From positions 1 through 62,503 of the IMG/VR virus record IMGVR_UViG_3300027834_000006: DNA of 62,503 nucleotides; one strand, written 5' to 3'. The translations under genes and the position numbers were made by a program. The stretch is from a virus. Lineage: Duplodnaviria; Caudoviricetes. The notes under the pieces are model-generated. The model did not search any database. It was not told the origin of the DNA and was given only the letters and a program-made list of their open reading frames with translations. Of the stretch, positions 1 to 62,503 are shown piece after piece. Every line of letters starts with the position of its first letter. The stretch's first letter is position 1.

Positions 1-127
1 CCGGTGGTGTCTTGAGCAATCTGACGTTATCTATGCATATTTTTGCCGGGGTATCGCCGGACGCCCTTGAATTACCCTTGAGACTGACACGGAATGTACT
101 GATAGCACTCCAACCGGTAGGGCTTCC
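1..127. repeat. 127-bp exact terminal direct repeat, left copy (circular assembly overlap)
   Basis: Bases 1-127 are identical to 62377-62503; the length equals a common assembler k-mer and an ORF reads through the junction in frame. Confidence 0.95.
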
Positions 128-1012
128 CACCAGTCTGAACCACGCTCTCTGGATTCTCATGTTGAACATCTGATTGTCCAGTGGGTTCACATTCCATTTG
201 GCATTAAACGTCGTCTGATGAGGATGAAATAAGTTCCATGTTTCCCCGCTGGGCAGTGTTGTTGTGGGTGTTGAAATAATCGTACATGAATAATAATTTG
301 TCCACCCACCTGACGTAAGATCCAGTGTTATCTCTGATATGGCATCTTTATTGAATCTGAATATATCTAAGGCAATGAAATCGGAATCCGACGCAGTAGT
401 ACCATCCTTGAAAGTGTTTAGGTTCAGTGTGGCTGATTCCATTGCCGTGATACTATATGTGAGAGTCGTGGTTTCACCATCGGTTTCCTGCGTCAAATAG
501 AGAGAGCCAGACCCTTCAAGTCTATGAAGAGGGCTCTTGTCTATACCGGCCTCACTCGTTCCCGATCCACCCTTAGTCCATTCGGCAGTCTCATCGCATC
601 TGTTTATAACACGTTCAGCATTGGGGTCGGGCAGTCCGGCTTTAAACACATAGTTCTCATCGGTATCTCCAGACGATGACCTGGGACGCAATTGCAACAC
701 ATCATGTTCGTAATTGCTGTAATACACCTTATCCAAAAACCGCACTAAGTCACCAGGTGTTATACCTGTTATTGACAAAGCTGCACTCGTTACGGCATCT
801 ATCAGGGTGGTGCTTTCCCATGTTCCACCTGAATCTTTGACAAACTTAATGATCGTTTGATTCGTGGTGGTGGATGTGTGCCCGGTAACGGCGAATAACG
901 TGTCTACATACTCAGATGCGCCACTGGCTTCGGGATAGAATTTGCTGGTATCCGTATGGTAGAACTTAAATAGAGATGTTACATCTGCGCTTGAATCGTT
1001 TATTACGCCCAT
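1..1012 (-). CDS. 5' part of tail nozzle/tubular-B (P22 gp10-like) protein spanning the circular junction
   Basis: ATG at 1012 (MGVINDSSADVTSLFKFY...) is open to base 1 and in frame with ORF 59606..62395 (position 19 = 62395; 993 nt = 331 codons), giving about 1260 aa. Missing from the ORF track. Confidence 0.8.
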   Translation of the reverse strand, partial: MGVINDSSADVTSLFKFYHTDTSKFYPEASGASEYVDTLFAVTGHTSTTTNQTIIKFVKDSGGTWESTTLIDAVTSAALSITGITPGDLVRFLDKVYYSNYEHDVLQLRPRSSSGDTDENYVFKAGLPDPNAERVINRCDETAEWTKGGSGTSEAGIDKSPLHRLEGSGSLYLTQETDGETTTLTYSITAMESATLNLNTFKDGTTASDSDFIALDIFRFNKDAISEITLDLTSGGWTNYYSCTIISTPTTTLPSGETWNLFHPHQTTFNAKWNVNPLDNQMFNMRIQRAWFRLVGSPTGWSAISTFRVSLKGNSRASGDTPAKICIDNVRLLKTPP

Positions 1013-1024
1013 GGCTATGTTATC

Positions 1025-1918
1025 CTATGGTCTGTATTCGCCTTTTCTTATCTCCGACATCTCGGCTGTAGTCAGCATGTCTTTCATGACTCCCCACTCA
1101 TCCATCAATCCATCGAAATAAGAAGAGCCACCAAATTTTCCAATAGTGAAATCAGCAGACGACGGCGACATATCGCCCGCCGCAGTATCCGTTCCCTGGT
1201 CTATCAAAGCACTTGTAGCCACATTCCATATATACATGCTCATTCTGTTGTTACTGGCCTGATATGTCGCGCACACCCAGTACCAGGTTGCCAGGGATAA
1301 CTCTGCCGTAAGCGCTAGCGTTGAAGCTGCACAACCACCATTATATCCGATCTTTAACTGACAGGTACCTGCTGACATAACAACGGTGCCGAATGTTCTG
1401 TCGGCGGTCGTTCCTCTATGTTTACAGCATAAACCCGCGTCTCCCCCCACCCTATATGATTCTATTTTGAAAAAACCGAATAGAGAGAAGTCGGTTTCTG
1501 CTTCCCCCTTTTTACCGGGAAATCCTGCATCGAGATTGGTGTCTGTTATAGTAAGATATGCGGAATCATCCCTTTCCAGATCAACCGCATAATCTCCCTC
1601 TGATACATCTGCGGTAGTATAAACAACAGTGCCACTGGACGTTAGGTGGTTACCGCCGATTGTGTCATTGGCGTTATTCTCGAATCTCCAAACCGCTACA
1701 CAGTTGGGATCTCCAGAGAAATCATTGCCTGTCGGAGCTGCCGTAATGGATCCAGTAAAAACAAACTCGGTAATTCCTTTCCTGGTTTCCAGGGATTCTT
1801 TTTCTGGTATATAGTTTTTCAATTTCTGAAAAAAACCGCTTGGCAATTGAGGCTCGGAAGCATCCCAGTCTTTATTTAGGGTATACGGTGGTGAAATATT
1901 TATGTAGTGATACTTCAT
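1025..1918 (-). CDS. LamG/concanavalin A-like virion protein with nozzle-like N-terminal segment
   Basis: CVAVWRFE start and W.W.CATY / IG...FDGLMDEW LamG-type motifs; the N-terminal ~55 aa (KNYIP..ETRKGI.EF) are shared with 1932..2810. Confidence 0.75.
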   Translation of the reverse strand: MKYHYINISPPYTLNKDWDASEPQLPSGFFQKLKNYIPEKESLETRKGITEFVFTGSITAAPTGNDFSGDPNCVAVWRFENNANDTIGGNHLTSSGTVVYTTADVSEGDYAVDLERDDSAYLTITDTNLDAGFPGKKGEAETDFSLFGFFKIESYRVGGDAGLCCKHRGTTADRTFGTVVMSAGTCQLKIGYNGGCAASTLALTAELSLATWYWVCATYQASNNRMSMYIWNVATSALIDQGTDTAAGDMSPSSADFTIGKFGGSSYFDGLMDEWGVMKDMLTTAEMSEIRKGEYRP

Positions 1919-1931
1919 TTGATTATTTTTT

Positions 1932-2810
1932 CTACAACACCCTGTTTCTAATGCTGTCTATTTTGGCTATAATATTGTCTTGTGTGGCAGGCACTCCCTT
2001 TAAAACGATATAATCATCTATTTCTGCCCTACAATTATCATACCCTATCTCAAAATAGTCCGTGTCGGATTTAAGTCCCAGTCCATACCAAGTACCCGTG
2101 TGCGTGTTGTGTTCTGCATAAGGACCATCCGTATAGCGATACAGCCTCATGCCACACGTAGATAGGTCTTGAGAGTTCCATAATCCGATATGATACCATT
2201 TTTCCGTATTCACCTTGGCCGTTGACTCAACAAATGTTGGGTCGCCACCATCGTTCTCTATACTGAACTGAAGTTTTATGCCTGATACGGCGGCTGTGAT
2301 TGATCTCAGGTTAATTGCCCCGGGCTGTCCTTCCGGCGCTTTGTTGGTAAAATAAATATGATCGCCACCCCAGTCTATATTGACCCAAAAGCAAATCATG
2401 AAGTTGCGTGATCCCACACCCGGGAAGTCGGCCCTTAAAGCGGTGTTGGCTTTACGCAGATAATTTCCGCTCCCTGTAAAAGCATCGGTGTGCATAGAAC
2501 CCGATCCTTCCATGTACGAAGCAGAAGCGGACGGGGCTCCAACTTTATCCATGTAGTCGTTGCCGTTGATCTCACAGTTTCTTAGAGTACCTGTACTTTC
2601 CATTCTCAGCCACATTACACAGTCAGGATCATCTGCTGGATTATATACACCACCTGAAAAGAAAAATTCAGAGATGCCCTTTCTTGTTTCAATTACATGC
2701 TTATTGGGAATATAGTTTTTGAACTCAGAAAAGCTTCCGGTAGGATGAGGAGAAGTGTCACTCCCCGCCTTATCTAGGGAAAAGGGCGACATGATGGGCA
2801 GGTAACTCAT
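1932..2810 (-). CDS. LamG-like virion protein, paralog of 1025..1918
   Basis: DPDCVMWLRME, KWYHIGL and AEIDDYIV motifs; shared N-terminal KNYIPNKHVIETRKGISEF. Confidence 0.7.
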   Translation of the reverse strand: MSYLPIMSPFSLDKAGSDTSPHPTGSFSEFKNYIPNKHVIETRKGISEFFFSGGVYNPADDPDCVMWLRMESTGTLRNCEINGNDYMDKVGAPSASASYMEGSGSMHTDAFTGSGNYLRKANTALRADFPGVGSRNFMICFWVNIDWGGDHIYFTNKAPEGQPGAINLRSITAAVSGIKLQFSIENDGGDPTFVESTAKVNTEKWYHIGLWNSQDLSTCGMRLYRYTDGPYAEHNTHTGTWYGLGLKSDTDYFEIGYDNCRAEIDDYIVLKGVPATQDNIIAKIDSIRNRVL

Positions 2811-2814
2811 AGGA

Positions 2815-3447
2815 TTAATCCGCCGCAGATTGGTTTGCTATGCTTTGCTTTATACTATTAACCATAAATTTGGTGGTAATAGTAGCCAGGATTCCTCCTA
2901 GTTCCTCATCATATTGCTGAGCAACCGCTCCAGCTAATTCAAAAGACCTCCGCTTCTGATATGCCTTATACGTTGCATATAAAGGTACTAGATGGTGGTA
3001 ACAGCCAGGAATGCCCAAAGTCCCTGCCGCCGTGCATCCTTGCTCAACCAGAACCAGGGGTTTAAGCGTATATATCGCAGTGGGAACTGGTGTAATTATA
3101 AACTGTCTCCCCCAGTCAGACCATTTCATCTCACTTGCATCGCCCACTCTTCCTATGAGATCAGGAGTAATGTATTGAAGAGCAATGTTCGCAGATGATA
3201 TAATGGTTTTTATGGCTATGGTCTCAATGGCTGTGGCATTATAAGTCGTGGGATATGTGTATTCGGCACAGTTAACCACAGTAGCGATAGCCGTACAGAG
3301 CACCTGACTACACATTGTCTTGAGACTGATGTCCCGTACCCCATCATCTATGAACTCGTTTATTTCTACATCCGTGAAGAAACGCGCTACGGGTTCAGCA
3401 ATCAAACTTCGTGTTCTTGAACGACATGCTGTTCTGGTAAGGCTCAT
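2815..3447 (-). CDS. head-tail adaptor / tail tubular protein A-like
   Basis: F..EINEFIDDG..DI N-terminus, EYTYP, I.PVP, and H.LV.LYA.YKAY.K helix; position before the nozzle gene. Confidence 0.6.
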   Translation of the reverse strand: MSLTRTACRSRTRSLIAEPVARFFTDVEINEFIDDGVRDISLKTMCSQVLCTAIATVVNCAEYTYPTTYNATAIETIAIKTIISSANIALQYITPDLIGRVGDASEMKWSDWGRQFIITPVPTAIYTLKPLVLVEQGCTAAGTLGIPGCYHHLVPLYATYKAYQKRRSFELAGAVAQQYDEELGGILATITTKFMVNSIKQSIANQSAAD

Positions 3448-3458
3448 GTTTGTTCTCG

Positions 3459-4379
3459 TTAGCTATCTGCGGGATCATGAGAAACCATCCACTTTTGACC
3501 CCTATGATGAGACGATGAAGTATTATCGGTAACATACCTGCTACGATTTCTTTTTCTATCATCTTGATCTATGGCAATTCTCAATAATTCCCCCAATGTA
3601 CTCGATGAGGCCGCCAGCATATCCACTGAAACGACTCCGGGGTTGAGAAGATGTTTTCTTTTCATGAGTTCAACTTCTGCATAACCCATAATAAGAGTAG
3701 AATCAAGAAGAGGGTAAGAAGTGGCAGTGAGAGTTTCGGTTCTCTTATTCCCCCTTCCCCTGATCTCGTACACATCATCTATGCGTGCCGGATAGAGCTG
3801 TATCAATGTAACATGTGCAGAATTCATTCCCGCGCTTCTCCACTTTGAGGGCTCACCCTCTGATCTCAGATCGGGGTCTCTCCGCTCAAAATCTATGGTG
3901 TCCATCTCTTCAAGGAAACTGTCGTGCATTAGCCTGACAACTGACTCTACGCCGCTCTCTATGGCATAGATATGCTTGAACACCACATACCCATCGCCTG
4001 CTGTTGCGGCAGCAGTAGTGGTTTTGCCTAGATAATTTCCTGTCAGAGTTATCAATACTGACGTGGAGGCCGTGATACTATAATATGATGCTTCCTCATC
4101 CTTCTTAACAAACATCCCGGCGAATCCATCGCTTATTCCGGCACTCCAACCGGCACACGTAGATGCTGTGATTTCTGTGGAACCGTTTGTGAAATTCGCA
4201 CCACCGGAAGAAACAGATTGCTTGGTAACAAAATTAAACTCTGTTTCCAGGTCAGACCAATGGCGCATCCTGCCCAAGTCATTATATGCCCTGTTAATAG
4301 CCGATGATACCGCAGTAGGATTAAACCCCGGAATCCATGCCATTAATTCGTTTCGCATTTCTGCTAATGTCAGATACAT
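3459..4379 (-). CDS. second adaptor-like protein with inserted beta-rich domain
   Basis: TLAEMR..INRAYNDL...HW N-terminus, GEPSKW, IQLYP; Thr/Ala-rich insertion (GANFTNGSTEITAS). Confidence 0.55.
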   Translation of the reverse strand: MYLTLAEMRNELMAWIPGFNPTAVSSAINRAYNDLGRMRHWSDLETEFNFVTKQSVSSGGANFTNGSTEITASTCAGWSAGISDGFAGMFVKKDEEASYYSITASTSVLITLTGNYLGKTTTAAATAGDGYVVFKHIYAIESGVESVVRLMHDSFLEEMDTIDFERRDPDLRSEGEPSKWRSAGMNSAHVTLIQLYPARIDDVYEIRGRGNKRTETLTATSYPLLDSTLIMGYAEVELMKRKHLLNPGVVSVDMLAASSSTLGELLRIAIDQDDRKRNRSRYVTDNTSSSHHRGQKWMVSHDPADS

Positions 4380-4591
4380 TATTTTTTCTTCTTTTTTGAA
4401 TCAGAAACCATTAACGGAAGTATTGCCAAAACCAGTGCCACAAAACATTCTACGACTTCATTGAAATCAAGCTTGTCATCGTTGTTCTTTTTTTCGTTCA
4501 GACATGATATGAAATTCATAACCGCCTTTATAACCGGATCACCCATGCCTATAAAATCACCTAAACCCATGCTAATCACCTCCTTGTCCAT
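4379..4591 (-). CDS. small membrane protein, possible holin
   Basis: One hydrophobic helix followed by a KKKKK tail; GGAGG RBS near internal ATG. Confidence 0.4.
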   Translation of the reverse strand: MDKEVISMGLGDFIGMGDPVIKAVMNFISCLNEKKNNDDKLDFNEVVECFVALVLAILPLMVSDSKKKKK

Positions 4592-4601
4592 ATATGTATT
4601 T

Positions 4602-4892
4602 CTATAGTTTATTTATTTCCAGTTTTCCGCTGCTCATTGTCTGAAGATATAGATCGATAAAAGTTCCTGGTTGTGGGAATATCGTCATATCTATCCCGCT
4701 TTTCCCCTTCCTGCGACAAATGATACTGGCCTCTGCGGAACTGCTGTCCTTTGAAAGTATGAGATCTGAACTATCCGCCGTAATATCGCACCATACTATG
4801 GACTGATAGGATAGGCAATGTCCTTTACAAATCCATGTTTCGGCGGCTGTTTCTCTTATGGGATTGCCTGACGGTTCTACTTTGGTAGCCAT
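4602..4892 (-). CDS. hypothetical virion-region protein
   Basis: 96-aa ORF with GGGAG RBS inside the structural operon. Confidence 0.55.
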   Translation of the reverse strand: MATKVEPSGNPIRETAAETWICKGHCLSYQSIVWCDITADSSDLILSKDSSSAEASIICRRKGKSGIDMTIFPQPGTFIDLYLQTMSSGKLEINKL

Positions 4893-4903
4893 TATGTTTC
4901 TCC

Positions 4904-5695
4904 CTATCCTCCCATTGCAAAAGACAATCCAGTGTTCAAGCCCAACCCGAGATTGCCTCCCTCATTATAATTGTAAGTTCCTTTTCTGACTTTTTCAATA
5001 TCACCTATTGATTTTTTAACATTCCAGACAACCACTTCGTCGAGATATGCGTTTGCGTGAAGGCCGGGATTGCCGGTAGCACCTAGAGACACCGACGCGG
5101 ATTCCAGTGAAATTGTTTCCGCGAAAGTTCCGGTCAATGGGGCGCCCAAGGCCGCGCTAGCGTTGTCGTCGTAAACACAAATAAAATAAGTTTTATCAGA
5201 TGCTCTGTAACCAAAACCCACATGATACCAATTAGTGGCATCACAACTAACTGAAAAATAATCGCTTTCACTAGATGCCCCGCCATTATATCCTATAAAT
5301 ATAGATATCTTGTCGCTTGTTGCTTCACCTCTAATCATCAAAGTGCGACCATTAAATGAATAGTCATACTTACATAACAACGCATAATTCTTGACAGCCA
5401 CGCTTGGTTTAACGTCAAAATAACACCAGAAACACCCTGAAATATCCGTTCGTGTGCTTGTTCCGTCAGATTGTTTGAGGGGAAATCCCGTATCTAGCGC
5501 AGTATCGGCAATATGCATATAGTCGGAATTCGCCCGAATAAACCTGGCGGACTGATTGCCTTCTTTCTTGATGATAAGTTCTGGGTCGGCACCGACGTTG
5601 GTCAGAGTGTTCGTTCCCTTGGAATCATCCGTGATCCCGGCTGTCTCAAATCTCCATACCGCAACACAATTATTGTCGTGAGAAAAATCATTCAT
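4904..5695 (-). CDS. LamG-like protein, third paralog
   Basis: DNNCVAVWRFE, NWYHVGF and YLDEVVVW; strong similarity to 1025..1918 (D..LD.GFP, IGYNGG, RKG.Y). Confidence 0.75.
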   Translation of the reverse strand: MNDFSHDNNCVAVWRFETAGITDDSKGTNTLTNVGADPELIIKKEGNQSARFIRANSDYMHIADTALDTGFPLKQSDGTSTRTDISGCFWCYFDVKPSVAVKNYALLCKYDYSFNGRTLMIRGEATSDKISIFIGYNGGASSESDYFSVSCDATNWYHVGFGYRASDKTYFICVYDDNASAALGAPLTGTFAETISLESASVSLGATGNPGLHANAYLDEVVVWNVKKSIGDIEKVRKGTYNYNEGGNLGLGLNTGLSFAMGG

Positions 5696-6090
5696 TAGCT
5701 ATTCTCGAAATCTTTTGCCACCTGTGGATCGCCTCCACAGAAAGAAGTTTGCTCAATGTTTTGTCCATTTCTTCTTCTGATGGTGACTTTGTATGCCCGT
5801 TTCTCTGCATGAGCTGCATAACCACCTTGAGCGCTGTTTACAAATATAGACTGTCCTATTATGATCTGAGTGTCTTTTGCAGTGGGAATAAAGGGTATAT
5901 TGTTTTGATGACCCGAATCACGTTTTCCAATGAATCTTGGTAATCTCGTTATTTTGTTGTCAGAACCTTCAGAGGGGAGAAGTCGCGGAATGGGGCCATC
6001 GGTTTCAAAATATTTTCCGTATTGAGCAAAATAAGCATCCTGCAAATTCCTAATATTCAAAATATCATCTTCTATCCCTTTGTCTGCCAT
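5695..6090 (-). CDS. hypothetical protein
   Basis: Likely start ATG 6090 (MADKGIED) overlaps the upstream stop (TAATG coupling). Confidence 0.55.
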   Translation of the reverse strand: MADKGIEDDILNIRNLQDAYFAQYGKYFETDGPIPRLLPSEGSDNKITRLPRFIGKRDSGHQNNIPFIPTAKDTQIIIGQSIFVNSAQGGYAAHAEKRAYKVTIRRRNGQNIEQTSFCGGDPQVAKDFENS

Positions 6091-6446
6091 TATTCCTTCT
6101 CCACAATTCCTAATCCGTCTACGCATCCTGGCTGAATAGAATCTTTGTCGAAAAAGAGCGGCTCGCATAAATCGCTTTCGTTCGCACTCTGATCATAGGC
6201 CGAAACAGCTATATAGCTTTCATTGGGTATAACGCCGGTGAGATCTTGCTCAACATTCAAGCCGCAATCAATCCGTTGATCATTGGAAAACTCCTGGGCT
6301 TCGCCTCTCCAGTAAAAAAAATAACCAGCCAGATCAGTTTCCGTGTTAGCATTCCATACTGCCTTCCAGGTCGCAGTACTTGGCAACCCGAACACCTGTG
6401 ATGCAAAAAGTAAAACCATCGCCATTACAATCAAAAATCTTTTCAC
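6090..6446 (-). CDS. exported fibronectin type III-like protein
   Basis: Sec signal peptide (MKRFLIVMAMVLLFASQVFG); WNANTETDLAGY and AVSAYD..NES FN3 motifs. Confidence 0.7.
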   Translation of the reverse strand: MKRFLIVMAMVLLFASQVFGLPSTATWKAVWNANTETDLAGYFFYWRGEAQEFSNDQRIDCGLNVEQDLTGVIPNESYIAVSAYDQSANESDLCEPLFFDKDSIQPGCVDGLGIVEKE

Positions 6447-6487
6447 GTTTGCTCCTTTATATTATTTTTATTCAATAAATCAGTTAC

Positions 6488-6736
6488 TTACTTCCAGACT
6501 TTAACCACAAAAGCAACAACACCTGCCCATGCCAATACCACAAGAGTTCCTACCACTTTTATCCTTCCCAGAATCACGTCATGTTCACAGATAATTGTTT
6601 CTGCCTTTGCTATGCGTTTGGCTTGCGAATTCATCAGTTCTTTCAAGTCGTCAAAACGACGGAGATTTTCTTCATGATTGGCAGTGATTAGTCTCTCTAG
6701 TCCATTCATATGCGTAGGGTGTTTGCCTCCGATCAT
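6488..6736 (-). CDS. coiled-coil protein with C-terminal TM helix, possible holin
   Basis: Coiled coil followed by a single C-terminal hydrophobic helix. Confidence 0.45.
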   Translation of the reverse strand: MIGGKHPTHMNGLERLITANHEENLRRFDDLKELMNSQAKRIAKAETIICEHDVILGRIKVVGTLVVLAWAGVVAFVVKVWK

Positions 6737-7179
6737 TCAATGAAGTGAACGAAAAGCTTCCCCGCTGTGGTAGATACGGTGAAAGCTGCCGTAAGAGTCA
6801 ACTCAATACTTTTACCGGCGCCAAGATCCAAGACTTTTTTCTTTTCAGTGGAAAGTGCGGATACCTCTACATTGGTATAAGAACCGGCGGCAGTAGAAGA
6901 TTTTGCCTGGATTAAAACACTACTGGCCGTATCCTGAACGGTGACAGTTTGATCGACAGTATTGGCAGCCGTAAGTTGCATTATAACATCCAATATTGTC
7001 ACGGCAGCCGTGCCAGTCCAAGTCAGCAGTACGGAAACACCAGCCGTTACCGCCACTGTCGGGATAGTCGTCTTTGACCACCTGCCGACCGACAATGCCA
7101 TTTTATCAGTTGTTATGGCGCAGGCACCTATATCGGTCGCAGTGGCCGTAACATCTGCTATTAATTCTTTGATTCCCAT
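6733..7179 (-). CDS. Thr/Ala-rich virion (head fiber/decoration) protein
   Basis: Follows the capsid genes; GACAITTDKMA resembles short fiber repeats; beta-rich C-terminus. Confidence 0.5.
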   Translation of the reverse strand: MGIKELIADVTATATDIGACAITTDKMALSVGRWSKTTIPTVAVTAGVSVLLTWTGTAAVTILDVIMQLTAANTVDQTVTVQDTASSVLIQAKSSTAAGSYTNVEVSALSTEKKKVLDLGAGKSIELTLTAAFTVSTTAGKLFVHFIE

Positions 7180-7290
7180 ATTGATTCCTCCAGAAAAACA
7201 CTATAGGGTATCAGTGCATGCTGACCGGATCGCACAAAGAATTTATTGCACGACCCGGTAGCATTTCCCGGTCAGGGGAGGGGATACACA

Positions 7291-8019
7291 CTATAGTTTA
7301 AAATCACAAATACCAAAACCACTTGCACTTGCAGTTGCCCTACATGCGCCAACCAATTCATCGGTGATTGCAGCAGCAGGCATCGCGGTTCCAGCAGCGC
7401 TACCCGCAGCCAACTGACATCCTACTACCCAGGTACCCTCAGTATCTACAGGCCATTCGCCTTTCTTGCCAAGATATGTGTAGTAGTTGGCCGATGCGCT
7501 ACAAAGAGCCACACCCACTACAGGTCCTGTTTGAGCAGCACAATCAGTGGTGGGGCCTACTCCGTTACATTTATTTTTCAATAACGTGCAAAGGGATGCC
7601 GTGGTGAGCGCAACTTCGACACCGTCTTTAAGTGTCAGCTTCAGATCTGCCGATGCCGCAGCGGATGGATGACCGGCAATCATGTAGCTATATCCGGTTC
7701 CAGCTCCACACTCTACGACCAAAAGACCATTCTTGTATAAATCTTTAGCAGCGGCAGTGGCTCCCAGGGTAACCGTGATGGACTTATCGCTGACGGAAGC
7801 GGTTACAGAAACCGCCGTCCTTCCATGATTTGCCACAGCAGCAGGCCCTTGGCATAATTGACCAATAGTAACAGCGGTTGTTACTTTGCAATATATAACT
7901 TCTCTATCATACGCCAGTGGTTTCACGGAACCCACGATAGTGGTGGCGGCTGATTTACTTTCACGGATACCCTGAACAGAAATTTTAGGGTGTCCACCTT
8001 CGGTTAGAACTCTATCCAT
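7291..8019 (-). CDS. capsid decoration/cement protein
   Basis: Directly after the major capsid gene; Ala/Thr/Gly-rich; GGGAGG RBS. Confidence 0.55.
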   Translation of the reverse strand: MDRVLTEGGHPKISVQGIRESKSAATTIVGSVKPLAYDREVIYCKVTTAVTIGQLCQGPAAVANHGRTAVSVTASVSDKSITVTLGATAAAKDLYKNGLLVVECGAGTGYSYMIAGHPSAAASADLKLTLKDGVEVALTTASLCTLLKNKCNGVGPTTDCAAQTGPVVGVALCSASANYYTYLGKKGEWPVDTEGTWVVGCQLAAGSAAGTAMPAAAITDELVGACRATASASGFGICDFKL

Positions 8020-8098
8020 TGTAAAAACCTCCCATATACGTTATGAGCAACCTTAGAGGGCCAGTGGGCCTGACCCCAGGAGGGCTGCAAGATTATTG

Positions 8099-9034
8099 TT
8101 AAGAAATATTCTGAATCTGCTCGAAATACCGGGGTGCTTTGCATATCAAATTACCCATCCAATAGAATCTCCCGGTCTGAGCATCTTCGTCGAGATGCGG
8201 CATGAAATCCTGCCAGTGCATATTCCTCTCTGTATGAACGACAAACTCCAAGAACTCGGTATTGACAAAAAATGCAAGACCTGTATCAAGATCATCGTCC
8301 ACCAGAACCATAGCCTCATTGAACTCAATGCCACTAAAGCCCAAGGCTCTCAGGTCGGCATGAGCATCAGACTGATTATATCTTTGCTGAGGGGTCATCT
8401 TCCCCCACATGGAATTATATACCGCTTGTGTGGTCATGATCATATCGGGGTGTTTATTGTTTTTGGAGCAATTACCATACGCGGTCTGAAACATGCTATT
8501 GCTATATACCCCGCCGGTAGCGTCGAGATTGGCCTTCGCCCATGTATCGGTAGAGCGGGTTATGTTGCCGTAGGTTGCGTAGTTTGTACCGTCATCACAA
8601 ATGGCCGGAAGACCGTCAATCTGCCCATCTTCTCCGCCACTTCTCATGCCATCGTTTAAGATCTTGGACATGGTTTCTCTACCGTTGTCCATCTTATCTT
8701 CCACAATATTGCGGATCTTATTGCTCCCGAGCGCAATTGCTTCAGTCCAGCCATCAACAGTAACATCCACATATGCCTGCTTCCAGTCGTGGATATACTC
8801 CTTGACAGTTTCTTTCTGTACCGTACTGAACTTGGCTCCTCTTTCGTAAAAACCACCAGGCAGATGCGCATACCTAGCTCCGGTCCTGATATGCTCTCCA
8901 GAATCGGCGAAGTACTTATCCTTGCCTTCGATCCGGGCAAGAATAGCATTGTTCATTATTATCTGGGACTCGATCTTCGTCAGAACTTCATCGCGGACGA
9001 AAGCATCGAGTTCAGTTGTGTTTAACAGGCTCAT
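8099..9034 (-). CDS. major capsid protein (HK97 fold)
   Basis: 311 aa after the scaffold; IDGLPAI..YGNITRS, PDMIMTT, LGFSGIEF, FFVNTEFL and WMGNL motifs typical of this MCP class. Confidence 0.85.
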   Translation of the reverse strand: MSLLNTTELDAFVRDEVLTKIESQIIMNNAILARIEGKDKYFADSGEHIRTGARYAHLPGGFYERGAKFSTVQKETVKEYIHDWKQAYVDVTVDGWTEAIALGSNKIRNIVEDKMDNGRETMSKILNDGMRSGGEDGQIDGLPAICDDGTNYATYGNITRSTDTWAKANLDATGGVYSNSMFQTAYGNCSKNNKHPDMIMTTQAVYNSMWGKMTPQQRYNQSDAHADLRALGFSGIEFNEAMVLVDDDLDTGLAFFVNTEFLEFVVHTERNMHWQDFMPHLDEDAQTGRFYWMGNLICKAPRYFEQIQNIS

Positions 9035-9061
9035 TTCTATATTCCTCCAAAGAAAAGCGAA

Positions 9062-9805
9062 CTATCTTCGTTCGCGTGGAATCACTTTCAACTGTTTTCT
9101 TCCAGAGGACATTTTTGTGCTAAGAACATTGGTTTTTGCTTTTTCTTCCCAAACAGCTTTTTCGCGGGCAACCGCAGCCTTGATCTTATCTTCGAGAATT
9201 TTCTCGCTATAAGTCATTTCAAATGCTTTTTTAATATCGGTTATCCCTTCTTTTTGGGCAACGGCAATGACTTTTTTTGGATCGATTTTGAGTTCTGGAT
9301 TATCTCTTTGAATATCCATAAGGCCCAAAATAGTATTGAAACCAGAAGTAAAAAGACCGTTCAGGTCTTCTCTGACTTTGTTGGTTTCTCTTTTTATGCT
9401 ATCCTTATCATTGGCGTCATAATCCAAATCGCCATCCAGAGATCCCGCAGATGATTCTCCGCCGGAGTCTTTTGCCTTCTTCCAAGTGTTATATTCGTCA
9501 ATCAACGGTTGATTATCATTGACCCAAGTATTCCATTTTTCAGCGTGTGCTATTTTCTCGTCATGCTCTTTTTTCGCTTCCGATAGAGTTTGGGTCTTCT
9601 TGGTATAATCAGCCTGGTATCCCTTGGCAATCTTGGAAAGTTCGGCTTTTACAATATCTTTTATCTTGGGCGGAAGATGATCCAGGTCTTTGATTTTATC
9701 GACATCAATATCGTCAATGTTCAAAGTCCCGTCTGCACTCAAGCTTCCTATGGCCGTGATCGTGGCCGTAGTCCCGGATGCTGTAGCTGCTGCTGTTCCT
9801 GGCAT
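9062..9805 (-). CDS. capsid scaffolding protein
   Basis: KGYQADYTKKTQ.LSE scaffold motif; helical and charged; between portal and MCP. Confidence 0.8.
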   Translation of the reverse strand: MPGTAAATASGTTATITAIGSLSADGTLNIDDIDVDKIKDLDHLPPKIKDIVKAELSKIAKGYQADYTKKTQTLSEAKKEHDEKIAHAEKWNTWVNDNQPLIDEYNTWKKAKDSGGESSAGSLDGDLDYDANDKDSIKRETNKVREDLNGLFTSGFNTILGLMDIQRDNPELKIDPKKVIAVAQKEGITDIKKAFEMTYSEKILEDKIKAAVAREKAVWEEKAKTNVLSTKMSSGRKQLKVIPRERR

Positions 9806-9974
9806 AATGCCCCCTTTTTTTTCGACCTATTGATTAGTGAAATTCATTGTCTGATTGAGTCGCGACTATCATAATGAATAACCTGTTAATCAATGTCATA
9901 AAAAAATCTGAATAGAATTGATGCTCCCTGTTATGGGGAGTCTCTTCTAAACGCTTGTTCATGTAATCACACAT

Positions 9975-10283
9975 TTAATACTTCATCGCTTCTTCGAGCT
10001 GGTTTCTTTTTTGCTCGAATACATTTTTGTATTTCTGTGAAATAGACTTTTTCTTTTTTTGAGGTTCCGCGGTAGTGGTGGTACTGGGTCTCGCGCTGGT
10101 AGTTGTAGTGCTTGGTCTCATGCTGGTGGTAGTTGTGGTGCTAGGCCTCGCAGTAGTGGTTGTAGTAGTAGGCTTCGCAGTAGTAGTTGTAGTGGGAGCG
10201 CTTATCCCATGCGATTTTCTTCTTATGGCTTCTAGCGTTATTGGTTTGCCACCTATTTTTACCGTTCCTCGTAAACGTCCCAT
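9975..10283 (-). CDS. mucin-like Thr/Ser/Pro repeat protein with basic termini
   Basis: Five P(S)T4-6 runs holding 24 Thr with mixed Thr codons; AAGGGG RBS. Confidence 0.7.
   Translation of the reverse strand: MGRLRGTVKIGGKPITLEAIRRKSHGISAPTTTTTAKPTTTTTTARPSTTTTTSMRPSTTTTSARPSTTTTAEPQKKKKSISQKYKNVFEQKRNQLEEAMKY
10069..10196 (-). repeat. degenerate coding tandem repeat [A/M][K/R]P(S)Tn, five units
   Basis: Plus-strand gtagttgtagtg-type units separated by ggyctcg. Confidence 0.75.
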
Positions 10284-10302
10284 AATGTATTCCCCTTACA
10301 TA

Positions 10303-12063
10303 TTATATGTTTTTGCTCATTCCCTCTTGGATTCCCTGAACCGCATGAGGGCTTCTAATATCGCTGACTTTCGGGGCACTACCACCCGCATTACCGCTGA
10401 GGCTGTTCTGTTCGAGGGCCATCATTTTTTCAAGCTCAGCCGCTTCCTCTATTTCGAGCCTTTGGATGATATCCGTACGACCAGGCCAGTCCATTGTTTC
10501 CAGGACACCCAGTCTATCGATCAACGGTTTGGGTTGTGCCTGATACATCTGGAGTGCAATCATTGATTTCTGCCAATTATTCATGGCAAGCGAGGACCCG
10601 GGCCTGATCTTAAAAAGAAAATCTTTAAAAGCTTCGCGAGGATTCTTAAACATTTTTTTATCTTTAATAATTTTCTCACGAAAAAACTCAAACTTCTCAT
10701 AATCTTGCCCATTCTTCATTCTCCACATCAATCTCTTGCTTGATTCAAATTGAAATATTCTGGATATCATTTTCTGTCCAACACGTTCCAAAAGAGATTC
10801 AATGGTTCTTGATTTCAATCGTATGATAGCCATGGCTGCTGTTTGCAGAGCTTCTATGGCTATGCCCGATTTAACCTGCCCGGGAGTGCCCCCCCGTACC
10901 ACCTCTGTGTTGCCGGATAGTTTCTCTATAGCCGACTCAAGATAGGCAACCGTGCTAAAGAGACTTTGAGACAAAGGAGGGGGAGGTTCTCTTCTGAGTT
11001 CGGATCTGGGTTTTTTCTTAACCTTAAGTCCCGGAACATTATCCAGTTCCTCCCATTGTTCTGGTGATAAGGCATCCGAATCTCCTACCCAAATCGAATT
11101 GGTCATCAACAAACCATTCTCAACAATCAATGCGATTAACTTATTGAGAAGAAGCTGAAGTTCTTTCAGGTCAACAATTTCTCCATCTCCCCATGCAGAA
11201 TCGGGGTTTCTATGCCAGTCTATAATGTCAATGGGGTGTTCTGCGTCCCAGTAAGGATTTTTTTCATCCACAACAATTTGTCCACCCGCTATTATTATAT
11301 GTCTACCGCCAGGATATTTTAGTTTTTTATGAACCAGCTCTCTATCTTGCAACCAATATTCCCTGACGAGCGACCGATCAATGGCTGATTTCTTCTTGAG
11401 CATGGAGACTACCTTGCGGATCACCTTGCCGCGCGGTCCTTTGCCCCGTTTCCCCCCCAAAAATGTAACCGGAGCATCCGACTTGATCTCGTCATTACCA
11501 TAGAGATATTTCAAAAGAGAAGTAGGCTGTATCTGTTCAATCCTAACATATTCAGACTGGTTCAAGTACTGAGGAGCGGTCACCATAGGATCGAAATTCA
11601 GGTTACGTGGATCAATGCAATGCATCGTGATATCGCCCTCGCCATGATGGAGGGATTTATCGAGTAATGTATTGACCCCGCATGTTCCGAAAAGCTCAGC
11701 ATAGAAAATGACATCAGTCAAAGTCATGTCGAGAGATTGCTCTGACCATTTAGAAATAACAATTTCCTGGAGAGCCTCGGAAACATCTTGAAGCTCGTCC
11801 CGGTACGGAAGGATATCTATGAAGGGTTTGGTGTCAGTCATCAAAGATGTCTTTCTCTCGATCGCCTGCCTGAGAAAATTCAACACCGGTGACATCTTAT
11901 GCTTAGGCCTGTATTGTCCCCAATGATTTCTACCGGAATAAAAATCGGGGATACTTCCCCATTCCTTAGAGATAACCGTTTCCTTGTAACCATCACACTC
12001 GTCATCCAGGCCCGTCAAATACTTCTTGATTTCTTTTTCGTCGGTTCCTATTTTTTCCGCCAA
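10303..12063 (-). CDS. portal protein (P22-like)
   Basis: 586 aa; FYSG.HW, IDPRNL.FDP, NPY..HPI..WGDGE..DL..LQ..LNK and SGIAIEALQ motifs; between terminase and scaffold. Confidence 0.85.
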   Translation of the reverse strand: MAEKIGTDEKEIKKYLTGLDDECDGYKETVISKEWGSIPDFYSGRNHWGQYRPKHKMSPVLNFLRQAIERKTSLMTDTKPFIDILPYRDELQDVSEALQEIVISKWSEQSLDMTLTDVIFYAELFGTCGVNTLLDKSLHHGEGDITMHCIDPRNLNFDPMVTAPQYLNQSEYVRIEQIQPTSLLKYLYGNDEIKSDAPVTFLGGKRGKGPRGKVIRKVVSMLKKKSAIDRSLVREYWLQDRELVHKKLKYPGGRHIIIAGGQIVVDEKNPYWDAEHPIDIIDWHRNPDSAWGDGEIVDLKELQLLLNKLIALIVENGLLMTNSIWVGDSDALSPEQWEELDNVPGLKVKKKPRSELRREPPPPLSQSLFSTVAYLESAIEKLSGNTEVVRGGTPGQVKSGIAIEALQTAAMAIIRLKSRTIESLLERVGQKMISRIFQFESSKRLMWRMKNGQDYEKFEFFREKIIKDKKMFKNPREAFKDFLFKIRPGSSLAMNNWQKSMIALQMYQAQPKPLIDRLGVLETMDWPGRTDIIQRLEIEEAAELEKMMALEQNSLSGNAGGSAPKVSDIRSPHAVQGIQEGMSKNI

Positions 12064-12094
12064 GGTTACCTCTTTTTATCAAATAAATTGATGG

Positions 12095-12730
12095 TTAAGC
12101 TCCCTCTCTTTTAATCTCCCTTTCGTAGGCCTTTTCGTCGTTCTCTTCCTCGCTCCCATGGTCTTTATTTGGATTGGGATACATAACCCCAGTCTTGCCC
12201 GGACCACCCCTTCGGGCACACATGTTATTGCAGAAAACCTGTTTCAGGTTTTTGGGATCTTTGATTATGCGGCCACAGCTCTGACATATTAGGTTCGTGT
12301 CATAGCCCACCATTCTTTGTGACCATTCCGGTTCAAGATCGGGAGAGGAATAATCGCCTGCTTTGTATAGACGATTCAATAGTCCCAATATATGAATGCC
12401 AACATCTGTTTCGAGCCCAAAGTCCTTGGCTGCGACATAGAAATCGTTTTTCACCTGGGGTTCCATGCAATCCAATATGAAATCAGCATAATTATTGAGT
12501 GTTCTTATGCGTCGTTCATCTACCCCGGGAGGAGCTTTCGATTTTCCCCTGACCACCTTCTTCTTGTCGCTGATAGTAGGGGCAACGCATTCCCCCACCT
12601 CGGCGAAAGCATCTTTTGTGTCCAAACCCTCATTATTGGTTTTATCGGCAGGCCTTGGTTTGGCTTTCTTCTCGCCAGTAATAGTTCTGCTGGTTCCTTT
12701 GGGTTTTGCATCGTCCATAAAATCATCCAT
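12095..12730 (-). CDS. hypothetical protein with C-terminal zinc finger
   Basis: CQSCG...FCNNMC; GGAG RBS. Confidence 0.6.
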   Translation of the reverse strand: MDDFMDDAKPKGTSRTITGEKKAKPRPADKTNNEGLDTKDAFAEVGECVAPTISDKKKVVRGKSKAPPGVDERRIRTLNNYADFILDCMEPQVKNDFYVAAKDFGLETDVGIHILGLLNRLYKAGDYSSPDLEPEWSQRMVGYDTNLICQSCGRIIKDPKNLKQVFCNNMCARRGGPGKTGVMYPNPNKDHGSEEENDEKAYEREIKREGA

Positions 12731-12766
12731 AGCTATTTCAAATCTCCTGATATTATGTCAAAAAAA

Positions 12767-14059
12767 TCATACAGGGATATGCAGGCAATCTGTGGCCCAT
12801 TTTTTTATAGAATTAATGGGATAACAAGAACCCTCTATGAGCATTTCCTTGTAGAAATTATATGTTTCTAACTTCGGGCATTTGTCTATGGCCCTCTTCA
12901 AACAATCCCTGGCGGCAACAAAATCGCCCAATTGTCTATGTGCTAAACTCTGTAATCCCAAAAAACTACCCTCGCAATAATCGACATCTTCGGACTGATT
13001 CATTTTCCACTCACCAGAGAGATCCAATGCTTCATTGTATCTTTTATTTTCCAGAAGATAATGAACATATCGAACCAGCAAAACATTGCTAAAATAAGTA
13101 TACTTTTTTAACATGTCTCTACTACTATAGGTATCTAGGCTGGGAAAATGATTCATTTGTATATCTTTTATGTTGGCAATGAGAAGATCGTTTTCGTCAA
13201 GGGCACCAGCAATCTCTTCCCGCGATACCCCATCCAAACGCATGTCTGCATCGGGATTCTCCGATAAAAGAAAAAACATACACTTCTTATGGCCTGCATA
13301 GTCGAAAGAGTCCACTTGGAACCCGCACCGTGCGGCCAATGATTTGAATGTCCTGTATGAAAAAGTATAATTATGTGCAGATGACAAAAAGGCATCGGAC
13401 GCAATAAGTGGATACGGAAACATAACCGATGGTACTTCAACCAATGCCTGTCCCCCATCGTTCAAAAGCAAACGCACCGACTCCAATGTTTCGCCGGGAT
13501 CATACATGTGTTCTATAACATTACACATCACAACCAAATCATATTTTTTGCAATCTTTGTGGTCCTTGTGAAATCTGCCATGTTCAACCTCAATGCCATT
13601 GACCTTCATTGCCAATTCACAACTTCTCCTGTCGGGGTCCATACCGTATACCTCTGCTCCCATACTGCGCATACCCCTCATAAGCGTCCCCATACCGCCC
13701 CCAATCTCCAACACGGATTTCCCCTTCAGGTCATACCCGATTTCCTTCAACCAGTCCAATGTGTATACTGTTGTCATAACTCCATCCACAACCGCTGTAC
13801 CGGGAATTCCCGCTTGCAGTCTCGACTTGTATTTCATGGCGTAATCTTTGTCGTAAAAATCACGCTGGGTTTCCCTTGTCATCATTGGATTTTTGTATAC
13901 CATCCCGCAATCATCGCACACCACGTCTGTCTTATGATAAACCCTACCGTCTTCATCGTCTATAAAAACCAATGGCTGCCATGGTTTCTTGGTTCTTAGG
14001 GTAGAGCAACAAGAACTCCCACATATGATACAATCCCTGGTTTCTTCTTCGTATTTCAT
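12767..14059 (-). CDS. class I SAM methyltransferase with N-terminal Zn ribbon and C-terminal TPR-like helices
   Basis: CIICGS/CDDCG, VLEIGGGMG, YDLVVMCNVIEH.YDP and VEVP; architecture common in glycan-biosynthesis clusters; start at 14059 overlaps the upstream stop (ATGA). Confidence 0.8.
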   Translation of the reverse strand: MKYEEETRDCIICGSSCCSTLRTKKPWQPLVFIDDEDGRVYHKTDVVCDDCGMVYKNPMMTRETQRDFYDKDYAMKYKSRLQAGIPGTAVVDGVMTTVYTLDWLKEIGYDLKGKSVLEIGGGMGTLMRGMRSMGAEVYGMDPDRRSCELAMKVNGIEVEHGRFHKDHKDCKKYDLVVMCNVIEHMYDPGETLESVRLLLNDGGQALVEVPSVMFPYPLIASDAFLSSAHNYTFSYRTFKSLAARCGFQVDSFDYAGHKKCMFFLLSENPDADMRLDGVSREEIAGALDENDLLIANIKDIQMNHFPSLDTYSSRDMLKKYTYFSNVLLVRYVHYLLENKRYNEALDLSGEWKMNQSEDVDYCEGSFLGLQSLAHRQLGDFVAARDCLKRAIDKCPKLETYNFYKEMLIEGSCYPINSIKKWATDCLHIPV

Positions 14060-14700
14060 TTGAGTCTCCTTGAGGTTATGTGTCGAATAAACTGCTTTCC
14101 TATGAATTCTGTATACGCCGGAGGAATACATTCCTTCAAACCCTTAAAGTCCATCCAGTCAATTCCATACGCAAGAGGAGCATTTTTTATTGTTTTTGGC
14201 AAAATTCCAAGTTTTTTTCTTAATTTTCTGCTTGCCTGACTTGCTGTTGTCACCAATAGTGGAACCTGAGCATGATTACACTGCATCGCTACTTCAACGG
14301 GGAAAGATGTCTCAAAGTATCTATGCCTTTGGCAGCGCAAGCCAAACATTGATCCGCACAGCATTATAGGATCGTTAAGCTCTTTTTTTGCTCCAGCGAC
14401 ATTCTCAATGATATAGTGCTTCATGGATCGTATAAGCTTTTGCCTGACACTATTAATTGATTTTTCATGGTTGCCTCGAAATTCTTTAGGTGTTAAATGA
14501 CTATATGCTTGGCACGGTGGACTCGCGTGGATCACATCAAAGCCATCGAGCGGAAAATTCAAGGCATCTGCCAGATAAAATTCAAAAGGGTATCTCGGTT
14601 GGGGTTCATTATCTACACCAACAATTTCAAAGCCCGCCAAGTCATACCCCATGGAAGCTCCCCCAGACCCACAATATAAGTCTAATAATTTCAACTTCAT
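14056..14700 (-). CDS. DNA (cytosine-5) methyltransferase, short phage type
   Basis: LLDLYCGSGG (motif I), ASPPCQ (catalytic PC), IENV and QRHRYFE. Confidence 0.85.
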   Translation of the reverse strand: MKLKLLDLYCGSGGASMGYDLAGFEIVGVDNEPQPRYPFEFYLADALNFPLDGFDVIHASPPCQAYSHLTPKEFRGNHEKSINSVRQKLIRSMKHYIIENVAGAKKELNDPIMLCGSMFGLRCQRHRYFETSFPVEVAMQCNHAQVPLLVTTASQASRKLRKKLGILPKTIKNAPLAYGIDWMDFKGLKECIPPAYTEFIGKQFIRHITSRRLK

Positions 14701-14764
14701 TATATTCTCCCCATGTTGACCCTATGTCCTCCTCTTATGGTATTTTTTATGCAAACAATAGTTT

Positions 14765-15916
14765 TTACTTTAAAAGCACGGAAGGATCACCCATCAGATT
14801 CATGCAAGCTAATTGCATGGCAACGGGACGACTGATGACATTCGGAGCATTCCTATAATATTCTATACCATTATTAATCCATTCTTTTGCTGCCATTCCG
14901 AGATTATCGCATTCGCTCATATAATCAAATAAACACTTGCCGCCAATCTTTTCGTCTTGTTTGGTTCCTGCCTGGATCAACCCGGACACCACCAAACTTC
15001 GGATATTGGATCTAAAAAAAGAATTAAGCATGTTCCCTGTAATGGTGAAATTCTGCCCACTGTAAAAAGGGGTCACTTTTCTATTCCACTCACCGACTTG
15101 ACAACCGAATACTATGATAACTGACGGACCCCTGTCTCGCTGCAAGAGATTGAATGCATCACTGGCCTTGAAATCCCCGATCTGCCCCGAGTGACTATGC
15201 CCCAAAAGATACATAGTCCCGATATCTTTACTGAAAAACAATTCTTGGGTTTGCTCATTGACCCTTATGCTGGTTTTTAAGCCTCTAATCGGATCGCAGA
15301 CTTTATCGAAACAATGATGGAGGGTTTCCATTTTTACTTGCCATTCACTAACCTGACCAGTGAATTTGCCTTTTGTGTTTACGATAACACCACATGAATC
15401 CATGGCGTTATTCCGTTGTGGTTTAATCTTAGCTGTAAATTCTTCCAGTTTATCCGAGTAACCAGCATTGCCATACCCGGAAATTGTATTGGCAAATCTT
15501 CTCCATGGAGTATTAAAATAATTCCTTGAACATGGAATCCATCGCGAAACCCAAACATCCTGAGTGTAATTCAAGGGAAATTCACTTTCCTCAAATACTC
15601 CGCTATTATTGGAATCTAGCCACCTGTTAGTAAAATTACCATATAGATTGTCGGTGATTCCCAAGTCTTCCTCTAATGATTGCCGATGAATTCTAGCATA
15701 AGGAACCATCTCATCAAAAATCATAATGCCTTTAACTATGTCCTTATATTTCAATACTTTATTCCGCCAACCATTAAAATCAGAAGAACCATGCATGAGA
15801 AGAATACCTTCCATGCCCATGCGTAAGTTTGAACTCATGGCATCTAGCGTTTCTCTGACTTTCCCATAATGTTTGGCATTTTTATAATGCAATAGTCCCA
15901 AAATCATGTCAATCAC
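14765..15916 (-). CDS. putative clan CD cysteine peptidase (C25 gingipain-like)
   Basis: YLLGHSH...VIIVFGCQVGEW His/Cys spacing and C-terminal NLMGDPS resemble the C25 HG / C..G.F / LLGDP motifs. Confidence 0.45.
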   Translation of the reverse strand: MIDMILGLLHYKNAKHYGKVRETLDAMSSNLRMGMEGILLMHGSSDFNGWRNKVLKYKDIVKGIMIFDEMVPYARIHRQSLEEDLGITDNLYGNFTNRWLDSNNSGVFEESEFPLNYTQDVWVSRWIPCSRNYFNTPWRRFANTISGYGNAGYSDKLEEFTAKIKPQRNNAMDSCGVIVNTKGKFTGQVSEWQVKMETLHHCFDKVCDPIRGLKTSIRVNEQTQELFFSKDIGTMYLLGHSHSGQIGDFKASDAFNLLQRDRGPSVIIVFGCQVGEWNRKVTPFYSGQNFTITGNMLNSFFRSNIRSLVVSGLIQAGTKQDEKIGGKCLFDYMSECDNLGMAAKEWINNGIEYYRNAPNVISRPVAMQLACMNLMGDPSVLLK

Positions 15917-16160
15917 CCATCCTTTCTTCGTAGTTTTTCTGCAAATTATTCCAAAAATCTTCAGACATTAAAAAAACCAACGAAAGAGAGCGTGCTATTT
16001 CTGGAGAAATAGGGTCTTTCCCGGACAAAATGTCATCGATTACAACAGGATGCAGTCTCATGCGAATAGCCAACTTTGCCCGCGACATATTATATGTTTC
16101 CAAAACTTCTCTCAATGTCTCACCTGGATGTATTGCCATCGGCGCTTTATAGTTGCTCAT
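15909..16160 (-). CDS. higA: HigA-family XRE HTH antitoxin-like protein (orphan)
   Basis: AIHPGETLRE, LA.RM, IL.GK..ISPE.A..L and FW.NLQ.NY signature. Confidence 0.85.
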   Translation of the reverse strand: MSNYKAPMAIHPGETLREVLETYNMSRAKLAIRMRLHPVVIDDILSGKDPISPEIARSLSLVFLMSEDFWNNLQKNYEERMGD

Positions 16161-16173
16161 AATCTCCTTTCAA

Positions 16174-16233
16174 GCTTGTTTATAGGTCAAGCCATGAATA
16201 ATTAGCCTGGCTTGTTTACAGATCAAGCCAGGA
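16174..16233. repeat. tandem pair of 24-bp palindromic repeats GCTTG-N9-CAAGC at the terL 3' end
   Basis: 16174-16197 gcttgtttataggtcaagccatga versus 16210-16233 gcttgtttacagatcaagccagga. Confidence 0.8.
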
Positions 16234-17988
16234 CTTACCGGTGGTTGTTTTCCCATAACCAAAGGTATCGTAATATAGGGGATTTTTTTTGCTAGGCTCT
16301 CTTTCGCGCGAGGGCTGCATTACGCCCAGGGCATCTATATTGGTCCCGCCATACTCCAATTGAATCCCCTTGATGCCAATCAAAAACGCCATTACACGGT
16401 CATCCTTGCCCTTCCCGTAGGCGCTCGCCCCCTGGCTGGTATCATCACGAACAAATATCATCATCTCGCGTACAAGCTCGGCACTGTGAATAATCACAGA
16501 TCCATTATTTACGCAGTATCTTCCATGTGTAAGAAGATCAGGTTTGGACTGTGCTGTTGTCATCCATCCCAATTGACTGTTGGAAAACTCATTTATAGAG
16601 TCACGAACAACTCTTCTTATGACGTTCCAATACCCAGCCTTCTGAATGGCAGATAAAACAGCATGGCCATAACCAAATACTTCAGGCACCAATAGCGCAT
16701 TATTGTATATAGTACCCAGGGCTACGGCATAATTACCCAGTACCTCCGCATCTACCTTGCCATGCCATTCCGCTGCTTGACAGGCAAGCCATCCCTGGCG
16801 CATATCCATGACCCGTAAAACTTCCAAACATCCAAAATCAGTACTACCCGGTTCACCCGATGACGGGTCTATAGACACAACATACCTTTCTCCCTCTACT
16901 GGTCTTTCCCATATCTTCAGGCTCCCCAACGATTCCTTCCTAATGATACTGCCATCTATCTCGCCCACACTAACAGGATCACTGCATTTTTGTAGATATT
17001 TTTTCAGCTTATCTCTATCGAAAACGGTTCTTCCGCTCACCACGAAAGCCTCATCATCCGTGGTCGGATACTGTTCGTGAAAATTCTCCAGTCCCGTCTT
17101 GAGAACATTGCCGCTCACGCCTTCACCCAAAAAAGAGATTTGATATCTTCGCCAATTGAGTTGTTCCAATGTGGCGTTGTGCACATCTCTCAACTCCACC
17201 TCTTCATCGTTGAAGGTGTCGAGCAGTTCTTCTCTCTCATTGCCCATCAGCGGGCGGGTGTAACCTTCGTGCTTCAACCAACTGAAAAATAAAGGTTTAA
17301 ATACACTTTTACCCGCGGTTGCCTTCTTCCATTCATCGTAAAATGGTTCGCCGTTACCAGCCATACCATTAGCCGTAGACTCGATCACAACGAATGTACC
17401 GGGCAAATTGAAGGTGGTGGGTACAACTGCTTTTCTGACAGCATCGGCATCCCTATAGAAGGCATACTCCGAAAAATGTATGAAATGATTTCCGGTACTC
17501 AACCCGGCCTTGTCGGTACAAGATACTGTTTTCATGGAAGACTTCAGTCCCATAGATCTGCCTGTTTTTGTAAGAGCTGTACTCGGAGCATCAAAAACAA
17601 GCCTGGAACCACTCTTGTACTTAACCATGGGTTTGAGTTGGCGGGGAAGATACTCATAAAATACATGAGACATATTATGTATATACTCACACCCTTTATC
17701 ATCAGCAGAAATAGTGATCCCCTGACGATGCGACTTCAAATGGCATTGCTGAAACATTCTTGATTGAACATACGTTGATACGCCATGTCTCCTTGCCTTG
17801 AGTATGATCAATAGCACCGGTTTCTTTTGCCCAATAAAGCCATTCCATACCCTATTTACCTCAACCTGAACATATCGATCATTGAAATCGAACTTCACCA
17901 ACCCCTCACCGGCCTGGATATACAATAAATTAGGCGAATAATAATCATAATTACCCAGGCGTTTCAAGTCGATTATTCTTTTTCCCAT
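16216..17988 (-). CDS. terL: terminase large subunit
   Basis: Walker A LKARRHGVST, Walker B HFSE, IESTANG, EQYP...EAF, nuclease SIDPSSG and DDRVMA. Confidence 0.95.
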   Translation of the reverse strand: MGKRIIDLKRLGNYDYYSPNLLYIQAGEGLVKFDFNDRYVQVEVNRVWNGFIGQKKPVLLIILKARRHGVSTYVQSRMFQQCHLKSHRQGITISADDKGCEYIHNMSHVFYEYLPRQLKPMVKYKSGSRLVFDAPSTALTKTGRSMGLKSSMKTVSCTDKAGLSTGNHFIHFSEYAFYRDADAVRKAVVPTTFNLPGTFVVIESTANGMAGNGEPFYDEWKKATAGKSVFKPLFFSWLKHEGYTRPLMGNEREELLDTFNDEEVELRDVHNATLEQLNWRRYQISFLGEGVSGNVLKTGLENFHEQYPTTDDEAFVVSGRTVFDRDKLKKYLQKCSDPVSVGEIDGSIIRKESLGSLKIWERPVEGERYVVSIDPSSGEPGSTDFGCLEVLRVMDMRQGWLACQAAEWHGKVDAEVLGNYAVALGTIYNNALLVPEVFGYGHAVLSAIQKAGYWNVIRRVVRDSINEFSNSQLGWMTTAQSKPDLLTHGRYCVNNGSVIIHSAELVREMMIFVRDDTSQGASAYGKGKDDRVMAFLIGIKGIQLEYGGTNIDALGVMQPSREREPSKKNPLYYDTFGYGKTTTGKSWLDL

Positions 17989-18581
17989 GACGGCGTCTCC
18001 ACTTCTATTGTGTCTGCTCCCTCGCGTATTTCTTCAAAGATTTTCTCACGTTCTTTTTTGTTCTTACCGGCGGTGAAACTATCGATGTATTTTTTTATGT
18101 CCAACGCCATCTTTGCGAGAATGGACTCGGGTACTTTATGCGAACAAAACATGGAATTAATCTCATTCGCCAAAGCCGCCATGGTTTTAACGTCGAGCAA
18201 TGAAGTTGAACCCAGAAGATAAATGATTATCTGTCGTTTGACAGCCGAATCCAGATCGGGTCTTTTCAATATAGCAACCATCCTGTCAAAGCGAAACTTC
18301 TCGGTATCCCGCAACATCTTCATTGCCATGTTTGTGGTGGTCTCAAAGTCCTTGTGGGCTACTGAAATTCTTGGGGCATTGTTCTTGGGGCTTTTAGATA
18401 TTGAATAATCATCACCCAACATACTATATTTATAGCCTTTGCGCATCTTACTAAACATCTTCTCCTTACACTCCTTGCAAATACGTTCGCCCCTCTCCCT
18501 TGAAGATAGAAACACATTGTTTTCATCGAGAGTCCTTCCGCATGCCTTGCATCTTTTTTCAGTCTGCATTTTCACCGCCAT
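17973..18581 (-). CDS. possible terminase small subunit, Zn-finger protein
   Basis: Overlaps the terL start; CKACG..CKEC; assignment by position only. Confidence 0.35.
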   Translation of the reverse strand: MAVKMQTEKRCKACGRTLDENNVFLSSRERGERICKECKEKMFSKMRKGYKYSMLGDDYSISKSPKNNAPRISVAHKDFETTTNMAMKMLRDTEKFRFDRMVAILKRPDLDSAVKRQIIIYLLGSTSLLDVKTMAALANEINSMFCSHKVPESILAKMALDIKKYIDSFTAGKNKKEREKIFEEIREGADTIEVETPSWEKE

Positions 18582-20499
18582 TCAATAGGGTTTTACTGTT
18601 TTTATAATTGTCGCTGATCCCATCCCCTATGAGGTCGTATAGGATTCTCAATCCATAGAAAAACTCAAAGATCTTCAACAGTTGGGCTATTTCTTTCTCC
18701 TCTCCATCACAGTAATCACCCAAACATCTTAGAACATTCTCTACCCCCATGCACCAGGACTGGATTACATGCATCGTAGCAAAATAGCACATCGGGTCAT
18801 GGAGGACTTCCATTCTAACCTTATTGGCGTAGCCGAGCAACTGCTGACGACCCGTTTGATCCAGATTCCCATCGTTATACATGCCGAACCCTTCCTCGCA
18901 ATCCACTAAAAATCTATCAATTGCAGCCCTGCTCCTGTCAATATAATCCCTTCCCTTGACAATCTGTGTATCAACCTTTTTTCTATCGCAATCTATTTTC
19001 TCTTTATCAATAACCAGCAGGCTGTCCAGAGTTTTCATGGGAGAGAACACTTCGTCCATATGCCTATTGATGGCATCTCGAAGAGGCATGATCTCTGTGC
19101 CCCTGATCAGAGCCCCACCCTCAGTGGCATTTATGCAAGTACCTTTCCAATTTGCTATGTCCAGCTCAAACCGTTTCAGCATTCCCACCCAAGTTTCCAG
19201 GGATTCAAGTTTTTGCCCGTTGTTCCCCATTACACTGGTTCTTTGCTGAATCAAAGGCGACCCCTTAAGGCCACTGCTGGCATGATCGGCGCCCTTCACA
19301 TGAGTCTTGCCGTCTGGAGCAAAAGCCAAATCCTGTCCTACCAATATGATCGGATCACATCCCATGAATACCGCCATCTGAAACGCCATATTGGTTACTG
19401 ACTTTCCCGTATTAAGAATACCCTTATCAAGATCCAACCATTTGAAATGTGCGAAATCACGAAACACAATCATCTTCTTCCCATGCCATTCATCGTAAAC
19501 CTGCGGCTTCACTACCGGACAAGCACCCAGCCACATCTGTTTCATAAATGCTTTTTTGTCGTCGGAGATCTGTTTGAAATGTTTACATGTGGTCAGATTT
19601 CTTTCAAGAGAACATACTATGTCTGGTATGATGGGAGTCTCATAATTAAAAAAGGTATTCAAGGATGCATCAGCCGCAAAAAATACTGCCCTGTCTTTAA
19701 TCTCGGGCAACAAATGAATGTTGTTGTTGAGTGATGGACCGGTGGCAACTATTACCGCAGGTTTTTCCTTGAATTGATCCCTTAACAAACCAACGCCGGG
19801 ATTGCCAATTATCGTTTCCATGTTCAGCAGCATATTATCTATTCCAGACCAGCTATCCAGGGGGTCATTGCCGTATGAACTCCTTATGTCGAAACATATT
19901 CTTTTGATTTCAGAACATGCTCTTTTATAATATTCTTTATTGAAACGAATAAGTATGGGATGTTCCACAAAATAGAATGAAGTGAATAGATTTCTCGCCA
20001 TGTCATTGATGAGACTGTATAGATGGTGATAAATATTGTTGGGGTCTTCTCCAACCACAAACCTTATGGCCGGATGTTCAAAAATACCAAACTTCTCGCC
20101 TCCGCTTGAAGTCAGATGTAATGCCCTGTTTTCTATAAATTTTCTGAATAACTGTATGTCATTCTCAATGACAATAAATAGGCTGGTTTTACCGGAAAAC
20201 TTATGGATGATATTGGCGAGTTCATAGCCCATCCCCACGCCCAACACAACCACCACGGCAGGCGACTGAATGTCTTCGGATAAAACCGAATCTACAAAGA
20301 ACCTTGCTTGCCCCGCCGGATCATCCTTGGAATGAATCAACCACTGCTGCCCTCCACGCTGAACAGTGCATGTGCATTCGTCTGCTTTATTGCTGGGCGC
20401 CACCTTTACAGAGTAATCATCGTTCATTCCCTTCATTTTTTCAACAATATGCGGATAGTGTTTTCTCAGTTGTTCCATGTTCACATCAATTATGCTCAT
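18559..20499 (-). CDS. maf: Maf (motility-associated factor, DUF115/MptE-like) nonulosonate glycosyltransferase
   Basis: IHSK.DP, LGVGMGYE, IVATGPSL..N, AADAS, PDIV.SLER, GKSV.NMA..A..MGCDPIILVGQDLAF, CINATEGGA.I.G; 646 aa with helical C-terminus. Confidence 0.85.
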   Translation of the reverse strand: MSIIDVNMEQLRKHYPHIVEKMKGMNDDYSVKVAPSNKADECTCTVQRGGQQWLIHSKDDPAGQARFFVDSVLSEDIQSPAVVVVLGVGMGYELANIIHKFSGKTSLFIVIENDIQLFRKFIENRALHLTSSGGEKFGIFEHPAIRFVVGEDPNNIYHHLYSLINDMARNLFTSFYFVEHPILIRFNKEYYKRACSEIKRICFDIRSSYGNDPLDSWSGIDNMLLNMETIIGNPGVGLLRDQFKEKPAVIVATGPSLNNNIHLLPEIKDRAVFFAADASLNTFFNYETPIIPDIVCSLERNLTTCKHFKQISDDKKAFMKQMWLGACPVVKPQVYDEWHGKKMIVFRDFAHFKWLDLDKGILNTGKSVTNMAFQMAVFMGCDPIILVGQDLAFAPDGKTHVKGADHASSGLKGSPLIQQRTSVMGNNGQKLESLETWVGMLKRFELDIANWKGTCINATEGGALIRGTEIMPLRDAINRHMDEVFSPMKTLDSLLVIDKEKIDCDRKKVDTQIVKGRDYIDRSRAAIDRFLVDCEEGFGMYNDGNLDQTGRQQLLGYANKVRMEVLHDPMCYFATMHVIQSWCMGVENVLRCLGDYCDGEEKEIAQLLKIFEFFYGLRILYDLIGDGISDNYKNSKTLLNGGENAD

Positions 20500-20523
20500 T
20501 CAGTATCCCCTAATAAAGATATT

Positions 20524-21558
20524 TTATGTTCCAATCATACAATCAGCCCCATTATAGACCACAATATTCGCTTCCTTGCCATAAACATTTTTTACATGCA
20601 AAAGAAATTCCTTCATTTCTTTGCACAATAAAACGCTTACGTCAAAATATTCCTGAATAGCTTCGTAAGAAACTTTATCTGTAACAAACGCCAGTGTTTT
20701 ACAGTACAATTCTTTTTCAAAGATACCATCATACGTAGCCGGGGTCAGGCCATTGGGCTGTTGAAATAAATAATGCACTCCTATTCCCTCCGGCATGGGA
20801 CTCCAGATACAAATCGTTCCTCCATTACGGACCACACTTTTGTTCTTGCAAACCTGCAAGGCATTCATAGACTGAAGAAAATCAATATTCTTGAACAGGG
20901 GAATTAGAATAGCAACATCCATATTATCACGTATGCATACCTCGTAATTTTGTTTAACAACACCAAAAACCTGTTCCCTGACCAACAATGGATCGCCCAC
21001 AAAGAGATCGACCACCTCCCCCTTATCATTAATAACAGAATTCACCAAAACATCTACATAGCGTACAGATTCCGTCATAGAATCCTCAATGCAATCCCCG
21101 GAAAAACCGTGAAAGTCCTGCACGCTTTTATAGTCGGACAACCCGGGACAGATTATTTTACCCCCGCCGCTGATCCCGGCATGAGTATGCGGCAATGCAG
21201 TGCCTACGGCTATAACATAACCCGACAAGGGAAACCGCCTAAGAGGATTGTGGTGATACACCCTTAATTCACTGGCAAAAAAACCCAACCGTCTTTCCAT
21301 GACTCGCATAGAAGCAGCCTGGTGCATGCCCGACGCCACAACAACAACAGTCTTATCAACACCTACTCTCTGCACGACATAATCCACAACACAGAACGCA
21401 ACGTGTGTATCGGGTCGAGTTAAGTCATCAATGACAATAGTGATTGTTTCATTGCTGGGCAGTGAAATCCAGCTTATCCTATCGTATACTTCCTGATTAG
21501 ACAATTGCTCTGCGGTTCCATCGCCCATTTTTACTTCCGTAATGTTAAACATAGCCAC
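20524..21558 (-). CDS. LarA (lactate racemase) superfamily racemase/epimerase
   Basis: IDDLTRP, ASGMH, HHNP and PHTHAGISGGGKIICPG match LarA D.TRP / G.H / PH..AG.SGG.K...PG; C-terminal GGTI....PEGIG. Confidence 0.75.
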   Translation of the reverse strand: MAMFNITEVKMGDGTAEQLSNQEVYDRISWISLPSNETITIVIDDLTRPDTHVAFCVVDYVVQRVGVDKTVVVVASGMHQAASMRVMERRLGFFASELRVYHHNPLRRFPLSGYVIAVGTALPHTHAGISGGGKIICPGLSDYKSVQDFHGFSGDCIEDSMTESVRYVDVLVNSVINDKGEVVDLFVGDPLLVREQVFGVVKQNYEVCIRDNMDVAILIPLFKNIDFLQSMNALQVCKNKSVVRNGGTICIWSPMPEGIGVHYLFQQPNGLTPATYDGIFEKELYCKTLAFVTDKVSYEAIQEYFDVSVLLCKEMKEFLLHVKNVYGKEANIVVYNGADCMIGT

Positions 21559-22198
21559 CCCTCCGAGCGAAAGCTTCCGCTATGGCAAAATCCTCGTCAA
21601 CATTCAAATTATACCCTCTTTCTTTGGGTATTTCAATGAAATGATAGGCGGGAAATCGGCATTGATCATATGCCTTTAGAAGAAATTCCCTGCTATATAC
21701 ATATAGGTTCCCACTGTGAACGCGTGGACAATCAGAACCATAACCACCATAGTTTATCATATAGCTCACCTTGAGATTGTGATCCGTATACGAAGTCCCC
21801 AAACAAGTATTGCACGCTACCCTGTCAAGTTCACCCAGCATCAGATCTACATCCCCGGCATACCGCAAAGGATTGGTGACCTGGAATAACATGACATACT
21901 CGATCTCATCACGACAATCTTTCTCCGTCTCTACCAGGGCATGTTGAACCGACAGGGTATGAGGGGCAAAATCCTCACAAAGTATCCTTGGCCTCTGGAC
22001 CCTGATAAACCCAGAGGGGACATTAAAAGAATGAGGAACATCACTGGAAAAAACCATTACAGCAAATTTGTTTTTGATTGTTTCGATGAAATCAGTTGTC
22101 CATTGATAAAGAGGTTTGCCACAAAACTCTTTAAAACTCTTCCCGTGAACTCTCTTGCTGAATCCCTTAACCGTTACTAAAGCCATTACATTTGCCAT
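21545..22198 (-). CDS. neuA: acylneuraminate cytidylyltransferase (CMP-nonulosonate synthetase)
   Basis: KGFSKRVHGKS...CGKPL..W, SSD, RP..L..D, LFQVTNPLR, SGNLY and N..EDF..AE. Confidence 0.8.
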   Translation of the reverse strand: MANVMALVTVKGFSKRVHGKSFKEFCGKPLYQWTTDFIETIKNKFAVMVFSSDVPHSFNVPSGFIRVQRPRILCEDFAPHTLSVQHALVETEKDCRDEIEYVMLFQVTNPLRYAGDVDLMLGELDRVACNTCLGTSYTDHNLKVSYMINYGGYGSDCPRVHSGNLYVYSREFLLKAYDQCRFPAYHFIEIPKERGYNLNVDEDFAIAEAFARRGGYV

Positions 22199-22811
22199 TG
22201 TTTCCTCCTATATCGTGTTTCATTTTATGGTATATGTACCCCTTGCCCAAAAATCTGTTGGTTATCCATCCTCTGCCCATACACGGGAACACCCATACCC
22301 CGTTGGTTGACTCTATCAATTCAGTACATCTGTGCCTTGGAACATCACGGCTCTCAAAAAGGTTGGATAGTTTGGCGGGTACAACATAAGAAATATAGAT
22401 ACCCCCCGTTTTCATTACCCCACAAACATTCCTCCATATCAGTCTCAGTTCATCCCGGTCAAAGTGTTCTTCCAGGCCATAAGAAAACACCAGGTCAAAT
22501 GTTTTTTCCTCATAGGGAAAAGGCTTGAGAACATCTCCCTTTTTAAAATTGTTAATCAACCCGCTAAAAAGTTCACGTTGATCCATCTTATGGGCTTGAA
22601 CTTCATAGAGCTCAAACATGGTAGATATTGTGGCACGACCGCAGCCTATCTCCAGGGATTTTTTCCCTCTAAGATTTTTATCGAGAGAATATTTTTCGTA
22701 CAGTTTCTTCATAACATCAAAGTTCTTAACAAATGGATCTATGTCAAACGGCGCCTTGCCGCCTCCGCGCTTATCCCAAAACTTTGCCCATCCATTATTT
22801 GAAGAGTTCAT
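22167..22811 (-). CDS. class I SAM-dependent methyltransferase
   Basis: LEIGCGRA, GDVLKPFPY..TFDLVFSYGLEEHF, MKTGG. Confidence 0.8.
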   Translation of the reverse strand: MNSSNNGWAKFWDKRGGGKAPFDIDPFVKNFDVMKKLYEKYSLDKNLRGKKSLEIGCGRATISTMFELYEVQAHKMDQRELFSGLINNFKKGDVLKPFPYEEKTFDLVFSYGLEEHFDRDELRLIWRNVCGVMKTGGIYISYVVPAKLSNLFESRDVPRHRCTELIESTNGVWVFPCMGRGWITNRFLGKGYIYHKMKHDIGGNNGKCNGFSNG

Positions 22812-23970
22812 TTATTTTTTCTCCTATTTTAATTCCCGCCATACCATCTCCATAAAGAGAAGAAGCAGGATAACCATCAACCGAAAACTGACGTTCTACG
22901 GCATTCACGATAGACCCCGCATCACAATCAACACTTATGACGTTTTTGCCATGCTCCCTACCCTTTTGCCTGTTCCCTATATTAACAGCCGGGACACCCA
23001 AAAAAGACGCTTCTCTTATGCCGGTAGAGCTATTCCCAATTATGCCTTTGCTCTTCAACAAAAGCGCCCCGAAGTCAGCCGGATCGATATGGCGAATAAA
23101 CTGTATGGGAAAATCTCGATGACGCGATACTTCCATCCTCCACATTTTTGCTATAGCTTCGCCACCGGGGTCTATGTTATTCCAAAAAACAATCTTTGAG
23201 ATCTCAATTCTTCTAATGGCTTCGGAAAATTCCTTCAGATTATGCAAGAAATTATCATCTTTGGTGTCTGCATGATACAATACAATAACGTAATTATAAG
23301 AACACACATTAACGCGATCTCCGGTTCCGCGAAGTTTTAATAGGTTGTTTAAATATCGGGGCAATTTATCAGTTGTGGTATATCTGCCCTTTTTTGAATC
23401 CTTGTTTCCTATATGCTCATTGTCACACAACAAATCCATCGAAGGGCATCCGAAACAATATACATTTGAATGATCGTCGGGTTTCATTTTGTGGATCCGT
23501 TTCTCAGCCGCTTTGGTAGCAGGGAAATGAATATCGGATAACTGAGTGACCGCGTTTCTAACCTTATCATCAATGCTCCCGGTTTTTTCACCGCCCTGTA
23601 AATGTATCAAGGGAATATTGACATAAGAAGCCGCAGTTGCCATAGCCAACACTTCAAACCTATCGGCTATAACCAACACCGCATCTGGTGTAAGTTCCTT
23701 CAAAATAGTCGTGGCCTCTATGATTCCCAATCCTACAGTCAAAGACATCTTTTCAAGTCCATCCCCCTCCACGGCAAGTGCAATATCATGAGTGGCAATC
23801 CCCGGGAAATCCCAATACATATCAGCAGACGCGTTCCCATATTTATAAAGACGCATACTGCCCCCCAGGACCAAATGTACTTCAATGTCGGTATCTTCCC
23901 GGAAGTATCGAATAATCGTTTTTACCTTATTGTACGATGATCTATTCGTTATCAATATTGCAATTTTCAT
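22795..23970 (-). CDS. neuC: hydrolysing UDP-GlcNAc 2-epimerase (NeuC/LegG family)
   Basis: T.RSSY, ADRFE.L, IPLIHLQGGE.TGSIDD..RNAVT.LSD.HF, GCPSMD, IGNSSTGIREA, NIG.RQ.GRE and LYGDG. Confidence 0.9.
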   Translation of the reverse strand: MKIAILITNRSSYNKVKTIIRYFREDTDIEVHLVLGGSMRLYKYGNASADMYWDFPGIATHDIALAVEGDGLEKMSLTVGLGIIEATTILKELTPDAVLVIADRFEVLAMATAASYVNIPLIHLQGGEKTGSIDDKVRNAVTQLSDIHFPATKAAEKRIHKMKPDDHSNVYCFGCPSMDLLCDNEHIGNKDSKKGRYTTTDKLPRYLNNLLKLRGTGDRVNVCSYNYVIVLYHADTKDDNFLHNLKEFSEAIRRIEISKIVFWNNIDPGGEAIAKMWRMEVSRHRDFPIQFIRHIDPADFGALLLKSKGIIGNSSTGIREASFLGVPAVNIGNRQKGREHGKNVISVDCDAGSIVNAVERQFSVDGYPASSLYGDGMAGIKIGEKINELFK

Positions 23971-25730
23971 TTTTTGTCTGATCCCCCATTTGCTATCTTG
24001 AGAAGCTCACTATCAGAAAGTTTGTAATCCATTGGTATGAGAATTTCCTGCATTTTCGAACCTTCACGGTACATTGTAACGCCTTTCACTTCATGTAAAT
24101 GCTCCAGCAATAAACCCCCTAATTCATCGCAGGGAAAATCTTTCTTCAGTAATATGGTTTTTGAAATTGCACTGTCAATATATTGCTGAGCAGTTATCTG
24201 TACCTCCATGTGTTCTCTGGGAGAAATATCATATCCCCCTACAAAATACTCATGCGGCTCGCCTTTGATTATCTTCTCCCTGAATAATTCATCCATCTCC
24301 ACCACCGAAGCCATCTCTGATTTACCATCATTATTATTGGCATTGTAATGTCTCTTGTAGATAGGACAAAAAATGGGTTCAACACCATTGGAAACTCCGG
24401 CAACAATTGAAGTTGTACCAGTCGGTTGCATGGAGAGTATGGTTCCGTTTCTAAGACCATATTTCTTGATACCGGATCTGATTCTTCGTGGAAGCCGTTT
24501 GACAAATTCTCCCTCCAAATGTTTCTCGGCATTAAATTTCTCAAAGGAACCTCTTTCTCGGGCCAATCCAATCGAAGCATTGTAGGCATAGTCTCTGATA
24601 TTCAGAAAAAGGGAATCCATGAACTCAAGGCTTTTTTCTGAACCGTATTCCTCTATGCCCATCTTCAGCATCAAGTAATGGAGGCCCATAACCCCCAGGC
24701 CGATCTGTCGGGTTTGATGGGCATTGAGCTCTATGGTGCTCAGGGGATAATGTGAAATATCCAAAACATCATCCAGGAACCTGACTGCAAGCCCTATAGT
24801 GCGTTCCAATTTATTCCAGTCTACGTCACTGGTTTTTTCGTCATACATCTCAGATAGGTTAATGCTACCCAAACAGCACGATCCGTATACGGGAAGCGGA
24901 ATCTCTCCGCATGGATTAAGCGTATAAACATCATGGACATACCACAAAGGATTATACCTGGCGATAGTATCCAAATTAATAAGCCCGGGATCTCCGCAAT
25001 CCCATAAATTCTTGACTATATAATCCCACAATTCCACCGCCTTTACTGTATCATACACCTTGTTCTTAAAAACCAAATCCCATTCCTGATTGTTCTTAAC
25101 AGCTTTCAGGAATTTATCCGTTATGCCTATGGAGATATTGAAGTTCTGGAGCTCTCCCTCTTCTACCTTACTGCCAATAAACTTGTATATTTCTGGATGA
25201 TCGATCCGCAGAATTCCGATACATGCTGCTCTTCGTTGTCCTCCCAATTCTACGGTAGATAGGATCGAATTCAGTGCCTTCATAAATGACACCACCCCTG
25301 AAGAGCAACCGCCCTTACCGACAATGGGAGTGCCGACAGGTCTGAGGTTGCTGAAATTTATTCCAATGCCTCCCCCGGTAGAAGAAATCATCAATGCATC
25401 CTTGTATAGCTCTGCTATGCTTTCTATATTATCATCTACGCCCAGCGCGTAGCAATTGATGAGCATCCCTTTGTTCCTGCTGGCATTTCTCAGCACCCTT
25501 CCCCCTGGAACAAAAAGGGAATCGGTCATAATTTTCTCGAACTCTGCGATTACTTTCTCGTCCTCTCGCAGTCCCACTGCCTTGGCAACCCGATTGCAAG
25601 CAGTTTCCCAGAGCTTTTCGTTCTTATCGAAAGCATAACGTAAATCAAATATCTTCTTCCTATATCCCGTCAAGTCTGTGGCTCCGTCAAGCATACACTC
25701 ATCAACACTACAATCAACACATTCGACCAT
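23967..25730 (-). CDS. nrdJ: class II (adenosylcobalamin-dependent) ribonucleotide reductase
   Basis: PGGRVL, NCY, GGGIG.NFS.LRP, NPCGEIPL..CCLGSINL, GLGVMG, QPTGT.S, GVEP and DSAISKT; no beta-subunit gene recognised. Confidence 0.88.
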   Translation of the reverse strand: MVECVDCSVDECMLDGATDLTGYRKKIFDLRYAFDKNEKLWETACNRVAKAVGLREDEKVIAEFEKIMTDSLFVPGGRVLRNASRNKGMLINCYALGVDDNIESIAELYKDALMISSTGGGIGINFSNLRPVGTPIVGKGGCSSGVVSFMKALNSILSTVELGGQRRAACIGILRIDHPEIYKFIGSKVEEGELQNFNISIGITDKFLKAVKNNQEWDLVFKNKVYDTVKAVELWDYIVKNLWDCGDPGLINLDTIARYNPLWYVHDVYTLNPCGEIPLPVYGSCCLGSINLSEMYDEKTSDVDWNKLERTIGLAVRFLDDVLDISHYPLSTIELNAHQTRQIGLGVMGLHYLMLKMGIEEYGSEKSLEFMDSLFLNIRDYAYNASIGLARERGSFEKFNAEKHLEGEFVKRLPRRIRSGIKKYGLRNGTILSMQPTGTTSIVAGVSNGVEPIFCPIYKRHYNANNNDGKSEMASVVEMDELFREKIIKGEPHEYFVGGYDISPREHMEVQITAQQYIDSAISKTILLKKDFPCDELGGLLLEHLHEVKGVTMYREGSKMQEILIPMDYKLSDSELLKIANGGSDKK

Positions 25731-25736
25731 TTTTTT

Positions 25737-26321
25737 TTACTCCTGTATTTCAAGAGAATCTATTTGTTCTTTGGGTTTGCGAGTTTTTTTGTCGGTATCC
25801 CATGAACCAGCTAGCATAGCACTGAAATAATGTTGTGCCGTTTCAATCACGCGTCTCAATAATCGCATGTCATCTTGTTGCATGTCTCTTACACTAAGAA
25901 GTTTACGTATTTTGCCAGCATTAAATACACCATACAATTGACCTATGGCGGCGTTGAGGAACCCGGGGGTCAACGTAGTAACATTAAAAAATGAAAGGCT
26001 GACACACTGGTCTTTTTTCATGGCAACCTCAATACGGTCATAAACCTTCTGGCCTTCGCTTGGTACAATACATACCGGATGTCCTATGATTTCAAACACA
26101 GACAATCCCAAGCTCCTATACCTCATTGCTCCACTCCTGTATTCCAAAAAAGCGGGAGTCGTCTTAGGCGGCGGGCCGTCCCGCCCTTTCTTTTTTAGCA
26201 CACAACCTAAACAACAAGTACAACCAGGATAGTCTTCATAGGGATGCTCTTTGTGAAAATCGCAATCCTTACGCGTTATAACGGTTTCATAGTCATCTGG
26301 ATTATGTTCAATTAACATCAT
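25737..26321 (-). CDS. STAS-like DUF4325 domain protein with Cys-rich N-terminal extension
   Basis: GQKVYDRI...V.LSF.NV..LT..FLNAAIGQLYG; possible internal start at MRYRS. Confidence 0.65.
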   Translation of the reverse strand: MMLIEHNPDDYETVITRKDCDFHKEHPYEDYPGCTCCLGCVLKKKGRDGPPPKTTPAFLEYRSGAMRYRSLGLSVFEIIGHPVCIVPSEGQKVYDRIEVAMKKDQCVSLSFFNVTTLTPGFLNAAIGQLYGVFNAGKIRKLLSVRDMQQDDMRLLRRVIETAQHYFSAMLAGSWDTDKKTRKPKEQIDSLEIQE

Positions 26322-26351
26322 TAACCTCCAAACAAAATAACATCAAAATGC

Positions 26352-27017
26352 TCACCGGACACCCAGCCCCATACGCATCTTGACCAGGTCTATGGCATAC
26401 CCGTAAAGATGCAATCCTTTTGAGGCCACAATCATTTCTCCGTCTTCTACCCCGATATTCTTTGCCATATATTCTTTGACCTGCTGGAGTCCGGCAAGAT
26501 TCGCCGGGAACCCACCCCATAAATCCCAACTTCTGAAATACATGATAAAATGAAGCTTGTCATCTTTAATCCGTGTGTCGATATGTCTCAGACAGGGGGG
26601 ATCTTCCAGGTCGATGTCTGAAGGCTGACCTATTTGCATAATAAGCTGGTTTGTACCGAAACCAAGTTTTTTATAACGATCGATCACCTTGTCCATTGAT
26701 AGCAGGAGACGTTCCCCGTAAGTGTATTGTTCATTGTCTTCCTTGATTCCGGTCATAAGGTAACGGGCTGCATATTCGTCAACATATTCCTGGGTAGTGG
26801 GAGGGGGTATTCCCAGCCATTGCGGAATGTCAGGCACATGGGGCATGGCTCCTGGGTGTTTGATGTGTATGGTGATATAGTCAAATTCCCTTCGCACTTG
26901 CCCTTCGAAACTTCCCAAGTCTATTTTATACTCGGCTACGTCTTTTTCCAGAATGCGACTCATTGTCTGAAACCAGGCATCCGGGATGGTAGTCGCCTCA
27001 ATTGAAATCGTGTCCAT
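26352..27017 (-). CDS. thyA: thymidylate synthase, short (archaeal-like) ThyA
   Basis: YTYGERL, DPPCLR, YFRSWDLWGGFPAN and LHLY; start ATG 27017 after AAGGAG. Confidence 0.85.
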   Translation of the reverse strand: MDTISIEATTIPDAWFQTMSRILEKDVAEYKIDLGSFEGQVRREFDYITIHIKHPGAMPHVPDIPQWLGIPPPTTQEYVDEYAARYLMTGIKEDNEQYTYGERLLLSMDKVIDRYKKLGFGTNQLIMQIGQPSDIDLEDPPCLRHIDTRIKDDKLHFIMYFRSWDLWGGFPANLAGLQQVKEYMAKNIGVEDGEMIVASKGLHLYGYAIDLVKMRMGLGVR

Positions 27018-27021
27018 TATG

Positions 27022-27858
27022 TTACTCTCCTTTCGTTTCGGGGAGTTCTTCAAGATACCGATCTTTGTATTTCTCTTTTGTTTCCAGTTCCCTGAATTGC
27101 ATGCCCAGTGCACCGTTACCCAACAACTCACTGGCTTCTTTGGCATCCCTGCAAAGAGCAGCCAGCTTTTCCGGTCCATATGCTATCTCTGAGGTTGGCC
27201 CGTAGGATCTTCCTATCTTTATATGTACCTCTATGTATTTTACGCCCATACCCATAACAATCGCGGGGACTATCCTGTTATAACAATGATCGGAATAACC
27301 GATTTCAACATTGGAACCCTGCGAAAACGTGTCCCGTAAAGTATCAATTCGGTTCAAATTAGCCTCGTTTGGGTATGTCGGGTACAGTGAGACACAATGC
27401 ATTAGAACGATTTTGTCTCCTGGAAGATCCTGCTTGATCAAATCGATTGCTGACATATCGTTCCACATTCCAGTAGAAAGAAAAATGGTTTCCCAGTAAT
27501 GTTTTTTGATACGTTCCAGCATTTTTTCGGTTATCTGCCCGCTTGCAATTTTGATGTTCTTGACGTTTAACTCGGCCAGAATATCTACTATATGCGGGTG
27601 GTTCGCAGTTACGGCAAACTTCATACCCAGCTCTTCGGTCAGGTTTTTGAAAAGCATTAGGTTGTCAGTCGTCAATTGATCGCCTTTGTATTTTTTGACT
27701 TTATGCTGCCATCGCTCACCCATATAGTCAGTATCGAACATCTGTAATTTGAAATAGTGGGCACCGGACCGTGCCGCGTTTGCCAGGGTCTCTCCCAAAA
27801 GATCATAATTCCCATTCCAGTAATTAGCCGGATCACAAATTATCTTTATTTCTTGCAT
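27022..27858 (-). CDS. neuB: N-acetylneuraminate synthase family (NeuB), lacking C-terminal SAF domain
   Basis: N.WNG, K.Q.F, IKIASG, LSTGM, LMHCVSLYPT, ANL..I..L, GYSDH and IE.H. Confidence 0.85.
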   Translation of the reverse strand: MQEIKIICDPANYWNGNYDLLGETLANAARSGAHYFKLQMFDTDYMGERWQHKVKKYKGDQLTTDNLMLFKNLTEELGMKFAVTANHPHIVDILAELNVKNIKIASGQITEKMLERIKKHYWETIFLSTGMWNDMSAIDLIKQDLPGDKIVLMHCVSLYPTYPNEANLNRIDTLRDTFSQGSNVEIGYSDHCYNRIVPAIVMGMGVKYIEVHIKIGRSYGPTSEIAYGPEKLAALCRDAKEASELLGNGALGMQFRELETKEKYKDRYLEELPETKGE

Positions 27859-27881
27859 GTACTGTCCTCCTATTATAAAAA

Positions 27882-28142
27882 TTAATCTAAATTTAATTTA
27901 TGGTTTCTTATGCGTCCCGCAAGGGAAAGAGGAAATTGCGGTGTATTTTTTTTTGTTCTTGGCACATGGAGGTTATCGAGCTCTCTGTGTGCATGCTCTA
28001 TCTCTGTCAATGCTACCCTTAATTTAGTAGATACTTCTGTATGGGAATTTTCTATCTTTCTTGCAACCGATAGAGGAACTGCTTTTTCTTTTTTCGAAAC
28101 GTATCTACCATAAAAAGCATTAAAATCCGATATTTCGGTCAT
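27882..28142 (-). CDS. hypothetical protein
   Basis: ATG 28142 after GAGGGG; packed in the operon. Confidence 0.5.
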   Translation of the reverse strand: MTEISDFNAFYGRYVSKKEKAVPLSVARKIENSHTEVSTKLRVALTEIEHAHRELDNLHVPRTKKNTPQFPLSLAGRIRNHKLNLD

Positions 28143-28146
28143 CTCG

Positions 28147-28530
28147 CTACCCCTCGTCCGGTGTCTTGCTGCAACTATCGAATGACTTTTCAAATACTTC
28201 GATTTGATTTTGTCGGCATCGCTGCCTGAACAACCCCTCCAACAAAATCAGATAATTGATAAAGTCTCCGATTTTTGCATCGACCAAAGCTTCAGTAATC
28301 CTGGTCGGCTCCGAGTCTGCCATCTCAATCAAATCCATTACAGACACTTCGTGCTTTACCATCATGCCATGCAGTGACTCTTCTGGAGACTCCGCTTTTA
28401 TTCGCGCTGCAACTTTGAAATTATGAAACCTATCACCATCGACAGCGTATTCCTCGGCTTTTGACACCAATGTTGTTTTTATTTTCTCCAGTCTTGCATC
28501 TAACATTTCATCGAATTCTTCAGAAGTCAT
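28147..28530 (-). CDS. DUF1599/Nmad-like all-helical nucleotide-modification-associated protein
   Basis: L..K..EYA...DRFHNF, KH..S..D and KIGD.INYL.LL. Confidence 0.6.
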   Translation of the reverse strand: MTSEEFDEMLDARLEKIKTTLVSKAEEYAVDGDRFHNFKVAARIKAESPEESLHGMMVKHEVSVMDLIEMADSEPTRITEALVDAKIGDFINYLILLEGLFRQRCRQNQIEVFEKSFDSCSKTPDEG

Positions 28531-28541
28531 GTTTCCTCCTT

Positions 28542-28826
28542 TCATATCAATTGTACCGTGTGCTTAAATTCATGCTCGAAGCCACATTTGTCACAGTGAC
28601 AATAGTAGCCGATGCTAAAGCAACCGTCCGAATCTGTGCGTATTTCGTAGTCTTCACGGAGGGTATCTTTTAAAATGGTCGGCTTTGTCGCTTCGTTCAT
28701 TAGTTTCATATAGTCATCGCTTGATATTTTGCCATATTCTTTTCTTGCTTTTTTGAACGTAGCGCTCTGCTTTTCTGTTGCTATTTTTTTACATCGCGGG
28801 CATACCCCCCAACTATCTGCGCTCAT
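28542..28826 (-). CDS. hypothetical zinc-binding phage protein
   Basis: MSAD.W.VCPRC...TLREDYEI...C.KCG; AAGGAGGT RBS. Confidence 0.65.
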   Translation of the reverse strand: MSADSWGVCPRCKKIATEKQSATFKKARKEYGKISSDDYMKLMNEATKPTILKDTLREDYEIRTDSDGCFSIGYYCHCDKCGFEHEFKHTVQLI

Positions 28827-28854
28827 CTTTATACCTCCTTTTTTAATTTAAGTG

Positions 28855-28883
28855 CTGACAACGGCAAAACCATCTGTTATGCT
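28855..28883 (+). promoter_or_regulatory. sigma70-type promoter firing antisense to the minus arm
   Basis: CTGACA-17-TATGCT with TGT before the -10 and an upstream T tract, matching the phage's other promoters. Confidence 0.55.
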
Positions 28884-28889
28884 ATATCT

Positions 28890-28952
28890 AATCCATAAAT
28901 CATGGAGGTGGATGGTATCTTGCCATTAGGGGGGGGCGAAAGCTCCCCCTTT
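28890..28952 (+). ncRNA. putative ~65-nt small antisense RNA ending in a GAAA-tetraloop hairpin
   Basis: Downstream of the 28855 promoter; 10-bp stem 28928-28951 whose G-U pairs work only on the + strand. Confidence 0.4.
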
Positions 28953-29080
28953 CCACTATATCATTCCCCTGCATTATCATAATCTTGAGGCCCACGAAAG
29001 GTACGTGTTCCACCGGTCTCTGAAATGATATCGATGGGTTTGTCCATTTCTGTGCAATCAACAGAAGTTTCGACAATTCC

Positions 29081-29197
29081 TCATATCCTCGTTAGCCACT
29101 CATATTCCCCCGTAAAAACATGAACGACAAACCCTAAAAATGCCAAAAAAAGATAAAAATAAATAATTTTTTTTACTCCCGAAGACAGGTTGTCCAT
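29081..29197 (-). CDS. small membrane protein
   Basis: MDNLSSGVKKIIYFYLFLAFLGFVVHVF, single TM; AGGTGA RBS. Confidence 0.45.
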   Translation of the reverse strand: MDNLSSGVKKIIYFYLFLAFLGFVVHVFTGEYEWLTRI

Positions 29198-29355
29198 TTT
29201 CTCACCTATTCCTATTGATCCACCAAGTTTCTTCCACGGTTTTTGCTGTCTTCTCGCACCCAGGACGGGTGCACACATATCTTATTTGATCGCTTATCCA
29301 CAACGAGAACGGAGATTGCCTGAATTTATGTCCGAATATCTTACATACCCACATG

Positions 29356-30303
29356 CTAAACCCTCCTGCCCCATAAAAGTTCGTTCACCATTTCCATATT
29401 ACTGCATATGCCCGGTACGCGTAAATCGTATTTCAGCATGGGTGCAATGTTTCTCACTATTTTAACCCGGCCTTTCAATGTAGAATCATCATGTTCCGAA
29501 AAAACTCTCTGCACATATCGATCAATCAGAGGAACCGCCAATTCATCCAGAACCTCATTAATCAAATAACCTGTTTCACCAAGAAAAACCGAGTCGGGAT
29601 CTTTACCTTCAGGCAATTCTACGATCTTCGGTGATATCCAACGATCAAGAAAAAGAGAAAGCGACTTGTACATGGCATTCCTACCGGCCTTATCTCCATC
29701 GAAAACGAGTGTGACGTTATTCGTTATACGAGACATCAATAGAACATGGCCCTTGGTGACGGCAGTTCCATTAGAGGCAACCACATTATATTTCCCCATG
29801 GCCTGTAGCGCGAAACAATCAAAAATGCCCTCCACCATATACAATACTTTCTTCGAATCAGGAGAATCCAGGGCTTTATCTATGCCAAAAAGACACTTTC
29901 CCTTTGAATATATCTCCGATGTAAGCGAATTGATGTATTTGGATCTCGTCCCTTCATCTATAGAACGACCAACAAACCCCACTACATGCTTATCAAGGTC
30001 ATATATGGGGATCATGATTCTGTCCCTATAGAAATCGTAAATGTCATTACCCTTTCTCACCACCAGGCCAACCGCGAAGGCCAGGTCAAGAAGGATGGGC
30101 CTGTTTTTGATCTTTTGATAAAAAGAATTACCCCGCCGTATAGCCAGTCCCAAGTTATTGCTCCTGCAAACTTTCTCGGATACCCCCCTTTTCGACATAT
30201 ACAACCTTGCCCTTTTGCCCACAGCAGTAATCCCCCAGAACTTCTTCTCGTAAAATCGTGCTGCTATCTGATTAATTCTATACAGGTTCCTAGGTTTTCT
30301 CAT
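29356..30303 (-). CDS. dnaG: DnaG-type primase catalytic core (Toprim) without zinc-binding domain
   Basis: DFYRDRIMIPI, GFVGRS, KYINS..SEIY.KG, VEGIFD, A.NGTA, FDGDKAG and LPEGKDPD; no CHC2 at the N-terminus. Confidence 0.88.
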   Translation of the reverse strand: MRKPRNLYRINQIAARFYEKKFWGITAVGKRARLYMSKRGVSEKVCRSNNLGLAIRRGNSFYQKIKNRPILLDLAFAVGLVVRKGNDIYDFYRDRIMIPIYDLDKHVVGFVGRSIDEGTRSKYINSLTSEIYSKGKCLFGIDKALDSPDSKKVLYMVEGIFDCFALQAMGKYNVVASNGTAVTKGHVLLMSRITNNVTLVFDGDKAGRNAMYKSLSLFLDRWISPKIVELPEGKDPDSVFLGETGYLINEVLDELAVPLIDRYVQRVFSEHDDSTLKGRVKIVRNIAPMLKYDLRVPGICSNMEMVNELLWGRRV

Positions 30304-30426
30304 TTGCCTGTCTTCTCCAGATAATGATCAACCAAAATATAAAATTCTAACCTGTCGGCAATAGCAGAATGTTGGCAAAAAACTTCAAATTTCATGAGTT
30401 TCTCCCCGGGAAAGTCAGTTTAACAA

Positions 30427-30455
30427 ATAATAACACACAATAAATAACATGTCAA
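30427..30455 (-). promoter_or_regulatory. sigma70 promoter upstream of primase
   Basis: TTGACA-17-TATTAT with TGn extension. Confidence 0.75.
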
Positions 30456-30461
30456 GAATAA

Positions 30462-31199
30462 TCACAAATAAAGAGGTACCCCGTTTGGACCAAATGAGGT
30501 GGCATCAATATGACTCATAACATAATCTTCTACGGTTATACGCCCCTCCAAATCCACTTTTTTAATCATGGCCTCGTTACCCCTATAGCTCATCCCCCAG
30601 TTATCACAAAGTAACTGGCCCACTCTATTTCGGAGTTCATCACTGATAATCCTGTGAAGTATAATATGATCCGCTACGTATTGGGCGGAAGAAGGGTTTT
30701 GTGAGTATTTACCTGTTATTTTCTTAACTTCTTTATAGGTGGGGCCATCAAACCATTTTATGCGGATACCTGTTCCCCAAAAACCATCACCGTATCTTGC
30801 CAGTAAAATAAAACCAATTCCCGGAAATTGGTCTTTTAATTCTCTTCCGATTTTCTCCTTTCCCAATATCAACTTATCTCCCGGGGGAGTTTTGTACAAG
30901 GCCTGTTCCGTCTCTTTAATGTCACACGATATCCCGTTCCTTAGTTTTGTAACTTCTGTTTGCAAGGAAGACATTAGTTTTATTATTTCAGAATGGGTAG
31001 ATTCGGGATCGATGCAGGAACTACAAAGCTCAGGGTATAGAGGGCAAGTCTGACAATAACTACGCAAGCCCTGGTTATACAACTTGCAATATCCACATCC
31101 TTCAATCATCATTTTGTCAACACGTTCAAGCTCCCTCGATATATCCCTCCATTTATCTGCTGTATCATTTTTTTGTTTTAAAAATTCATCATTATTCAT
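30462..31199 (-). CDS. fusion of Cys4 helical domain and LPD29-like domain
   Basis: CGYC..CQTCPLYPELC, then ELKDQFPGIGF...I.WFDGPT.KEVKKIT.KY; full-length paralog of 38680..39468. Confidence 0.8.
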   Translation of the reverse strand: MNNDEFLKQKNDTADKWRDISRELERVDKMMIEGCGYCKLYNQGLRSYCQTCPLYPELCSSCIDPESTHSEIIKLMSSLQTEVTKLRNGISCDIKETEQALYKTPPGDKLILGKEKIGRELKDQFPGIGFILLARYGDGFWGTGIRIKWFDGPTYKEVKKITGKYSQNPSSAQYVADHIILHRIISDELRNRVGQLLCDNWGMSYRGNEAMIKKVDLEGRITVEDYVMSHIDATSFGPNGVPLYL

Positions 31200-31226
31200 G
31201 TTTTTTCCCCTCCCCTTATAAGGTTA

Positions 31227-31415
31227 TCATATCAAATCCCAGAAATGCTCATCGACTGTTGCTGTATAATCGTAATTCAAATCCTCTGATTCCTCTATGA
31301 GAAGAGATGCGAATCGATGAATAATTTCTATTTGGGCATCAGTTACGTTGACAGTTTTCCCGGCAGTAATCTTAGCGCCTTTTTTACCGGTAACCATCGT
31401 TTCAGGCTTTTTCAT
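31227..31415 (-). CDS. hypothetical protein
   Basis: 62 aa with GAGG RBS. Confidence 0.5.
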   Translation of the reverse strand: MKKPETMVTGKKGAKITAGKTVNVTDAQIEIIHRFASLLIEESEDLNYDYTATVDEHFWDLI

Positions 31416-31425
31416 GATTCATTCC

Positions 31426-31635
31426 TCATTTTGCTCTTTCCTCCAAAGTTCTTCTTACCTGCTCCATCGCCCAATCAAGCTTATCTTCTGGCATAGCATC
31501 AACAGCTTCATTAATAGGTGTTTCCAACCTATGAAAGCAATACATTTGTTTAAATAGATGTTGCTGTTCTTTCGTACACTCAGCCAATCCTTCCTTCAGT
31601 TGCTTTCTCGCAAAATCCTGTAACTGATTGTTCAT
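31426..31635 (-). CDS. hypothetical phage protein
   Basis: Start MNNQLQ at 31635 after AGGAGG; FKQMY...VD.MPEDKLDWAM.QV. Confidence 0.65.
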   Translation of the reverse strand: MNNQLQDFARKQLKEGLAECTKEQQHLFKQMYCFHRLETPINEAVDAMPEDKLDWAMEQVRRTLEERAK

Positions 31636-31682
31636 GCTACTCCCTCCTAAATGATTTTCCAAATTCACCAAACTCAACAAAA

Positions 31683-31711
31683 ATACTAACACATGAGAGG
31701 GCTTGTGTCAA
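31683..31711 (-). promoter_or_regulatory. sigma70 promoter
   Basis: TTGACA-17-TAGTAT, TGn extension, upstream T tract. Confidence 0.75.
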
Positions 31712-31726
31712 GAAAAAAAATAATAT

Positions 31727-31918
31727 TCATGAGGTCTCGGGTTTGTATCCCGAGCAAAGATGAACTCCCAAAATCGTAAGAGTGCAATTTTGTTTTGAGT
31801 CATAATCTCTTGTGAATTCAGATATCTTGTTGTTTCTGGTAATTTCCCAATTCGTACACCTACCCTCTGTATTCCAGTAGCAATTATTTATACCCCCCTC
31901 TAATTCTATCCCATGCAT
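31727..31918 (-). CDS. small Cys-rich hypothetical protein
   Basis: Start MHGIEL after AGGAG; four Cys. Confidence 0.5.
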   Translation of the reverse strand: MHGIELEGGINNCYWNTEGRCTNWEITRNNKISEFTRDYDSKQNCTLTILGVHLCSGYKPETS

Positions 31919-31947
31919 TCTACTCTCTCCTAAGTAAGTTGTGCAGT

Positions 31948-32133
31948 CTACCAAAAATCAATACTGCAATAAACCGGTCCTATCCACAGGCTAAGCCCAA
32001 AATCATAGTGATAGCCCATGTCAAAGCCGAAGCCCCAACGGAGCAAGGTTATCTCAACCTGGATATGGTCTGATTCAAACTGCCAATGATACCAGGGTTT
32101 ATTGTGTGAAAAAGGTTTGAATGTATCAGTCAC
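31948..32133 (-). CDS. small aromatic-rich hypothetical protein
   Basis: GTG start after GGGAGGT. Confidence 0.45.
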   Translation of the reverse strand: MTDTFKPFSHNKPWYHWQFESDHIQVEITLLRWGFGFDMGYHYDFGLSLWIGPVYCSIDFW

Positions 32134-32162
32134 TCTACCTCCCAAGTAATTCTTTGAGCGCA

Positions 32163-32333
32163 TTAGTCTTTTACATAATCATCGGTCTGAAATGCACCGT
32201 CCCCCTCAAGAAGTTCCGCGCGGGATATGTCAACAATTACTTTGCTCTCTGGGGAGCAGTTTTCGTTCAACCATCTTATCAAAGGCCTGGCAGCCTCCTC
32301 AAATGTTATGTATTGATAGGTTTTAAAAATCAT
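32163..32333 (-). CDS. small phage protein, 56 aa (not in ORF track)
   Basis: MIFKTYQYITFEEAARPLIRWLNENCSPESKVIVDISRAELLEGDGAFQTDDYVKD; GGAGGAGG RBS. Confidence 0.7.
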   Translation of the reverse strand: MIFKTYQYITFEEAARPLIRWLNENCSPESKVIVDISRAELLEGDGAFQTDDYVKD

Positions 32334-32366
32334 GCGTACCTCCTCCGTGAATTAGTTTAGAAAAAG

Positions 32367-32395
32367 AGAGTAACATACAAAAGATCCCTTGTCAA
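32367..32395 (-). promoter_or_regulatory. sigma70 promoter
   Basis: TTGACA-17-TACTCT with TGn extension. Confidence 0.7.
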
Positions 32396-32778
32396 GAATA
32401 ATGTTTGGAGTATTTCGCAATCCACTCCTTCAATTCTATTATCTTTTTGTCTTCCGCTTGCATTTTGTTTCGTTTTTGCATGTGACCACAGGACACAAAT
32501 TTCCATACATGGTTTTTCTGACTTCCTCCCAACGATGACCGTATTCGAGATTTTTCTTTTTTTTCACTTTCGGCATCAACCAATCGAACAAGACAACCCA
32601 ACCTATGGTGCTTAAATTCACCAACCAAAGCAGTTTCCATCCATTCTACCAATGTTCGATCCTCAATGCAATATTGGACGCTCATCCATCTCCAAAGATT
32701 TTGTAAATCGTCAGCATTTTGTACTTCTCTAGCCTCCATGCCACCATCAACAGACTCAAAATATATAAAATTTTTCAT
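32392..32778 (-). CDS. hypothetical protein
   Basis: ATG after GGGGGA; downstream of the 32810-32838 promoter. Confidence 0.5.
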   Translation of the reverse strand: MKNFIYFESVDGGMEAREVQNADDLQNLWRWMSVQYCIEDRTLVEWMETALVGEFKHHRLGCLVRLVDAESEKKEKSRIRSSLGGSQKNHVWKFVSCGHMQKRNKMQAEDKKIIELKEWIAKYSKHYS

Positions 32779-32809
32779 CGGATATCCCCCAAGAAAGTTA
32801 TTTCAGCAA

Positions 32810-32838
32810 ATGGTAACACGTAAAGGATTTTATGTCAA
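32810..32838 (-). promoter_or_regulatory. sigma70 promoter
   Basis: TTGACA-17-TACCAT, TGn extension, upstream T tract. Confidence 0.75.
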
Positions 32839-32924
32839 GAAAAAAAATAATAATTTTTGTTTTTTCAGAATTTTCTGCAAGGTTAAATTTCGGAGAGTTG
32901 ATTTAATCCTCCCATTCCTGCACC

Positions 32925-33200
32925 TCAATGGCATTCGCACATCCCCCCATTGTAAGCGTATGGGCCATGGTATCCTTGTGGGTCTTCAGTGTTATAATGT
33001 TCTCCTGGAACGCCGTACCAATATCTGCCATTTCCACAACAATCACAAATCCGAACATCATAATCTTCTCCATGTTCTCTTATCCAGGTCAACACACCGG
33101 CCACAAAGTAATCCAATTTTTTTAATTTTATCATTACATCCTGCGGAATTTGATGTGTGTTTATAAACCCGGTTCCGTCACATCTAGTACATGTCTTCAT
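32925..33200 (-). CDS. DnaJ-like CxxCxGxG zinc-finger protein
   Basis: CTRCDGTG...CDCCGNG...CECH; start 33200 after GGGAGGT. Confidence 0.65.
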   Translation of the reverse strand: MKTCTRCDGTGFINTHQIPQDVMIKLKKLDYFVAGVLTWIREHGEDYDVRICDCCGNGRYWYGVPGEHYNTEDPQGYHGPYAYNGGMCECH

Positions 33201-33244
33201 ATATTTACCTCCCAAGTGATTCTCCAAATTTGTTAACTTAACAG

Positions 33245-33273
33245 ACGATAACATTCAGAAGGTTTCTTGTCAA
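33245..33273 (-). promoter_or_regulatory. sigma70 promoter
   Basis: TTGACA-17-TATCGT with TGn extension. Confidence 0.7.
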
Positions 33274-33531
33274 GAAGAAAATAATTTTTTTTGTTTTTTT
33301 GAGAATTTTACACCTGGGGACTATACCCCCCTTTTCTTATATATCAATACCAAAACCCCACGTGCCACCCCTCTCCACGCGCGCACATAACGCACACGCA
33401 CGCCTACACACACATATAACAACAACTAACAACTGACAAAAGACTCACAAGGTTTAGTCTTTTCACATAACAAACAACACTCATAAACTACAATACTAAC
33501 AAAAGACAAGGGTATACCCCTATTGTCCCTA

Positions 33532-33756
33532 TTGAGTACACTTGACCAAGGTCTAGCCATAGATACTTAATGTCTAAGTACTGAGTGCAAGATATTTAGC
33601 GTGGAATATCTAGCCCTCAGTCATAGCCATCAAGTACCAATGCCTACATATTTGGTATTAGATACCCAGCATCAACTACCGGGTGTCAAGTATGAACACC
33701 GAGTATTGAGTACTTAATGCAGGGGACTTAGTGCTTGTTACTGAGTACCAACTGAG
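33532..33756. repeat. degenerate heptamer array, about 30 units, consensus near YYRAGTA
   Basis: In-phase units ctaagta, ctgagtg, caagata, tttagcg, tcaagta, tttggta, ttagata, tcaacta, ccgggtg, tcaagta. Confidence 0.65.
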
Positions 33757-33989
33757 AAACCCTAACATTATCAGTCTTTTGGGAACAATGGAATATTGAG
33801 AGGTTCCGAGTGTCTCAGCATATTGTAAAAACGCTAAGGTGGCTTATAGCATCGACGATCAGAGGGCAAGGCATACGAATGTATCAGTTTTGTGCTTGCG
33901 TCTGTTAGAGGGCAAATAAGGGCTGTTAAATTGGATTTAAGGGTTTTTGTTGGGTTAGTCATGATAATAGTTACCTCCATAAAGTACTG

Positions 33990-34002
33990 TAAGTGTTTGA
34001 TA
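33990..34002 (-). promoter_or_regulatory. IHF-like binding site
   Basis: TATCAAACACTTA matches the WATCAANNNNTTR consensus. Confidence 0.45.
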
Positions 34003-34522
34003 TTGTTGAAGATTGTTCCCTTTATGGGTTAAAACGTAGGGACTATACATTTTCCCAAAACCCTCCTATTAGTTTTCAATACTGATGTTTTCTTAATTTC
34101 CTTCTTAACTTCTTACTTCTCTTTAACTACCTTACAAAAAAACATTCAAGTCTTAGTTTCTTTAACTTCTTCTTGCTTTCTCTTTAATAGCTTCTTATTT
34201 TCTTTAACTAAACACTTTCTATTATCTTCTTTTAATCCCTTCTTATTCCTTTATTTTCTCTTTACTGGTTTTTATATAACTTCTTTTTAATAAAATCTTT
34301 TGATAAGATCTTTTAATAATCTATTCTGTAAGGGTTTCTTAACAAGTCTTTACTTAGTAGTTTTTTAAAGACAAAAGAAGCCTGTAGGAGAATGAAAAGT
34401 ACTAAAAACATGTAAAGACTTGATAAAAAGATGAAGATCTTTTATTAAGGTTTCTTTATTATTCTTTCATTAAAGACTTTTATTATTCTTGTATAAAGAT
34501 CTTTATATTAATATCTTTTATT

Positions 34523-34551
34523 ATAGTACCTGACTGGGGGGATTTTGTCAA
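34523..34551 (-). promoter_or_regulatory. leftward sigma70 promoter, back-to-back with the rightward promoter
   Basis: TTGACA-17-TACTAT. Confidence 0.6.
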
Positions 34552-34604
34552 GGAGAAAAAAGCTTTTTATTTCGTTTTGCGTACCGGGCATTGAAGTTTT
34601 TTAC

Positions 34605-34633
34605 TTGACAAGAATAATCTTATTTGGTATAAT
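34605..34633 (+). promoter_or_regulatory. consensus sigma70 early promoter of the plus arm
   Basis: Perfect TTGACA-17-TATAAT with TGn extension and upstream T tract. Confidence 0.9.
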
Positions 34634-34684
34634 CTGATTATGTATCGTTGAGAAGTAAAAAAACTAATAAAAGGGAGAAAGAAA

Positions 34685-34969
34685 ATGACAAGATTAGAGT
34701 TAGGAACCCAAAATATTACTCAGGACCTGAAGAAGGCTTTCCCAGGATGTGACTTTACGGTTATTCCCACCATCTTAGATAGCCAAAAATCATTCATCGG
34801 TGTATATTGGATGCCAGGTCCATCCCTCAAAGCAGTTGACAAAGTAGTAGCTAAATATGCCCTAGGTGTTTGGAATGATAAGACTGAAGTTTATGATTAT
34901 AGTCCTGAAGCTATCGCCTTTGGTGATGAAAGGGGAGGAGCAACTTTTATCTGGACAAAGACAATATGA
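34685..34969 (+). CDS. LPD29-like domain protein, copy 1
   Basis: LKKAFPG.DF...V.WMPGPS...V.KVV.KY..G.W....E.YDY...GGA.FI. Confidence 0.75.
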   Translation: MTRLELGTQNITQDLKKAFPGCDFTVIPTILDSQKSFIGVYWMPGPSLKAVDKVVAKYALGVWNDKTEVYDYSPEAIAFGDERGGATFIWTKTI

Positions 34970-34997
34970 TAACTTAATTCAAGAAAGGGAGAAAAAA

Positions 34998-35306
34998 ATG
35001 AATAAAGAGGAAATCTTAAAAAACAAACTGCAATCACAAGAAAAGTGGAACGATGTATTGAAGGGCATCCACGCCCTGGAAAGTAATATTATCGACAAAG
35101 AAGGTTACTGTAGAATATATCAAGATTGCACGATAAGCAGAAAACACGAGTGCCACGATTGCCCTTTATATCAATGTGAAGCCTGTAGCCCTGAAGAAGA
35201 TGATAACTCACTCTATACACAGATCTTAATTGCACTTGATAAAATGGAGCGGCTTACTGCGGGCTTGCTAGAAGATATAAAAGACGATATCGCTGCAACC
35301 ATCTAA
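34998..35306 (+). CDS. Cys4 helical-hairpin protein, copy 1
   Basis: MNKEEILK.K...KW, GYC..CHDCPL....C, DNSLY, IKDDI; start 34998 after AAGGGAG. Confidence 0.75.
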   Translation: MNKEEILKNKLQSQEKWNDVLKGIHALESNIIDKEGYCRIYQDCTISRKHECHDCPLYQCEACSPEEDDNSLYTQILIALDKMERLTAGLLEDIKDDIAATI

Positions 35307-35333
35307 TGTAAACCAAAAAAAGAGAGGTGAAAC

Positions 35334-35786
35334 ATGAAAAGACAGATGAGAGATTACACGTTAGGAGCAAAGAATATAAGGAAAGAATTGAAGGCTGCGT
35401 TTCCCGCCATTAAGTTTTCTGTGCGCTCAAAAGGGTATGCTGGAGGTTGCAGCATCCATATAGATTGGATCGAAGGGCCAACCGAAGAAGCAGTAGAGAA
35501 GATAACCAACAAGTATGAGCAGGGATCTTTCGACGGGATGATAGATCTATACACATACGATACAGACAGAGAATTTACCGACAAAAACGGAGGAGCAAAA
35601 TATGTCTTTACTCATCGAAAATATAAAGCTGAAACCGAAGAAGCACTTGGTAGAAAACTTTGCAAAGAAAACGGCGTAGAGTATGACGGCGAAGAAACAA
35701 GGCATTTATGGGGATCACAAGACCCAAGACTTTTAAGGACTCATGTTTGGGAAGAGCTTAGCAAAACATCTTTTAACACCAACTAA
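35334..35786 (+). CDS. LPD29-like domain protein, copy 2
   Basis: AKNIRKELKAAFP.IKFSVRS..YAGG.SI.IDW.EGPT...V..IT.KY..GSFDGM.D.Y.Y. Confidence 0.85.
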   Translation: MKRQMRDYTLGAKNIRKELKAAFPAIKFSVRSKGYAGGCSIHIDWIEGPTEEAVEKITNKYEQGSFDGMIDLYTYDTDREFTDKNGGAKYVFTHRKYKAETEEALGRKLCKENGVEYDGEETRHLWGSQDPRLLRTHVWEELSKTSFNTN

Positions 35787-35817
35787 TAGCAATAACTTTA
35801 TGAAAAAGGGAGAAAAC

Positions 35818-36891
35818 ATGCATATAACTATTGAGCAAAAAACACTGAAAGACGCGCTAAAGAAAATTCAAGACTGTGTTAAAAAAGACAGGAACCTTGC
35901 CCTCACTTCACACGTATCAATCACAACAGGTGTTGACTCTGTGACCTTCTCCGCTACAAACCTGGACGTTTACCTTGATATGCAATGTAAGGCTGTTGTG
36001 GCTACTCATGGTTCTTGTGTTGTAGACAGAGAAGCACTTAAGGTTTTGACCAAACAGGCGACAAAAGAAACAATTACTATTTTCACAGAGAGAAACAATG
36101 AAATAGGGTTTCGCAAGGGAACTTTAAACACAACACTTGACGCACATGACCCGCTTCCTGTTGCTCCAGCCGAAGGCGCCCTCCCTTTTAGTTCCATTAA
36201 TGCCAAAAACCTGGCCGAAATGATAAAAAACACATCTTATGCGGTGTCCACTGATGAAGATCGAGCAGATGTAATGTGCGTTTACCTGGAAAGTCAAAAC
36301 CAAGGAATGAGTATGGTAGCAACAGACGGGCACCGCCTGTCCTTCATGAGGCTAGAAGATAAAATAGATTCATTTTCTTCTATTCTTATCTCCAAAAAAA
36401 GCACAGACGCACTGTATAAACTACTTAAAAAATGCCCTCAAAACCTGGTAATGATGGGTGCTAGCGATGAAACACTAGTAATTAAAAGCGATACTGAAAT
36501 TATGTCAATAAGAATTCAAGGGGATATTTTCCCTGATTATAAGAAAATAATTCCCAAAAACAATGACATAAGAATTGAGGTTAATGCAGCCACTTTAAAA
36601 GAAGCAATTCTTTCTTGTCCCTTCTCTAAAAAGAATTATATTCTTGGCCTGGAAATAACAAAAGACAAGATTACAATTACCGGAACGAACACACCCCTTG
36701 ATATTGCCACGCTAAACCCCATAAGTGAAGACATCAGCATAAACCTTAATTATAAATATCTGCTCGATGTTTTGGCGACAATCGACGGAACGATGGTTGA
36801 ATTGGCTTTCTTGGATTCCGCCTCTTCCGTTCTAATAACAGAACCGGGAAATTATTGCAAGCTGGCCCTGATAATGCCAATACAAACTTGA
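35818..36891 (+). CDS. dnaN: DNA polymerase III beta sliding clamp
   Basis: SATNLD, YAVSTDE.R, MVATDGHRLS, G.FPDY..IIP, N..YLLD.L and LIMP; start 35818. Confidence 0.9.
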   Translation: MHITIEQKTLKDALKKIQDCVKKDRNLALTSHVSITTGVDSVTFSATNLDVYLDMQCKAVVATHGSCVVDREALKVLTKQATKETITIFTERNNEIGFRKGTLNTTLDAHDPLPVAPAEGALPFSSINAKNLAEMIKNTSYAVSTDEDRADVMCVYLESQNQGMSMVATDGHRLSFMRLEDKIDSFSSILISKKSTDALYKLLKKCPQNLVMMGASDETLVIKSDTEIMSIRIQGDIFPDYKKIIPKNNDIRIEVNAATLKEAILSCPFSKKNYILGLEITKDKITITGTNTPLDIATLNPISEDISINLNYKYLLDVLATIDGTMVELAFLDSASSVLITEPGNYCKLALIMPIQT

Positions 36892-36916
36892 TGTAAACCA
36901 AATAAGGGGGATAAAC

Positions 36917-37015
36917 ATGAGTTACAAGGAAATTTGGCTCACAGCGCTTACGGCAATCGGTATAACGGCAATTGTTATTACCTTAATGGCTATAGCTGAA
37001 AGAATAGGTTTCTGA
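36917..37015 (+). CDS. 32-aa single-TM peptide (not in ORF track)
   Basis: MSYKEIWLTALTAIGITAIVITLMAIAERIGF; AAGGGGG RBS. Confidence 0.55.
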   Translation: MSYKEIWLTALTAIGITAIVITLMAIAERIGF

Positions 37016-37053
37016 AAGCAAAAAAAACAAACCAAAAAAAAGGAGAACGTATC

Positions 37054-37287
37054 ATGGAAAGAGACAATGATTGGAATGTGAAAGCCGATGCATTTCTTAA
37101 GGTGCTTGAAAATATTAGAGTGAGCGTGCGACTTTATCAAGAAGGAGAACCGAGGAAACAGGCAGAAACCCATATCAAAAAACTTTTAGCTTGCAATAAT
37201 CTTCCTGATTATCATTCTGGGCTTATTATGCGAGCTGTAGATTCTTGCATATTTGACATCATTCATGTTATAGAGTATGATAGATAA
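37054..37287 (+). CDS. hypothetical protein
   Basis: AAGGAG RBS; 77 aa. Confidence 0.6.
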   Translation: MERDNDWNVKADAFLKVLENIRVSVRLYQEGEPRKQAETHIKKLLACNNLPDYHSGLIMRAVDSCIFDIIHVIEYDR

Positions 37288-37335
37288 ATCCAGGTCAAAC
37301 CTTGACATTTATAAAGGCAAAAAAAGGAGAATACA

Positions 37336-37584
37336 ATGAGAGTGAGAGAATTTGAGGCCATGATCGAGAGAAGAAGTGGCTTTTGTTTTCTATACCTGGC
37401 AGCTCATGGCGAAAAGGGAAAAGCTTGCGATAATTGCCCTCTGCATAAAAATGGAGCGTGTAGCGTATACTATGAAGATAATTCACTTTTTACGCAAGTC
37501 CGAAATGCACGCGCAAAAATGGAACGATTAACAAAACAATTATGGCAAAAAATAGAAAAAGCAATCGAGAACCCAACCAAATAA
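37336..37584 (+). CDS. Cys4 helical-hairpin protein, copy 2 (N-terminally shortened)
   Basis: GFC..CDNCPL....C..EDNSLF. Confidence 0.7.
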   Translation: MRVREFEAMIERRSGFCFLYLAAHGEKGKACDNCPLHKNGACSVYYEDNSLFTQVRNARAKMERLTKQLWQKIEKAIENPTK

Positions 37585-37598
37585 AAGGAAGGTGTGAA

Positions 37599-38051
37599 AT
37601 GAAAAGAGAACTGAGTGAACAGGCGCTAGGAGCAAAGAACATCAGGAAAGAGTTGAAGGCTGCGTTTCCGGGCATTAAGTTTTCTGTATGTTCAGAGTCG
37701 TTTGCAGGCGGGAACGCTATTGAGGTAGACTGGACCGACGGACCCACAAGAACGGAAGTGGAGAGAATAACGGCTAAGTACAAACATGGGAATTTTGACG
37801 GAATGACCGATTCTTATACGTACAAGCCGGACAGTGCCGAGAGTGCCGAGAGAGGCGGCGCCATGTATGTGCAAATACAACGGCATTACAGCGCTGAGAC
37901 AATGGAGAAGCAAGGCAGAGAACTTTGCCGTAAACAGAAGATAGAATACGAAGGGAACGCCACCAGATATCTTTACGGCCCATCAGACTGCGACCGTCTA
38001 TCTGTTCACGTTTACAGAGAACTTGCGAAAAAATCTTTTAAGACTAACTGA
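37599..38051 (+). CDS. LPD29-like domain protein, copy 3
   Basis: LGAKNIRKELKAAFPGIKFSV...VDWTDGPT; nucleotide-level similarity to copy 2; start 37599. Confidence 0.85.
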   Translation: MKRELSEQALGAKNIRKELKAAFPGIKFSVCSESFAGGNAIEVDWTDGPTRTEVERITAKYKHGNFDGMTDSYTYKPDSAESAERGGAMYVQIQRHYSAETMEKQGRELCRKQKIEYEGNATRYLYGPSDCDRLSVHVYRELAKKSFKTN

Positions 38052-38065
38052 AAGGGAGGGAAAAG

Positions 38066-38374
38066 ATGGACAAAAAAGAGATCTTAAGAATGAAACAAGG
38101 AACAAAAGTGAAATGGGATGGTATTGCAAGAAAACTACGTCTTATTGAGAAAGACATCGCTACTTGCTGCGGTTATTGTATGGCATATAAAAAAGAATCT
38201 TTAACTAAAAAACATCCCTGTTGTCATTGCCCACTATATAAAAGTAGATCTTGTAGCGCGAAAGTGGAAGACAATTCCGTTTTCACTCAAGCTCTGAATA
38301 CGATTAAAAAGTTAGAAGGTTTTACGAAAATAATCCAGAAAGATATAAAAGACGATATCTCCGCAACTATCTAA
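38066..38374 (+). CDS. Cys4 helical-hairpin protein, copy 3
   Basis: CGYC..CCHCPLY...C..EDNSVF; ends IKDDISATI, like copy 1. Confidence 0.75.
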   Translation: MDKKEILRMKQGTKVKWDGIARKLRLIEKDIATCCGYCMAYKKESLTKKHPCCHCPLYKSRSCSAKVEDNSVFTQALNTIKKLEGFTKIIQKDIKDDISATI

Positions 38375-38397
38375 TAAACAAAAAAAGGAGAACGACC

Positions 38398-39468
38398 ATG
38401 GAAACATTAACAAAAGAAAATGCTCCACGGGTGGATACAATAAAATTAAAATGTTTTCCTTTTTTTATTGCAAGAAAGTTTAATTACAAAAAGCACCACT
38501 TTAGCAATGATGCTTTTGTGAGTTCATATGAAGGCCCAGGATATAGAATGGGCCTTCGAGAAAATAATTATCACTTATGGACTGTTGCATCTTGGAAAAA
38601 GGGAGGAAAAGCCATGGATACAATATTAGGCTATGAAGATATTAAGGTAGATCGAATAATATTTAAAAAGAGGAGAACCATGAATAAAAACGAGATTTTA
38701 AAACAGAAGATTGAATCAGCGGAGAATTGGGACAAGAGGTTACTTGAGCTTGAGCGTCTCGGTAATAAAATGGGTGAAAAATGCGGGTATTGCAACTTAT
38801 ACAGAAAAAGTGCTGCTAATTATCATCCTGATTGCCGCTGTTCTGACTGCCCTTTATATCCAAAGCTTTGCAGTATGAAGAAAGAAACCCCCTCTACTTA
38901 TACTAAGATATGGGAATTAATGGAGGCCTTACAGGAGGAATGCTCTGAATTAAAAGACGGAATCGAAAAAGACATTGAGCATACAAGGGAAACCCTCAAA
39001 GAAGAGAAGCCCTTGGACAACTTAGCCCTGGCAGTAGAAAACCTTATTAAAGAGTTAGGGGAGGCGTTTCCGGGGATCAAATTTATTTTGAGATCAAAAA
39101 AACATGAAGCTCCCTGGGGGTGTGCCATTCACGTAAGGTGGATTGATGGACCTACCAAAAAAGAAGTAAAAAAAATAACCGATAAATACGAACGCAAGAA
39201 CCACCTCGGTGGCGTTCTCCCTAATGGTGTGGTAACTTATGTTGCAAGCCGGAGAATTCATAGCCATAAAACCAAAACCAGGATAGGGCAAATCCTCTGT
39301 GATTCGTTTTCGATGAAATACAGGGGAAACGAGGGCAGCCACGTATACGGGCAGCCGGGGTGTAAAACTATTGATGACTATGTCAAAAAAAACATCCGAG
39401 ATACTTCATTTGATTCAAAAGGCAATATATTGCACATAGATCAAGATCCCACGTATCTTGAACGATAA
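38398..39468 (+). CDS. multidomain ORF: unknown N-terminus, Cys4 domain, LPD29-like domain
   Basis: In-frame internal RBS+ATG at 38614 and 38680; from 38680 it is a full paralog of 30462..31199. Confidence 0.8.
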   Translation: METLTKENAPRVDTIKLKCFPFFIARKFNYKKHHFSNDAFVSSYEGPGYRMGLRENNYHLWTVASWKKGGKAMDTILGYEDIKVDRIIFKKRRTMNKNEILKQKIESAENWDKRLLELERLGNKMGEKCGYCNLYRKSAANYHPDCRCSDCPLYPKLCSMKKETPSTYTKIWELMEALQEECSELKDGIEKDIEHTRETLKEEKPLDNLALAVENLIKELGEAFPGIKFILRSKKHEAPWGCAIHVRWIDGPTKKEVKKITDKYERKNHLGGVLPNGVVTYVASRRIHSHKTKTRIGQILCDSFSMKYRGNEGSHVYGQPGCKTIDDYVKKNIRDTSFDSKGNILHIDQDPTYLER

Positions 39469-39493
39469 CTTTATAAAAAGGGAGGGGCGACCC

Positions 39494-39787
39494 GTGGGAA
39501 AAGAATACATCTTGAAAAAGAAAAAGAAAGCAGAAACAAAATGGAAAAGCATATTGAGGAAAACCCAAGCATTAAAACGCCAATTATATAGCCGCTGCGG
39601 TTACTGTGAATTGAGCACCACTTGTGCCGATTGTCCATTGAGCGGGAATGTGTGTGGACCGCGCAAGGGCATGACGGATTCACTCTATGGCAATATTGCA
39701 TATAGAATTAGAGAGCTCGAACATGACGTGGAAAGTTTCAATCTTGCCATTAAAAGAGATATCAAAAAAACTAACGACTCTAAATAA
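39494..39787 (+). CDS. Cys4 helical-hairpin protein
   Basis: GTG after GGGAGG; CGYC..CADCPL...C..DSLY..IKRDI. Confidence 0.75.
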   Translation: MGKEYILKKKKKAETKWKSILRKTQALKRQLYSRCGYCELSTTCADCPLSGNVCGPRKGMTDSLYGNIAYRIRELEHDVESFNLAIKRDIKKTNDSK

Positions 39788-39804
39788 AGGGGGAGATTGC
39801 AATC

Positions 39805-40092
39805 ATGAATGAAAAAGAGATCATGGCAAAGAAAAATGAGTCAAAGAAAAGGTGGAGTAATATAAAGGAATCTACCTTCGACTTACTGATAAGGGCAAAA
39901 GCCCCCTGTGGCTACTGTAATATATTTGAAGATCTCTGTAGTGAGTGCCCCCTCGATGGTAAAATATGCTCTTCCGACAACTCTCTTCACGGTAAAGCAG
40001 TAAGTGCATTAAAAACAGCCTATGAAAACGCTTTAGCCCTGCGCGATGCGATAGTGAAAGACATTGAGCAAAGCAAATTAAGGGGAAGTTAA
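39805..40092 (+). CDS. Cys4 helical-hairpin protein
   Basis: CGYC..CSECPL...C..DNSL..IVKDI. Confidence 0.75.
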   Translation: MNEKEIMAKKNESKKRWSNIKESTFDLLIRAKAPCGYCNIFEDLCSECPLDGKICSSDNSLHGKAVSALKTAYENALALRDAIVKDIEQSKLRGS

Positions 40093-40151
40093 AAAGATAG
40101 CCTACCTGGAGGGCCAAGTCCAGGAACTTTCTCTCTTTTTCCCTGGCTTAT

Positions 40152-40183
40152 CGGGGTCGCAGGGTAAGAACCGACCCCGTTTT
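40152..40183 (+). terminator. Rho-independent terminator ending the paralog array
   Basis: Stem cggggtcg/cgaccccg followed by TTTT. Confidence 0.6.
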
Positions 40184-40206
40184 AAACTTTATAATATGAG
40201 GGAAAA

Positions 40207-40368
40207 ATGGAACAAGATATTAAAAAATGTGACTGCGGAAAAGTGGCTACCGGACGATATTATTATCCATATTTAGGAGGCTTATGGAAATATCAATGCG
40301 CAAAGTGCGCTGCTGGGTTTCAAGCATTTGAACCGCTACCGGATTTTAAAGGGGGTGGCTATGAATAA
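40207..40368 (+). CDS. 53-aa zinc-ribbon protein (not in ORF track)
   Basis: MEQDIKKCDCGK...QCAKCA; GAGGG RBS. Confidence 0.55.
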   Translation: MEQDIKKCDCGKVATGRYYYPYLGGLWKYQCAKCAAGFQAFEPLPDFKGGGYE

Positions 40369-40642
40369 TTTTAAAACCCAGTTTGAATTATTCGGGAAGA
40401 TTGCGCCTGGGTGGAAGATGATTCGTCCCCTAGAGATAACAATAGAACAAGACGACAATGAAGATCATATGGCAAACGATGATGAATTTTGCGTTTATGG
40501 TTACGGAAACACACAACTTCTCGCGCTACGAGATTATGCTACATCACTGATTGAATATTACCAACTTATCGAAAAACATATGGCTTTTTCGACACAAGCA
40601 ATATTTGTTTCTTTGAAATCATACATTAACCGCATTCAATAA
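40361..40642 (+). CDS. HicB-like antitoxin domain protein (orphan)
   Basis: PLEITIEQDD...A....F.VYGYG.T...AL.DY...LIEYY resembles the HicB N-terminal fold. Confidence 0.55.
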   Translation: MNNFKTQFELFGKIAPGWKMIRPLEITIEQDDNEDHMANDDEFCVYGYGNTQLLALRDYATSLIEYYQLIEKHMAFSTQAIFVSLKSYINRIQ

Positions 40643-40664
40643 AGATTCCGAAGGAGCCGCGACA

Positions 40665-40913
40665 ATGGAGACCCTATATATATGTTTTAAAGAATGCATG
40701 TCTTTACGGGGATACCAGTTCGTATGCGTGTTGTTATTATGGATAGTAGTTTTTTTGTGGGTATTCGGTGCGCTTTATTCTATAGCAGAAGAGATTACGC
40801 TATTCATGAATGAGTCTATTACGGAAATACTTGATGACACGCAAAAGAAGCAGGCAAACAAGCTTTTTGTGATTTTTATCTTGTGTCTATGTGTGTTTTT
40901 GTCTTTTTTTTAG
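40665..40913 (+). CDS. small two-TM membrane protein
   Basis: Two hydrophobic segments; AAGGAG RBS. Confidence 0.55.
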   Translation: METLYICFKECMSLRGYQFVCVLLLWIVVFLWVFGALYSIAEEITLFMNESITEILDDTQKKQANKLFVIFILCLCVFLSFF

Positions 40914-40925
40914 TTCTGGTTTTTT

Positions 40926-41141
40926 ATGAGGTACAACATGAAACCCGGATCTTTGATTCTTTTGGTTTTGTTGATTTTCTCATTCGTTGTCATTTGCTGT
41001 TTAAACCGTGATCTTCACAGAGTAAAAAACATGCTTGAACGCCAAAACGAACTCAGCAGACAAATGGTTGAGATGACACAGAACAAAACATTGATTCTTT
41101 TGGAGGGAACAATAGATGAAAGAAAAGAATTTTCAGAGTGA
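40926..41141 (+). CDS. small membrane-anchored coiled-coil protein
   Basis: N-terminal TM helix followed by a coiled coil. Confidence 0.5.
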   Translation: MRYNMKPGSLILLVLLIFSFVVICCLNRDLHRVKNMLERQNELSRQMVEMTQNKTLILLEGTIDERKEFSE

Positions 41142-41655
41142 GTTCAAGAAAAACAACAAGATACATGGCGTGTTTGAACTGAAGCTTTGCAAGGGTGTTT
41201 CTCTGCCGTTCTCTTCCGTAAAACCGCATCAGGAAAAGGCCCTGCTGGCCGCAACTACTATGGAGGGCTTGTATTACAAGATCCCCGATCAGCCCGTTTC
41301 TGAAATGGAAGAAGATGCCCCGAAGGAAAACGAAAACAACAAGCAAAAGGGAAAGAAAATACGATTCACCCTGCCGAAACCGTTCGACTGTTTTCTGGTT
41401 AAGAATACTCCCGCATACGTTGTCATAATGTTTTATGTTCCTCGAAAGAAAAAAACGGTGTATTATATCCCTATCGGGGATTTTCTTGAAATGAAAAACT
41501 CAGTGACACGAAAATCAATGACCGAAGAAATGTTGGGCAAATATGCCACATCGATTCAATCATGGTTGAAGGGATGCAGGACTTTTACGGTGGGCGAAAA
41601 TCAAAGAGACTGTTCGATAATAGGGGACTGGTTTGGACAACCGAAAAAAAAATAA
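41116..41655 (+). CDS. RecU-like PD-(D/E)XK Holliday junction resolvase
   Basis: E..FQ..F, FELK....SLPFS.V.PHQ..AL and YKIPD...KPFDC. Confidence 0.6.
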   Translation: MKEKNFQSEFKKNNKIHGVFELKLCKGVSLPFSSVKPHQEKALLAATTMEGLYYKIPDQPVSEMEEDAPKENENNKQKGKKIRFTLPKPFDCFLVKNTPAYVVIMFYVPRKKKTVYYIPIGDFLEMKNSVTRKSMTEEMLGKYATSIQSWLKGCRTFTVGENQRDCSIIGDWFGQPKKK

Positions 41656-42112
41656 ATGTGTTGACAAAGAAAACATTTATGATATAATGGTTTCAGAATC
41701 CATTGAGTTGATGGACCATGGGAATTGCCTGAAGGCACTCTGCCCGTTTCATGATGACACGAACCCTTCCATGGCGGTATATCCCCAGAAAAATCGTTGG
41801 TGGTGTTTTGTATGCCAGGAGGGGGGAGATAGCATAGATTTTATAATGAGATACAAGAAGATGAACTTTGTGAGGGCATGTGATTATTTGGGTGTTTACA
41901 AAACCTCCGCACATAAGAAAAATGACAAAAAAAACGTATTGGATCTGGCCGTTTGCAGGAATGAGAAGGATAGGAACGTGATCAATAAGTTACTGAAGGA
42001 TGAGTTCGAGCAAATTATCGCAGACGGAGACAATTACAGGGTTAACGTGAAGTTTACATCCGACAATAAAATAATGGTTTTCCGGGTTATGTCCCGGAGT
42101 CAAACAGAATGA
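41633..42112 (+). CDS. stand-alone CHC2 primase zinc-binding domain protein (start uncertain)
   Basis: LCPFHDDTNPSM.V......W.CF.C..GGDSIDFI......F..A...L. Confidence 0.85.
   Translation: MDNRKKNKCVDKENIYDIMVSESIELMDHGNCLKALCPFHDDTNPSMAVYPQKNRWWCFVCQEGGDSIDFIMRYKKMNFVRACDYLGVYKTSAHKKNDKKNVLDLAVCRNEKDRNVINKLLKDEFEQIIADGDNYRVNVKFTSDNKIMVFRVMSRSQTE
41661..41688 (+). promoter_or_regulatory. sigma70 promoter
   Basis: TTGACA-16-TATAAT with TGn extension and upstream A tract. Confidence 0.7.
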
Positions 42113-42324
42113 AGTTTTGGTGGAGGGAGGTGGAAAACGTGTATTCTTATAACGATTTTGAATGTCTGAATTGTGGGACCAGGTGGGATGCCGTGTGGAA
42201 TTGCAATGACGGACCGCCTCCATGCCTGAAATGCGGTGGAGAATCAAAGAAGATCCTGAGCGTTACTTCATGGAGGCTCGGCAAGTTTGATACCAAAACG
42301 ACACATAAAATAAGTAAAGATTGA
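42109..42324 (+). CDS. FmdB-like zinc-ribbon protein
   Basis: DFECLNCG...CLKCGG..KKILS. Confidence 0.65.
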   Translation: MKFWWREVENVYSYNDFECLNCGTRWDAVWNCNDGPPPCLKCGGESKKILSVTSWRLGKFDTKTTHKISKD

Positions 42325-42342
42325 AACAAAAGGGGGTTCACA

Positions 42343-42435
42343 ATGAAATCAGGGACAAAAAGGGTTGCAGCGTTTGTAGCTTGGGTGGTTATTGTGATAC
42401 TGGGGGTATTTTTGGTGAGATGGTTGTTTTGCTAA
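42343..42435 (+). CDS. 30-aa single-TM peptide (not in ORF track)
   Basis: MKSGTKRVAAFVAWVVIVILGVFLVRWLFC; AGGGGG RBS. Confidence 0.5.
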   Translation: MKSGTKRVAAFVAWVVIVILGVFLVRWLFC

Positions 42436-42461
42436 TCACTGAAGAAAGGAGGGCATACAAA

Positions 42462-42728
42462 ATGAAAGGGGCCATTGTTTTACGGCGGCTGACTTATGTG
42501 ATGAGGAGTTATGCAAGATCAAGCCTGGTAAAAAAACTTTTTTCAACAATGTTTTTTGGCCGTGTTTCGTTGGTACTTGGGGCATTTGGTGTATTGATTA
42601 TTTTTATTGGGCGACTGACTGGCGTGATCGCGGACGGTGACGGGGCTGTATGCGGTTTGATAGTGGCAATTGGAACTAGTGTGGGGATAGCGGTGGAGGG
42701 TTATATCGATGATATTAGAGAAGAATAA
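42462..42728 (+). CDS. two-TM membrane protein with LRRLTYVMRSYA leader, copy 1
   Basis: AAGGAGG RBS at about 42446-42452; ATG 42462. Confidence 0.65.
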   Translation: MKGAIVLRRLTYVMRSYARSSLVKKLFSTMFFGRVSLVLGAFGVLIIFIGRLTGVIADGDGAVCGLIVAIGTSVGIAVEGYIDDIREE

Positions 42729-42790
42729 GAAGAAGAAAAAGAAACAGATTTATGGGCATAACTTGTTAAAACCAGTAAAAGGAGGTAACG

Positions 42791-43480
42791 ATGGGTATTT
42801 TTTCACGGTTGTTTGAAATAGGTGAAGCAAAGGTCAACAGTGTGATTGATGTACTTGAAAGGCCAGAGTTGATGTTGGAACAAGCCATTCGAGATAAAGA
42901 GAAACAGATTAAAAGTGTCAAGCAGTCCGTACAGTCGTGCATAACAACCGAAAGACAGACCAAGGCCCTTCTTGACAGAGAAAAGTCAGATAAGATAACT
43001 TGGGATAAAAAGGCTAAAACCGCTCTTGATGCAGGCGATGAAGACCTTGCGTTTAGATCTCTTGCGAGAGCTGCCGAACACGAAAAAAATGCTCAGACCC
43101 TTGAGGTTAACTGGCAGTCCCAGCGTTCAAGCGTCGATGCCCTGAAACAGGATATCTTTGAGTTAGAGGATGGACTTGCTATGTTTAAGCGTAACAAGCA
43201 TTTTATTGTAGCACAGAGTAAGACCTCGGATGTAAAGAAGGAACTTTACGAGGCAAAGGCGAGAATACAAAAGAAAAGCAGTGGCGATGATCTTATGAAG
43301 CGGATGATGGTTAAGGCGCAGAGATCGGCATTTGGGGCTGATGCGGCGAAGGAAATGGCCGACACCTTTGAAGGCGGAGACAGGCTGGGGAAAGAGATTG
43401 AAGTACTGGAGGATGCTTCCGCGAACGCCGAAACCCAAAGGAAGTTAACAGCATTAAAAGAAGAACTGGGAAAGAGGTAA
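42791..43480 (+). CDS. pspA: PspA/IM30 (Vipp1, ESCRT-III superfamily) protein
   Basis: MGIFSRL..I..AKVN...D.LE.PE.MLEQAIRD, W..KA..AL..GDEDLA..L, and C-terminal L..LK. Confidence 0.9.
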   Translation: MGIFSRLFEIGEAKVNSVIDVLERPELMLEQAIRDKEKQIKSVKQSVQSCITTERQTKALLDREKSDKITWDKKAKTALDAGDEDLAFRSLARAAEHEKNAQTLEVNWQSQRSSVDALKQDIFELEDGLAMFKRNKHFIVAQSKTSDVKKELYEAKARIQKKSSGDDLMKRMMVKAQRSAFGADAAKEMADTFEGGDRLGKEIEVLEDASANAETQRKLTALKEELGKR

Positions 43481-43507
43481 CCCCATGAATGTGCGAGGGC
43501 ATACAAC

Positions 43508-43684
43508 ATGAAAGAGGACCTTGTTTTACGGCGGCTGACTTACGTGATGAGGAGTTATGCCACGGCCATTTGTGGTATGATTTCTGGGAAAGTAAAGGCA
43601 ATAAGATGGAGAGACGGACCTGGGTTTTTTGTGTTCTGGATTGTTTCTTGGGGAGGGGCATATTTGTTGAGCCTCCTCCGGTAG
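43508..43684 (+). pseudogene. leader-family copy 2, probably a frameshifted paralog of 43727..44176
   Basis: MKEDLVLRRLTYVMRSYATAICGMISGKVK...; another frame ends VALKTEL*, matching LALKAEL in copy 3. Confidence 0.5.
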
Positions 43685-43726
43685 CACTTAAGACCGAACT
43701 ATAACAAATGACGGAGGGCATCCAAA

Positions 43727-44176
43727 ATGGAAGAAGAGCTTGCCTTGAGGCGCCTGGCTTGCGTGATAAGAAGTTATGCCACGGCCATTTGTGGTATGAT
43801 TTCTGGGAAAGTGAAAAAATTGAGCGAAGTGAGATCAGGCGTGATATCGGGAATTGTAATTTGGTTGTGCATTGTTGTTTTTGTGTGGGGTTTCTTGCGG
43901 TTGAAGATTTCCCCCTATACCGCGTTAGCGCTCAAGGCCGAACTAAACAGCGAGTTCCCTGGGGTTGAGTTCTCGATTGAACGTAACAGATGGCATTCCG
44001 TGATTGTTGACTGGACCGACGGACCCGAAAACAATCAGGTAACTCCAATAGTGAGGGGATACGCGTGCGGGCAGACAATTCGTTATACTTCGACTGAGGA
44101 ATCAGGCAAAGAGGGGGTCTGTCTCAATGTATTTCATGAAGCCTGGCCTTGTCCAATGATGAGAAGAGGTTCATAA
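43727..44176 (+). CDS. leader plus TM helix plus LPD29-like domain
   Basis: LRRLACVIRSYA leader, one TM, then LKAELNSEFPGVEFSI....VIVDWTDGP....V..IV.GY. Confidence 0.7.
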   Translation: MEEELALRRLACVIRSYATAICGMISGKVKKLSEVRSGVISGIVIWLCIVVFVWGFLRLKISPYTALALKAELNSEFPGVEFSIERNRWHSVIVDWTDGPENNQVTPIVRGYACGQTIRYTSTEESGKEGVCLNVFHEAWPCPMMRRGS

Positions 44177-44739
44177 TGAAAAACCAAAATAAGATAAAGA
44201 AAATATTGGCTGATTCAAGAGCCGCTAGCGATGAACTGAATAGGGTTTTGTCTCTAGGCGTCGTCAAGATAACCACTGAGCTGGATCATGACGTAATCCC
44301 CTGGAATCCTGATATTTCCAGGGTTTTTGACTATTGGCAGAAGGCGGGTATAATCAAGCATCGGACCATAGAAAAGGTTGAGTCAAAAATCAGAGCTGCA
44401 CTGAAAGTATATCCGGTCGATGAGATTACGGAAGCAATCGACAATTACAAAAAAGTTCTTGACTCTAATGAACATTTCTTCAATTATAGATGGGGACTGG
44501 GCGATTTTCTGGTTAGGGGACTGGAAAAATTTCATACCGAAAATGATCCATTCAGTAATTATTCGGCATTTCCAGGCAAAAATAAGATCCAAACGAATAC
44601 GACCACCGAGAGTGATAGTTCTGCTTCTCCAGAATTCAAGGAAAAATGGGCAAACTGGAAAAAATCCACTCCAGATGAACGAAAAATCCTGGAAATGGAA
44701 TGGAGAAAGAAGCTTGAGCGAGACGTTGAAAGCAATTAG
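44176..44739 (+). CDS. putative replication initiator / helicase-loader-like protein
   Basis: VFDYW...I...LK.Y..DEI.EAIDNY resembles phage replisome organizer C-termini; directly before the helicase. Confidence 0.5.
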   Translation: MKNQNKIKKILADSRAASDELNRVLSLGVVKITTELDHDVIPWNPDISRVFDYWQKAGIIKHRTIEKVESKIRAALKVYPVDEITEAIDNYKKVLDSNEHFFNYRWGLGDFLVRGLEKFHTENDPFSNYSAFPGKNKIQTNTTTESDSSASPEFKEKWANWKKSTPDERKILEMEWRKKLERDVESN

Positions 44740-44760
44740 CGAAAGAGCCAGGGAGACTTT

Positions 44761-45543
44761 ATGGAATCTGCGGAATTATCAACAAAAGTAGTTACAAATC
44801 TGGATAAGGTTGAACTGCTTGAAGCGGAAGAACTGAGAAGAGGGTACAAAGAATATAAAATACGCACCGGTTTTGAATCATTGGACGAGTGTACCGATGG
44901 TCTGGTGGCCGGAGAACTGGTGGTTGTTAGCGGAGCAACCAAGTCCGGCAAGAGCTTGTTCATGAAAACCATTATATCTAATCTATGCAAGACTGGAATC
45001 CCGCCACTGGTTTTTGAATGGGAAGAGATTAATAGATATTTTTTAGATTCTTTTCCCAACAGAAGCAAAGATATGTTGTTTTACATGCCTGAAAAGATGG
45101 TGGCCTATGAAGTTGACTGGGTTGTTAAGACCATCTTAAGGGCTAAGAGGGAGATGCACATCAGATGCGTGATGCTCGATCATGGAATGTTTATGGCTCA
45201 TCTGAACGCACAAAGAAATCCATCACTGGCTATAGGCGATCTTGTTAGTAGATTAAAAACACTGGCAGTGGAAGAAGAGTTGATCATATTTTTTCTATGG
45301 CATTTCCAAAAGGCAAAAGTAGAGAGTGAAAACGATCTGGATTATGGGTTGCTGAGAGATAGTGGATTAATTGCTTGTTATTCCGATGCCGTATTTTTGA
45401 CGTACCGGATGGTGAAATCGGATGGCATTATCGAAAGCACAACGTCTTCGATCATGGTAAGCTTCACCAGAAGAACCGGTGTTTTCAGAAAAGTTATTCC
45501 AACCGAAAAAGATGGGTCTTTCCTCAAGGAGGTTGTTTTTTGA
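44761..45543 (+). CDS. DnaB-like (SF4) helicase motor domain lacking the N-terminal domain
   Basis: TGF.SLD..TDGL..GELVVVSG.TKSGKS, LDH, LK.LA.E and LRDSG.I...SD.V. Confidence 0.85.
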   Translation: MESAELSTKVVTNLDKVELLEAEELRRGYKEYKIRTGFESLDECTDGLVAGELVVVSGATKSGKSLFMKTIISNLCKTGIPPLVFEWEEINRYFLDSFPNRSKDMLFYMPEKMVAYEVDWVVKTILRAKREMHIRCVMLDHGMFMAHLNAQRNPSLAIGDLVSRLKTLAVEEELIIFFLWHFQKAKVESENDLDYGLLRDSGLIACYSDAVFLTYRMVKSDGIIESTTSSIMVSFTRRTGVFRKVIPTEKDGSFLKEVVF

Positions 45544-45690
45544 AACTTACCCATAGTAAACATTGCCCTTGCATAGATCGTCGATCCTGGGGCAACCTCG
45601 TAAGGCAGGATGGTTATTATGGGGGTAAACAAAACGGATATTTGTTGAAACAACTGATTTTTCACCAATAATAACAAAGGAGGTAGTAAC

Positions 45691-46374
45691 ATGAAATCGT
45701 ACAGAGGACATTTGGGGAAGATTAAAAATGCTAGCCAGGCGCACCAGTCATATTATAACGCAGCCGGGCAAAGAGTTCCGGGCACAACCACCATTACGGG
45801 TGTACTGGATAAACCCGCCTTACCGTACTGGGCCAATACGATTGGACTTCAGGGTATTGCAATCAGAGATTTTGTGGATTCTCTCGCCCAGATAGGCAAA
45901 TGCGGCCATTACTTGGTCGAGTGCTATTACAGGGGAACCAAGCCGGACCTGGGAACATATACCGGAGACCAGATTGAGCTTGCCAAAGTGTGTTTGAAGA
46001 AGTTTTTCGATTGGCAGGATGAAAACCATTTTGAACCACTTGAAATCGAACTTGATCTGGTTTCAGAACAGCACCAATACGGAGGCAGACTGGATTTGTA
46101 CGGAATCTTGCATGGCAAAAAAACACTGCTTGACATTAAAACCTCCAAGGCCATATACCCGGAACATTTCACGCAGGTTGCCGGAGGTTACAGAAGGCTC
46201 GCTCGTGAGAATGGCATGGAAGTTGAGGATGTGAGGATACTCAGGATAGGAAGGGACGACAAAGAGGGGTTTGAATGTCTGGGGATCAGTCCGGCCCTAA
46301 CCGAAGTCCATGATGAATTGTTTCTTTTGTGTCGGAAAATATATGAACTGAAGAAAAAAGTAAACAAGAAATAA
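45691..46374 (+). CDS. PD-(D/E)XK exonuclease
   Basis: VP..TTI.GVL.KP.L..WA, G...H..VE, E..L.S....YGG.LD, LLDIKTSK..Y and Q..GY. Confidence 0.8.
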   Translation: MKSYRGHLGKIKNASQAHQSYYNAAGQRVPGTTTITGVLDKPALPYWANTIGLQGIAIRDFVDSLAQIGKCGHYLVECYYRGTKPDLGTYTGDQIELAKVCLKKFFDWQDENHFEPLEIELDLVSEQHQYGGRLDLYGILHGKKTLLDIKTSKAIYPEHFTQVAGGYRRLARENGMEVEDVRILRIGRDDKEGFECLGISPALTEVHDELFLLCRKIYELKKKVNKK

Positions 46375-46387
46375 ACAGGGAGGACTT

Positions 46388-46567
46388 ATGGGTGAAATTT
46401 ATGTTGTTGTTACCGAAAACAATAAACCGTATTACGATGATGAGGGGCCTATGGTTTTTGAACAATATGTTAGAAATGCAGATCTTGAAAGAGCTAAGAA
46501 ATTTGCCAAAAAGATGGAGCCCGACTATGGCAAATGTCGCGTAGCACGGTTAGTGTTCGTGGACTAA
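46388..46567 (+). CDS. 59-aa hypothetical protein (not in ORF track)
   Basis: MGEIYVVVTENNKPYY...RVARLVFVD; GGGAGG RBS. Confidence 0.6.
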   Translation: MGEIYVVVTENNKPYYDDEGPMVFEQYVRNADLERAKKFAKKMEPDYGKCRVARLVFVD

Positions 46568-46604
46568 ACCCAAAAAAACATATCAGACAAAGGAGACTAT
46601 AACA

Positions 46605-47810
46605 ATGGATATTGTCAATGATGTTTCCGAATTTACATTGAGCCAAAAAAGAGCCGTGTTGTATTTTGAGAGTGGTTTGTTCACATCCGTGGAATCACCC
46701 GCTGCTATTTGGGCAATCATAAATTATGGCAAAGAACTATCTCTTACCGAAATGTATTCCCTGCAAAACATAACCATCATAGAGGGGAAGTTCAGTGTTT
46801 CGGCCCAGGCGATGCTGGCATTGGGTATGATGAAAGGAGTGACATACGAGATCCTTGAGGAAAGCGTTAAGGGATGTAAGGTTGAGTTTAAGCGTGGAGA
46901 CAGAAAATACGTTGCAAGTTTTGACGAGGAGGATGCTCGCCGAGCTGGGTTATTGGATGTGCATTTGAAAGGGGACAAAAAAGGCCTGATGCGGAGGCCT
47001 GTATGGGGTAATTATCCCCTGGAAATGTACAGGTGGAGGGCCGTGACAAAAGGGCTGAGGGTTATCGCGCCGGATTGCGTGGCCGGGATGTATCCGCCCG
47101 AAGAGCTTAGGAGTATAGCTCGTGAAAAACCACAAGCCTTACCTGAGCAAACCAAAAAAGCACTGCCGGAAACTGCCAAAAAGCCCGCTCCGAAGTGTCA
47201 AGTGCGACACCAGGGGGATGCTTCCAAGGACCAGTTCGACAACATTGTGAGCGCACTGTCTTCGCTGGGGCTGTGGGGGCATAGCTCTCCGATCAAAAGC
47301 TATTTCGCGGACTATTCTTTTATGCTTAAGAAAGAAGATGAATTCGAAGACATGACAGAAGGCAGTGTGAATAATTTTCTGACGAATTTTAACAAAAACA
47401 TATTGACATTTTTCAGTGAACCATGCTACCATAAGGAATTGATCGACTATTTTACGGCAAGCAACGCGAGCGTGCAGGATAAATTATTGAATGCTGTGGA
47501 GGGGCTGGTTGAGAAAGTAATTAAGGTGCCCGAGCTGATTGATGCTGAAGAGGCACGGGCATATTTTGCACTTTACCTTGACGCTCTTCTTTCCGAAACA
47601 CAGGGCGATCAACAAACAAAACCGGAGGATAAAAATGAAAGTGAGGAAACAACACCCGACAACCAACAGAGTGGGGACACCGGGCCAAAAGACGAGAAGA
47701 AAGGGGTGACAGTAGAAGACGTTAAGGATGCTTTTGGCGTTGAAGGACTGGAACCATCTATGGTTAGCAAGAAAAATGATAGCAACACATCAGACGAAGA
47801 CTTTTTCTAA
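46605..47810 (+). CDS. RecT/Red-beta-like ssDNA annealing protein
   Basis: I..G.EL.L..M.SLQNI.IIEGK, A.RAGL, W..YP..M..WRA....LR...PD...G.Y.PEE; acidic tail ending DEDFF. Confidence 0.75.
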   Translation: MDIVNDVSEFTLSQKRAVLYFESGLFTSVESPAAIWAIINYGKELSLTEMYSLQNITIIEGKFSVSAQAMLALGMMKGVTYEILEESVKGCKVEFKRGDRKYVASFDEEDARRAGLLDVHLKGDKKGLMRRPVWGNYPLEMYRWRAVTKGLRVIAPDCVAGMYPPEELRSIAREKPQALPEQTKKALPETAKKPAPKCQVRHQGDASKDQFDNIVSALSSLGLWGHSSPIKSYFADYSFMLKKEDEFEDMTEGSVNNFLTNFNKNILTFFSEPCYHKELIDYFTASNASVQDKLLNAVEGLVEKVIKVPELIDAEEARAYFALYLDALLSETQGDQQTKPEDKNESEETTPDNQQSGDTGPKDEKKGVTVEDVKDAFGVEGLEPSMVSKKNDSNTSDEDFF

Positions 47811-47826
47811 GAAAGGAGTATGAATT

Positions 47827-48042
47827 ATGGCATTAGTTACGATTGGAGCACTGTGGAAAAATGAGGATAAGAATGGCAAAACGTATCTATCGGGGAGGAT
47901 AAATGACGATCTGAAGATATACATTTTCAAAAACGGTCCCTCAAGAAATCCCAACGCGCCTCAATATACGATTTATGAGGCGGCAGATCATGGAAGTAGG
48001 AGCAAACCTAAAAGCGAAGAATCAAACGATCCCCCTTTTTAA
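47827..48042 (+). CDS. small DUF736-like OB-fold/SSB-like protein
   Basis: IGALWK..DKNG..YLSG.I...F.N....P.Y; C-terminal DPPF. Confidence 0.6.
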   Translation: MALVTIGALWKNEDKNGKTYLSGRINDDLKIYIFKNGPSRNPNAPQYTIYEAADHGSRSKPKSEESNDPPF

Positions 48043-48057
48043 CCGATGAAATGACGG

Positions 48058-48693
48058 TTGTTATCAGTGAAACCGAATAGAGGAGGCCATGCATTGAGTA
48101 GAAAACGTGCGAAGAAACGAACAAAAACAAGGGAAGTCGTTCATGCTCCCGACGTTGCCGCGGTAAATCATATTACTCCGATAAACGTGTCAACTCCAAT
48201 GAAAATGAACAGACTTATTTTCCAGCAAATGTCTGAGGAATTGAAAGCTGAATGTCTCAACTATTACACGGTAACGAAAATCTTAAACTCCACAAAAAAC
48301 ATAAAGGGATTCCCGAACTACGCTGAGACCAAAAGAAGGTTCTCCGATGGCAGTCTGAAGTCAGTTGAACCCCCAATAGGCAAAAAACAAATCGATGGTG
48401 GTTCAATAAAGGCAGTGATACGCTTGTCGTTGGTGGATGGTGAAAAACACGACTTGCTTTTTAATGGGCAAAAGTATGGAATGACTGATTCATTTGACGT
48501 GGAGGGGTTGTGGACCGTAGAATATTATTTCTATGAAACCCATGGACTTGAGGGTTTGGGGGATTTTGTAATTAACGAAAAATCATACAAGGTTTGTTTG
48601 CCCACGGTTGGGCCAAAGTCCGCAGACATGCTGCTTTTTCATCAGAAAAAGACAAATAACATTGTTATTGGTATATGCCGTGAAAACAAATGA
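48058..48693 (+). CDS. hypothetical protein
   Basis: Long ORF in the operon; GGAGG near 48082 suggests a start around 48094. Confidence 0.55.
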   Translation: MLSVKPNRGGHALSRKRAKKRTKTREVVHAPDVAAVNHITPINVSTPMKMNRLIFQQMSEELKAECLNYYTVTKILNSTKNIKGFPNYAETKRRFSDGSLKSVEPPIGKKQIDGGSIKAVIRLSLVDGEKHDLLFNGQKYGMTDSFDVEGLWTVEYYFYETHGLEGLGDFVINEKSYKVCLPTVGPKSADMLLFHQKKTNNIVIGICRENK

Positions 48694-49267
48694 GAACCAA
48701 GAAACCGACGAAGTATTGATGGCCCGGTTTTGCAAAGGTGATAAAGATGCATTCCGTGTGCTCTATGAACGCTATCAAAGAAAAATAATTAATCTTTTGT
48801 ATGAATTTACCAAAGAGAAACAACAGTCGGAAGATTTGTCTCAGGAAGTTTTTATCAGGATGATGTCACTCACCGATCGATACAAGGCGGAACTTGGCAA
48901 ATTTTCTGCTTGGTTGAATACAATAGCTAGGGGCGTAGGTTTAAATTATAAGAAAAAGATCAAGACCAGGAATAAGCATCTTAATGTACAGGCAAGAGTC
49001 TATTGGGAACAGATTGCATTTGGCAGGGTGTGGTCTCAAGATAGGATGAGCCGATACGGGGAGGCATGTGATTTATTGGACAGGGCTATTCTGTTGATGA
49101 CCCCGAATCAGGGTCGGATTTTCTTTATGAGACATAGATTAGACATGAACAACGAGGAGATCAGCGCCGCACTTAACATTTCAAATAGTGCGGTGCGCAA
49201 CAGGTTGAGACGTGCCAGGAAGAGAGCGGCGGAGTATCTAAAAGGGGTGAGAGAAGAGTTTGATTGA
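48680..49267 (+). CDS. ECF-type RNA polymerase sigma factor
   Basis: DEVLM....GD.DAF..LYERY, EDL.QEVF, F.AWL..IAR (region 2); EIS..LNIS..AV..RL.RAR (region 4). Confidence 0.88.
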   Translation: MKTNENQETDEVLMARFCKGDKDAFRVLYERYQRKIINLLYEFTKEKQQSEDLSQEVFIRMMSLTDRYKAELGKFSAWLNTIARGVGLNYKKKIKTRNKHLNVQARVYWEQIAFGRVWSQDRMSRYGEACDLLDRAILLMTPNQGRIFFMRHRLDMNNEEISAALNISNSAVRNRLRRARKRAAEYLKGVREEFD

Positions 49268-49315
49268 CGGTTACCATCGTCGTGAAACAAACTTCACGAA
49301 AGGAGGTATCAAATC

Positions 49316-49663
49316 ATGATAGAAGGAAAATTGGAAAGAATAATCTATGCGTTGGATCGTGGCATAAGCGATGAACTTGTGTGGCTGGTATCGGTGATCG
49401 CAGTGGCAGTGGTGGCAGTTCCTATGGTAATCCTGGTGTGTAGAGATATGATGAGAGCATTGGGTTTGCACAGAGACATCCCGCATAAATGGAGTGCCGC
49501 ATTCACGGTTTGTGCAATGTGGTCCGTGGCTTTTGTGTATTTCATAACGGGGAGTTTTATGCTGAAACCAATATTGGTTATTTTTGCGGTAGCTGTTGTG
49601 CTTTGCATGCTTTTATTGTCGAGAGCGGAAAGTGAGTATAAATTCACTGACAAAGGAGAATGA
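49316..49663 (+). CDS. three-TM membrane protein
   Basis: AAGGAGGT RBS; three hydrophobic helices; last gene of the plus arm. Confidence 0.6.
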   Translation: MIEGKLERIIYALDRGISDELVWLVSVIAVAVVAVPMVILVCRDMMRALGLHRDIPHKWSAAFTVCAMWSVAFVYFITGSFMLKPILVIFAVAVVLCMLLLSRAESEYKFTDKGE

Positions 49664-49685
49664 CGCAAATATCATCTCTTATGTG

Positions 49686-50153
49686 TTACCATCGTCTTTT
49701 GCCGCCGTCTGCTGTGTCAAGGTGGAATCCCCAGTCATATCGGTGAAACCCGGCGGGCCATGAATCCCTGAGATCATAATAGATCTCTTCGTGTAGTGTT
49801 TTTTGGGGGATTGCTTCCTTGACATCTACTGCCTCAAAATCAGTAGCACAGGGATAGTTCCTGCCCGGGCGGAACATATGACAAGAATCCCAGTTTACAG
49901 GCAATCCCAGATCTTTGTAAATCTGTTCGTGCCTGTCAGCGCAGCTCCAACCGCGGGAAAGGATGATCCTGATTGAATCCGTTTCGTGTCTCCCGTTTAA
50001 ACCCGCCCTGATCGTCTCTAGTGCCCACAATATCGGCATCATCCTGCTGATTATTGTTTCTATATTATACCGGTCATGAAACGGGCAATGCTTCCCGGTA
50101 CAATATATTTCATGTAGCTTGATGTGCGGAGTCAATAGCCGGTCTGAGTACAT
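49686..50153 (-). CDS. endolysin, peptidase M15 family
   Basis: TPH.KL.E..C, LE.IR, I.SRG, SCH...ATDF and Y..GFHLD Zn-ligand pattern. Confidence 0.75.
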   Translation of the reverse strand: MYSDRLLTPHIKLHEIYCTGKHCPFHDRYNIETIISRMMPILWALETIRAGLNGRHETDSIRIILSRGWSCADRHEQIYKDLGLPVNWDSCHMFRPGRNYPCATDFEAVDVKEAIPQKTLHEEIYYDLRDSWPAGFHRYDWGFHLDTADGGKRRW

Positions 50154-50163
50154 GGATTATGAC

Positions 50164-53100
50164 CTATTGATTTGGTGGTTTTAACAATTTGGTTGCCGGT
50201 TTTTTATTTGCTGATTGTTCTTTTTTGAATTGCTCTAAATCTTTCTTGTGTACCCGGTCGTCATGTTCTTTGTCCGCTTTTTCAATTTCTCTATGTAACA
50301 CACTGGCTTTCTTTTTGAATTCATCCATGAGACGTTTTGCGACTTCAGGCGTATATTTGTTGTCTCTTTTCAATTTATACATAACTTTTCTCACATCCTG
50401 CTGCATCATATATAATTGAGTTCTTTTGCGCTTGGATGATGGATCTCTTAAATAAGTAAAGGTAGCGGGTTTCATAATAGAAGACAGGACAAACCCAATA
50501 TCTTTCTGAAAATGTTTCCATGCTTCCTTCTGATCTTCTTTGTCGTCAATATACTCAAATACTCTCCAGATTTCTTTTGATATGTATTTCAATCTTTTAG
50601 CAGTTGATACCCCCGGGCTGTCTCCGGGAGTGTATATGTAATCATTTTTATCGTCTATGTTTCTTCCTAGATTGTAAGCTATCCTGTAAATAGGGTGAAT
50701 GTCCCATTTAAACGCATTTACTGCACCAATAAGCTTGTTATCTCCGTAATACATGGTCCTTGCTAATCGATTTAACTTGATTACATATTTTGGGATCATG
50801 GTCAGTGGGTTGGCAAACACCACAACACTTTCCTTGGTGCCTTCGTCCGTATCCACCGACTTGTAATATCGCCTTGCGAACTGATCTCTCTCATAACCCA
50901 GCATTTTGGTCATTACCACATCCATGCCACCCATAACTCCCGCCACGGTTGTCAACCCTCCACGAGCAATCAGCTTTTCCTGGGTAGTAAGATCTGCGTG
51001 CCTACCGGTCATGGTTTTGTATGGAACCTTAGCCATGTTTTTTGCCATAGAAGCATACAGCTTAGCCATAGTAATTTTGAATGTTCCGGTAAATAGAATC
51101 TTGTTCAGGTGCTTGGTGGTAGTCTTGGGAACATCTGCATAAGCTGAATGGAAAAAGGATGAGAGGTCAGCCGCTTCGCTAAGGGACATTTTCTTGCCAC
51201 GAGTCAAATAGCTGTTGCTCATTAGGCGTATAAGCGTATCGCCCATCCAGGCTGTTTCCCAGAGTACTTCATATACTGGTTTTACTATTGATTTGTTTCT
51301 TTTTGCCATACCAAGAAACATTTCACCCAGGGTGGTTTCCGAGTATGCCTCCATAAGATTTTTAGTGGTTTTCCACGGCAGGTCAAAGGGCTTAGAAGAT
51401 AACCCTTCACCCAGTATATCGTAATACTCTTTGGGTTTGGTCGCCATCAGCCTTATGGCGTGATAGAGGTCTCGTCCCACTCCGTATGGATTCAGACTAT
51501 CGTAACTTCTCAATGCTATATGCTGAAAGGTATCGTAATACGGGAGAAACAATGGTTTGGCAAATTGCCACATCTTTACCATAGAGAATGTCTTGCCTAT
51601 CCAGTTCTGGTGAGAAGTCTGGGCGTTCCAATTGTATATCCAATCCTTGAAAGCCGGATGTATGTAGGAGTCCGCAAAAAGAGGCGCCACCCTTCCATCT
51701 ATTCTGGAGAACCCGGCAGGTATGTTGGCCTTCTTCAGTCCTTTCATGGGAACCAGGAGACCTTCCGCACGCCCCGCGTTCTTTATGTCCAGCACGGCGA
51801 AATCTTTAGCCATTTTGCGGGAGTAACTTGCTATAACATCAAAGACATTTATCTTGTTCTTTTCTATGGCACCTGATTCTACTAGGTCGGCAATGGCTAT
51901 TGTTTTTCTCTTTTTTAAGTTTGCTAACCTAAGTGCTTTAGTTGCGGCACCCCGGTTTACCAATCCCTGCTCAAACCACATGCCATAGGGAATATGCACA
52001 TACTCCAATTTCCCCAGTCGATCAATGATCTCTTTATTTTCCTTTATGGTTTTTTTTAGTATTTCATGGACTTGTTTCACGTTCTTTGGATTGTATTTTG
52101 TTTCCTTCGGTAATCGGATTCCCAATTTAGCTAAATCATTTTTGGTGAACCTTGTTATACTGCCGTCCAGTATATCCTTTTGTGTTTTTTCCATGCGCAA
52201 TATGTCGTCTTCAAACTGAACAATCATATTGTTTTTGAAATCAGGGTTCGCACCCCGTTTTCTATATGCTTTTTGGCTATCTGCAAAAAACTTTTGCAAT
52301 CGCTTTACGGCTCCACCCAGTTTATCTTGGGTTTGCTGGGGAAGTTTAGCGAATTCACCCTTGGACAACTCCGCATTCAGAACGATGTCCGAGAGATCAT
52401 TGTGTGTGAATCTCTCGCTCTCTTTCGCAAGAGGTTTCTTTAATACTCGAATACCCGTCCTGCCTAATTTGCTTATATCCTTCATGACGCTATTGCCGTA
52501 TTCCTCTACGGTTTCCATCATGGAATATATATTGGATATCTTCCTTCCGGTTTCGGGCTTCTTCATGTCTTCCCATGGTTTGCGCACTCCCCACCATCTG
52601 GTTCGTAATCGCATTTCGCTTGCTGTTGGTTCCACGCCCTCTCTTTTGGCTGCTTTCTTCATGAACCATTTCTCTGCTCCACCAAACATGGAGCCCATAT
52701 ACTCACCACTGTCTTCAAGGGCTTGTTCCTCGGTGGATTTTTTGCCCCAATGCTCTTTGAGCCATTTGTCGGCGGCTTTTTCACCATGTTCTGATTTTAT
52801 TTTCCTATATGATTCCAGCGTTTTTTCCGTTACCTTGTATCCCCCTCCTTTGCTTACTGTGAAATCAACACCAGAAGTTTCCCTGATATCCTTTGACATT
52901 CTGTCTGTGACCTTTTTGTTCGTCCATAATTCCGGCCTCTCGGCGTCTGGACGTGGCTTGACGTATTCTCCCTGTCTTATCTTGCCTCCTTGTTTTTCCC
53001 AATCACGTATCCCCTGTTCATAAGATACTTCTTTTCGTGGCCCGCTTTCGGTGATTATGGTATCTTTCTTGGTGGGTGTGACAAGGGTTTTACCGGGGGG

Positions 53101-54255
53101 CTGCAATGTTTTGGGCGAAGTCTTTGCGGCTTTGAGACTCTCTACTTTTCCGGCGTACTCGGCTAGCTTGTCCTCCACACCTTTTTTCGAGAACTTGCTC
53201 AAAGGTATTTCCAGGGTAGATCTGTCTATGGGTTCATGAACATTAACGTAATCTTCCCATCCCTTTTTTTTGAGTATCTCTTCCCGCTCGATCACTCCTC
53301 CGAATTTTCCTCCCGCGTCCTCCACGATCTTCTTCATTTCCAGTTCGGTGAATTTAGTGCCCGGTACTTTCTCGGCTGCCTTGGTGACTTTGGGAGCACG
53401 TGAAATATTACGTCCCTTTAACTCCATTTTGGCCGGAACCTTGCCCATGGCATCCTTTGTTTGCTTAACTAAGTCGAGAATCTTTTCGCCTTCTGGAGGC
53501 AATTTTTCTTTGGATGCTTTTGTAATGATATCGTCTAAAGTCTTGGTGACCGTACTTTTTTTTCGCACCAAGGTTTCGAGAGGATATTTGAGGATCTTTT
53601 CAAGACGAGGGAACGACTTCAGTAGCATACCCCCGGCCTTAATACCTTTGCCGAATAGATAAAATTCTGCTGCTTTGCCAAGTTCGCCCAATACGTCCTC
53701 AAGCTTTGTCTCTGGAGTGCTGTCTTCCGGTATGGGTGATTTATATGGTACACCAAGAACATGTTCGGGAAGAGAAAATAGCCCCCCCGGTTTCTCTCCC
53801 GTGCTACGGTCTTCCGGCAGGGGTGTCTCCTGACTCTTACCTGGAATGATCGCTGGGAGATCCATGAACTTCTCGCGTTCCTCGGGGTATAGTAATTTGG
53901 TAAAGGGCGTCATCTCAAGGAATTCTTTTGTCCCTGGACCCGTCAATAGTTCTGTGGGGCTCGGTTGATACTGTAGCCCTTTCTCTAGGAGCTGTTCTTT
54001 GGACCCTGCTGCAATTTGTCTGGGAATATTGGCGAATGCCCCCCAGGGTCCAGGCTCCACAGTAGGCTCAGGTCTATGCTCCAAAACATCGTAAAGACTT
54101 TTTGTGGGTGTCTTCTTTTGTGCAACTTTTTTGCTTTCTTGTTTGACCACCGCTGTATGCTTTTGTGTAACTGGTTCTGAGGGGGCACCCTGTTTGGCCG
54201 TGGGTGTTCCCTCCATAACATCGAACAAGCTTTTGGACGATTTGTTATCTGGCAT
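50164..54255 (-). CDS. large internal virion / DNA ejection protein
   Basis: 1363 aa, helical and Lys-rich; last of the ejection cluster in podovirus gene order. Confidence 0.6.
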   Translation of the reverse strand: MPDNKSSKSLFDVMEGTPTAKQGAPSEPVTQKHTAVVKQESKKVAQKKTPTKSLYDVLEHRPEPTVEPGPWGAFANIPRQIAAGSKEQLLEKGLQYQPSPTELLTGPGTKEFLEMTPFTKLLYPEEREKFMDLPAIIPGKSQETPLPEDRSTGEKPGGLFSLPEHVLGVPYKSPIPEDSTPETKLEDVLGELGKAAEFYLFGKGIKAGGMLLKSFPRLEKILKYPLETLVRKKSTVTKTLDDIITKASKEKLPPEGEKILDLVKQTKDAMGKVPAKMELKGRNISRAPKVTKAAEKVPGTKFTELEMKKIVEDAGGKFGGVIEREEILKKKGWEDYVNVHEPIDRSTLEIPLSKFSKKGVEDKLAEYAGKVESLKAAKTSPKTLQPPGKTLVTPTKKDTIITESGPRKEVSYEQGIRDWEKQGGKIRQGEYVKPRPDAERPELWTNKKVTDRMSKDIRETSGVDFTVSKGGGYKVTEKTLESYRKIKSEHGEKAADKWLKEHWGKKSTEEQALEDSGEYMGSMFGGAEKWFMKKAAKREGVEPTASEMRLRTRWWGVRKPWEDMKKPETGRKISNIYSMMETVEEYGNSVMKDISKLGRTGIRVLKKPLAKESERFTHNDLSDIVLNAELSKGEFAKLPQQTQDKLGGAVKRLQKFFADSQKAYRKRGANPDFKNNMIVQFEDDILRMEKTQKDILDGSITRFTKNDLAKLGIRLPKETKYNPKNVKQVHEILKKTIKENKEIIDRLGKLEYVHIPYGMWFEQGLVNRGAATKALRLANLKKRKTIAIADLVESGAIEKNKINVFDVIASYSRKMAKDFAVLDIKNAGRAEGLLVPMKGLKKANIPAGFSRIDGRVAPLFADSYIHPAFKDWIYNWNAQTSHQNWIGKTFSMVKMWQFAKPLFLPYYDTFQHIALRSYDSLNPYGVGRDLYHAIRLMATKPKEYYDILGEGLSSKPFDLPWKTTKNLMEAYSETTLGEMFLGMAKRNKSIVKPVYEVLWETAWMGDTLIRLMSNSYLTRGKKMSLSEAADLSSFFHSAYADVPKTTTKHLNKILFTGTFKITMAKLYASMAKNMAKVPYKTMTGRHADLTTQEKLIARGGLTTVAGVMGGMDVVMTKMLGYERDQFARRYYKSVDTDEGTKESVVVFANPLTMIPKYVIKLNRLARTMYYGDNKLIGAVNAFKWDIHPIYRIAYNLGRNIDDKNDYIYTPGDSPGVSTAKRLKYISKEIWRVFEYIDDKEDQKEAWKHFQKDIGFVLSSIMKPATFTYLRDPSSKRKRTQLYMMQQDVRKVMYKLKRDNKYTPEVAKRLMDEFKKKASVLHREIEKADKEHDDRVHKKDLEQFKKEQSANKKPATKLLKPPNQ

Positions 54256-55534
54256 ATTTTTTACCGGTATATTTGTAGCCTTTTGTTTTTTCCATGATTT
54301 CTATGATTTCTTCTACTGTTCTTGTGTTCCTGGGATCACGCAAGGTCGCCTCTATCTCTTCATCCCCGAAGACCTGCTGTTCTCGTCCAAACATCTCATT
54401 CCAGAAATCTTTCAAAAACCCTGTTAACCCTTTGCCGCCTTCTTTGTATAGATCGTCATCACCTATTTCCGATACCGTTACCCCTCTTTTTTTAGCCAAC
54501 CGTTCCCTGCCCATTCGTTTCATCTCGTCACCAGAAATGAAATCATACACTATCGGTTGTCCTTCATCGTCAACGGCTTCTTTGTCGTAAAACATTGCGC
54601 CTTGTGTCGCGCCGAATTCTCCCTTGATGATTTTCACATCAATTTTTTCATTGCTTAATTTTTTGAGATTTATTGCTTCGTGTTCCCCGGTGCCTCTATT
54701 TATTTTTACCAGTGTATTCCCTTTAATGTAAGTAGTATAGTTGTTTTTGTTTTGTCCCGAATGAGCTAAACGTGCCTTAAAATCACTTGCTCCGGGATGT
54801 TCGGCTCGATAACCCTTTATGAACTCGGCTTTCTCCTTCGCTGCCCTACTTTCTCTGATTTGTTTTCCGCCCGGTGCCACTAGCTCATCTTTTTCGCCCA
54901 TCTTTATATTTTTAATTAAATTCCCCATGGGAATACCGGCATCTTTAAGTTGGGTTGGGGTCATGAACAATGCCATCCTGGGGTCATTCACGGAAGTAGG
55001 TCGCTCAGGGTTTTTTATGCCGGTTAATTCGTGCAGGGGTTTTTCTGCTTCTTCGGGTGATATTATTATCTCTTGACCTCCACCCACATCGACACTGATA
55101 CCCTCCTGTCCTTCTGGTGCTGACCAATCTTTTTCACCCATTAATTTCACTGCGTCAGCTATAGATACTTCAGGGGTTGCACCAAAAACGTCAGCCATTT
55201 CTTCTATGTCGGCAACATCCATGCCACGCTGTCTCATGAAAGCATCTTTTACCATAGATGTTTTGAGAAGTTCTTTGGCCTTTTTGGGATCGCTATCTGC
55301 AACCGAGAAAAAGTATTGCATTGACTGAACGTCTCGTTCTTCTGCTTTCCTCCTTTTTTCGGTTGATCTTGCCAGGGGCTCGGATGTTAGCAAATTAACA
55401 AAGGGTATAGGTTCTGTAGCTCCTGCCAGTGCTCTCTGCCAAAAAGGTACTTTCGGATAAGGCTCAGGGGGATCATTTGATTCTTGAGGCGGAGCCGGGG
55501 CTTTCAATTCAGATGATTCATTTTCATTCGCCAT
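54245..55534 (-). CDS. internal virion / ejection protein
   Basis: Position and charged composition. Confidence 0.5.
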   Translation of the reverse strand: MANENESSELKAPAPPQESNDPPEPYPKVPFWQRALAGATEPIPFVNLLTSEPLARSTEKRRKAEERDVQSMQYFFSVADSDPKKAKELLKTSMVKDAFMRQRGMDVADIEEMADVFGATPEVSIADAVKLMGEKDWSAPEGQEGISVDVGGGQEIIISPEEAEKPLHELTGIKNPERPTSVNDPRMALFMTPTQLKDAGIPMGNLIKNIKMGEKDELVAPGGKQIRESRAAKEKAEFIKGYRAEHPGASDFKARLAHSGQNKNNYTTYIKGNTLVKINRGTGEHEAINLKKLSNEKIDVKIIKGEFGATQGAMFYDKEAVDDEGQPIVYDFISGDEMKRMGRERLAKKRGVTVSEIGDDDLYKEGGKGLTGFLKDFWNEMFGREQQVFGDEEIEATLRDPRNTRTVEEIIEIMEKTKGYKYTGKKYAR

Positions 55535-55555
55535 TTGTCACCTCGTATGAATGGT

Positions 55556-56050
55556 TTATTTTGTGCTCTTTAGCTTTGGCGTATCCACCGCCGGTAGGGG
55601 TAATTTTTTGTTGATGTAGCCCTCTGCAACTGTTCCGGCTAAGTCGGTGGCCGCAACTTGTCCGGGAGAATCCCTTTTGACTTTAGTTTTCTGACTCGGC
55701 GCGATGGGCAAACCGGCTATCATCTTCATCGCCTGAAGCGTTGTTTGTCTCTTCATTTCTGCTATATTTTTCAAAGCCTGCTGCATTGCTGTTTCATTGG
55801 TGCTCCTTTGAAGAGAAGCTCTTTCTCCGGCCCCCATCCCCGTTCTGCCTGCCATTTCCAGTATTGACTGAGTCTGCAATCCTCGTTGTTTCTCGGCCTG
55901 ATCCATGGCAGATTGTCCCAGAAGCCTGGTCAAGTCTGTTTCCTGCCCCCTAGCCATGGGAGCCGTGTCAGTTCCATGGTATCTCCATACTTGTTCCTGA
56001 CCTGGAAGCAATGTTGGCTTTGATGAACTTCTCGATCCTCCACCACCCAT
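55556..56050 (-). CDS. small ejection/pilot-like protein, duplicate B
   Basis: Start MGGGGSRSSS at 56050 after GGAGG; highly similar to 56079..56591. Confidence 0.65.
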   Translation of the reverse strand: MGGGGSRSSSKPTLLPGQEQVWRYHGTDTAPMARGQETDLTRLLGQSAMDQAEKQRGLQTQSILEMAGRTGMGAGERASLQRSTNETAMQQALKNIAEMKRQTTLQAMKMIAGLPIAPSQKTKVKRDSPGQVAATDLAGTVAEGYINKKLPLPAVDTPKLKSTK

Positions 56051-56078
56051 AATTCGACCCTCCTTATTATCAAGCCCG

Positions 56079-56591
56079 TTACATTGATTCTGGGTAAGCT
56101 CCGGCTGCGCCACCTGCGGCAGCAACCGCTACAACTGGAGCCGCTGCGCCTGCTGTGCCAACCGTTATGGCTGCCCCTGCCGCTCCCAGGGCGACCTTCT
56201 TCCAAGGAGAACCCTTTCGGGTCTTGGTTTTCATGCTTGGACTTATAGGCAGACCTGCCACCATATTCATTGCCTGAAAAGCAGTCAACCGTCTCATCTC
56301 GGCTATGCCTACCAGTGCTTGTTCCATCGCCACCCTGCCCGCACCTCTTTGAAGTGAGGCTATTTCACCAACGCCCATCCCTGTTCTTCCCGCCATTTCT
56401 ATGATCCCCTGGGTTTGCAAACCCCTTTGTTTCTCGGATTCATCCATTGCTGATTGTTCTAGCAACCTTGTGAGGGGAGTTTCCTGCCCCCTAGCCATGG
56501 GAGCCGTGTCGGTTCCATGGTATCTCCATACTTGTTCCTGCCCGGCATGTAGTACCGGTCTTGATGAGCTGCTTGCACCTCCGCCACCCAT
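56079..56591 (-). CDS. small ejection/pilot-like protein, duplicate A
   Basis: MGGGGASSSS start; Gly/Ala-rich hydrophobic C-terminus. Confidence 0.65.
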   Translation of the reverse strand: MGGGGASSSSRPVLHAGQEQVWRYHGTDTAPMARGQETPLTRLLEQSAMDESEKQRGLQTQGIIEMAGRTGMGVGEIASLQRGAGRVAMEQALVGIAEMRRLTAFQAMNMVAGLPISPSMKTKTRKGSPWKKVALGAAGAAITVGTAGAAAPVVAVAAAGGAAGAYPESM

Positions 56592-56594
56592 AGT

Positions 56595-57065
56595 CTAATC
56601 CTCCTTTTTCGGAAAAGCTTTTACGTAGATCTTTTCATCCGAAACTAAAAAATCGTATTTTCTACACCAAAGATCTGACTTCGCACCACTATGCAAGATA
56701 ACGTCTTTCAACTCAACGTCGGTTCTGCTCTGTACTGCATGGCACATGGCATCCATTATTTTAAGTCCTTCAGGCTGAGAGTTTACCAGATACCCGTGAT
56801 GAAAAAATATATCATTATCGGTGGTTATATAAATATTGGCATAACCTATATATTTTTTATGCTCGTCATAATCAATATACTGATTGGTGGAACCTTCCGA
56901 TATGACCAGTGTGTGCCTTGCCGGAGAGAATGCTTCACCAAAACAATCCCATTCGGGTCTGACAGTAATCCTAGCATATTCCATAACCATATCAAATATC
57001 TCTTTGGGTGAATCGAGTTCGTCAATAAATTCCAGATAGATTGTATCGGTGACCATTCGTTTCAT
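56595..57065 (-). CDS. hypothetical protein, possibly GNAT-like
   Basis: Occupies the slot before the ejection genes where podoviruses often carry an acetyltransferase-like gene; weak beta/alpha pattern. Confidence 0.4.
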   Translation of the reverse strand: MKRMVTDTIYLEFIDELDSPKEIFDMVMEYARITVRPEWDCFGEAFSPARHTLVISEGSTNQYIDYDEHKKYIGYANIYITTDNDIFFHHGYLVNSQPEGLKIMDAMCHAVQSRTDVELKDVILHSGAKSDLWCRKYDFLVSDEKIYVKAFPKKED

Positions 57066-57081
57066 TGTATCCCTCCAATGA

Positions 57082-57696
57082 TCAGAAAATTATACGATGT
57101 ATTTTAAGGGCACCCGCTATTTGATCAGATGTAGTTGCAGTCATAGCAACAGAAATCGTACCAGCACTAGAGAGTGTGATCACGCCACTCCCCCAGAGAG
57201 TAGCCACTGCTGTTGTCTTGGTTGCGGCAAGGAACTCTGTTCCGCCTCCCGATATGGCAACAGTGCATCCATCTACGCTTGAAGCAGCCGTTACATGTAG
57301 TGCCAGGTTTAGTATAGAAGTATCTCCTGACGCAGTGTAGGTAGTGATAGTGGTTCCGCCTGCCGTAATTGCACAAGATACCCACCCTCCAGTACTTGGA
57401 GAAAAGGTAGTAACGGTAGTATGAGAGGCTGATATTTTTGCAGATGCAGCGCTGGACTTATCACCCCAGGAAATTGCCTTAACATAATAATTATATGCGG
57501 CAGTTTGATTGAGATTGGGGAATACATCTATGAAATGTGGGGTTTTTGACCAACCGACTTCAGCTATTTTGTCAGTAGTCAAAGGTGTGCTCGCATCTGT
57601 TCTACGGTATACCTTGAAATAGGCCACATCATCCTGGGATGGAGCCCCCCACTTGATTATGTTTCCGAATGCTGTATTGGTAGCCGATAATGCCAT
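57082..57696 (-). CDS. FN3 plus Thr/Ala-rich beta-domain virion protein
   Basis: FKVYRR...YNYYVKAI...SSAAS FN3; C-terminus resembles 6733..7179. Confidence 0.6.
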   Translation of the reverse strand: MALSATNTAFGNIIKWGAPSQDDVAYFKVYRRTDASTPLTTDKIAEVGWSKTPHFIDVFPNLNQTAAYNYYVKAISWGDKSSAASAKISASHTTVTTFSPSTGGWVSCAITAGGTTITTYTASGDTSILNLALHVTAASSVDGCTVAISGGGTEFLAATKTTAVATLWGSGVITLSSAGTISVAMTATTSDQIAGALKIHRIIF

Positions 57697-57705
57697 TTTC
57701 TATTC

Positions 57706-59214
57706 CTATGCAGGTGCATCGGGTGTACTGCCGGATTCGATTGTATAATTCTGGGTATCGGCGGTGCCTTCTTGTGCCGGAACCCACATATTATTTGTTG
57801 GTATAACCTGAAAGGTATAGGTTTTGCCCACATAAAGAAACGGAAAAGTATGTTCCTGTATATGTTCTCCCAAATGGAGACCATAATCTTCCGTGAATGG
57901 AACATAAACACGAGGGGTGTACCCTTGACCGACTACTTTCTTTTGAACCCAAAACCCTTCGCAATCTCCCGCGCAAGTCCACTGAACTTTCCAGTTCTGT
58001 AGATTGCCCCATCCATCACCATCTGCTTCACCATTATATATGGAAGGAGTAGCCGGGAGCCCCAGCTTGGCGCCATCACGATTAGATAGGGCTCCGTCCT
58101 CATTTTCTTTGTTGACTGCCTTTACCCAATAATAATACTGAGTATCGTAGGCTGGTCCGTCAGGGGATGAATCGGCATCATAGGCCCAGTCCTTATAGAA
58201 CTTAAACTGTGTTGTAGCTATAATATCGCTTTCGGTTGGTGTAGTGGTGTCTGTTCTGCGATATATTTTCCAGCTACTTATTTTTTCCCATGTCTCCCAT
58301 GGCCCCATACCCGTTATCTCATAGGACAACGCAATGTGATTTCTGTAGAGACAAGGCACTGCGTCTATTGTTGGGGCGTCCAGTTCTTCATCGGCGGCGG
58401 TTGTACTGGCACACACAAAATTACTATACTTGTTTTTCCCGAATGTCCGTACTTTGACATAGTATGTTCTGCCGTCCCACTTGGGATTATTAAACCACCA
58501 CAATAGAGGTGTCCCGCCCAGAGCGAACGAAAAAGCTCCTTGGCCTACCAAGTTCCGGGGTCTCCATACATCCATGGAGTAAGCATCGTTAAGTTCCCAT
58601 TGCGCCCCGCCGGAAAGCGCACAGGTCATTTGCCAGGGAGCCGTCTTGCTCCAAACAGTTATGCTTCCCGATTCGTCTTTTGTAGTGTTGGTTACATTTA
58701 CTCCATCGGTTTGTAAATCCATGTCCGACCAAAAAGGAAGATCGGTATAGAAACCGGGAGCATCAGTATTTTCTGTTAGGCTTGCCGTATCGGAAAAAAC
58801 ATTACCTGCTGCAACCGTATCGTTCGTTCCCGTATAAGTGACCTTGGCGCTTTCAATGCGAAGTTCGAAATCAGGTTCAGTGGAACCAAAGAATTGAAAC
58901 CCCCGCACATGAGGATATTTAAACCTATTGATTTGATCGCAAGATATAAAGAAAATCCCGGGAAGGAGACGAACAACCGCTACGTTGGTCGGTTCAGGCA
59001 TAACCGTGGAAGATCCCATCTGATCCTGACGTTTATCGCCCTCTACACCAGATAATCTGCCCTCTAATCCCTTGACCTTTTTGTGTAAGAATTCCAACCC
59101 GGCACCACTGCCTAATTCAGACTTGCCAATGCTGTCATATATGTCTTCCATTGCCCTGGTAAAGACATCCTGATCGTACTCTCGCGGAGCTTTTTCAGTG
59201 GGAAATTTCTTCAT
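57706..59214 (-). CDS. tail appendage protein with FN3 domains
   Basis: N-terminal APREYD plus coiled coil; YYVKVRT, YYYWVKAVN and YTFQVIP FN3 strands. Confidence 0.65.
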   Translation of the reverse strand: MKKFPTEKAPREYDQDVFTRAMEDIYDSIGKSELGSGAGLEFLHKKVKGLEGRLSGVEGDKRQDQMGSSTVMPEPTNVAVVRLLPGIFFISCDQINRFKYPHVRGFQFFGSTEPDFELRIESAKVTYTGTNDTVAAGNVFSDTASLTENTDAPGFYTDLPFWSDMDLQTDGVNVTNTTKDESGSITVWSKTAPWQMTCALSGGAQWELNDAYSMDVWRPRNLVGQGAFSFALGGTPLLWWFNNPKWDGRTYYVKVRTFGKNKYSNFVCASTTAADEELDAPTIDAVPCLYRNHIALSYEITGMGPWETWEKISSWKIYRRTDTTTPTESDIIATTQFKFYKDWAYDADSSPDGPAYDTQYYYWVKAVNKENEDGALSNRDGAKLGLPATPSIYNGEADGDGWGNLQNWKVQWTCAGDCEGFWVQKKVVGQGYTPRVYVPFTEDYGLHLGEHIQEHTFPFLYVGKTYTFQVIPTNNMWVPAQEGTADTQNYTIESGSTPDAPA

Positions 59215-59223
59215 TGTTCTCTT

Positions 59224-59592
59224 CTAGTTATTCTGTTGCTTTTCAACTGCACTGCCGGTCACGATAGAATCAGAAATATTTTGATCTTTAATATCGGTCT
59301 TTATTGCCACTGCCGGTGTTTTGAGTTCTCCGTCAGAAGTCGGAACCAATGTTGCCTTGTTAGATGCATACCCCAGTTTAATTTTGGGCATTCCAGATTC
59401 AGCCATGGTTTCAATGCTTAGGCCGATCATGGTCTGATTTCCTGCCGATATACATCCCTTCTCCACCTGCAACTGCATCAGTGACATACTGTATTCTTTT
59501 ATGCCCTCGGTATCCGTTGTAACAGACATCATGCAACCACTTAAAAACAATACACAAATCAAACACATTAAATATCTCATGGCCCCTCCCAT
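59224..59592 (-). CDS. lipoprotein, possible spanin component
   Basis: Lipobox LSGC after a hydrophobic signal. Confidence 0.55.
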   Translation of the reverse strand: MGGAMRYLMCLICVLFLSGCMMSVTTDTEGIKEYSMSLMQLQVEKGCISAGNQTMIGLSIETMAESGMPKIKLGYASNKATLVPTSDGELKTPAVAIKTDIKDQNISDSIVTGSAVEKQQNN

Positions 59593-59605
59593 TATAAGTT
59601 GTTCT

Positions 59606-62503
59606 TTAAGGTGAATACTCCGAATCTTCTTCGGGTTGAATCTTCATTAGCATTTGTGTTATTTTATGCCTACCGACTCCATCTACCTTTACGCCCAGGT
59701 GTGTTCCAACTGCCCCCTGAGAGCTCTTTTCCGCATAAGTCTTTACATTAGTACTGGTCGCAGTAATAACGGATAGGGTCGCAGTGTGGGACTGATCAGC
59801 ATATATCGTGGGGGTGAGCGTTGCATTTGCCGTACCCAAGTTAGCTGTGGACACATAGAACGCTCTCATAAACTTATCATACTGAATGCCCGGCGTAGAA
59901 AAATCTTTGGTCTGGAGTATGGTGGAGATTGCCGTTCCATCATCATCTTCACCATCGAACATCTTATATATCTTTCCACTACTCCTACCGTAATAGACAT
60001 CGTTGTAATCTCCGCTACCATCCCATTTGCAGATCGATCTGACATCAAAAGGCCCGGTTAATTCAGAGAAAGTTCCCTCGTCAAGCTTGCAGACTATGGC
60101 ATCGCCAGTGCCCGCATCTGAGAAGTTATAGAAAAGATAATAGAATTTATCTATCATAACACCTACGGCAGTACTCAACTCGGTTTCAGTATAGTCTTCG
60201 AATAAAGAATTGATAGGAGCAAAAAACCTATCATTGACACTTGATATATCCCCTATCATAAGACCATCTCTTGATAACCATATAATCCCGTAGTCCGACA
60301 CAACAATACTTCTTCTGGCAATGTTTCCCTTGCTACTTCTCTTGACCGGAGTAGACAATCCCCTGGCCGTAGTCCACATAGAATCAGAGGTCCAAATAAC
60401 GATATGATTGTAGTAATCGGCCAACCCCGTTATTCCACTACCTTTTTTCTCTGGTATATCAATGCAAGAAAAATCGCTCACCCGGAAGGGACAAAACGCC
60501 TCACTCTTATACATACGATACGGTATCTTATTGTCAAACCTATCTACCACATTACCGTAGTACATGCAGTTGGCAATACTGGTCATCACCTTTGCTTTGG
60601 GTGGGGCGTAGGCATCCGGGGGCATTATAAGGCCCGTATCTTCATCGCTCACTTTGTCTACGAGTTTGGTCGCATCCGGGGCCATATCGGCCACATGCTT
60701 CCATTCCGTAGACATGCCTCCTATCCGGTAGATTCTCTTGTTCTTGACACGCTTCAAATCATGCTCAGATGGTGTGTATATCTTGGTTAAAACAATATCT
60801 TTCCTGTCAACTTTCCTGACTATAGACGGTTCCGAAGAAGAAGATAGAAACCCTTCATCGTCTTCCATTAAAAGCTTATAATGATATGATCCCTTCAATG
60901 CTCCTTCTTTTATCATTACCAAATTATCCACAACGATAGTTGCTTCTCCGCCATTCGATGTGACTTCTATGGACCACCCACGAACGCTTGTTAAGTCCGG
61001 CGCCGCCGAATCATGTTTGACCGCAATCATGTCGCTTCGTTTCCAGGAAAATACAGACGAAGGCCATCCGCCCCTATCCTTGCCGAGATACCTTATGGCA
61101 TTTGAAACAAATTCTTTTACTTCACCGGCTTGATTGGGATTCGTAAGTGTACCATACAACGTGGCAAGATCTTCTTTCCTGTTTTCACCGTCAGAATTAA
61201 AAATCTGTGTTATCGAACCCATTGTCTCTTCGGTCTCTTTGTCCTGCTTGGCTTGCTCACGAAGTTTGGCTGCCATTTCTTGCCCATGAATAGTGTATTC
61301 ATAATAACTATCCCTATTGAGCGCACCCCCAACATCTCCATGAATCTTAATGGTTACATCCTGAACGGTTTTGATATCCGGGGATGCTATCCACATTTCG
61401 AACTTATCGCTGGCTCCGGCTGTTATCTCCACGAATTCCACAACTCCCCATTTATTGGGGAAGTCCCATTCGGGAGGCCATAAAGCTTCGGCCACTTTAT
61501 AGGTGGTCAAATCGATTGGCTTCGCTGGATAGTGAAAAGTGATCCCAAAGGTCTTGCTACCATACGCTGTTAACCGGCACCCGGCTATACCTATAGAGGA
61601 ATGTTCGTAGTCAGGATATTGTTTATGGCCCATTCCATAGGTCTGATATTTGAGAGAACTCCATAGCCATTTTGCCGCTTCTCCAACCATTTCAACAAGT
61701 TCCCCATAATCTTTCAGTACTGCTCCCAAAAAGGTTGAGCCTGCATCGATAGCATACAAACCTAATGGCTCGAATGTATCCACCGGCATCATAACTTCCG
61801 GTCGTTCAAGTCTCATGTCATCCACATAATAGGGTTGTATTGTACCTGCCAGACCATCGGTTGAACTGGGTCCGAAAACGTGAATCCTGGTAATGTCTGT
61901 CCAGTCTGGAGCCGCAGTAACGGCAGCGCTCCAGGGAGCCACCCCTGATTCCGGTCTAAATCGTACGCTCAATTCGGCTCCTCCTCCTTTGAGGGAGGCA
62001 ACCACTCCCATATTAACAGACCGATACGCGTTTGCTGAATCGTAAAACCTGAACTTGGGGCATTTCCATAGGTTCCATGCAGTCCAATTCCCTACCGCTA
62101 TTCCCTTCCACGACAAGTTGATCTTGAGCACATCAGAGGTTGTGGCTGTAACACCGTCGGGGAACGTAGCCAGATCTTTGCCGCTGTCAAAAGTAAGTGC
62201 CTCACATGCAGTGCCCGTAGTATCAGGTGAAACTTCCAGGCAATACACTCCTTCCCTCGCCAGGAATGAGTTGAATGTAGATTTTGTTCCAGCCGCGCAG
62301 TTCTTGATCCAACCCGTACTCGACCCTGATTCCTGGGGCTCAAAAGTAGCCCACTGACATCTATAAGACGTAGCTACCGGTGGTGTCTTGAGCAATCTGA
62401 CGTTATCTATGCATATTTTTGCCGGGGTATCGCCGGACGCCCTTGAATTACCCTTGAGACTGACACGGAATGTACTGATAGCACTCCAACCGGTAGGGCT
62501 TCC
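59606..62503 (-). CDS. 3' part of tail nozzle/tubular-B protein (continues from 1..1012)
   Basis: Beta-propeller-like C-terminus (GSGITGL, G.IARRSIV...GIIWLSRDG, TKDF..P...DK) typical of gp10-like nozzles. Confidence 0.75.
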   Translation of the reverse strand, partial: GSPTGWSAISTFRVSLKGNSRASGDTPAKICIDNVRLLKTPPVATSYRCQWATFEPQESGSSTGWIKNCAAGTKSTFNSFLAREGVYCLEVSPDTTGTACEALTFDSGKDLATFPDGVTATTSDVLKINLSWKGIAVGNWTAWNLWKCPKFRFYDSANAYRSVNMGVVASLKGGGAELSVRFRPESGVAPWSAAVTAAPDWTDITRIHVFGPSSTDGLAGTIQPYYVDDMRLERPEVMMPVDTFEPLGLYAIDAGSTFLGAVLKDYGELVEMVGEAAKWLWSSLKYQTYGMGHKQYPDYEHSSIGIAGCRLTAYGSKTFGITFHYPAKPIDLTTYKVAEALWPPEWDFPNKWGVVEFVEITAGASDKFEMWIASPDIKTVQDVTIKIHGDVGGALNRDSYYEYTIHGQEMAAKLREQAKQDKETEETMGSITQIFNSDGENRKEDLATLYGTLTNPNQAGEVKEFVSNAIRYLGKDRGGWPSSVFSWKRSDMIAVKHDSAAPDLTSVRGWSIEVTSNGGEATIVVDNLVMIKEGALKGSYHYKLLMEDDEGFLSSSSEPSIVRKVDRKDIVLTKIYTPSEHDLKRVKNKRIYRIGGMSTEWKHVADMAPDATKLVDKVSDEDTGLIMPPDAYAPPKAKVMTSIANCMYYGNVVDRFDNKIPYRMYKSEAFCPFRVSDFSCIDIPEKKGSGITGLADYYNHIVIWTSDSMWTTARGLSTPVKRSSKGNIARRSIVVSDYGIIWLSRDGLMIGDISSVNDRFFAPINSLFEDYTETELSTAVGVMIDKFYYLFYNFSDAGTGDAIVCKLDEGTFSELTGPFDVRSICKWDGSGDYNDVYYGRSSGKIYKMFDGEDDDGTAISTILQTKDFSTPGIQYDKFMRAFYVSTANLGTANATLTPTIYADQSHTATLSVITATSTNVKTYAEKSSQGAVGTHLGVKVDGVGRHKITQMLMKIQPEEDSEYSP
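62377..62503. repeat. 127-bp terminal direct repeat, right copy
   Basis: Identical to 1-127. Confidence 0.95.

Follow-up and report, generated by a model that had tools for sequence, protein, structure and literature searches.

A split podophage nozzle gene whose N-terminal segment is probably carried in trans by exchangeable LamG-domain proteins

The nozzles P22 gp10, Sf6, T7 gp12, the SU10 nozzle and the crAss001 muzzle are single chains with a beta-propeller core, and their gene follows that of the tail adaptor. In the virion, podovirus nozzles form a hexameric ring on a dodecameric adaptor. The platform domain of the SU10 nozzle, which also carries extra domains inserted into its propeller, has been described as made of N- and C-terminal parts (PMC9509320). 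The nozzle of the Pseudomonas podophage A1002 is reported to be split into a nozzle-rope protein, gp39, and a nozzle-base protein, gp42, in which platform-N comprises residues 3-43 (PMC13730344). The detached piece of A1002 is described there as the C-terminal platform together with two incomplete blades, located at the C-terminal end of a rope protein of 620 aa, which docks the fibre dimers, while gp42 retains a reduced platform-N. Among modular receptor-binding proteins (RBPs), T7 gp17-type fibres and Przondovirus tailspikes have been described as combining a conserved N-terminal attachment part with an exchangeable distal domain, and several RBPs can follow one docking principle (PMC12692247).

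Here we describe a locus that has the propeller core and gene position of the canonical nozzles as well as inserted domains like those of SU10. In contrast to the canonical proteins, its 1260-aa nozzle contains no counterpart of their first ~46-54 residues, which are found on separate genes instead. It is quite likely that the nozzle gene is split and that its N-terminal ~55 residues are carried in trans by LamG proteins that dock on the nozzle. A1002 is the closest precedent, split differently. In both cases a single-chain nozzle is divided into two polypeptides from adjacent genes, which rebuild platform and propeller by added beta-strands (in our locus as a model), and host recognition, a role that is presumed here, lies on a part fused to the detached piece. 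However, it is the N-terminal ~55 residues that are detached in our locus; they stand at the N-terminus of their carrier, are either bare or fused directly to LamG cargo, and occur in 2-3 paralogs per genome, a comparison made by description. An arrangement of the A1002 type, with platform-C and propeller-C detached at the C-terminus of a fibre-dock rope protein, was not found at this locus.

The window, that is, the whole stretch of 62,503 nucleotides analysed, represents a circular podophage genome of 62,376 bp. Its bases 1-127 are 100% identical to bases 62377-62503, and the assembly is therefore circular. The tail adaptor gene is followed by the genes for module-LamG protein 2, module-LamG protein 1 (ORF1, 297 aa) and the nozzle, which runs across the window ends. 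The features are:

1..1012, minus strand: 5' part of the nozzle gene (residues 1-337); its start corresponds to residue ~50 of canonical nozzles.
1025..1741, minus strand: linker and LamG/ConA-like beta-sandwich cargo of module-LamG protein 1 (Laminin_G_3, 32.3 bits; AF2 model).
1742..1918, minus strand: residues 1-59 of module-LamG protein 1, the platform-N module, identified here as the detached nozzle N-terminus; it shares 46% identity with residues 4-55 of P0044, an unsplit relative.
1932..2810, minus strand: module-LamG protein 2, 292 aa, with the platform-N module at ~2640..2810 and LamG downstream of it (Laminin_G_3, 30.6 bits; module HMM, E 1.7e-23).
2815..3447, minus strand: tail adaptor protein of 210 aa, immediately upstream of the module genes (Pfam PF24175 SU10_adaptor, 45.7 bits, cut-off 27, E 1.4e-11).
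4904..5695, minus strand: third LamG paralog without module, 263 aa, 31% identical to the LamG part of module-LamG protein 1.
59606..62376, minus strand: 3' part of the nozzle gene up to residue 1260, across the circular junction, with inserted jelly-roll domains and the C-terminal propeller and platform.
59633..60094, minus strand: predicted socket, nozzle residues ~1099-1252 touching the module in the complex model (coordinates derived from residue numbers).
62377..62503, no strand: terminal repeat of the assembly, identical to bases 1-127, marking the circular genome of 62,376 bp.

The preliminary description of this window had proposed that the ORFs 1025..1918 and 1932..2810 share an N-terminus of ~55 aa before divergent LamG domains, that the third LamG paralog lacks this segment and that the next gene starts abruptly. 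All of this is borne out. The first ~59 residues of the two proteins agree in 26 of 56 positions (46%), against 47 of 214 (22%) in the remainder. The common segment, here called the module, lies far above chance level. The third paralog begins directly at its LamG domain. The nozzle ORF begins at position 1012 with MGVINDSSADVTSLFKFY, continues at 62376..59606 and encodes 1260 aa; it cannot extend upstream because an in-frame stop, the TAG of ORF1, lies 4 codons before its ATG.

A module-profile search among 1.84 billion representative proteins yielded 58 proteins at E<=1e-3 (representatives at 50% clustering), in which the match always starts within the first 15 residues; short representatives bearing the module number 17. 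Residues N35, R46 and G48 are invariant in the modules. Four further matches, PEGA-repeat or kinase proteins with internal multi-stretch matches, were set aside as false. Other searches recovered little: a word-based homolog search with residues 1-62 returned just the protein itself and its copy in the related phage L001, tblastn of ORF1 against 50,697 phage records gave no match, and a related-locus search with a 5-sequence module alignment found just two already known viral contigs. Against the PDB, the module profile matched designed threefold beta-trefoils (Symfoil) alone, by three weak repeats (i-Evalue each at least 20) that add up to E 1.5e-5 and cover module positions 4-26 only; we regard these matches as spurious.

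The start of the nozzle is conserved. A contiguous copy of the gene, 99% identical, is present in L001 (L001:3055-6837), and 16 of 16 full-length homologs start at the same Met, with in-frame stops 0-13 codons upstream. The nozzle model has the seven-bladed beta-propeller core of the solved nozzles. In VIA structural alignments, its residue 1 corresponds to residue 46-54 of eight of the eight phage nozzle or muzzle proteins among the listed matches (Pa223, crAss001, SU10, VP1, Pan3, P22, Sf6 and GP4; 11 of the 50 entries listed), at Z 19-24. Individual values were 24.3 for Pa223, 23.4 for crAss001, 23.1 for SU10, 21.5 for P22 and 20.8 for Sf6, with an rmsd of 2.8-3.7 A over 274-411 residues; the margin of this fold assignment is modest, since generic WD40-type propellers likewise reach Z 19-20. 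The AF2 model ends at residue 1200 and is poor beyond residue 1146. Within the structural module, the nozzle gene comes after that of the tail adaptor; PF24175 covers residues 14-188 of this SU10-type adaptor, above the gathering threshold. Using tblastn, the nozzle was found to match 'phage stabilization protein' genes at 23-25% identity. Pfam searches of the nozzle, in pieces and whole, gave nothing at E up to 10. When the nozzle, the outgroup profile and ORF1 were searched against PDB sequences with phmmer and hmmsearch, all matches (ribosomal L11, polyomavirus VP1, pentraxin at E 0.02) stayed at chance level.

Unsplit relatives link the two parts. P0044 (1348 aa) was found by the module profile alone (E 1.3e-11 against the 1.84 billion proteins). 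Its residues 4-55 match residues 1-52 of ORF1 (BLASTP, 46% identity, E 3e-14) and its residues 62-1346 match nozzle residues 4-1256 (BLASTP, 42% identity), so that in these alignments the ORF1 module and the nozzle tile P0044 exactly. A rooted nozzle tree places P0044 as the sister of all split nozzles (support 0.986), consistent with one fission. P0044 is represented by one sequence, with no genomic context; it might have arisen by a later re-fusion or be an artefact of gene calling. Neither the outgroup clade nor the solved structures rest on P0044.

This outgroup is a distant unsplit clade (L006, L007, L008, L025 and P0020). With hhalign, the module profile matches its extreme N-terminus (template columns 4-57; 90.1% probability, E 1.6e-6), and the split-nozzle profile starts to match at column 54. 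With a 5-sequence module profile the match is at 58.7% (E 9.5e-5), and the module HMM at E<=1e-3 reaches just three of the five outgroup loci that have an N-terminus. On the basis of the P0044 tiling, the outgroup profile match, the structural alignments and the docking model, we conclude that the module is the detached N-terminus of the nozzle; its homology, the split and their phylogenetic distribution are computational results.

Modelled alone with AF2, the module of ORF1 (residues 1-59) has a pLDDT <50 and is without secondary structure, while in the complex model it docks on the nozzle C-terminus. The three runs gave an ipSAE of 0.85, 0.86 and 0.86, against 0.00 for the best of three controls, with ~218 contacts, a partner pLDDT of at least 81 and a contact agreement between runs of at least 91%. 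In the best run the interface on the nozzle comprises residues 1099-1113, 1132, 1139-1166, 1175-1199 and 1230-1252. Of 80 solved complexes 58 attain the mark applied, as do 2 of 110 mismatched pairs; this calibration, unlike our models, involved neither author-made alignments nor a nozzle cut into two chains. The docking is thus a prediction only, and the pass may mirror intrachain contacts of solved nozzles, because both chains are halves of the split gene.

It had been suggested beforehand that the first strands of the nozzle are supplied in trans, and that this idea would stand or fall with the homology of the shared peptide to nozzle N-termini, a predicted interface and an incomplete nozzle; a comparison with unsplit relatives had also been proposed. 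The peptide matches P0044 and the distant unsplit clade, which are also the unsplit relatives that were sought; the predicted interface scores far above its best control; and the nozzle model starts where solved nozzles stand at residue 46-54. What is retained is a detached nozzle N-terminus on two lectin-like proteins, and what is revised is its identity, since the piece corresponds to platform-N in published nomenclature and not clearly to propeller strands.

Module genes are a constant feature of this type of locus. All nine distinct split-nozzle loci with readable upstream DNA, which span ~7 lineages, have 2-3 of them directly before the nozzle. They come as bare miniproteins of 54-66 aa, for instance one of 58 aa in L012, or in cargo-bearing forms, with single-LamG, double-LamG or other cargo. 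In the module tree, which is too short for deep nodes, the two modules of a genome are placed in separate clades, and bare and cargo-bearing states are interleaved; two clean orthologous classes defined by gene position, which we had sought, do not emerge from it. A comparison of the window with L001 revealed a cassette swap: DNA identity is 86% in the module, 91-95% in the flanks and 91% in 1932..2810, whereas it is 44% in the LamG cargo of ORF1. Judged by these identities, the near-identical phage L001 has exchanged only the LamG cassette.

Conserved N-termini with variable C-termini and a swapped cassette are also the pattern of anchor-type RBPs, and the adaptor is of the SU10 type, which carries a fibre-dock domain. 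The common segment might hence be an ordinary N-terminal anchor of the T7 gp17 or tailspike head-binding type, placed on the surface of the adaptor or of a nozzle chain that is complete alone. We consider this quite improbable. The segment is covalently the nozzle N-terminus in P0044 and the outgroup clade, the nozzle lacks the first ~50 residues of the eight solved nozzles among the listed matches, and Pfam at E<=0.1 found no family besides Laminin_G_3 on the module-LamG proteins and thus no known fibre anchor, a result compatible with distant relatedness. Unlike T7 gp17-type anchors, the module would be part of the core tail protein's own fold, and it occurs also without any cargo, as the bare miniproteins demonstrate. 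It is improbable, too, that the module proteins are transient assembly factors which bind the open platform and are not kept in the mature virion, LamG serving solubility or timing. A module predicted to lack order by itself and to attach to the nozzle would suit such a factor, and several paralogs per genome would be tolerable in a chaperone-like role; yet the segment is permanent in the unsplit relatives and the solved nozzles, no substitute is found elsewhere in the locus, and diversified and exchanged cargo is typical of surface-exposed host-recognition parts and not of chaperones.

One module ORF, in L013, is shortened to 41 aa, as would be expected if the module genes were decaying remnants of duplications of the nozzle 5' end and the truncated nozzle worked without platform-N. 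This is very improbable given intact ORFs in nine of nine loci, the invariant residues, the 58 module representatives and the confident docking model. Finally, the in-frame TAG of ORF1 raises the idea that module and nozzle are joined in translation by stop-codon read-through or recoding, leaving the virion protein unsplit. The frames agree in L001, L021 and L022 as well, which together with the window makes 4 of 10 loci, roughly what chance would give; in the remaining loci the two genes overlap or lie in different frames. We reject the idea for this reason and regard it as extremely improbable; moreover, a whole LamG domain would then sit between module and nozzle, unlike in any unsplit relative.

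For a split nozzle completed in trans, we propose the following course. The nozzle, a tail tubular protein B or P22 gp10-like protein, would be encoded by a split gene throughout the clade. A single gene fission would have separated the ancestral N-terminal ~55 residues (platform-N), which would now lie upstream of the truncated 1260-aa nozzle, here as two module genes that each run via a short linker into a LamG/ConA-like beta-sandwich. Unfolded alone, the module would fold during tail assembly onto the C-terminal platform and the last blades by strand addition, restoring a canonical nozzle at the adaptor-nozzle junction. The LamG proteins would thereby probably insert into the nozzle and hang exchangeable sugar-binding-type domains on the tail; the lectin-like domain, most likely a glycan-binding adhesin, would be tethered outside. 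Recombination at the boundary between module and cargo would exchange the latter, which some relatives lack, leaving a bare miniprotein. Presence of the module-LamG proteins in the virion, their stoichiometry and receptor binding are what we infer from this course. Both paralogs probably share the six sockets of the hexamer, because the invariant socket-contacting residues are identical in both.

A core tail protein has probably ceded part of its own fold, which would now act as an attachment tag for domains of presumed host-recognition type, a path to modular receptor-binding proteins unlike the surface docking of fibres. So far, such a route has been described once before, in the different form of A1002 (November 2026). 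The present system is small and shows natural diversification, with a 55-residue tag predicted to be unfolded until it meets its socket and a cassette swap caught in the act between two near-identical phages. It makes strand-complementation assembly of tails and mixed occupants in 6-fold rings testable, and may offer a 'tag and socket' for showing chosen domains on podophage tails in laboratory systems. For annotation, it is a warning that nozzle genes of this clade look truncated at the N-terminus and that the small ORFs upstream of them are probably structural.

Six identical sockets leave the presence of at least two distinct module paralogs in every lineage unexplained. As a speculative idea, which we consider doubtful, the six platform sockets might be a general plug-in display, in which the ring has to be filled jointly by bare 'filler' and cargo modules from two or more paralog types of ancient divergence, for example as A-B-A-B-A-B. 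If this were true, the hexameric tail would acquire an inherent threefold pattern from the mixed ring, and valency and identity of the adhesin would be tunable by cassette swaps behind a 55-residue tag.

According to Pfam, the LamG assignment (Laminin_G_3, PF13385) of both module-LamG proteins is only slightly over the threshold, with the scores listed above against a cut-off of 27.6 bits; the third paralog, with 21.2 bits, is under it. PHROGs gave a 'minor tail protein' match alone, inside the LamG part. In the AF2 model, residues 60-297 of ORF1 form a beta-sandwich with pLDDT mostly >80, for which Foldseek lists lectin-like jelly rolls, among them the carbohydrate-binding domain of the arabinanase AbnA (E 2.7e-9). 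The receptor-binding role is putative; a lectin fold does not by itself show receptor binding. Another fold neighbour is the tailspike of the cyanopodophage Pan3 (PDB 9vyh chain p, 269 aa; Foldseek rank 9, TM 0.55/0.60), which is also a small appendage of a podophage tail and has a LamG-like jelly roll. Unlike the nozzle described here, the Pan3 nozzle (9vyg_M) retains its own N-terminal ~46 residues.

Our computational analysis shows that, in the clade to which this phage belongs, the split of the tail nozzle is fixed, at least two genes for the shared N-terminal module are kept, the cargo behind the module is exchangeable, and the module represents a nozzle N-terminus that has become detached. 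Bases 1-127 of the window are an exact copy of 62377-62503, so the assembly is circular and the genome comprises 62,376 bp. The minus strand carries most structural genes, and the features relevant here are:

minus strand: portal, P22/SU10-type
minus strand: major head protein gene, in the structural block
2815..3447, minus strand: tail adaptor, 210 aa (PF24175 SU10_adaptor, 45.7 bits)
1932..2810, minus strand: ORF2, 292 aa, after the adaptor; reaches the Pfam Laminin_G_3 threshold
1025..1918, minus strand: ORF1, 297 aa, after ORF2; reaches the Pfam Laminin_G_3 threshold
from 1012 past the window start, continuing 62376..59606, minus strand: nozzle gene, after ORF1

The uninterrupted nozzle is found as a 1260-aa ORF (L001:3055-6837, protein P0001) on L001, a 99%-identical metagenomic contig. 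The TAG stop of ORF1 shares its reading frame with the ATG of the nozzle, which follows four codons later (1013-1027); such frame agreement occurs in 4 of 10 loci, about the chance rate. Around their starts, the tail genes are rich in A and show no clear Shine-Dalgarno motifs.

The preliminary description had reported that both ORFs share an N-terminal segment before divergent LamG domains, that a third LamG paralog lacks it and that the next gene begins abruptly at 1012. This observation is correct in all details. The first ~59 residues of ORF1 and ORF2 are 46% identical (26/56) and the remainder 22% (47/214), while the third paralog (4904..5695, minus strand) opens directly at its LamG domain. 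The same start methionine is present in 16 of 16 full-length nozzle homologs (42-54% identity), and an in-frame stop lies 0-13 codons upstream of the nozzle start in every locus; the short start is hence genuine rather than an artefact of gene calling. The third paralog, placed between the head and the connector genes, is 31% identical to the ORF1 cargo (72/231), has a Gly-rich tail and could act as a reservoir for cargo cassettes. The LamG fold resembles jelly rolls that bind carbohydrates or receptors, and also the Pan3 tailspike (269 aa), a likeness which by itself is no proof of function.

The long protein is a nozzle without the canonical N-terminus. It matched no Pfam family and no PDB sequence; its C-terminal part matches podophage genes annotated as 'phage stabilization protein' or 'internal virion protein' (23-25% identity, seven records; phrog_511). 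An AlphaFold2 model of residues 1-1200 from 17 aligned homologs had a mean pLDDT of 72 and a pTM of 0.64, and was poor at residues 251-282, 540-575, 732-769 and after 1146. For this model, Foldseek listed phage tails (SU10, crAss001, A4, GP4) mixed with propeller proteins and enzymes rich in CBMs. With VIA-align, phage nozzles ranked top (Z-scores: Pa223 24.3, crAss001 muzzle 23.4, SU10 23.1, VP1 21.8, Pan3 21.7, P22 gp10 21.5, Sf6 20.8, GP4 19.0), followed by generic propellers at Z 19-20. Residue 1 of the model corresponds to chain residue 46-54 in 8 of 8 phage nozzles among the matches listed, which defines a boundary and not a residue-by-residue match, since VIA-align gives just the first and last aligned residues. 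In A1002, platform-N of gp42 comprises residues 3-43 and the propeller starts at 44 (PMC13730344), which fits a nozzle lacking its first ~50 residues. In the model, ~700 residues (~130-830; gene at 1-1012 and 59606-62376, minus strand) are inserted between the N- and C-terminal propeller parts, comprising a number of CBM-like beta-sandwich domains as well as a long hairpin of helices at 702-768. Foldseek neighbours include CBM22, GH101 and reelin repeats; hence, the nozzle itself may also bind glycans.

The shared peptide is the missing nozzle N-terminus. A module profile built from five sequences gave 62 matches at E<=1e-3 among 1.84 billion representative proteins. Four, from PEGA-repeat or kinase proteins in which several internal stretches matched, were dropped as false; the remaining 58 all start within the first 15 residues. 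One of these (E 1.3e-11) is P0044, an unsplit nozzle of 1348 aa. BLASTP aligns P0044 residues 4-55 with ORF1 residues 1-52 (46% identity, E 3e-14) and P0044 residues 62-1346 with nozzle residues 4-1256 (42% identity), so that the two genes of the window tile one unsplit protein with ~6 residues between. A more distant clade (L006, L007, L008=L028, L025, L027, P0020; 26-28% identity) is also unsplit. The split-nozzle profile aligns to this clade from template column 54, and the module profile of 21 sequences to columns 4-57 (hhalign 90.1%, E 1.6e-6; with five sequences 58.7%, E 9.5e-5). Of 5 distinct outgroup loci covering the N-terminus, 3 were detected by a plain module HMM at E<=1e-3. The invariant module residues N35, R46 and G48 are spaced as in the N.....G.L..R.G motif that the preliminary description gives as typical of P22 gp10/tubular-B nozzle starts; the unsplit L007 nozzle shows this motif in full. 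The proposed homology to nozzle N-termini is thus borne out by the comparison with unsplit relatives, where module and nozzle are fused.

Scanning all fetched loci with module and nozzle HMMs, we found 2-3 module genes directly before the nozzle in 9 of 9 distinct split-nozzle contigs with readable upstream DNA; L023 (91 nt upstream only) and five loci without the nozzle 5' end were left out of this count.

Module genes immediately preceding the nozzle
window: 292 and 297 aa
L001: 292 and 299 aa
L005 (same genes in a second record, L014): 61 and 366 aa
L012: 58 and 320 aa
L013: 41 and 311 aa
L015: 54 and 314 aa
L016: 61 and 300 aa
L021: 310 and 352 aa
L022: 66, 314 and 350 aa

Each short ORF is intact from its start to its stop codon, so bare module miniproteins exist. 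In the near-identical L013 and L015 the bare ORF measures 54 aa (L015:444-608) or, by an earlier stop, 41 aa (L013:2625-2750), which may reflect sequencing error or decay. By length, the 58 representatives comprise 17 of 52-71 aa, 4 of 132-164, 32 of 288-386, 4 of 552-617 and the unsplit nozzle. Laminin_G_3 was found at E<=1e-3 in 14 of the 40 longer true matches scanned; there are one or two LamG stretches in the 552-617-aa proteins, an InlB B-repeat is additionally present in one protein, and several cargos belong to no Pfam family.

In a model of ORF1 alone (18-sequence alignment), residues 1-59 have pLDDT <50 and no secondary structure, and residues 60-297 form a confident beta-sandwich. 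When the 59-aa module was modelled with nozzle 1-135 and 827-1260, an interface as suggested in the preliminary description was predicted, with ipSAE values of 0.85/0.86/0.86 (highest of three controls: 0.00), ~218 contacts, partner pLDDT >=81 and agreement between runs in >=91% of contacts. Among solved complexes 58 of 80 attain this mark, compared with 2 of 110 mismatched pairs. [quoted passage not shown] The docking pass may stem from likeness to solved structures, because the two are halves of a split gene with unsplit relatives in the PDB; it favours binding of module and nozzle without demonstrating it.

In the nozzle tree, rooted with the distant unsplit clade, P0044 is sister to all split nozzles (support 0.986), and one fission on the stem of the split clade is the simplest history. 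The module tree is based on a short alignment and has weak deep nodes. It places the two modules of one genome in different clades: the upstream module of the window clusters with the long L012 and L023 genes, the downstream one with the bare L012 gene of 58 aa. Forms with and without cargo are intermixed. The duplication thus predates these phages, and cargo was repeatedly gained or lost. Between the window and L001 there is a clean swap of the cargo cassette behind the module, with DNA identity of 95% at the adaptor 3' end, 91% in ORF2, 86% in the ORF1 module, 77% in its linker, 44% in its LamG part and 92% at the nozzle start.

The module is predicted to fold onto the C-terminal platform region of the nozzle. 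In the virion, as many as six module proteins per tail would then sit at the adaptor-nozzle junction, and their LamG domains might face outward as glycan-binding adhesins. Two or more different module paralogs are retained in every lineage, for seemingly one kind of socket; the boldest reading is that these occupy the sockets in a mixed or alternating manner. The A1002 report (PMC13730344, November 2026), the sole paper on split nozzles found in our literature search, describes a C-terminal platform and two partial blades on a separate fibre-docking rope protein. The principle is the same as in our phage, whereas split point, carrier and cargo all differ. An N-terminal tag, bare or lectin-fused, in several paralogs was not found in the literature searched. 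The module is unlike classical fibre anchors because the tag belongs to the core protein's own fold.

Elsewhere in the genome, a run of sugar-modification genes (12767-23970, minus strand), adjoined by a ribonucleotide reductase gene, might serve nonulosonic-acid-type glycosylation of virion or host proteins:

12767..14131, minus strand: SAM methyltransferase with TPR
18559..20499, minus strand: MptE-like/Maf-type glycosyltransferase-like protein (PF01973, E 7e-40)
20524..21558, minus strand: Lar_N-domain protein
22795..23970, minus strand: UDP-GlcNAc 2-epimerase (E 2.6e-52)
23967..25730: ribonucleotide reductase

Downstream of the nozzle lies a tandem pair of paralogous genes (189 and 170 aa; 55556-56591, minus strand) with a 263-nt repeat of 77% identity (55806-56068 and 56347-56609); their products are Gly/Ala-rich without a Pfam family, and the pair recurs in L001. 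Following the tail genes, a Lys/Glu-rich protein of 1363 aa (50164-54255, minus strand), with no significant family, is probably an internal or ejection protein. In L007 a 1768-aa protein is encoded directly upstream of the unsplit nozzle, so its gene order differs from that of the window. The whole window has no tRNA genes, and the sign of the GC skew flips near 34 kb and again near 50 kb, which fits a plus-strand block at ~35-49 kb.

Follow-up and report, generated by a model that had tools for sequence, protein, structure and literature searches.

Nonulosonate synthesis genes and a Maf-type transferase joined to the packaging genes of an uncultured marine podovirus

The window, i.e. the whole stretch of DNA analysed, is the complete genome (62.5 kb) of a podovirus, an uncultured marine phage. 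Based on profile, fold and motif evidence, a putative self-contained route from UDP-GlcNAc to a CMP-nonulosonate is supported, together with a Maf-type transferase; this agrees with the enzymatic reading of the first-pass annotation for a phage lacking flagellin. Maf enzymes are otherwise known solely for bacterial flagellar glycosylation; finding one joined to packaging genes suggests, but does not prove, that these phages glycosylate a protein of their own. No phage-encoded Maf was found among 50,697 deposited phages or in literature searches.

Gene order and enzymes of the cassette

Open reading frames were found at the positions proposed for neuB and for the neuC to maf series, all on the minus strand. 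These and the neighbouring genes discussed below are as follows:

27022..27858, minus strand: SAF-less NeuB-family nonulosonate synthase, 278 aa (PF03102, E 1.6e-36; SAF domain absent)
22795..23970, minus strand: hydrolysing UDP-GlcNAc 2-epimerase, NeuC/LegG type (Epimerase_2, E 2.6e-52)
22167..22811, minus strand: class I SAM-dependent methyltransferase, presumed tailoring enzyme (Methyltransf_11, E 2.1e-6; Methyltransf_11/25/31, E 2e-6 to 1e-4)
21545..22198, minus strand: CMP-nonulosonate synthetase, NeuA/LegF/PseF type (CTP_transf_3, E 4.5e-4, weak alone, plus family profile)
20524..21558, minus strand: shortened homolog of LarA-family (nickel-pincer-nucleotide-dependent) 2-hydroxyacid racemases/epimerases (Lar_N, E 2.4e-11; malate racemase NF052593, E 5.9e-23)
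18559..20499, minus strand: full-length Maf-type nonulosonate protein O-glycosyltransferase, 646 aa (PF01973, MptE-like, E 7.3e-40; NF050051, PseD, E 6.5e-45)
17973..18581, minus strand: 202-aa ORF that overlaps both maf and terL, assigned as small terminase from its position only, or possibly a Maf accessory factor
16216..17988, minus strand: large terminase, translationally coupled to the cassette (phrog_24361, E 1.8e-14; phrog_2, E 5.2e-11)
12767..14131, minus strand: 454-aa methyltransferase, possibly a protein methyltransferase (Methyltransf_23, E 1.4e-19)

For the enzymes that the first-pass annotation wished to see confirmed by profiles, matches were obtained to PF03102 (NeuB), Epimerase_2, CTP_transf_3, which is weak alone, and MptE-like/PseD (Maf). 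The genes from NeuC to Maf overlap or abut one another, as well as NrdJ upstream and the possible terS and terL downstream. The junctions, in nt with overlaps as negative values, are NrdJ/NeuC -4, NeuC/methyltransferase -17, methyltransferase/cytidylyltransferase -32, cytidylyltransferase/LarA -14, LarA/Maf +24, Maf/202-aa ORF -23 and 202-aa ORF/TerL -16, i.e. overlaps or gaps of at most 24 nt throughout. The overlapping run from neuC to larA followed by maf was as first described, but neuB does not adjoin neuC: three unrelated genes intervene, namely a thymidylate-synthase-like gene, a STAS-like DUF4325 gene and NrdJ. The position of the 202-aa ORF fits its earlier designation as terS, but no Pfam, NCBIfam or PHROG match was obtained; in the protein atlas it matched unnamed viral clusters only (scores 0.90-0.91), and it is kept in most relatives at 23-34% identity.

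The best PDB match of NeuB was 6ncs, a short sialic acid synthase of 290 aa (E 2.8e-18). The motifs KxQ, NIKIASGQ, STGM, MHCVSLYP, GYSDH and ExH are invariant across five family members. At one column the clade always carries Gln (Q108), against Asp in 6ncs and Glu in 8h2c; three catalytic Glu positions of NeuB-type synthases are named in PMC8208679. NeuC scored 275.1 bits against TIGR03568 (NeuC_NnaA), over the 235.9 cut-off, and WecB gave only 55 bits. A profile of five cytidylyltransferase sequences matched the PDB in five cases, all of them CMP-Neu5Ac synthetases (best 6ifd, E 3e-16), and the motifs LVTAK..S.R...KN and LFQPTNPLR are invariant.

The absence of a dehydratase, aminotransferase and flagellin, claimed earlier, held: among the 84 ORFs scanned with Pfam no dehydratase, aminotransferase, acetyltransferase or further glycosyltransferase was seen, and a PF00669 search of the whole record for flagellin was empty. 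Because a 4,6-dehydratase, an aminotransferase and an N-acetyltransferase are not encoded, the sugar may be of the Neu5Ac type. Against this assignment, NeuC-type enzymes also serve the legionaminic pathway, and NeuB is far under both NCBIfam equivalog cut-offs (NeuB 109 bits vs 399.65, PseI 99 vs 340.25).

The LarA-type enzyme looks intact. Its predicted model (pLDDT 84.3) gave listed fold matches at E <= 1e-3 that were all of the LarA family (TM up to 0.77), and D45, R48, H79, H124, K134 and H150 do not vary among 15 sequences from phages and bacteria. PMC11770544 names R75, H108, H174, K184 and H200 for LarA, which match these invariant columns; the words "phage", "virus" and "sialic" are absent from this article on the LarA superfamily. 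The first-pass annotation had spoken of a methylated or epimerised sugar. This needs refining, as the LarA-type enzyme and an NAD-type D-2-hydroxyacid dehydrogenase found at its position in a cousin contig (C229) point to 2-hydroxy acid chemistry rather than simple sugar epimerisation.

The predicted model of Maf (pLDDT 85.9) keeps the complete three-domain architecture, and its top fold match was the Magnetospirillum Maf 5mu5 (E 9.8e-20), over about 700 aligned columns and the whole length. The possibility that the protein is a pterin diphosphokinase was rejected, since the archaeal pterin kinase fold fits the central domain only (E 1.6e-4).

Distribution among phages

Maf lies upstream of terL in 12/12 close relatives, taken as loci whose TerL shares 52% identity or more and whose sequence extends for 700 nt or more upstream of terL; TerL identity within the clade is 52-59%. 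NeuB, NeuC, methyltransferase, cytidylyltransferase, LarA-like enzyme and Maf occur in the same order in all five related loci reaching far enough upstream, at 26-52% identity (NeuC 44-47%; methyltransferase, in the same position, 32-39%). More distant TerL relatives (25-39% identical) had cassette genes in 0/66 loci, 36 of which have at least 2 kb of upstream sequence. As the synteny recurs in every related contig of sufficient length, the arrangement is far beyond chance, and judged from these comparisons the cassette is clade-defining and under constraint. The alternative that it is a degenerating host fragment, absent from related phages, was ruled out by its presence in all close relatives examined.

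Database searches returned 64 NeuB proteins in a phage-only clade, nine LarA-like proteins, likewise phage-only, and about 39 Maf clusters at >=43% identity in a phage-only clade, on contigs of up to 57-70 kb. In the Maf tree the clade of the window is monophyletic (SH-aLRT 100).

A second, unrelated phage lineage (lineage 2), with different terminase and portal families, carries a Pse-type set and Maf directly upstream of terL in 8/9 scanned loci. This set comprises a PseB-like dehydratase, NeuB, a formyltransferase-like protein and mostly GNAT and DegT; terS is inside the cluster in two loci. The two phage clades fall on opposite sides of the Maf tree, each with SH-aLRT 100. In C229, a distant cousin, the genes for NeuB, NeuC, methyltransferase, CTP transferase and 2-hydroxyacid dehydrogenase sit between the portal and capsid genes. 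Nonulosonate genes with maf beside terL, which the first-pass annotation had proposed looking for in viruses, were thus found in both lineages, and comparison of these loci supports the view that nonulosonate modules recur independently inside morphogenesis modules.

The 454-aa methyltransferase is co-inherited with the cassette: it is present in 13/13 clade loci with sequence downstream of terL vs 0/66 sister loci. A homolog occurs in C229 (25% identity). Its C-terminal TPR matches are weak (TPR_2, E 8e-4, under the cut-off).

Target of the transferase

It is about an even chance that the block serves the phage as its own protein-sialylation module, is expressed along with the packaging and head genes and has a phage late or virion protein as acceptor. 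As judged by homology and fold, NeuC would act on a UDP-sugar to release ManNAc (or a related 2-acetamido sugar). From this sugar and PEP the SAF-less NeuB would make a nonulosonic acid, the cytidylyltransferase would convert this to the CMP-sugar, and the full-length Maf would transfer the nonulosonate to protein Ser/Thr. Tailoring may involve the methyltransferase and 2-hydroxy acid chemistry, the LarA-type enzyme using the nickel-pincer cofactor of the host. The acceptor would be a phage-encoded late or virion protein, for which the best candidate is:

9975..10283, minus strand: 102-aa mucin-like protein, candidate Maf acceptor, directly after the portal gene

This protein is 34% Ser+Thr, with 21 S/T within a 30-residue window, arranged in tandem units in which a stretch of 4-6 Thr precedes a basic residue and Pro. 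S/T/P-rich homologs are syntenic in relatives. An S/T-rich post-portal protein was found in 4/9 clade loci plus the window and L038, vs 0/28 sister loci, in which an ORF with at least two [ST]4 runs was sought. The virion as presumptive target, one of the two options given in the first-pass annotation, is strengthened by the coupling to terS/terL, the independent recurrence beside terminase or portal genes in other phage lineages and the clade-specific mucin-like protein encoded in the head module. If true, either the particle or an assembly protein would carry negatively charged sugars.

Several observations count against sialylation of the phage's own protein. The poly-Thr protein is patchy, being absent or weak in clade members L042, L045 and L039, and no comparable protein was seen within the 10 kb examined of lineage 2 loci; moreover, its co-occurrence with Maf counts as one phylogenetic event. 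The Q108 column of NeuB presumably corresponds to one of the catalytic Glu residues mentioned above. LarA-like activity would depend on the host, since the Pfam scan of 84 ORFs found no LarB/C/E. Genes of nucleotide metabolism, for NrdJ and the thymidylate-synthase-like protein, adjoin the cassette too, which makes late timing less certain.

To our knowledge, every characterised Maf acts on flagellin, and a bacterial relative (L033), whose full context was examined, lies in a canonical flagellar legionaminic island (FliW-FliD-flagellin-Maf-Leg pathway). These facts and the full three-domain architecture of the phage Maf favour re-glycosylation of a host surface protein (flagellin, pilin or S-layer) in the infected cell, by which flagellotropic superinfection would be blocked, progeny kept off debris or motility altered. 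This is possible but rather unlikely. Because flagellin receives its glycans in the cytoplasm, prior to export, filaments already assembled would be unaltered; no bacterial Maf is more than 41% identical to the phage Maf clade; and three different arrangements join the module to genes for terminase, portal or capsid, a position atypical for host-conversion morons. No integrase was found among the 84 ORFs scanned with Pfam, nor were lysogeny genes seen, which together with the lack of flagellin is in keeping with a virulent phage; such a phage would gain less from the slow remodelling of host flagella. Retargeting to a non-flagellin acceptor is mechanistically plausible, since according to 10.1101/2023.12.03.569772 it is TPR domains or small adaptor proteins that determine which acceptor a Maf uses.

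An auxiliary metabolic cassette raising CMP-nonulosonate for host glycans (LPS, capsule or general O-glycosylation), with Maf as passenger or broad-acting enzyme, is improbable. Nonulosonate genes are widespread in bacterial surface-glycan loci and the neighbours include NrdJ and the thymidylate-synthase-like gene, but within the cassette Maf is conserved best (42-52% identity across the clade vs 23-46% for the biosynthetic enzymes) and is kept also in lineage 2, and no polysaccharide-type sialyltransferase or flippase was seen among the ORFs scanned. Attachment of the sugar to phage DNA as a hypermodified base evading restriction would account for the position beside packaging genes. The neighbourhood includes a thymidylate-synthase-like gene (26352-27179) and DNA methyltransferases, and in lineage 2 locus L012 the PseB-like gene is separated from maf by a DNA methylase, but this reading is very improbable given the full-length fold of a Maf protein glycosyltransferase, the thymidylate-synthase-like gene in 0/5 long related loci (tblastn, 1e-5) and no hydroxymethyl-pyrimidine kinase or DNA glycosyltransferase seen among the ORFs scanned.

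Comparison with known systems

Bacterial flagellar Maf systems have in common with the phage a full-length Maf fold beside CMP-nonulosonate genes, and in the phage, too, a specificity element would presumably be required for the choice of acceptor. They differ in that the module here belongs to a virulent-looking phage without flagellin or flagellar genes and is fused to terS/terL, the route is of the three-enzyme NeuC/NeuB/NeuA type rather than a full Leg or Pse pathway, the LarA-type enzyme was seen in 0/9 bacterial Maf loci, and Maf forms its own clade.

De novo synthesis of CMP-Neu5Ac by NeuC, NeuB and NeuA is known from E. coli K1 and Neisseria meningitidis. The phage has the same three families in one co-directional array, with NeuC above the equivalog cut-off and a cytidylyltransferase profile matching only CMP-Neu5Ac synthetases, whereas its NeuB lacks the SAF domain and is far under the NeuB equivalog cut-off. 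A polysialyltransferase or lipooligosaccharide sialyltransferase is lacking; the product would instead go to protein Ser/Thr via Maf, which for Neu5Ac is reported only for promiscuous Mafs in engineered settings in 10.1101/2020.06.03.131540.

Compared with the LarA superfamily (5huq, 6d6z, 9eia), the phage enzyme shares the fold and retains the residues for catalysis and for the cofactor but is about 80 residues shorter, forms a phage-only clade (about 344 aa, at most 25% identity to bacterial members) and is embedded in a sugar-nucleotide/Maf operon with LarB/C/E not encoded.

In mycobacteriophages, virion glycosylation employs GT-A/GT-B glycosyltransferases and host nucleotide sugars. Their capsid and tail proteins are glycosylated by phage-encoded glycosyltransferases; PMC11256854 is among the papers that cite this work. 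Glycosylation genes adjoin structural genes in both cases, with the particle of the phage itself as presumed target, but the phage described here brings its own predicted nonulosonate pathway and a Maf-family transferase.

Organisation of the genome and of the sugar cassette

The record is that of a complete virus with direct terminal repeats, its prefix and suffix being identical over 127 nt. Among sequencing runs, two marine metagenome DNA sets were listed as holding it, one of them perhaps its source, and no RNA set. Based on PHROG and Pfam scans the phage is an SU10/P22-like podovirus, with a capsid just 22-26% identical to those of the nearest deposited phages. A tRNA scan of the window gave no tRNA gene, and none of the 84 ORFs scanned encodes an integrase.

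Features of the phage genome outside the sugar cassette
2815-3447, SU10-type adaptor (PHROG/Pfam)
8099-9034, major head protein (PHROG/Pfam)
9975-10283, poly-Thr protein of 102 aa directly after the portal gene, candidate acceptor
10303-12063, portal (PHROG/Pfam)
12767-14131, minus strand, 454-aa methyltransferase with weak C-terminal TPR matches, between terL and portal
16216-17988, terminase large subunit, TerL (PHROG/Pfam)
48608-49267, sigma factor, within the plus-strand replication block
59606-62395, internal virion protein (PHROG/Pfam)
30462-31199, 35334-35786, 37542-38051, 38398-39468 and 43727-44176, LPD29 paralogues (domain match)

The cassette consists of genes for NeuB, NeuC, a methyltransferase (MT), a cytidylyltransferase (CTPt), a LarA-like protein and Maf, upstream of terL. 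All of the genes named in the first-pass annotation are present where it placed them, on the minus strand, and their families were confirmed by HMM. The series needs one correction, in that neuB does not directly precede neuC: a thymidylate-synthase-like gene, a STAS-like gene and NrdJ intervene. From NrdJ through NeuC, MT, CTPt, LarA-like, Maf and ORF202 (a 202-aa ORF between maf and terL, 17973-18581) to TerL, neighbouring genes overlap by 4-32 nt, the single exception being a 24-nt gap. ORF202 exists as annotated, while its designation as terS derives from position; no family was matched in Pfam, NCBIfam or PHROG, and the protein atlas returned unnamed viral clusters only. The region 15500-34500 contains 14 terminator-like sites against 14.1 in shuffles, which is no excess, and its many promoter-like matches were uninformative.

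The thymidylate-synthase-like gene is of archaeal type (26352-27179, minus strand; TIGR03283 E 5e-27, far below the cut-off). At its longest, the ORF shares 158 nt with neuB, and the gene was not found in the relatives examined. A STAS-like DUF4325 protein (25737-26321, minus strand) is encoded between this gene and NrdJ.

Elsewhere, the DnaG-type primase is apparently split, with a zinc-ribbon domain at 41633-42112 (plus strand) and the catalytic core and Toprim at 29356-30303 (minus strand), about 12 kb apart. The LPD29 (large polyvalent protein associated) domain occurs in five paralogous proteins scattered through the early region. A PspA/IM30 family protein (42791-43480, plus strand; E 1.7e-31) represents a membrane-stress/remodelling gene unusual in a phage. 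Laminin_G_3 (concanavalin-A-like lectin) domains were identified in three tail-region proteins (1025-1918, 1932-2810 and 4904-5695, minus strand), which could possibly be receptor-binding or glycan-binding fibres.

Cassette enzymes and the predicted sugar

The NeuB-like protein matches PF03102 with an E of 1.6e-36. Its barrel motifs are kept in the clade of close relatives, GYSDH and ExH being invariant, as is a Gln in the column occupied by Asp in 6ncs and Glu in 8h2c, which is probably one of the proposed catalytic Glu positions. At 278 aa the protein stops after the barrel; the SAF domain is absent and there was no PF08666 match. The closest structure is 6ncs, a 290-aa SAF-less synthase, and SAF-less NeuBs are also described from environmental bacteria (PMC8208679). 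The models used to sort NeuB proteins into Neu, Leg or Pse types gave ambiguous scores (TIGR03569, 109 bits against a cut-off of 399.65; TIGR03586, 99 against 340.25). A profile search placed the protein in a separate phage-only clade with 64 relatives, after which bit scores fall from at least 209 to at most 163.

NeuC scored 275.1 bits with TIGR03568, above the cut-off of 235.9, as against 55.4 bits with TIGR00236 for the non-hydrolysing WecB, which is below 210. The MT belongs to the class I methyltransferase family. As a single sequence CTPt fell below the Pfam cut-off for CTP_transf_3 (20.5 against 22.6 bits). A profile of its five-member family (A3) matched CMP-Neu5Ac synthetases in all five of its PDB matches, the best with an E of 3e-16, and the protein carries the P-loop-like and QPTSPLR-type motifs of CMP-nonulosonate synthetases.

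In the central MptE-like/DUF115 domain of Maf, PF01973 was matched with an E of 7.3e-40 (137 bits against a cut-off of 34.6); the match to Maf_flag10_N was weak (20 bits against 23.5). The top Foldseek match of the model (pLDDT 85.9) was 5mu5, a Magnetospirillum Maf (E 9.8e-20), aligned at full length over 705 columns with a TM of 0.56-0.57, whereas the HPPK structures 8sbu and 8sd5 (archaeal pterin kinase) cover about 220-290 columns in the central domain only, with an E of about 1e-4. This difference identifies the protein as a Maf and not an MptE kinase. Its predicted activity, from these homologies, is to move nonulosonates from CMP donors onto Ser/Thr.

The model of the LarA-like protein (pLDDT 84.3) matched only LarA-family structures at E <= 1e-3, with a TM of up to 0.77. 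Residues D45, R48, H79, H124, K134 and H150 do not vary among the 15 sequences compared, of which 8 are from phages and 7 from bacteria. These columns match the Arg, Lys and His that bind the cofactor in LarA1, as well as its two catalytic His; of the former, the Lys tethers the cofactor, the His is a nickel ligand and the Arg lies in the DxTRP motif (PMC11770544). Nine relatives of 342-348 aa form a phage-only clade, beyond which identity is 25-27%. None of the nickel-pincer cofactor genes LarB, LarC and LarE was encoded among the phage ORFs scanned. LarC was found in two of three bacterial MAGs holding related Mafs, including the Thermodesulfobacteriota MAG that contains a contig of a cousin phage (C229); such a host, which binning only hints at, could supply the cofactor.

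The enzymatic core is well supported, on sequence and structure matches, as a putative phage-encoded CMP-nonulosonate route plus Maf. A dehydratase and an aminotransferase were absent among the ORFs scanned, as had been noted at first, and so were an acetyltransferase and any other glycosyltransferase. Based on the completeness of the pathway a Neu5Ac-like sugar is favoured; a legionaminic-type sugar is possible if the host supplies a di-N-acetyl precursor.

Conservation and recurrence in other phages

Scanning viral contigs with the single Maf sequence gave no relative, and scanning with an alignment gave 24 loci. The Maf search returned about 39 clusters at an identity of at least 43%, on contigs of up to 57-70 kb; bacterial Mafs reached at most 41%. 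The gene order determined by tblastn in loci L002-L011 was NeuB-(NrdJ)-NeuC-MT-CTPt-LarA-Maf-(ORF202)-TerL-MT/TPR-g211-portal-scaffold-MCP. All six cassette genes were present in the five loci extending far enough upstream (5/5).

A scan with a TerL profile, from which 80 of 130 relatives were kept, yielded 14 loci with TerL at least 52% identical (the clade). Of these, every one of the 12 that extend 700 nt or more upstream carries Maf, the other two having no upstream sequence, and the 454-aa methyltransferase is present in 13 of the 13 with downstream sequence. Neither the cassette genes nor this methyltransferase were found in any of 66 sister loci with TerL 25-39% identical, 36 of which have at least 2 kb upstream. 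The cassette is neither a passing nor a degenerating host fragment, since it is kept in all close relatives long enough to show it.

Twelve further viral loci carry distant Mafs; 101 of their 123 ORFs were Pfam-scanned, L016, L018 and L020 being left out. Eight of the nine scanned loci represent a phage type unrelated to that of the window (lineage 2). Its portal is of the Phage_portal+Mu F kind, its TerS is of gp3 type, and its terminase has a T7-like nuclease domain, matched below the cut-off in some loci. At 1e-5, neither TerL nor portal nor MCP of the window had a match in these loci. All eight have a pseudaminic (Pse)-type set immediately upstream of Maf, made up of a PseB-like dehydratase, a short NeuB and a formyltransferase-like gene, mostly together with GNAT and DegT, and with CTP_transf_3 where the locus extends far enough. 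Downstream, Maf is followed by a terminase-sized gene and then the portal, and in two loci (L013, L015) terS lies inside the sugar cluster. In another (L019) a small ORF between the PseB-like gene and maf has a sub-threshold Acb2/Tad1-hairpin match. The ninth locus (L023) represents a third setting among viruses and encodes CTP_transf_3, DegT, GT2, radical SAM/SPASM, NeuB (314 aa) and a short Maf (501 aa) in that order at 5128-11356, adjoining a ribonucleotide reductase with a TSCPD domain, an RF-1-domain protein and dUTPase.

A Maf tree was built from 40 rows: L023, 8 rows from the clade, 9 from lineage 2, 4 from bacterial loci and 18 chosen among the 120 listed database proteins, after exclusion of rows that were partial, duplicate or weak. 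Both phage groups were monophyletic, each with an SH-aLRT of 100, and they fall on opposite sides of the tree. The window's clade grouped with two short Thermodesulfobacteriota MAG contigs and two Deltaproteobacteria-labelled proteins, and lineage 2 was placed among Bacillota-type Mafs. Two monophyletic phage groups this far apart indicate at least two captures of Maf by phages.

The cousin C229, a 38.9-kb contig in the Thermodesulfobacteriota MAG, is distantly related to the phage of the window (tblastn identities: TerL 36%, portal 37%, MCP 41%, 454-aa methyltransferase 25%). Its sugar genes lie between portal and capsid at about 17951-23661, in the order portal, short NeuB, NeuC, three small ORFs, MT, CTP_transf_3 and a D-isomer 2-hydroxyacid dehydrogenase (PF02826 E 1.6e-48), which occupies the position of the window's LarA-like gene. 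There is no Maf on the contig. An HNH ORF and a 100-N run break up the capsid gene. That a 2-hydroxyacid dehydrogenase stands in for a racemase-type enzyme suggests a role for a 2-hydroxy acid in the pathway, possibly as the source of a lactyl- or glyceryl-type substituent, which the MT could also modify. Both the closest non-clade Mafs and the cousin contig come from a Thermodesulfobacteriota MAG, which hints at Thermodesulfobacteriota as host, binning of phage contigs not being proof.

Candidate target and comparison with known Maf systems

The poly-Thr protein is mucin-like: 34% of its residues are Ser or Thr, stretches of 4-6 Thr recur in tandem with a basic residue and Pro after each, and the protein ends in a basic helical tail. 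Syntenic small proteins in L003, L004/L010, L005/L038 and L041, and more weakly in L007/L043 and L039, have in common an N-terminal Gly/Lys motif and an S/T/P-rich centre; in L042 and L045 the post-portal ORF is without both. At least two runs of at least four S/T occur in this ORF in 4 of 9 clade loci, in the window and in L038, as against none of 28 sister loci (one has a single run), an association that counts as one evolutionary event and not as 28 independent tests because the clade is one lineage. In complexes predicted for Maf and the poly-Thr protein the runs scored 0.00, 0.35 and 0.00, with the partner poorly folded; these scores speak neither in favour of binding nor against it.

What determines the specificity of Maf is either a TPR domain or GlfM, a small adaptor encoded in cis (10.1101/2023.12.03.569772). 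The 454-aa methyltransferase, with its weak TPR matches, and ORF202 are therefore candidate specificity factors; the former may otherwise methylate a protein of the virion.

From this context, the target is about as probably as not a late or virion protein of the phage. That it is host flagellin or another surface protein is unlikely, though a serious rival: Maf enzymes are, to our knowledge, known solely as flagellin modifiers, while the complete record has no Flagellin_N match, in agreement with the initial observation, and the neighbours of Maf are terminase and sugar-nucleotide genes with no flagellar or flagellin-glycosylation locus. It is improbable that the module serves as a metabolic supply for host glycans, and attachment of the sugar to DNA as a hypermodification deserves hardly any credence.

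The fullest version of the virion-protein reading is put forward tentatively, at rather less than even confidence. Several unrelated phage lineages would have independently captured Maf and a complete nonulosonate pathway, wired into packaging/head operons, to O-sialylate their own particles. In the clade the acceptor would be the poly-Thr protein and the sugar of Neu5Ac type, with a methylated 2-hydroxy-acid-derived substituent made via a phage nickel-pincer enzyme. If true, it would give the first example each of a phage virion coated with nonulosonate, of a Maf substrate other than flagellin and of a LarA enzyme from a virus. Coating phage proteins with charged nonulosonates may recur as a strategy among environmental phages; it could affect how particles adsorb, how stable they are, whether they stick to mucus or other particles and how well they evade receptor decoys. 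The compact set (SAF-less NeuB, short LarA and a Maf found outside a flagellin context) is also of glyco-engineering interest.

Glycosylation of phage particles is, as far as we know, documented in very few systems. No description of a phage-encoded Maf or a nonulosonate-plus-Maf cassette was found in the literature searched, in which subscription journals were thinly covered, and tblastn of Maf gave no match in 50,697 deposited phage records, from which the window's own or near records were possibly excluded. What is added here is a clade defined by a self-sufficient sialic-type pathway plus Maf beside the terminase, with parallel cassettes in unrelated phages. Among nine bacterial Maf loci fetched, one (L033) is a textbook flagellar island with FliW, FliD, flagellin, Maf, NeuB and a cytidylyltransferase, together with the full legionaminic set of nucleotidyltransferase-CBS, dehydratase, aminotransferase, NeuC-type epimerase and hexapeptide acetyltransferase. 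Unlike the phage cassette, none of the nine contains a LarA-like gene. By this comparison, the phage module is a derivative that has been pared down, re-tailored and re-located.

Follow-up and report, generated by a model that had tools for sequence, protein, structure and literature searches.

The window, the whole 62,503-bp stretch analysed here, is a complete virus record (IMGVR_UViG_3300027834_000006; CheckV 100%) with a 127-bp terminal repeat, and it carries an interleaved array of two small protein families. Family B proves to be a genuine Cys4 helical domain that had no name or description, and its pairing with family A, the LPD29 domain, is seen only in this phage clade. The B family and this pairing are new here; the LPD29 domain was already known. 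The explanation favored below, tentative as a whole and somewhat short of probable, is that the array consists of old, diverged paralogues of these two families that are transcribed early.

Layout of the array

The array and its divergent center are composed of the following features.

30462..31199, minus strand: left-arm B-LPD29 fusion, 245 aa; B at residues 1-98; PF18847 33.5 bits
33255..34684, no strand: non-coding region from which the two early arms diverge; no ORF of at least 50 aa
34605..34633, plus strand: sigma-70-type promoter-like site, TTGACA-17 nt-TATAAT with a TG extension; 12/12 consensus match
34685..34969, plus strand: A1, short LPD29 protein, 94 aa; PF18847 32.1 bits; ribosome-binding site
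34998..35306, plus strand: B1, predicted Cys4 helical-hairpin protein, 102 aa; profile E 3.9e-41
35334..35786, plus strand: A2, full-length LPD29 protein, 150 aa; PF18847 87.3 bits; AlphaFold2 pLDDT 89.1
35818..36891, plus strand: interleaved sliding clamp (DnaN-like), neither A nor B; phrog_947, E 1.7e-48
37336..37584, plus strand: B2, short B copy, 82 aa; profile positions 19-102, E 3e-29
37599..38051, plus strand: A3, full-length LPD29 protein, 150 aa; PF18847 79.6 bits
38066..38374, plus strand: B3, predicted Cys4 helical-hairpin protein, 102 aa; profile E 1.7e-39
38398..39468, plus strand: right-arm fusion, 356 aa, composed of an extension, B and LPD29; PF18847 45.8 bits
39494..39787, plus strand: B5, predicted Cys4 helical-hairpin protein, 97 aa, GTG start; profile E 4.6e-33; ribosome-binding site
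39805..40092, plus strand: B6, predicted Cys4 helical-hairpin protein, 95 aa; profile E 1.1e-30
43727..44176, plus strand: A6, LPD29 copy; PF18847 40.4 bits, residues 64-117

As described in an earlier note on this DNA, the plus arm runs A-B-A ... B-A-B-(BA)-B-B, and the other arm carries a B-A fusion. In the gap between A2 and B2 stands the clamp gene, whose probable start at 35818 is taken from a ribosome-binding site. A GGAG-type ribosome-binding site precedes every A and every B gene.

In the right-arm fusion, B occupies residues 95-197 and LPD29 residues 213-269, and B is preceded by an in-frame 94-aa N-terminal extension, which corrects the earlier description. Ribosome-binding sites are found at both 38398 and 38680, and translation from 38680 would yield a B-LPD29 protein of 262 aa. 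The left-arm fusion lies directly upstream of the gene for the primase catalytic domain (29356-30303). The B halves of the two fusions form one clade (support 90/88), as do the LPD29 halves (91/89). Because each half forms one clade, the branching shows a single fusion event: as read from the sequences, one B and one LPD29 gene fused in the ancestor of the clade, and the fusion was later duplicated onto both arms, on either side of the probable origin.

The divergent region contains AT-rich tandem repeats at 34090-34523, and the sign of the GC skew flips near 34000. Together, these two features make 33255..34684 a probable origin and early-promoter region. A scan of 15 kb gave two 12/12 sites, one of them the promoter-like site at 34605-34633, ~50 nt upstream of the first LPD29 gene. 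An 11/12 promoter-like site lies near B2 at 37253-37281, and the minus arm holds five occurrences of a repeated promoter box. From these promoter-like consensus sites and the place of the array beside the divergent region, we infer that it is transcribed early.

The array sits within a replication and recombination module composed of the clamp, a resolvase, a split primase, DnaB, an exonuclease and RecT. This embedding fits a replication role equally well: A and B could be accessory replication or recombination factors (clamp or primase adaptors, or origin organizers) that are not host-directed. The array flanks the probable origin, with the sliding-clamp gene set among its members; the resolvase, the primase zinc-binding domain, DnaB, the exonuclease and RecT come after it, and the left-arm fusion adjoins the primase catalytic gene. 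In the related phage G001, too, a clamp-like fragment and the resolvase are found among the genes of the array. Against this explanation, replication accessory proteins do not usually come in six to eight diverged copies, and it is considered unlikely.

The LPD29 family

All six family A ORFs, which had been called LPD29-like, score above the gathering cut-off of 27 bits for Pfam LPD29 (PF18847), at 32.1-87.3 bits, and all six match phrog_15549. A six-frame search of the whole record returned the same six places and no others. The copies are mutually 25-55% identical and share the motifs ELK..FP..F and W.[DE]GP. The W, G and P are invariant in all six; the residue before the G-P is D in four copies, E in A2 and P in A1. 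Pfam describes LPD29 as a mixed alpha and beta fold in which a G-P motif comes after a conserved acidic residue. Both traits are found here, the second as the acidic residue and G-P motif of the copies and the first in the AlphaFold2 model of A2, which has helices at 7-22, 51-61, 99-112 and 134-144 and five strands. A6 has a hydrophobic, membrane-anchor-like segment at its N-terminus that was missing from the earlier note. This segment belongs to a 109-nt repeat, family D1, that is present three times (42442, 43488, 43707).

The definition of LPD29 comes from polyvalent proteins, found in phages and conjugative elements, in which one large chain carries 2 to 15 conflict-related domains, and the same study placed solo LPDs in the early region of mobile elements (Iyer et al. 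2017, PMC5512222). The products here were considered as polyvalent proteins and this class was rejected: they are 94-356 aa long with one LPD29 each, two of them also with B. Their small size and single LPD29 domain make them solo or two-domain LPD29 proteins. Like the LPD29 of Iyer et al., family A passes the Pfam cut-off, carries both motifs and belongs to a mobile element's early region.

One tblastn query found LPD29 at 417 places in 401 plasmid records of many replicon types, 230 of the records being conjugative. Another 56 loci were found in cellular genomes across many phyla, 54 of them single-copy. On one MOBF plasmid, the neighbors are RadC, DUF3560, a DNA methylase, a YeeU antitoxin, an antirestriction protein and an SLT transglycosylase. 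Those of the cellular loci include DUF4942 (4), SLT (4), DNA methylases, TraM, KfrA and ArdA. Among 150 neighboring ORFs scanned, a small minority match mobile-element families and only one matches ArdA, which counts against a host-directed role. Elsewhere, LPD29 is a small alpha/beta domain that plasmids, integrative elements and a few phages carry, usually as a single copy, in their establishment regions. The spread over so many plasmid records and replicon types, beside antirestriction, methylase and RadC genes and not replication genes, speaks against a role as an accessory replication factor. The LPD29 protein of Aphanizomenon phage CL131, three genes upstream of DnaN, speaks for it.

The present record differs from other LPD29 carriers in holding six copies in one genome, where most have one, and in fusing two of them to a domain that is not a reported companion of LPD29. 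LPD30, which Iyer et al. (PMC5512222) name as the partner, is absent from the record. LPD30-LPD29-type proteins (~236 aa), such as P0176 with PF18850 and PF18847, resemble the present fusions in having a C-terminal LPD29 behind a different N-terminal module. In those proteins the module is a beta-rich domain with a linker, whereas here it is a predicted Cys4 helical hairpin.

The Cys4 family B

The seven B stretches reported earlier align, with G-x-C, C-x2-C-P-L and the fourth cysteine invariant (overall pattern G-Y/F-C ... C-x2-C-P-L ... C) and 32-40% identity to the first copy as reference. A profile of the family matches exactly seven places in the record (34998, 37327/37336, 38066, 38680 in the fusion, 39497, 39805 and 30903-31199 on the minus strand; E 3e-29 to 4e-41). 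Since the profile was built from these same copies, what the search adds is the absence of an eighth. B2, contrary to the earlier description, lacks the start of helix 1, approximately the first 20 residues of the domain.

The AlphaFold2 model of B1 (pLDDT 87.7) has helices at 3-32 and 72-101 with the cysteine loop between them. On this model, B is shown to be a ~100-aa protein of two long antiparallel helices and a loop with four invariant cysteines. A search of 1.84 billion representatives returned 153 B matches, in ~150 clusters at 50% identity. In the 152 proteins examined, at least four cysteines are always present in the domain, many copies having five to seven, and 124 are stand-alone proteins of ~100 aa. 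The metal is most likely a structural zinc, although the cysteine pattern fits zinc and an iron-sulfur cluster alike.

B has no match in Pfam, PHROGs, NCBIfam or PDB sequences. LPD30 (PF18850) was rejected as its identity, with no match in the record (E<=1) or in ten B proteins (E<=10). Pfam zinc fingers (FYVE, zf-C4pol and others) were rejected as well, all being below their gathering cut-offs; the best, FYVE, reaches 17.8 bits against a cut-off of 27.8 in one of ten members, and no Pfam family matches more than two of the ten. Foldseek found no match to B in PDB or BFVD at E<=0.001, and no informative fold match among solved structures was found for B or LPD29. Generic antiparallel helical hairpins (designed hairpins, SMC coiled-coil arms and the CHMP4B hairpin) superpose on the two helices of B in VIA-align (Z 8.7-10.5, rmsd 1.2-4.3 A, 58-92 of 102 residues), but in a flat match list under the bar of that method for helical proteins (~Z 13).

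Of the seven products that bear B, five are basic (pI 8.3-9.6): the fusion of the right arm and four of the stand-alone copies. This charge and the combination of a Cys4 site with a long helical hairpin would suit small zinc-finger transcription regulators that act on DNA or RNA polymerase in an early-to-middle switch, with LPD29 as an unrelated passenger. The five promoter boxes on the minus arm would give such regulators something to regulate, and metal-finger coiled-coil RNA polymerase binders of the DksA/TraR type are found on mobile elements. In that type, a C4 finger follows a coiled-coil hairpin; in the B model, the topology is read as different, with the cysteine site at the tip of the hairpin. 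DksA/TraR is absent both from the Pfam matches of B (E<=10, ten proteins) and from the fold lists, and no zinc-finger model reaches its cut-off. Moreover, B1 is acidic (pI 4.7), the left-arm fusion is near neutral (pI 6.4), seven paralogues are many for one regulator, and the fusion to LPD29 argues for joint action in the clade. A regulatory role for B is quite improbable.

The A-B pairing inside and outside the clade

The earlier note proposed that A and B act together. Within the clade, the fusion, the interleaving and the same layout in two related phage sequences, G001 and L137, make a functional link reasonable. G001 has seven B genes and three LPD29, one fusion included, and the 13.5-kb contig L137 has at least eight B and four LPD29, with two fusions on opposite strands. 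Outside the clade, the link does not hold. LPD29 is absent from all six other viral records with B, and B is absent from four of four named LPD29 phages and from all 56 LPD29 loci in cellular genomes. None of the 401 LPD29-bearing plasmid records has a B match, and LPD29 occurs on only three of the 152 B proteins, two of them from the present record. A general A-B partnership is excluded, as no co-occurrence was found outside the clade in the records examined. The earlier note had named as its refutation a known, unrelated domain that occurs independently of A; B does occur independently of LPD29, but it is not a known domain.

The uncultivated phage G002 resembles the present record in having several B copies, three in all (184, 229 and 315 aa), fused to a second small domain. 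There, the partner is an N-terminal domain before B, with the motif G-[SD]-x-V-x-V ... NRNPW, whereas LPD29 follows B here; no LPD29 was found in the G002 record. An N-terminal domain is joined to B in at least 11 other representatives, and other C-terminal domains occur elsewhere. Profile-profile comparison of the N-terminal domains fused to B with those fused to LPD29 found no relation (probability 0.1). In L034, stand-alone B lies no more than ~2 kb from a gene for replication protein O, and in G002 equally close to one for a 5'-3' exonuclease, which favors replication factors, but other B neighborhoods with TROVE/VWA, JAB and SLOG genes count against them.

Proposed role

The favored explanation, an early array that binds host factors, is as tentative as stated at the outset. 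The four cysteines would clamp a structural zinc, and B would then be a binding module that needs no partner; within this clade it would act together with LPD29, on the same target or in one complex. The proteins would be made at once after DNA entry, from the consensus sigma-70-type promoters, and would bind host factors (defense proteins or host machinery) and perform no catalysis, the diverged copies covering different targets. Binding rather than catalysis is a guess, as neither fold is informatively matched to a solved structure. An anti-defense or host-takeover role is plausible from the genomic context. A broader reading, which we doubt, is that B represents a new class of metal-clamped hairpins of phages, modular inhibitors or adaptors of host factors that stand alone in most phages, exchange fusion partners and, in arrays of 3-8 copies, widen the target range.

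LPD29 is widespread on mobile elements, and a 2026 study describes four LPD29 genes within aca4 (anti-CRISPR-associated) operons. B is compact, confidently modeled, and repeatedly fused and multiplied in uncultivated phages. The clade supplies a natural fusion partner for LPD29 together with diverged paralogues that can be screened together. If the new-class reading is true, the B-LPD29 fusion would be the first experimental handle on LPD29 activity. Should either family bind a defense or replication protein, hundreds of hypothetical genes would gain an annotation; should neither, this is one more domain pair in a phage early region.

Age of the paralogues

Gene accordions and early host-takeover sets are exemplified by poxvirus K3L amplification and the host-takeover module of Bacillus phage SPO1. 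The present array resembles them in its many small paralogs, strong early promoter-like sites and copy numbers that vary among relatives (7 B/6 A, 7 B/3 A and at least 8 B/4 A). The accordion-like amplification suggested in the earlier note is nevertheless rejected. Accordions are recent and require near-identical tandem nucleotide copies, whereas the copies here are diverged, at 31-40% identity for B and 25-55% for A, and no nucleotide repeat among the A or B genes is longer than one of 60 nt at 88%.

The copies are older than the split between the related phages. Three B copies of the record pair with G001 counterparts (branch support 93/90 to 100/99); the B3 orthologue in G001 is 85% identical and that of A2 87%. 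Pairwise dN/dS between G000 and G001 orthologues is 0.16-0.56, and this range, together with the divergence of the paralogs, indicates no recent accordion. The differing copy numbers, two partial or weak B copies in G001 and the shortened B2 would also suit a neutral outcome of repeated duplication, in which small dispensable genes have no collective function. Such an outcome is very improbable: the four cysteines are invariant despite the low identity, ribosome-binding sites stand before all genes, orthologous pairs are retained between diverged phages, and each of the five pairs measured gives a dN/dS below 1.

Genome context and layout of the array

The window is the whole virus record (62,503 bp, direct terminal repeats class, completeness 100%) with a terminal repeat of 127 bp, and a megablast search of its DNA against the phage collection gave no match. 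The terminase, portal protein, ribonucleotide reductase, and internal virion protein genes lie on the minus strand. Two divergent arms share out one replication and recombination module. Between them, 33255-34684 is without an ORF of at least 50 aa, contains AT-rich tandem repeats, and is where the GC skew switches sign. This stretch is probably the origin and early control region. A tRNA gene scan of the region found none, and an Rfam scan of 30000-45000 found no family.

The plus arm reads A1, B1, A2, sliding clamp, B2, A3, B3, fusion, B5, B6, where A is the LPD29 domain and B is a small domain with four cysteines. The A/B genes are real and conserved: purifying selection acts on them, they sit close together behind promoter-like sites of consensus type, and every one of them has a GGAG-type ribosome-binding site.

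Array genes and signals (coordinates, strand, feature)
30462-31199, minus, left-arm B-LPD29 fusion, adjoining the primase catalytic gene
34605-34633, promoter-like site with TG extension, 12/12 consensus match
34685, plus, A1, LPD29
34998, plus, B1, family B
35334, plus, A2, LPD29
35818-36891, plus, sliding clamp, between A2 and B2
37253-37281, promoter-like site upstream of B2, 11/12 consensus match
37336, plus, B2, family B
37599, plus, A3, LPD29
38066, plus, B3, family B
38398/38680-39468, plus, right-arm B-LPD29 fusion, two possible starts
39494, plus, B5, family B
39805, plus, B6, family B
43727-44176, plus, A6, sixth LPD29 copy (Pfam)

A 94-aa stretch (38398-38679) stands ahead of the right-arm fusion; it carries a separate ribosome-binding site, reads through into the fusion in the same frame with no intervening stop, and has no Pfam match. 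Since a second ribosome-binding site stands at the internal start 38680, the locus encodes either two nested products or one three-part protein.

Family A is LPD29

All six family-A ORFs exceed the LPD29 gathering cut-off of 27 bits (32.1-87.3 bits, Pfam), and a six-frame LPD29 search of the whole record returns those six places only. AlphaFold2 models A2 confidently (pLDDT 89.1), and Foldseek finds no informative match for the model in the PDB (best E 0.2); LPD29 searched against PDB sequences gives chance-level rows only (best E 0.094).

The relevant passages of Iyer et al. 2017 (PMC5512222) define LPD29, link it with LPD30, place it outside a list of seven probably enzymatic LPDs, and propose that solo LPDs may aid early invasion phases. 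LPD30 was not found in the window. A 2026 Aca study places four LPD29 genes in aca4 operons and proposes a function in anti-defence. A literature term search found the name LPD29 and did not find the accession PF18847. Plasmid leading regions are the subject of a 2024 Nature paper whose main text mentions none of DUF4942, DUF3560, polyvalent, or LPD.

Family B is an unnamed domain family

In an alignment of the window's seven B stretches, the residues G, C, C, C, P, L, and C are invariant. A B profile finds exactly seven places on the record (E 3e-29 to 4e-41); as it was built from the same seven copies, its only informative part is that there is no eighth. Every B protein stays under the cut-offs of Pfam, PHROGs, and NCBIfam, and a search of PDB sequences returned nothing at E up to 1. 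B was also considered as LPD30 and rejected, having no match to the LPD30 model.

The AlphaFold2 model of B, from a ten-row alignment, is confident (pLDDT 87.7) and consists of a helix (3-32), a loop with all four cysteines, and a second helix (72-101). Foldseek found nothing at E <=0.001 in the PDB (best E 0.93, CT398, 4ilo) or in BFVD (best E 0.44). The sole VIA-align matches are generic helical hairpins, with Z up to 10.5, under the tool's bar for helical proteins. In the ESM Atlas, the nearest clusters consist of viral hypothetical proteins without names (scores 0.90-0.91).

The earlier note had described LPD29-like domains interleaved with an uncharacterised Cys4 helical domain and fused to it on both arms. 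Its LPD29 assignment was right, as the HMM check shows, B is indeed a Cys4 helical domain without a name, and the Pfam and B-profile placements confirm both the order and the fusions.

The paralogues are old and selected

Within the window, B copies are 32-40% identical and A copies 25-55%, and nucleotide repeats among the A/B genes reach at most 60 nt. For three of the window's B copies there is a counterpart in G001, a 45-kb complete relative (branch support 93/90 to 100/99). This divergence, the short repeats, and the G001 counterparts do not support the accordion-like amplification proposed earlier. Relatives differ in copy number, which implies slow gain and loss of genes.

The dN/dS check suggested in the same note was run on window-G001 orthologue pairs. 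The values, crude two-sequence pairwise estimates, are 0.16 for A2, 0.42 for B3, 0.24 for the fusion (whose dS is saturated), and 0.56 for B6, with 0.27 for the resolvase as comparator. Neutral duplication, in which the copies would be carried without a role, is a very improbable account of the set.

Distribution of family B

Searched with a B profile, 1.84 billion cluster representatives gave 153 matches at E <=0.001, 20 of them at E <=1e-10. Among the 152 B proteins counted for architecture (five being the window's own products), every one has four or more cysteines within the domain and 124 are stand-alone. Extensions of at least 60 aa are N-terminal in 13, C-terminal in 10, and present at both ends in 1; 4 are intermediate. 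LPD29 occurs in 1 of the 30 longer B proteins from outside the window (Pfam), and eleven longer B proteins have an unnamed N-terminal domain in common. A likeness between the N-terminal domains of B fusions and those of LPD29 proteins was rejected in a small, rough test (hhalign probability 0.1 in 3/3 comparisons). With tblastn, whose single-sequence searches are less sensitive than a profile, B3 and two further B proteins (P0129 and P0020) found nothing in 50,697 phage records, and B3 found nothing in 72,556 plasmids.

The unrelated viral contig G002 (100 kb, 78% complete) encodes three proteins with the N-terminal domain followed by B (4558-5112, 12773-13462, and 13540-14487), one of which has the N-terminal domain twice; the record is without LPD29. 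A neighbouring 136-aa ORF (14517-14927) has another Cys-rich motif, C-G-L-C ... C-x2-C-G-L, and is not detected by the B profile.

A and B are linked within one clade

In G001, there are seven B genes (two partial or weak), three LPD29 genes (one at 26.6 bits, just under the cut-off), and one B-LPD29 fusion running across the record ends. On the 13.5-kb metagenome contig L137 there are eight B and four LPD29 matches, two fusions on opposite strands among them, and L138 has a fusion fragment. In the trees, the fusions fall into a single clade by their B halves (support 90/88) and likewise by their LPD29 halves (91/89), which suggests a single fusion event with later duplication. The window-G001 comparison covered 27 of G001's 45 kb (1-11829 and 30000-45089). 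Early genes held in common at 78-87% protein identity are nearly all that the two share there. Across the early genes, identities span 48-87%, but the structural region covered gives a single match, at 38%, which suggests that the early module was exchanged or conserved apart from the rest.

Elsewhere, five more viral records, one of them complete, were found by a motif-pattern search. Each has one B gene, two (L051 and L068) encode the same protein, and all five are without LPD29. Four named LPD29 phages gave no B, and 56 cellular LPD29 loci (875 kb total) gave none by narrow or broad profile, with positive controls detected. Among plasmid records, LPD29 matches 401 by tblastn and B matches none. 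The co-occurrence and fusion of A and B hold for the window, G001, and L137 arrays and fail in the six other viral B records, and the general partnership expected earlier is not supported. A and B belong together inside the clade and are independent outside it. Predicted A-B complexes score 0.15 and 0.12, where the mark is 0.32, and were counted neither for nor against binding.

Genomic company of LPD29 and possible function

On one conjugative plasmid, LPD29 stands alongside RadC, DUF3560, a methylase, YeeU, an antirestriction protein, and SLT. Its neighbours in cellular loci include DUF4942, SLT, methylases, TraM, KfrA, and ArdA. DUF3560, a possible general partner, is present in 2/150 neighbour ORFs of the cellular loci. 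Plasmid LPD29 is often annotated inside or directly beside DUF3560 proteins (plasmid pS121-2, 5410-7451, and several further plasmid matches).

The array is a phage early paralogue set that combines a known DUF-like domain, LPD29, with an undescribed one. Its proteins would be made early and may act through binding rather than catalysis. B may be a metal-stabilised hairpin able to work alone, and in this clade B and LPD29 would share one target. The proteins are possibly host-directed, in anti-defence or takeover, a tentative reading that falls short of even chances and is based on the plasmid and cellular company of LPD29, together with the cited parts of Iyer et al. 2017 and the aca4 study. 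The main rival, a replication-associated role, is rather unlikely and draws on the position of the array inside the replication module in both the window and G001, and on Aphanizomenon phage CL131, where the LPD29 gene precedes DnaN by three genes. A weaker rival, in which the proteins control transcription, appears improbable. That some explanation other than these three and neutral duplication applies is unlikely.

The CL131 locus (758-5785) encodes the LPD29 protein, then a MoxR-like ATPase, a VWA protein, and the DnaN clamp, and is a second case of LPD29 near a clamp gene.

Other features of the early arms

The primase is apparently split into two ORFs on opposite strands, 11 kb apart. A conserved minus-arm promoter box, TTGACA within common flanking sequence (repeat families D3 and D4), occurs five times in 30422-33280; one copy is in the gap that separates the left-arm fusion from the primase gene. 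Three more small Cys-rich ORFs with CxxC pairs have no relation to family B.

Other early-arm features (coordinates, strand, feature)
29356-30303, minus, primase catalytic part, positions 113-401 of phrog_6444
about 30422, 31681, 32362, 32805, and 33240, minus, promoter boxes (repeats D3/D4 and promoter-like sites)
32925-33254, minus, small CxxC ORF (ORF list)
40207-40368, plus, small CxxC ORF (ORF list)
41633-42112, plus, primase zinc-binding N-terminal part, positions 18-117 of phrog_6444
42109-42324, plus, small CxxC ORF (ORF list)

A PspA/IM30-like protein at 42791-43480 (E 7e-17 with TIGR02977, far short of that model's cut-off) has small hydrophobic ORFs around it. These ORFs have a 109-nt repeat in common, at 42442, 43488, and 43707 (67-83% identity; window 42321-44176). 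The third copy is the N-terminal hydrophobic segment of A6, which indicates recent duplication at this locus, in contrast to the other parts of the array.
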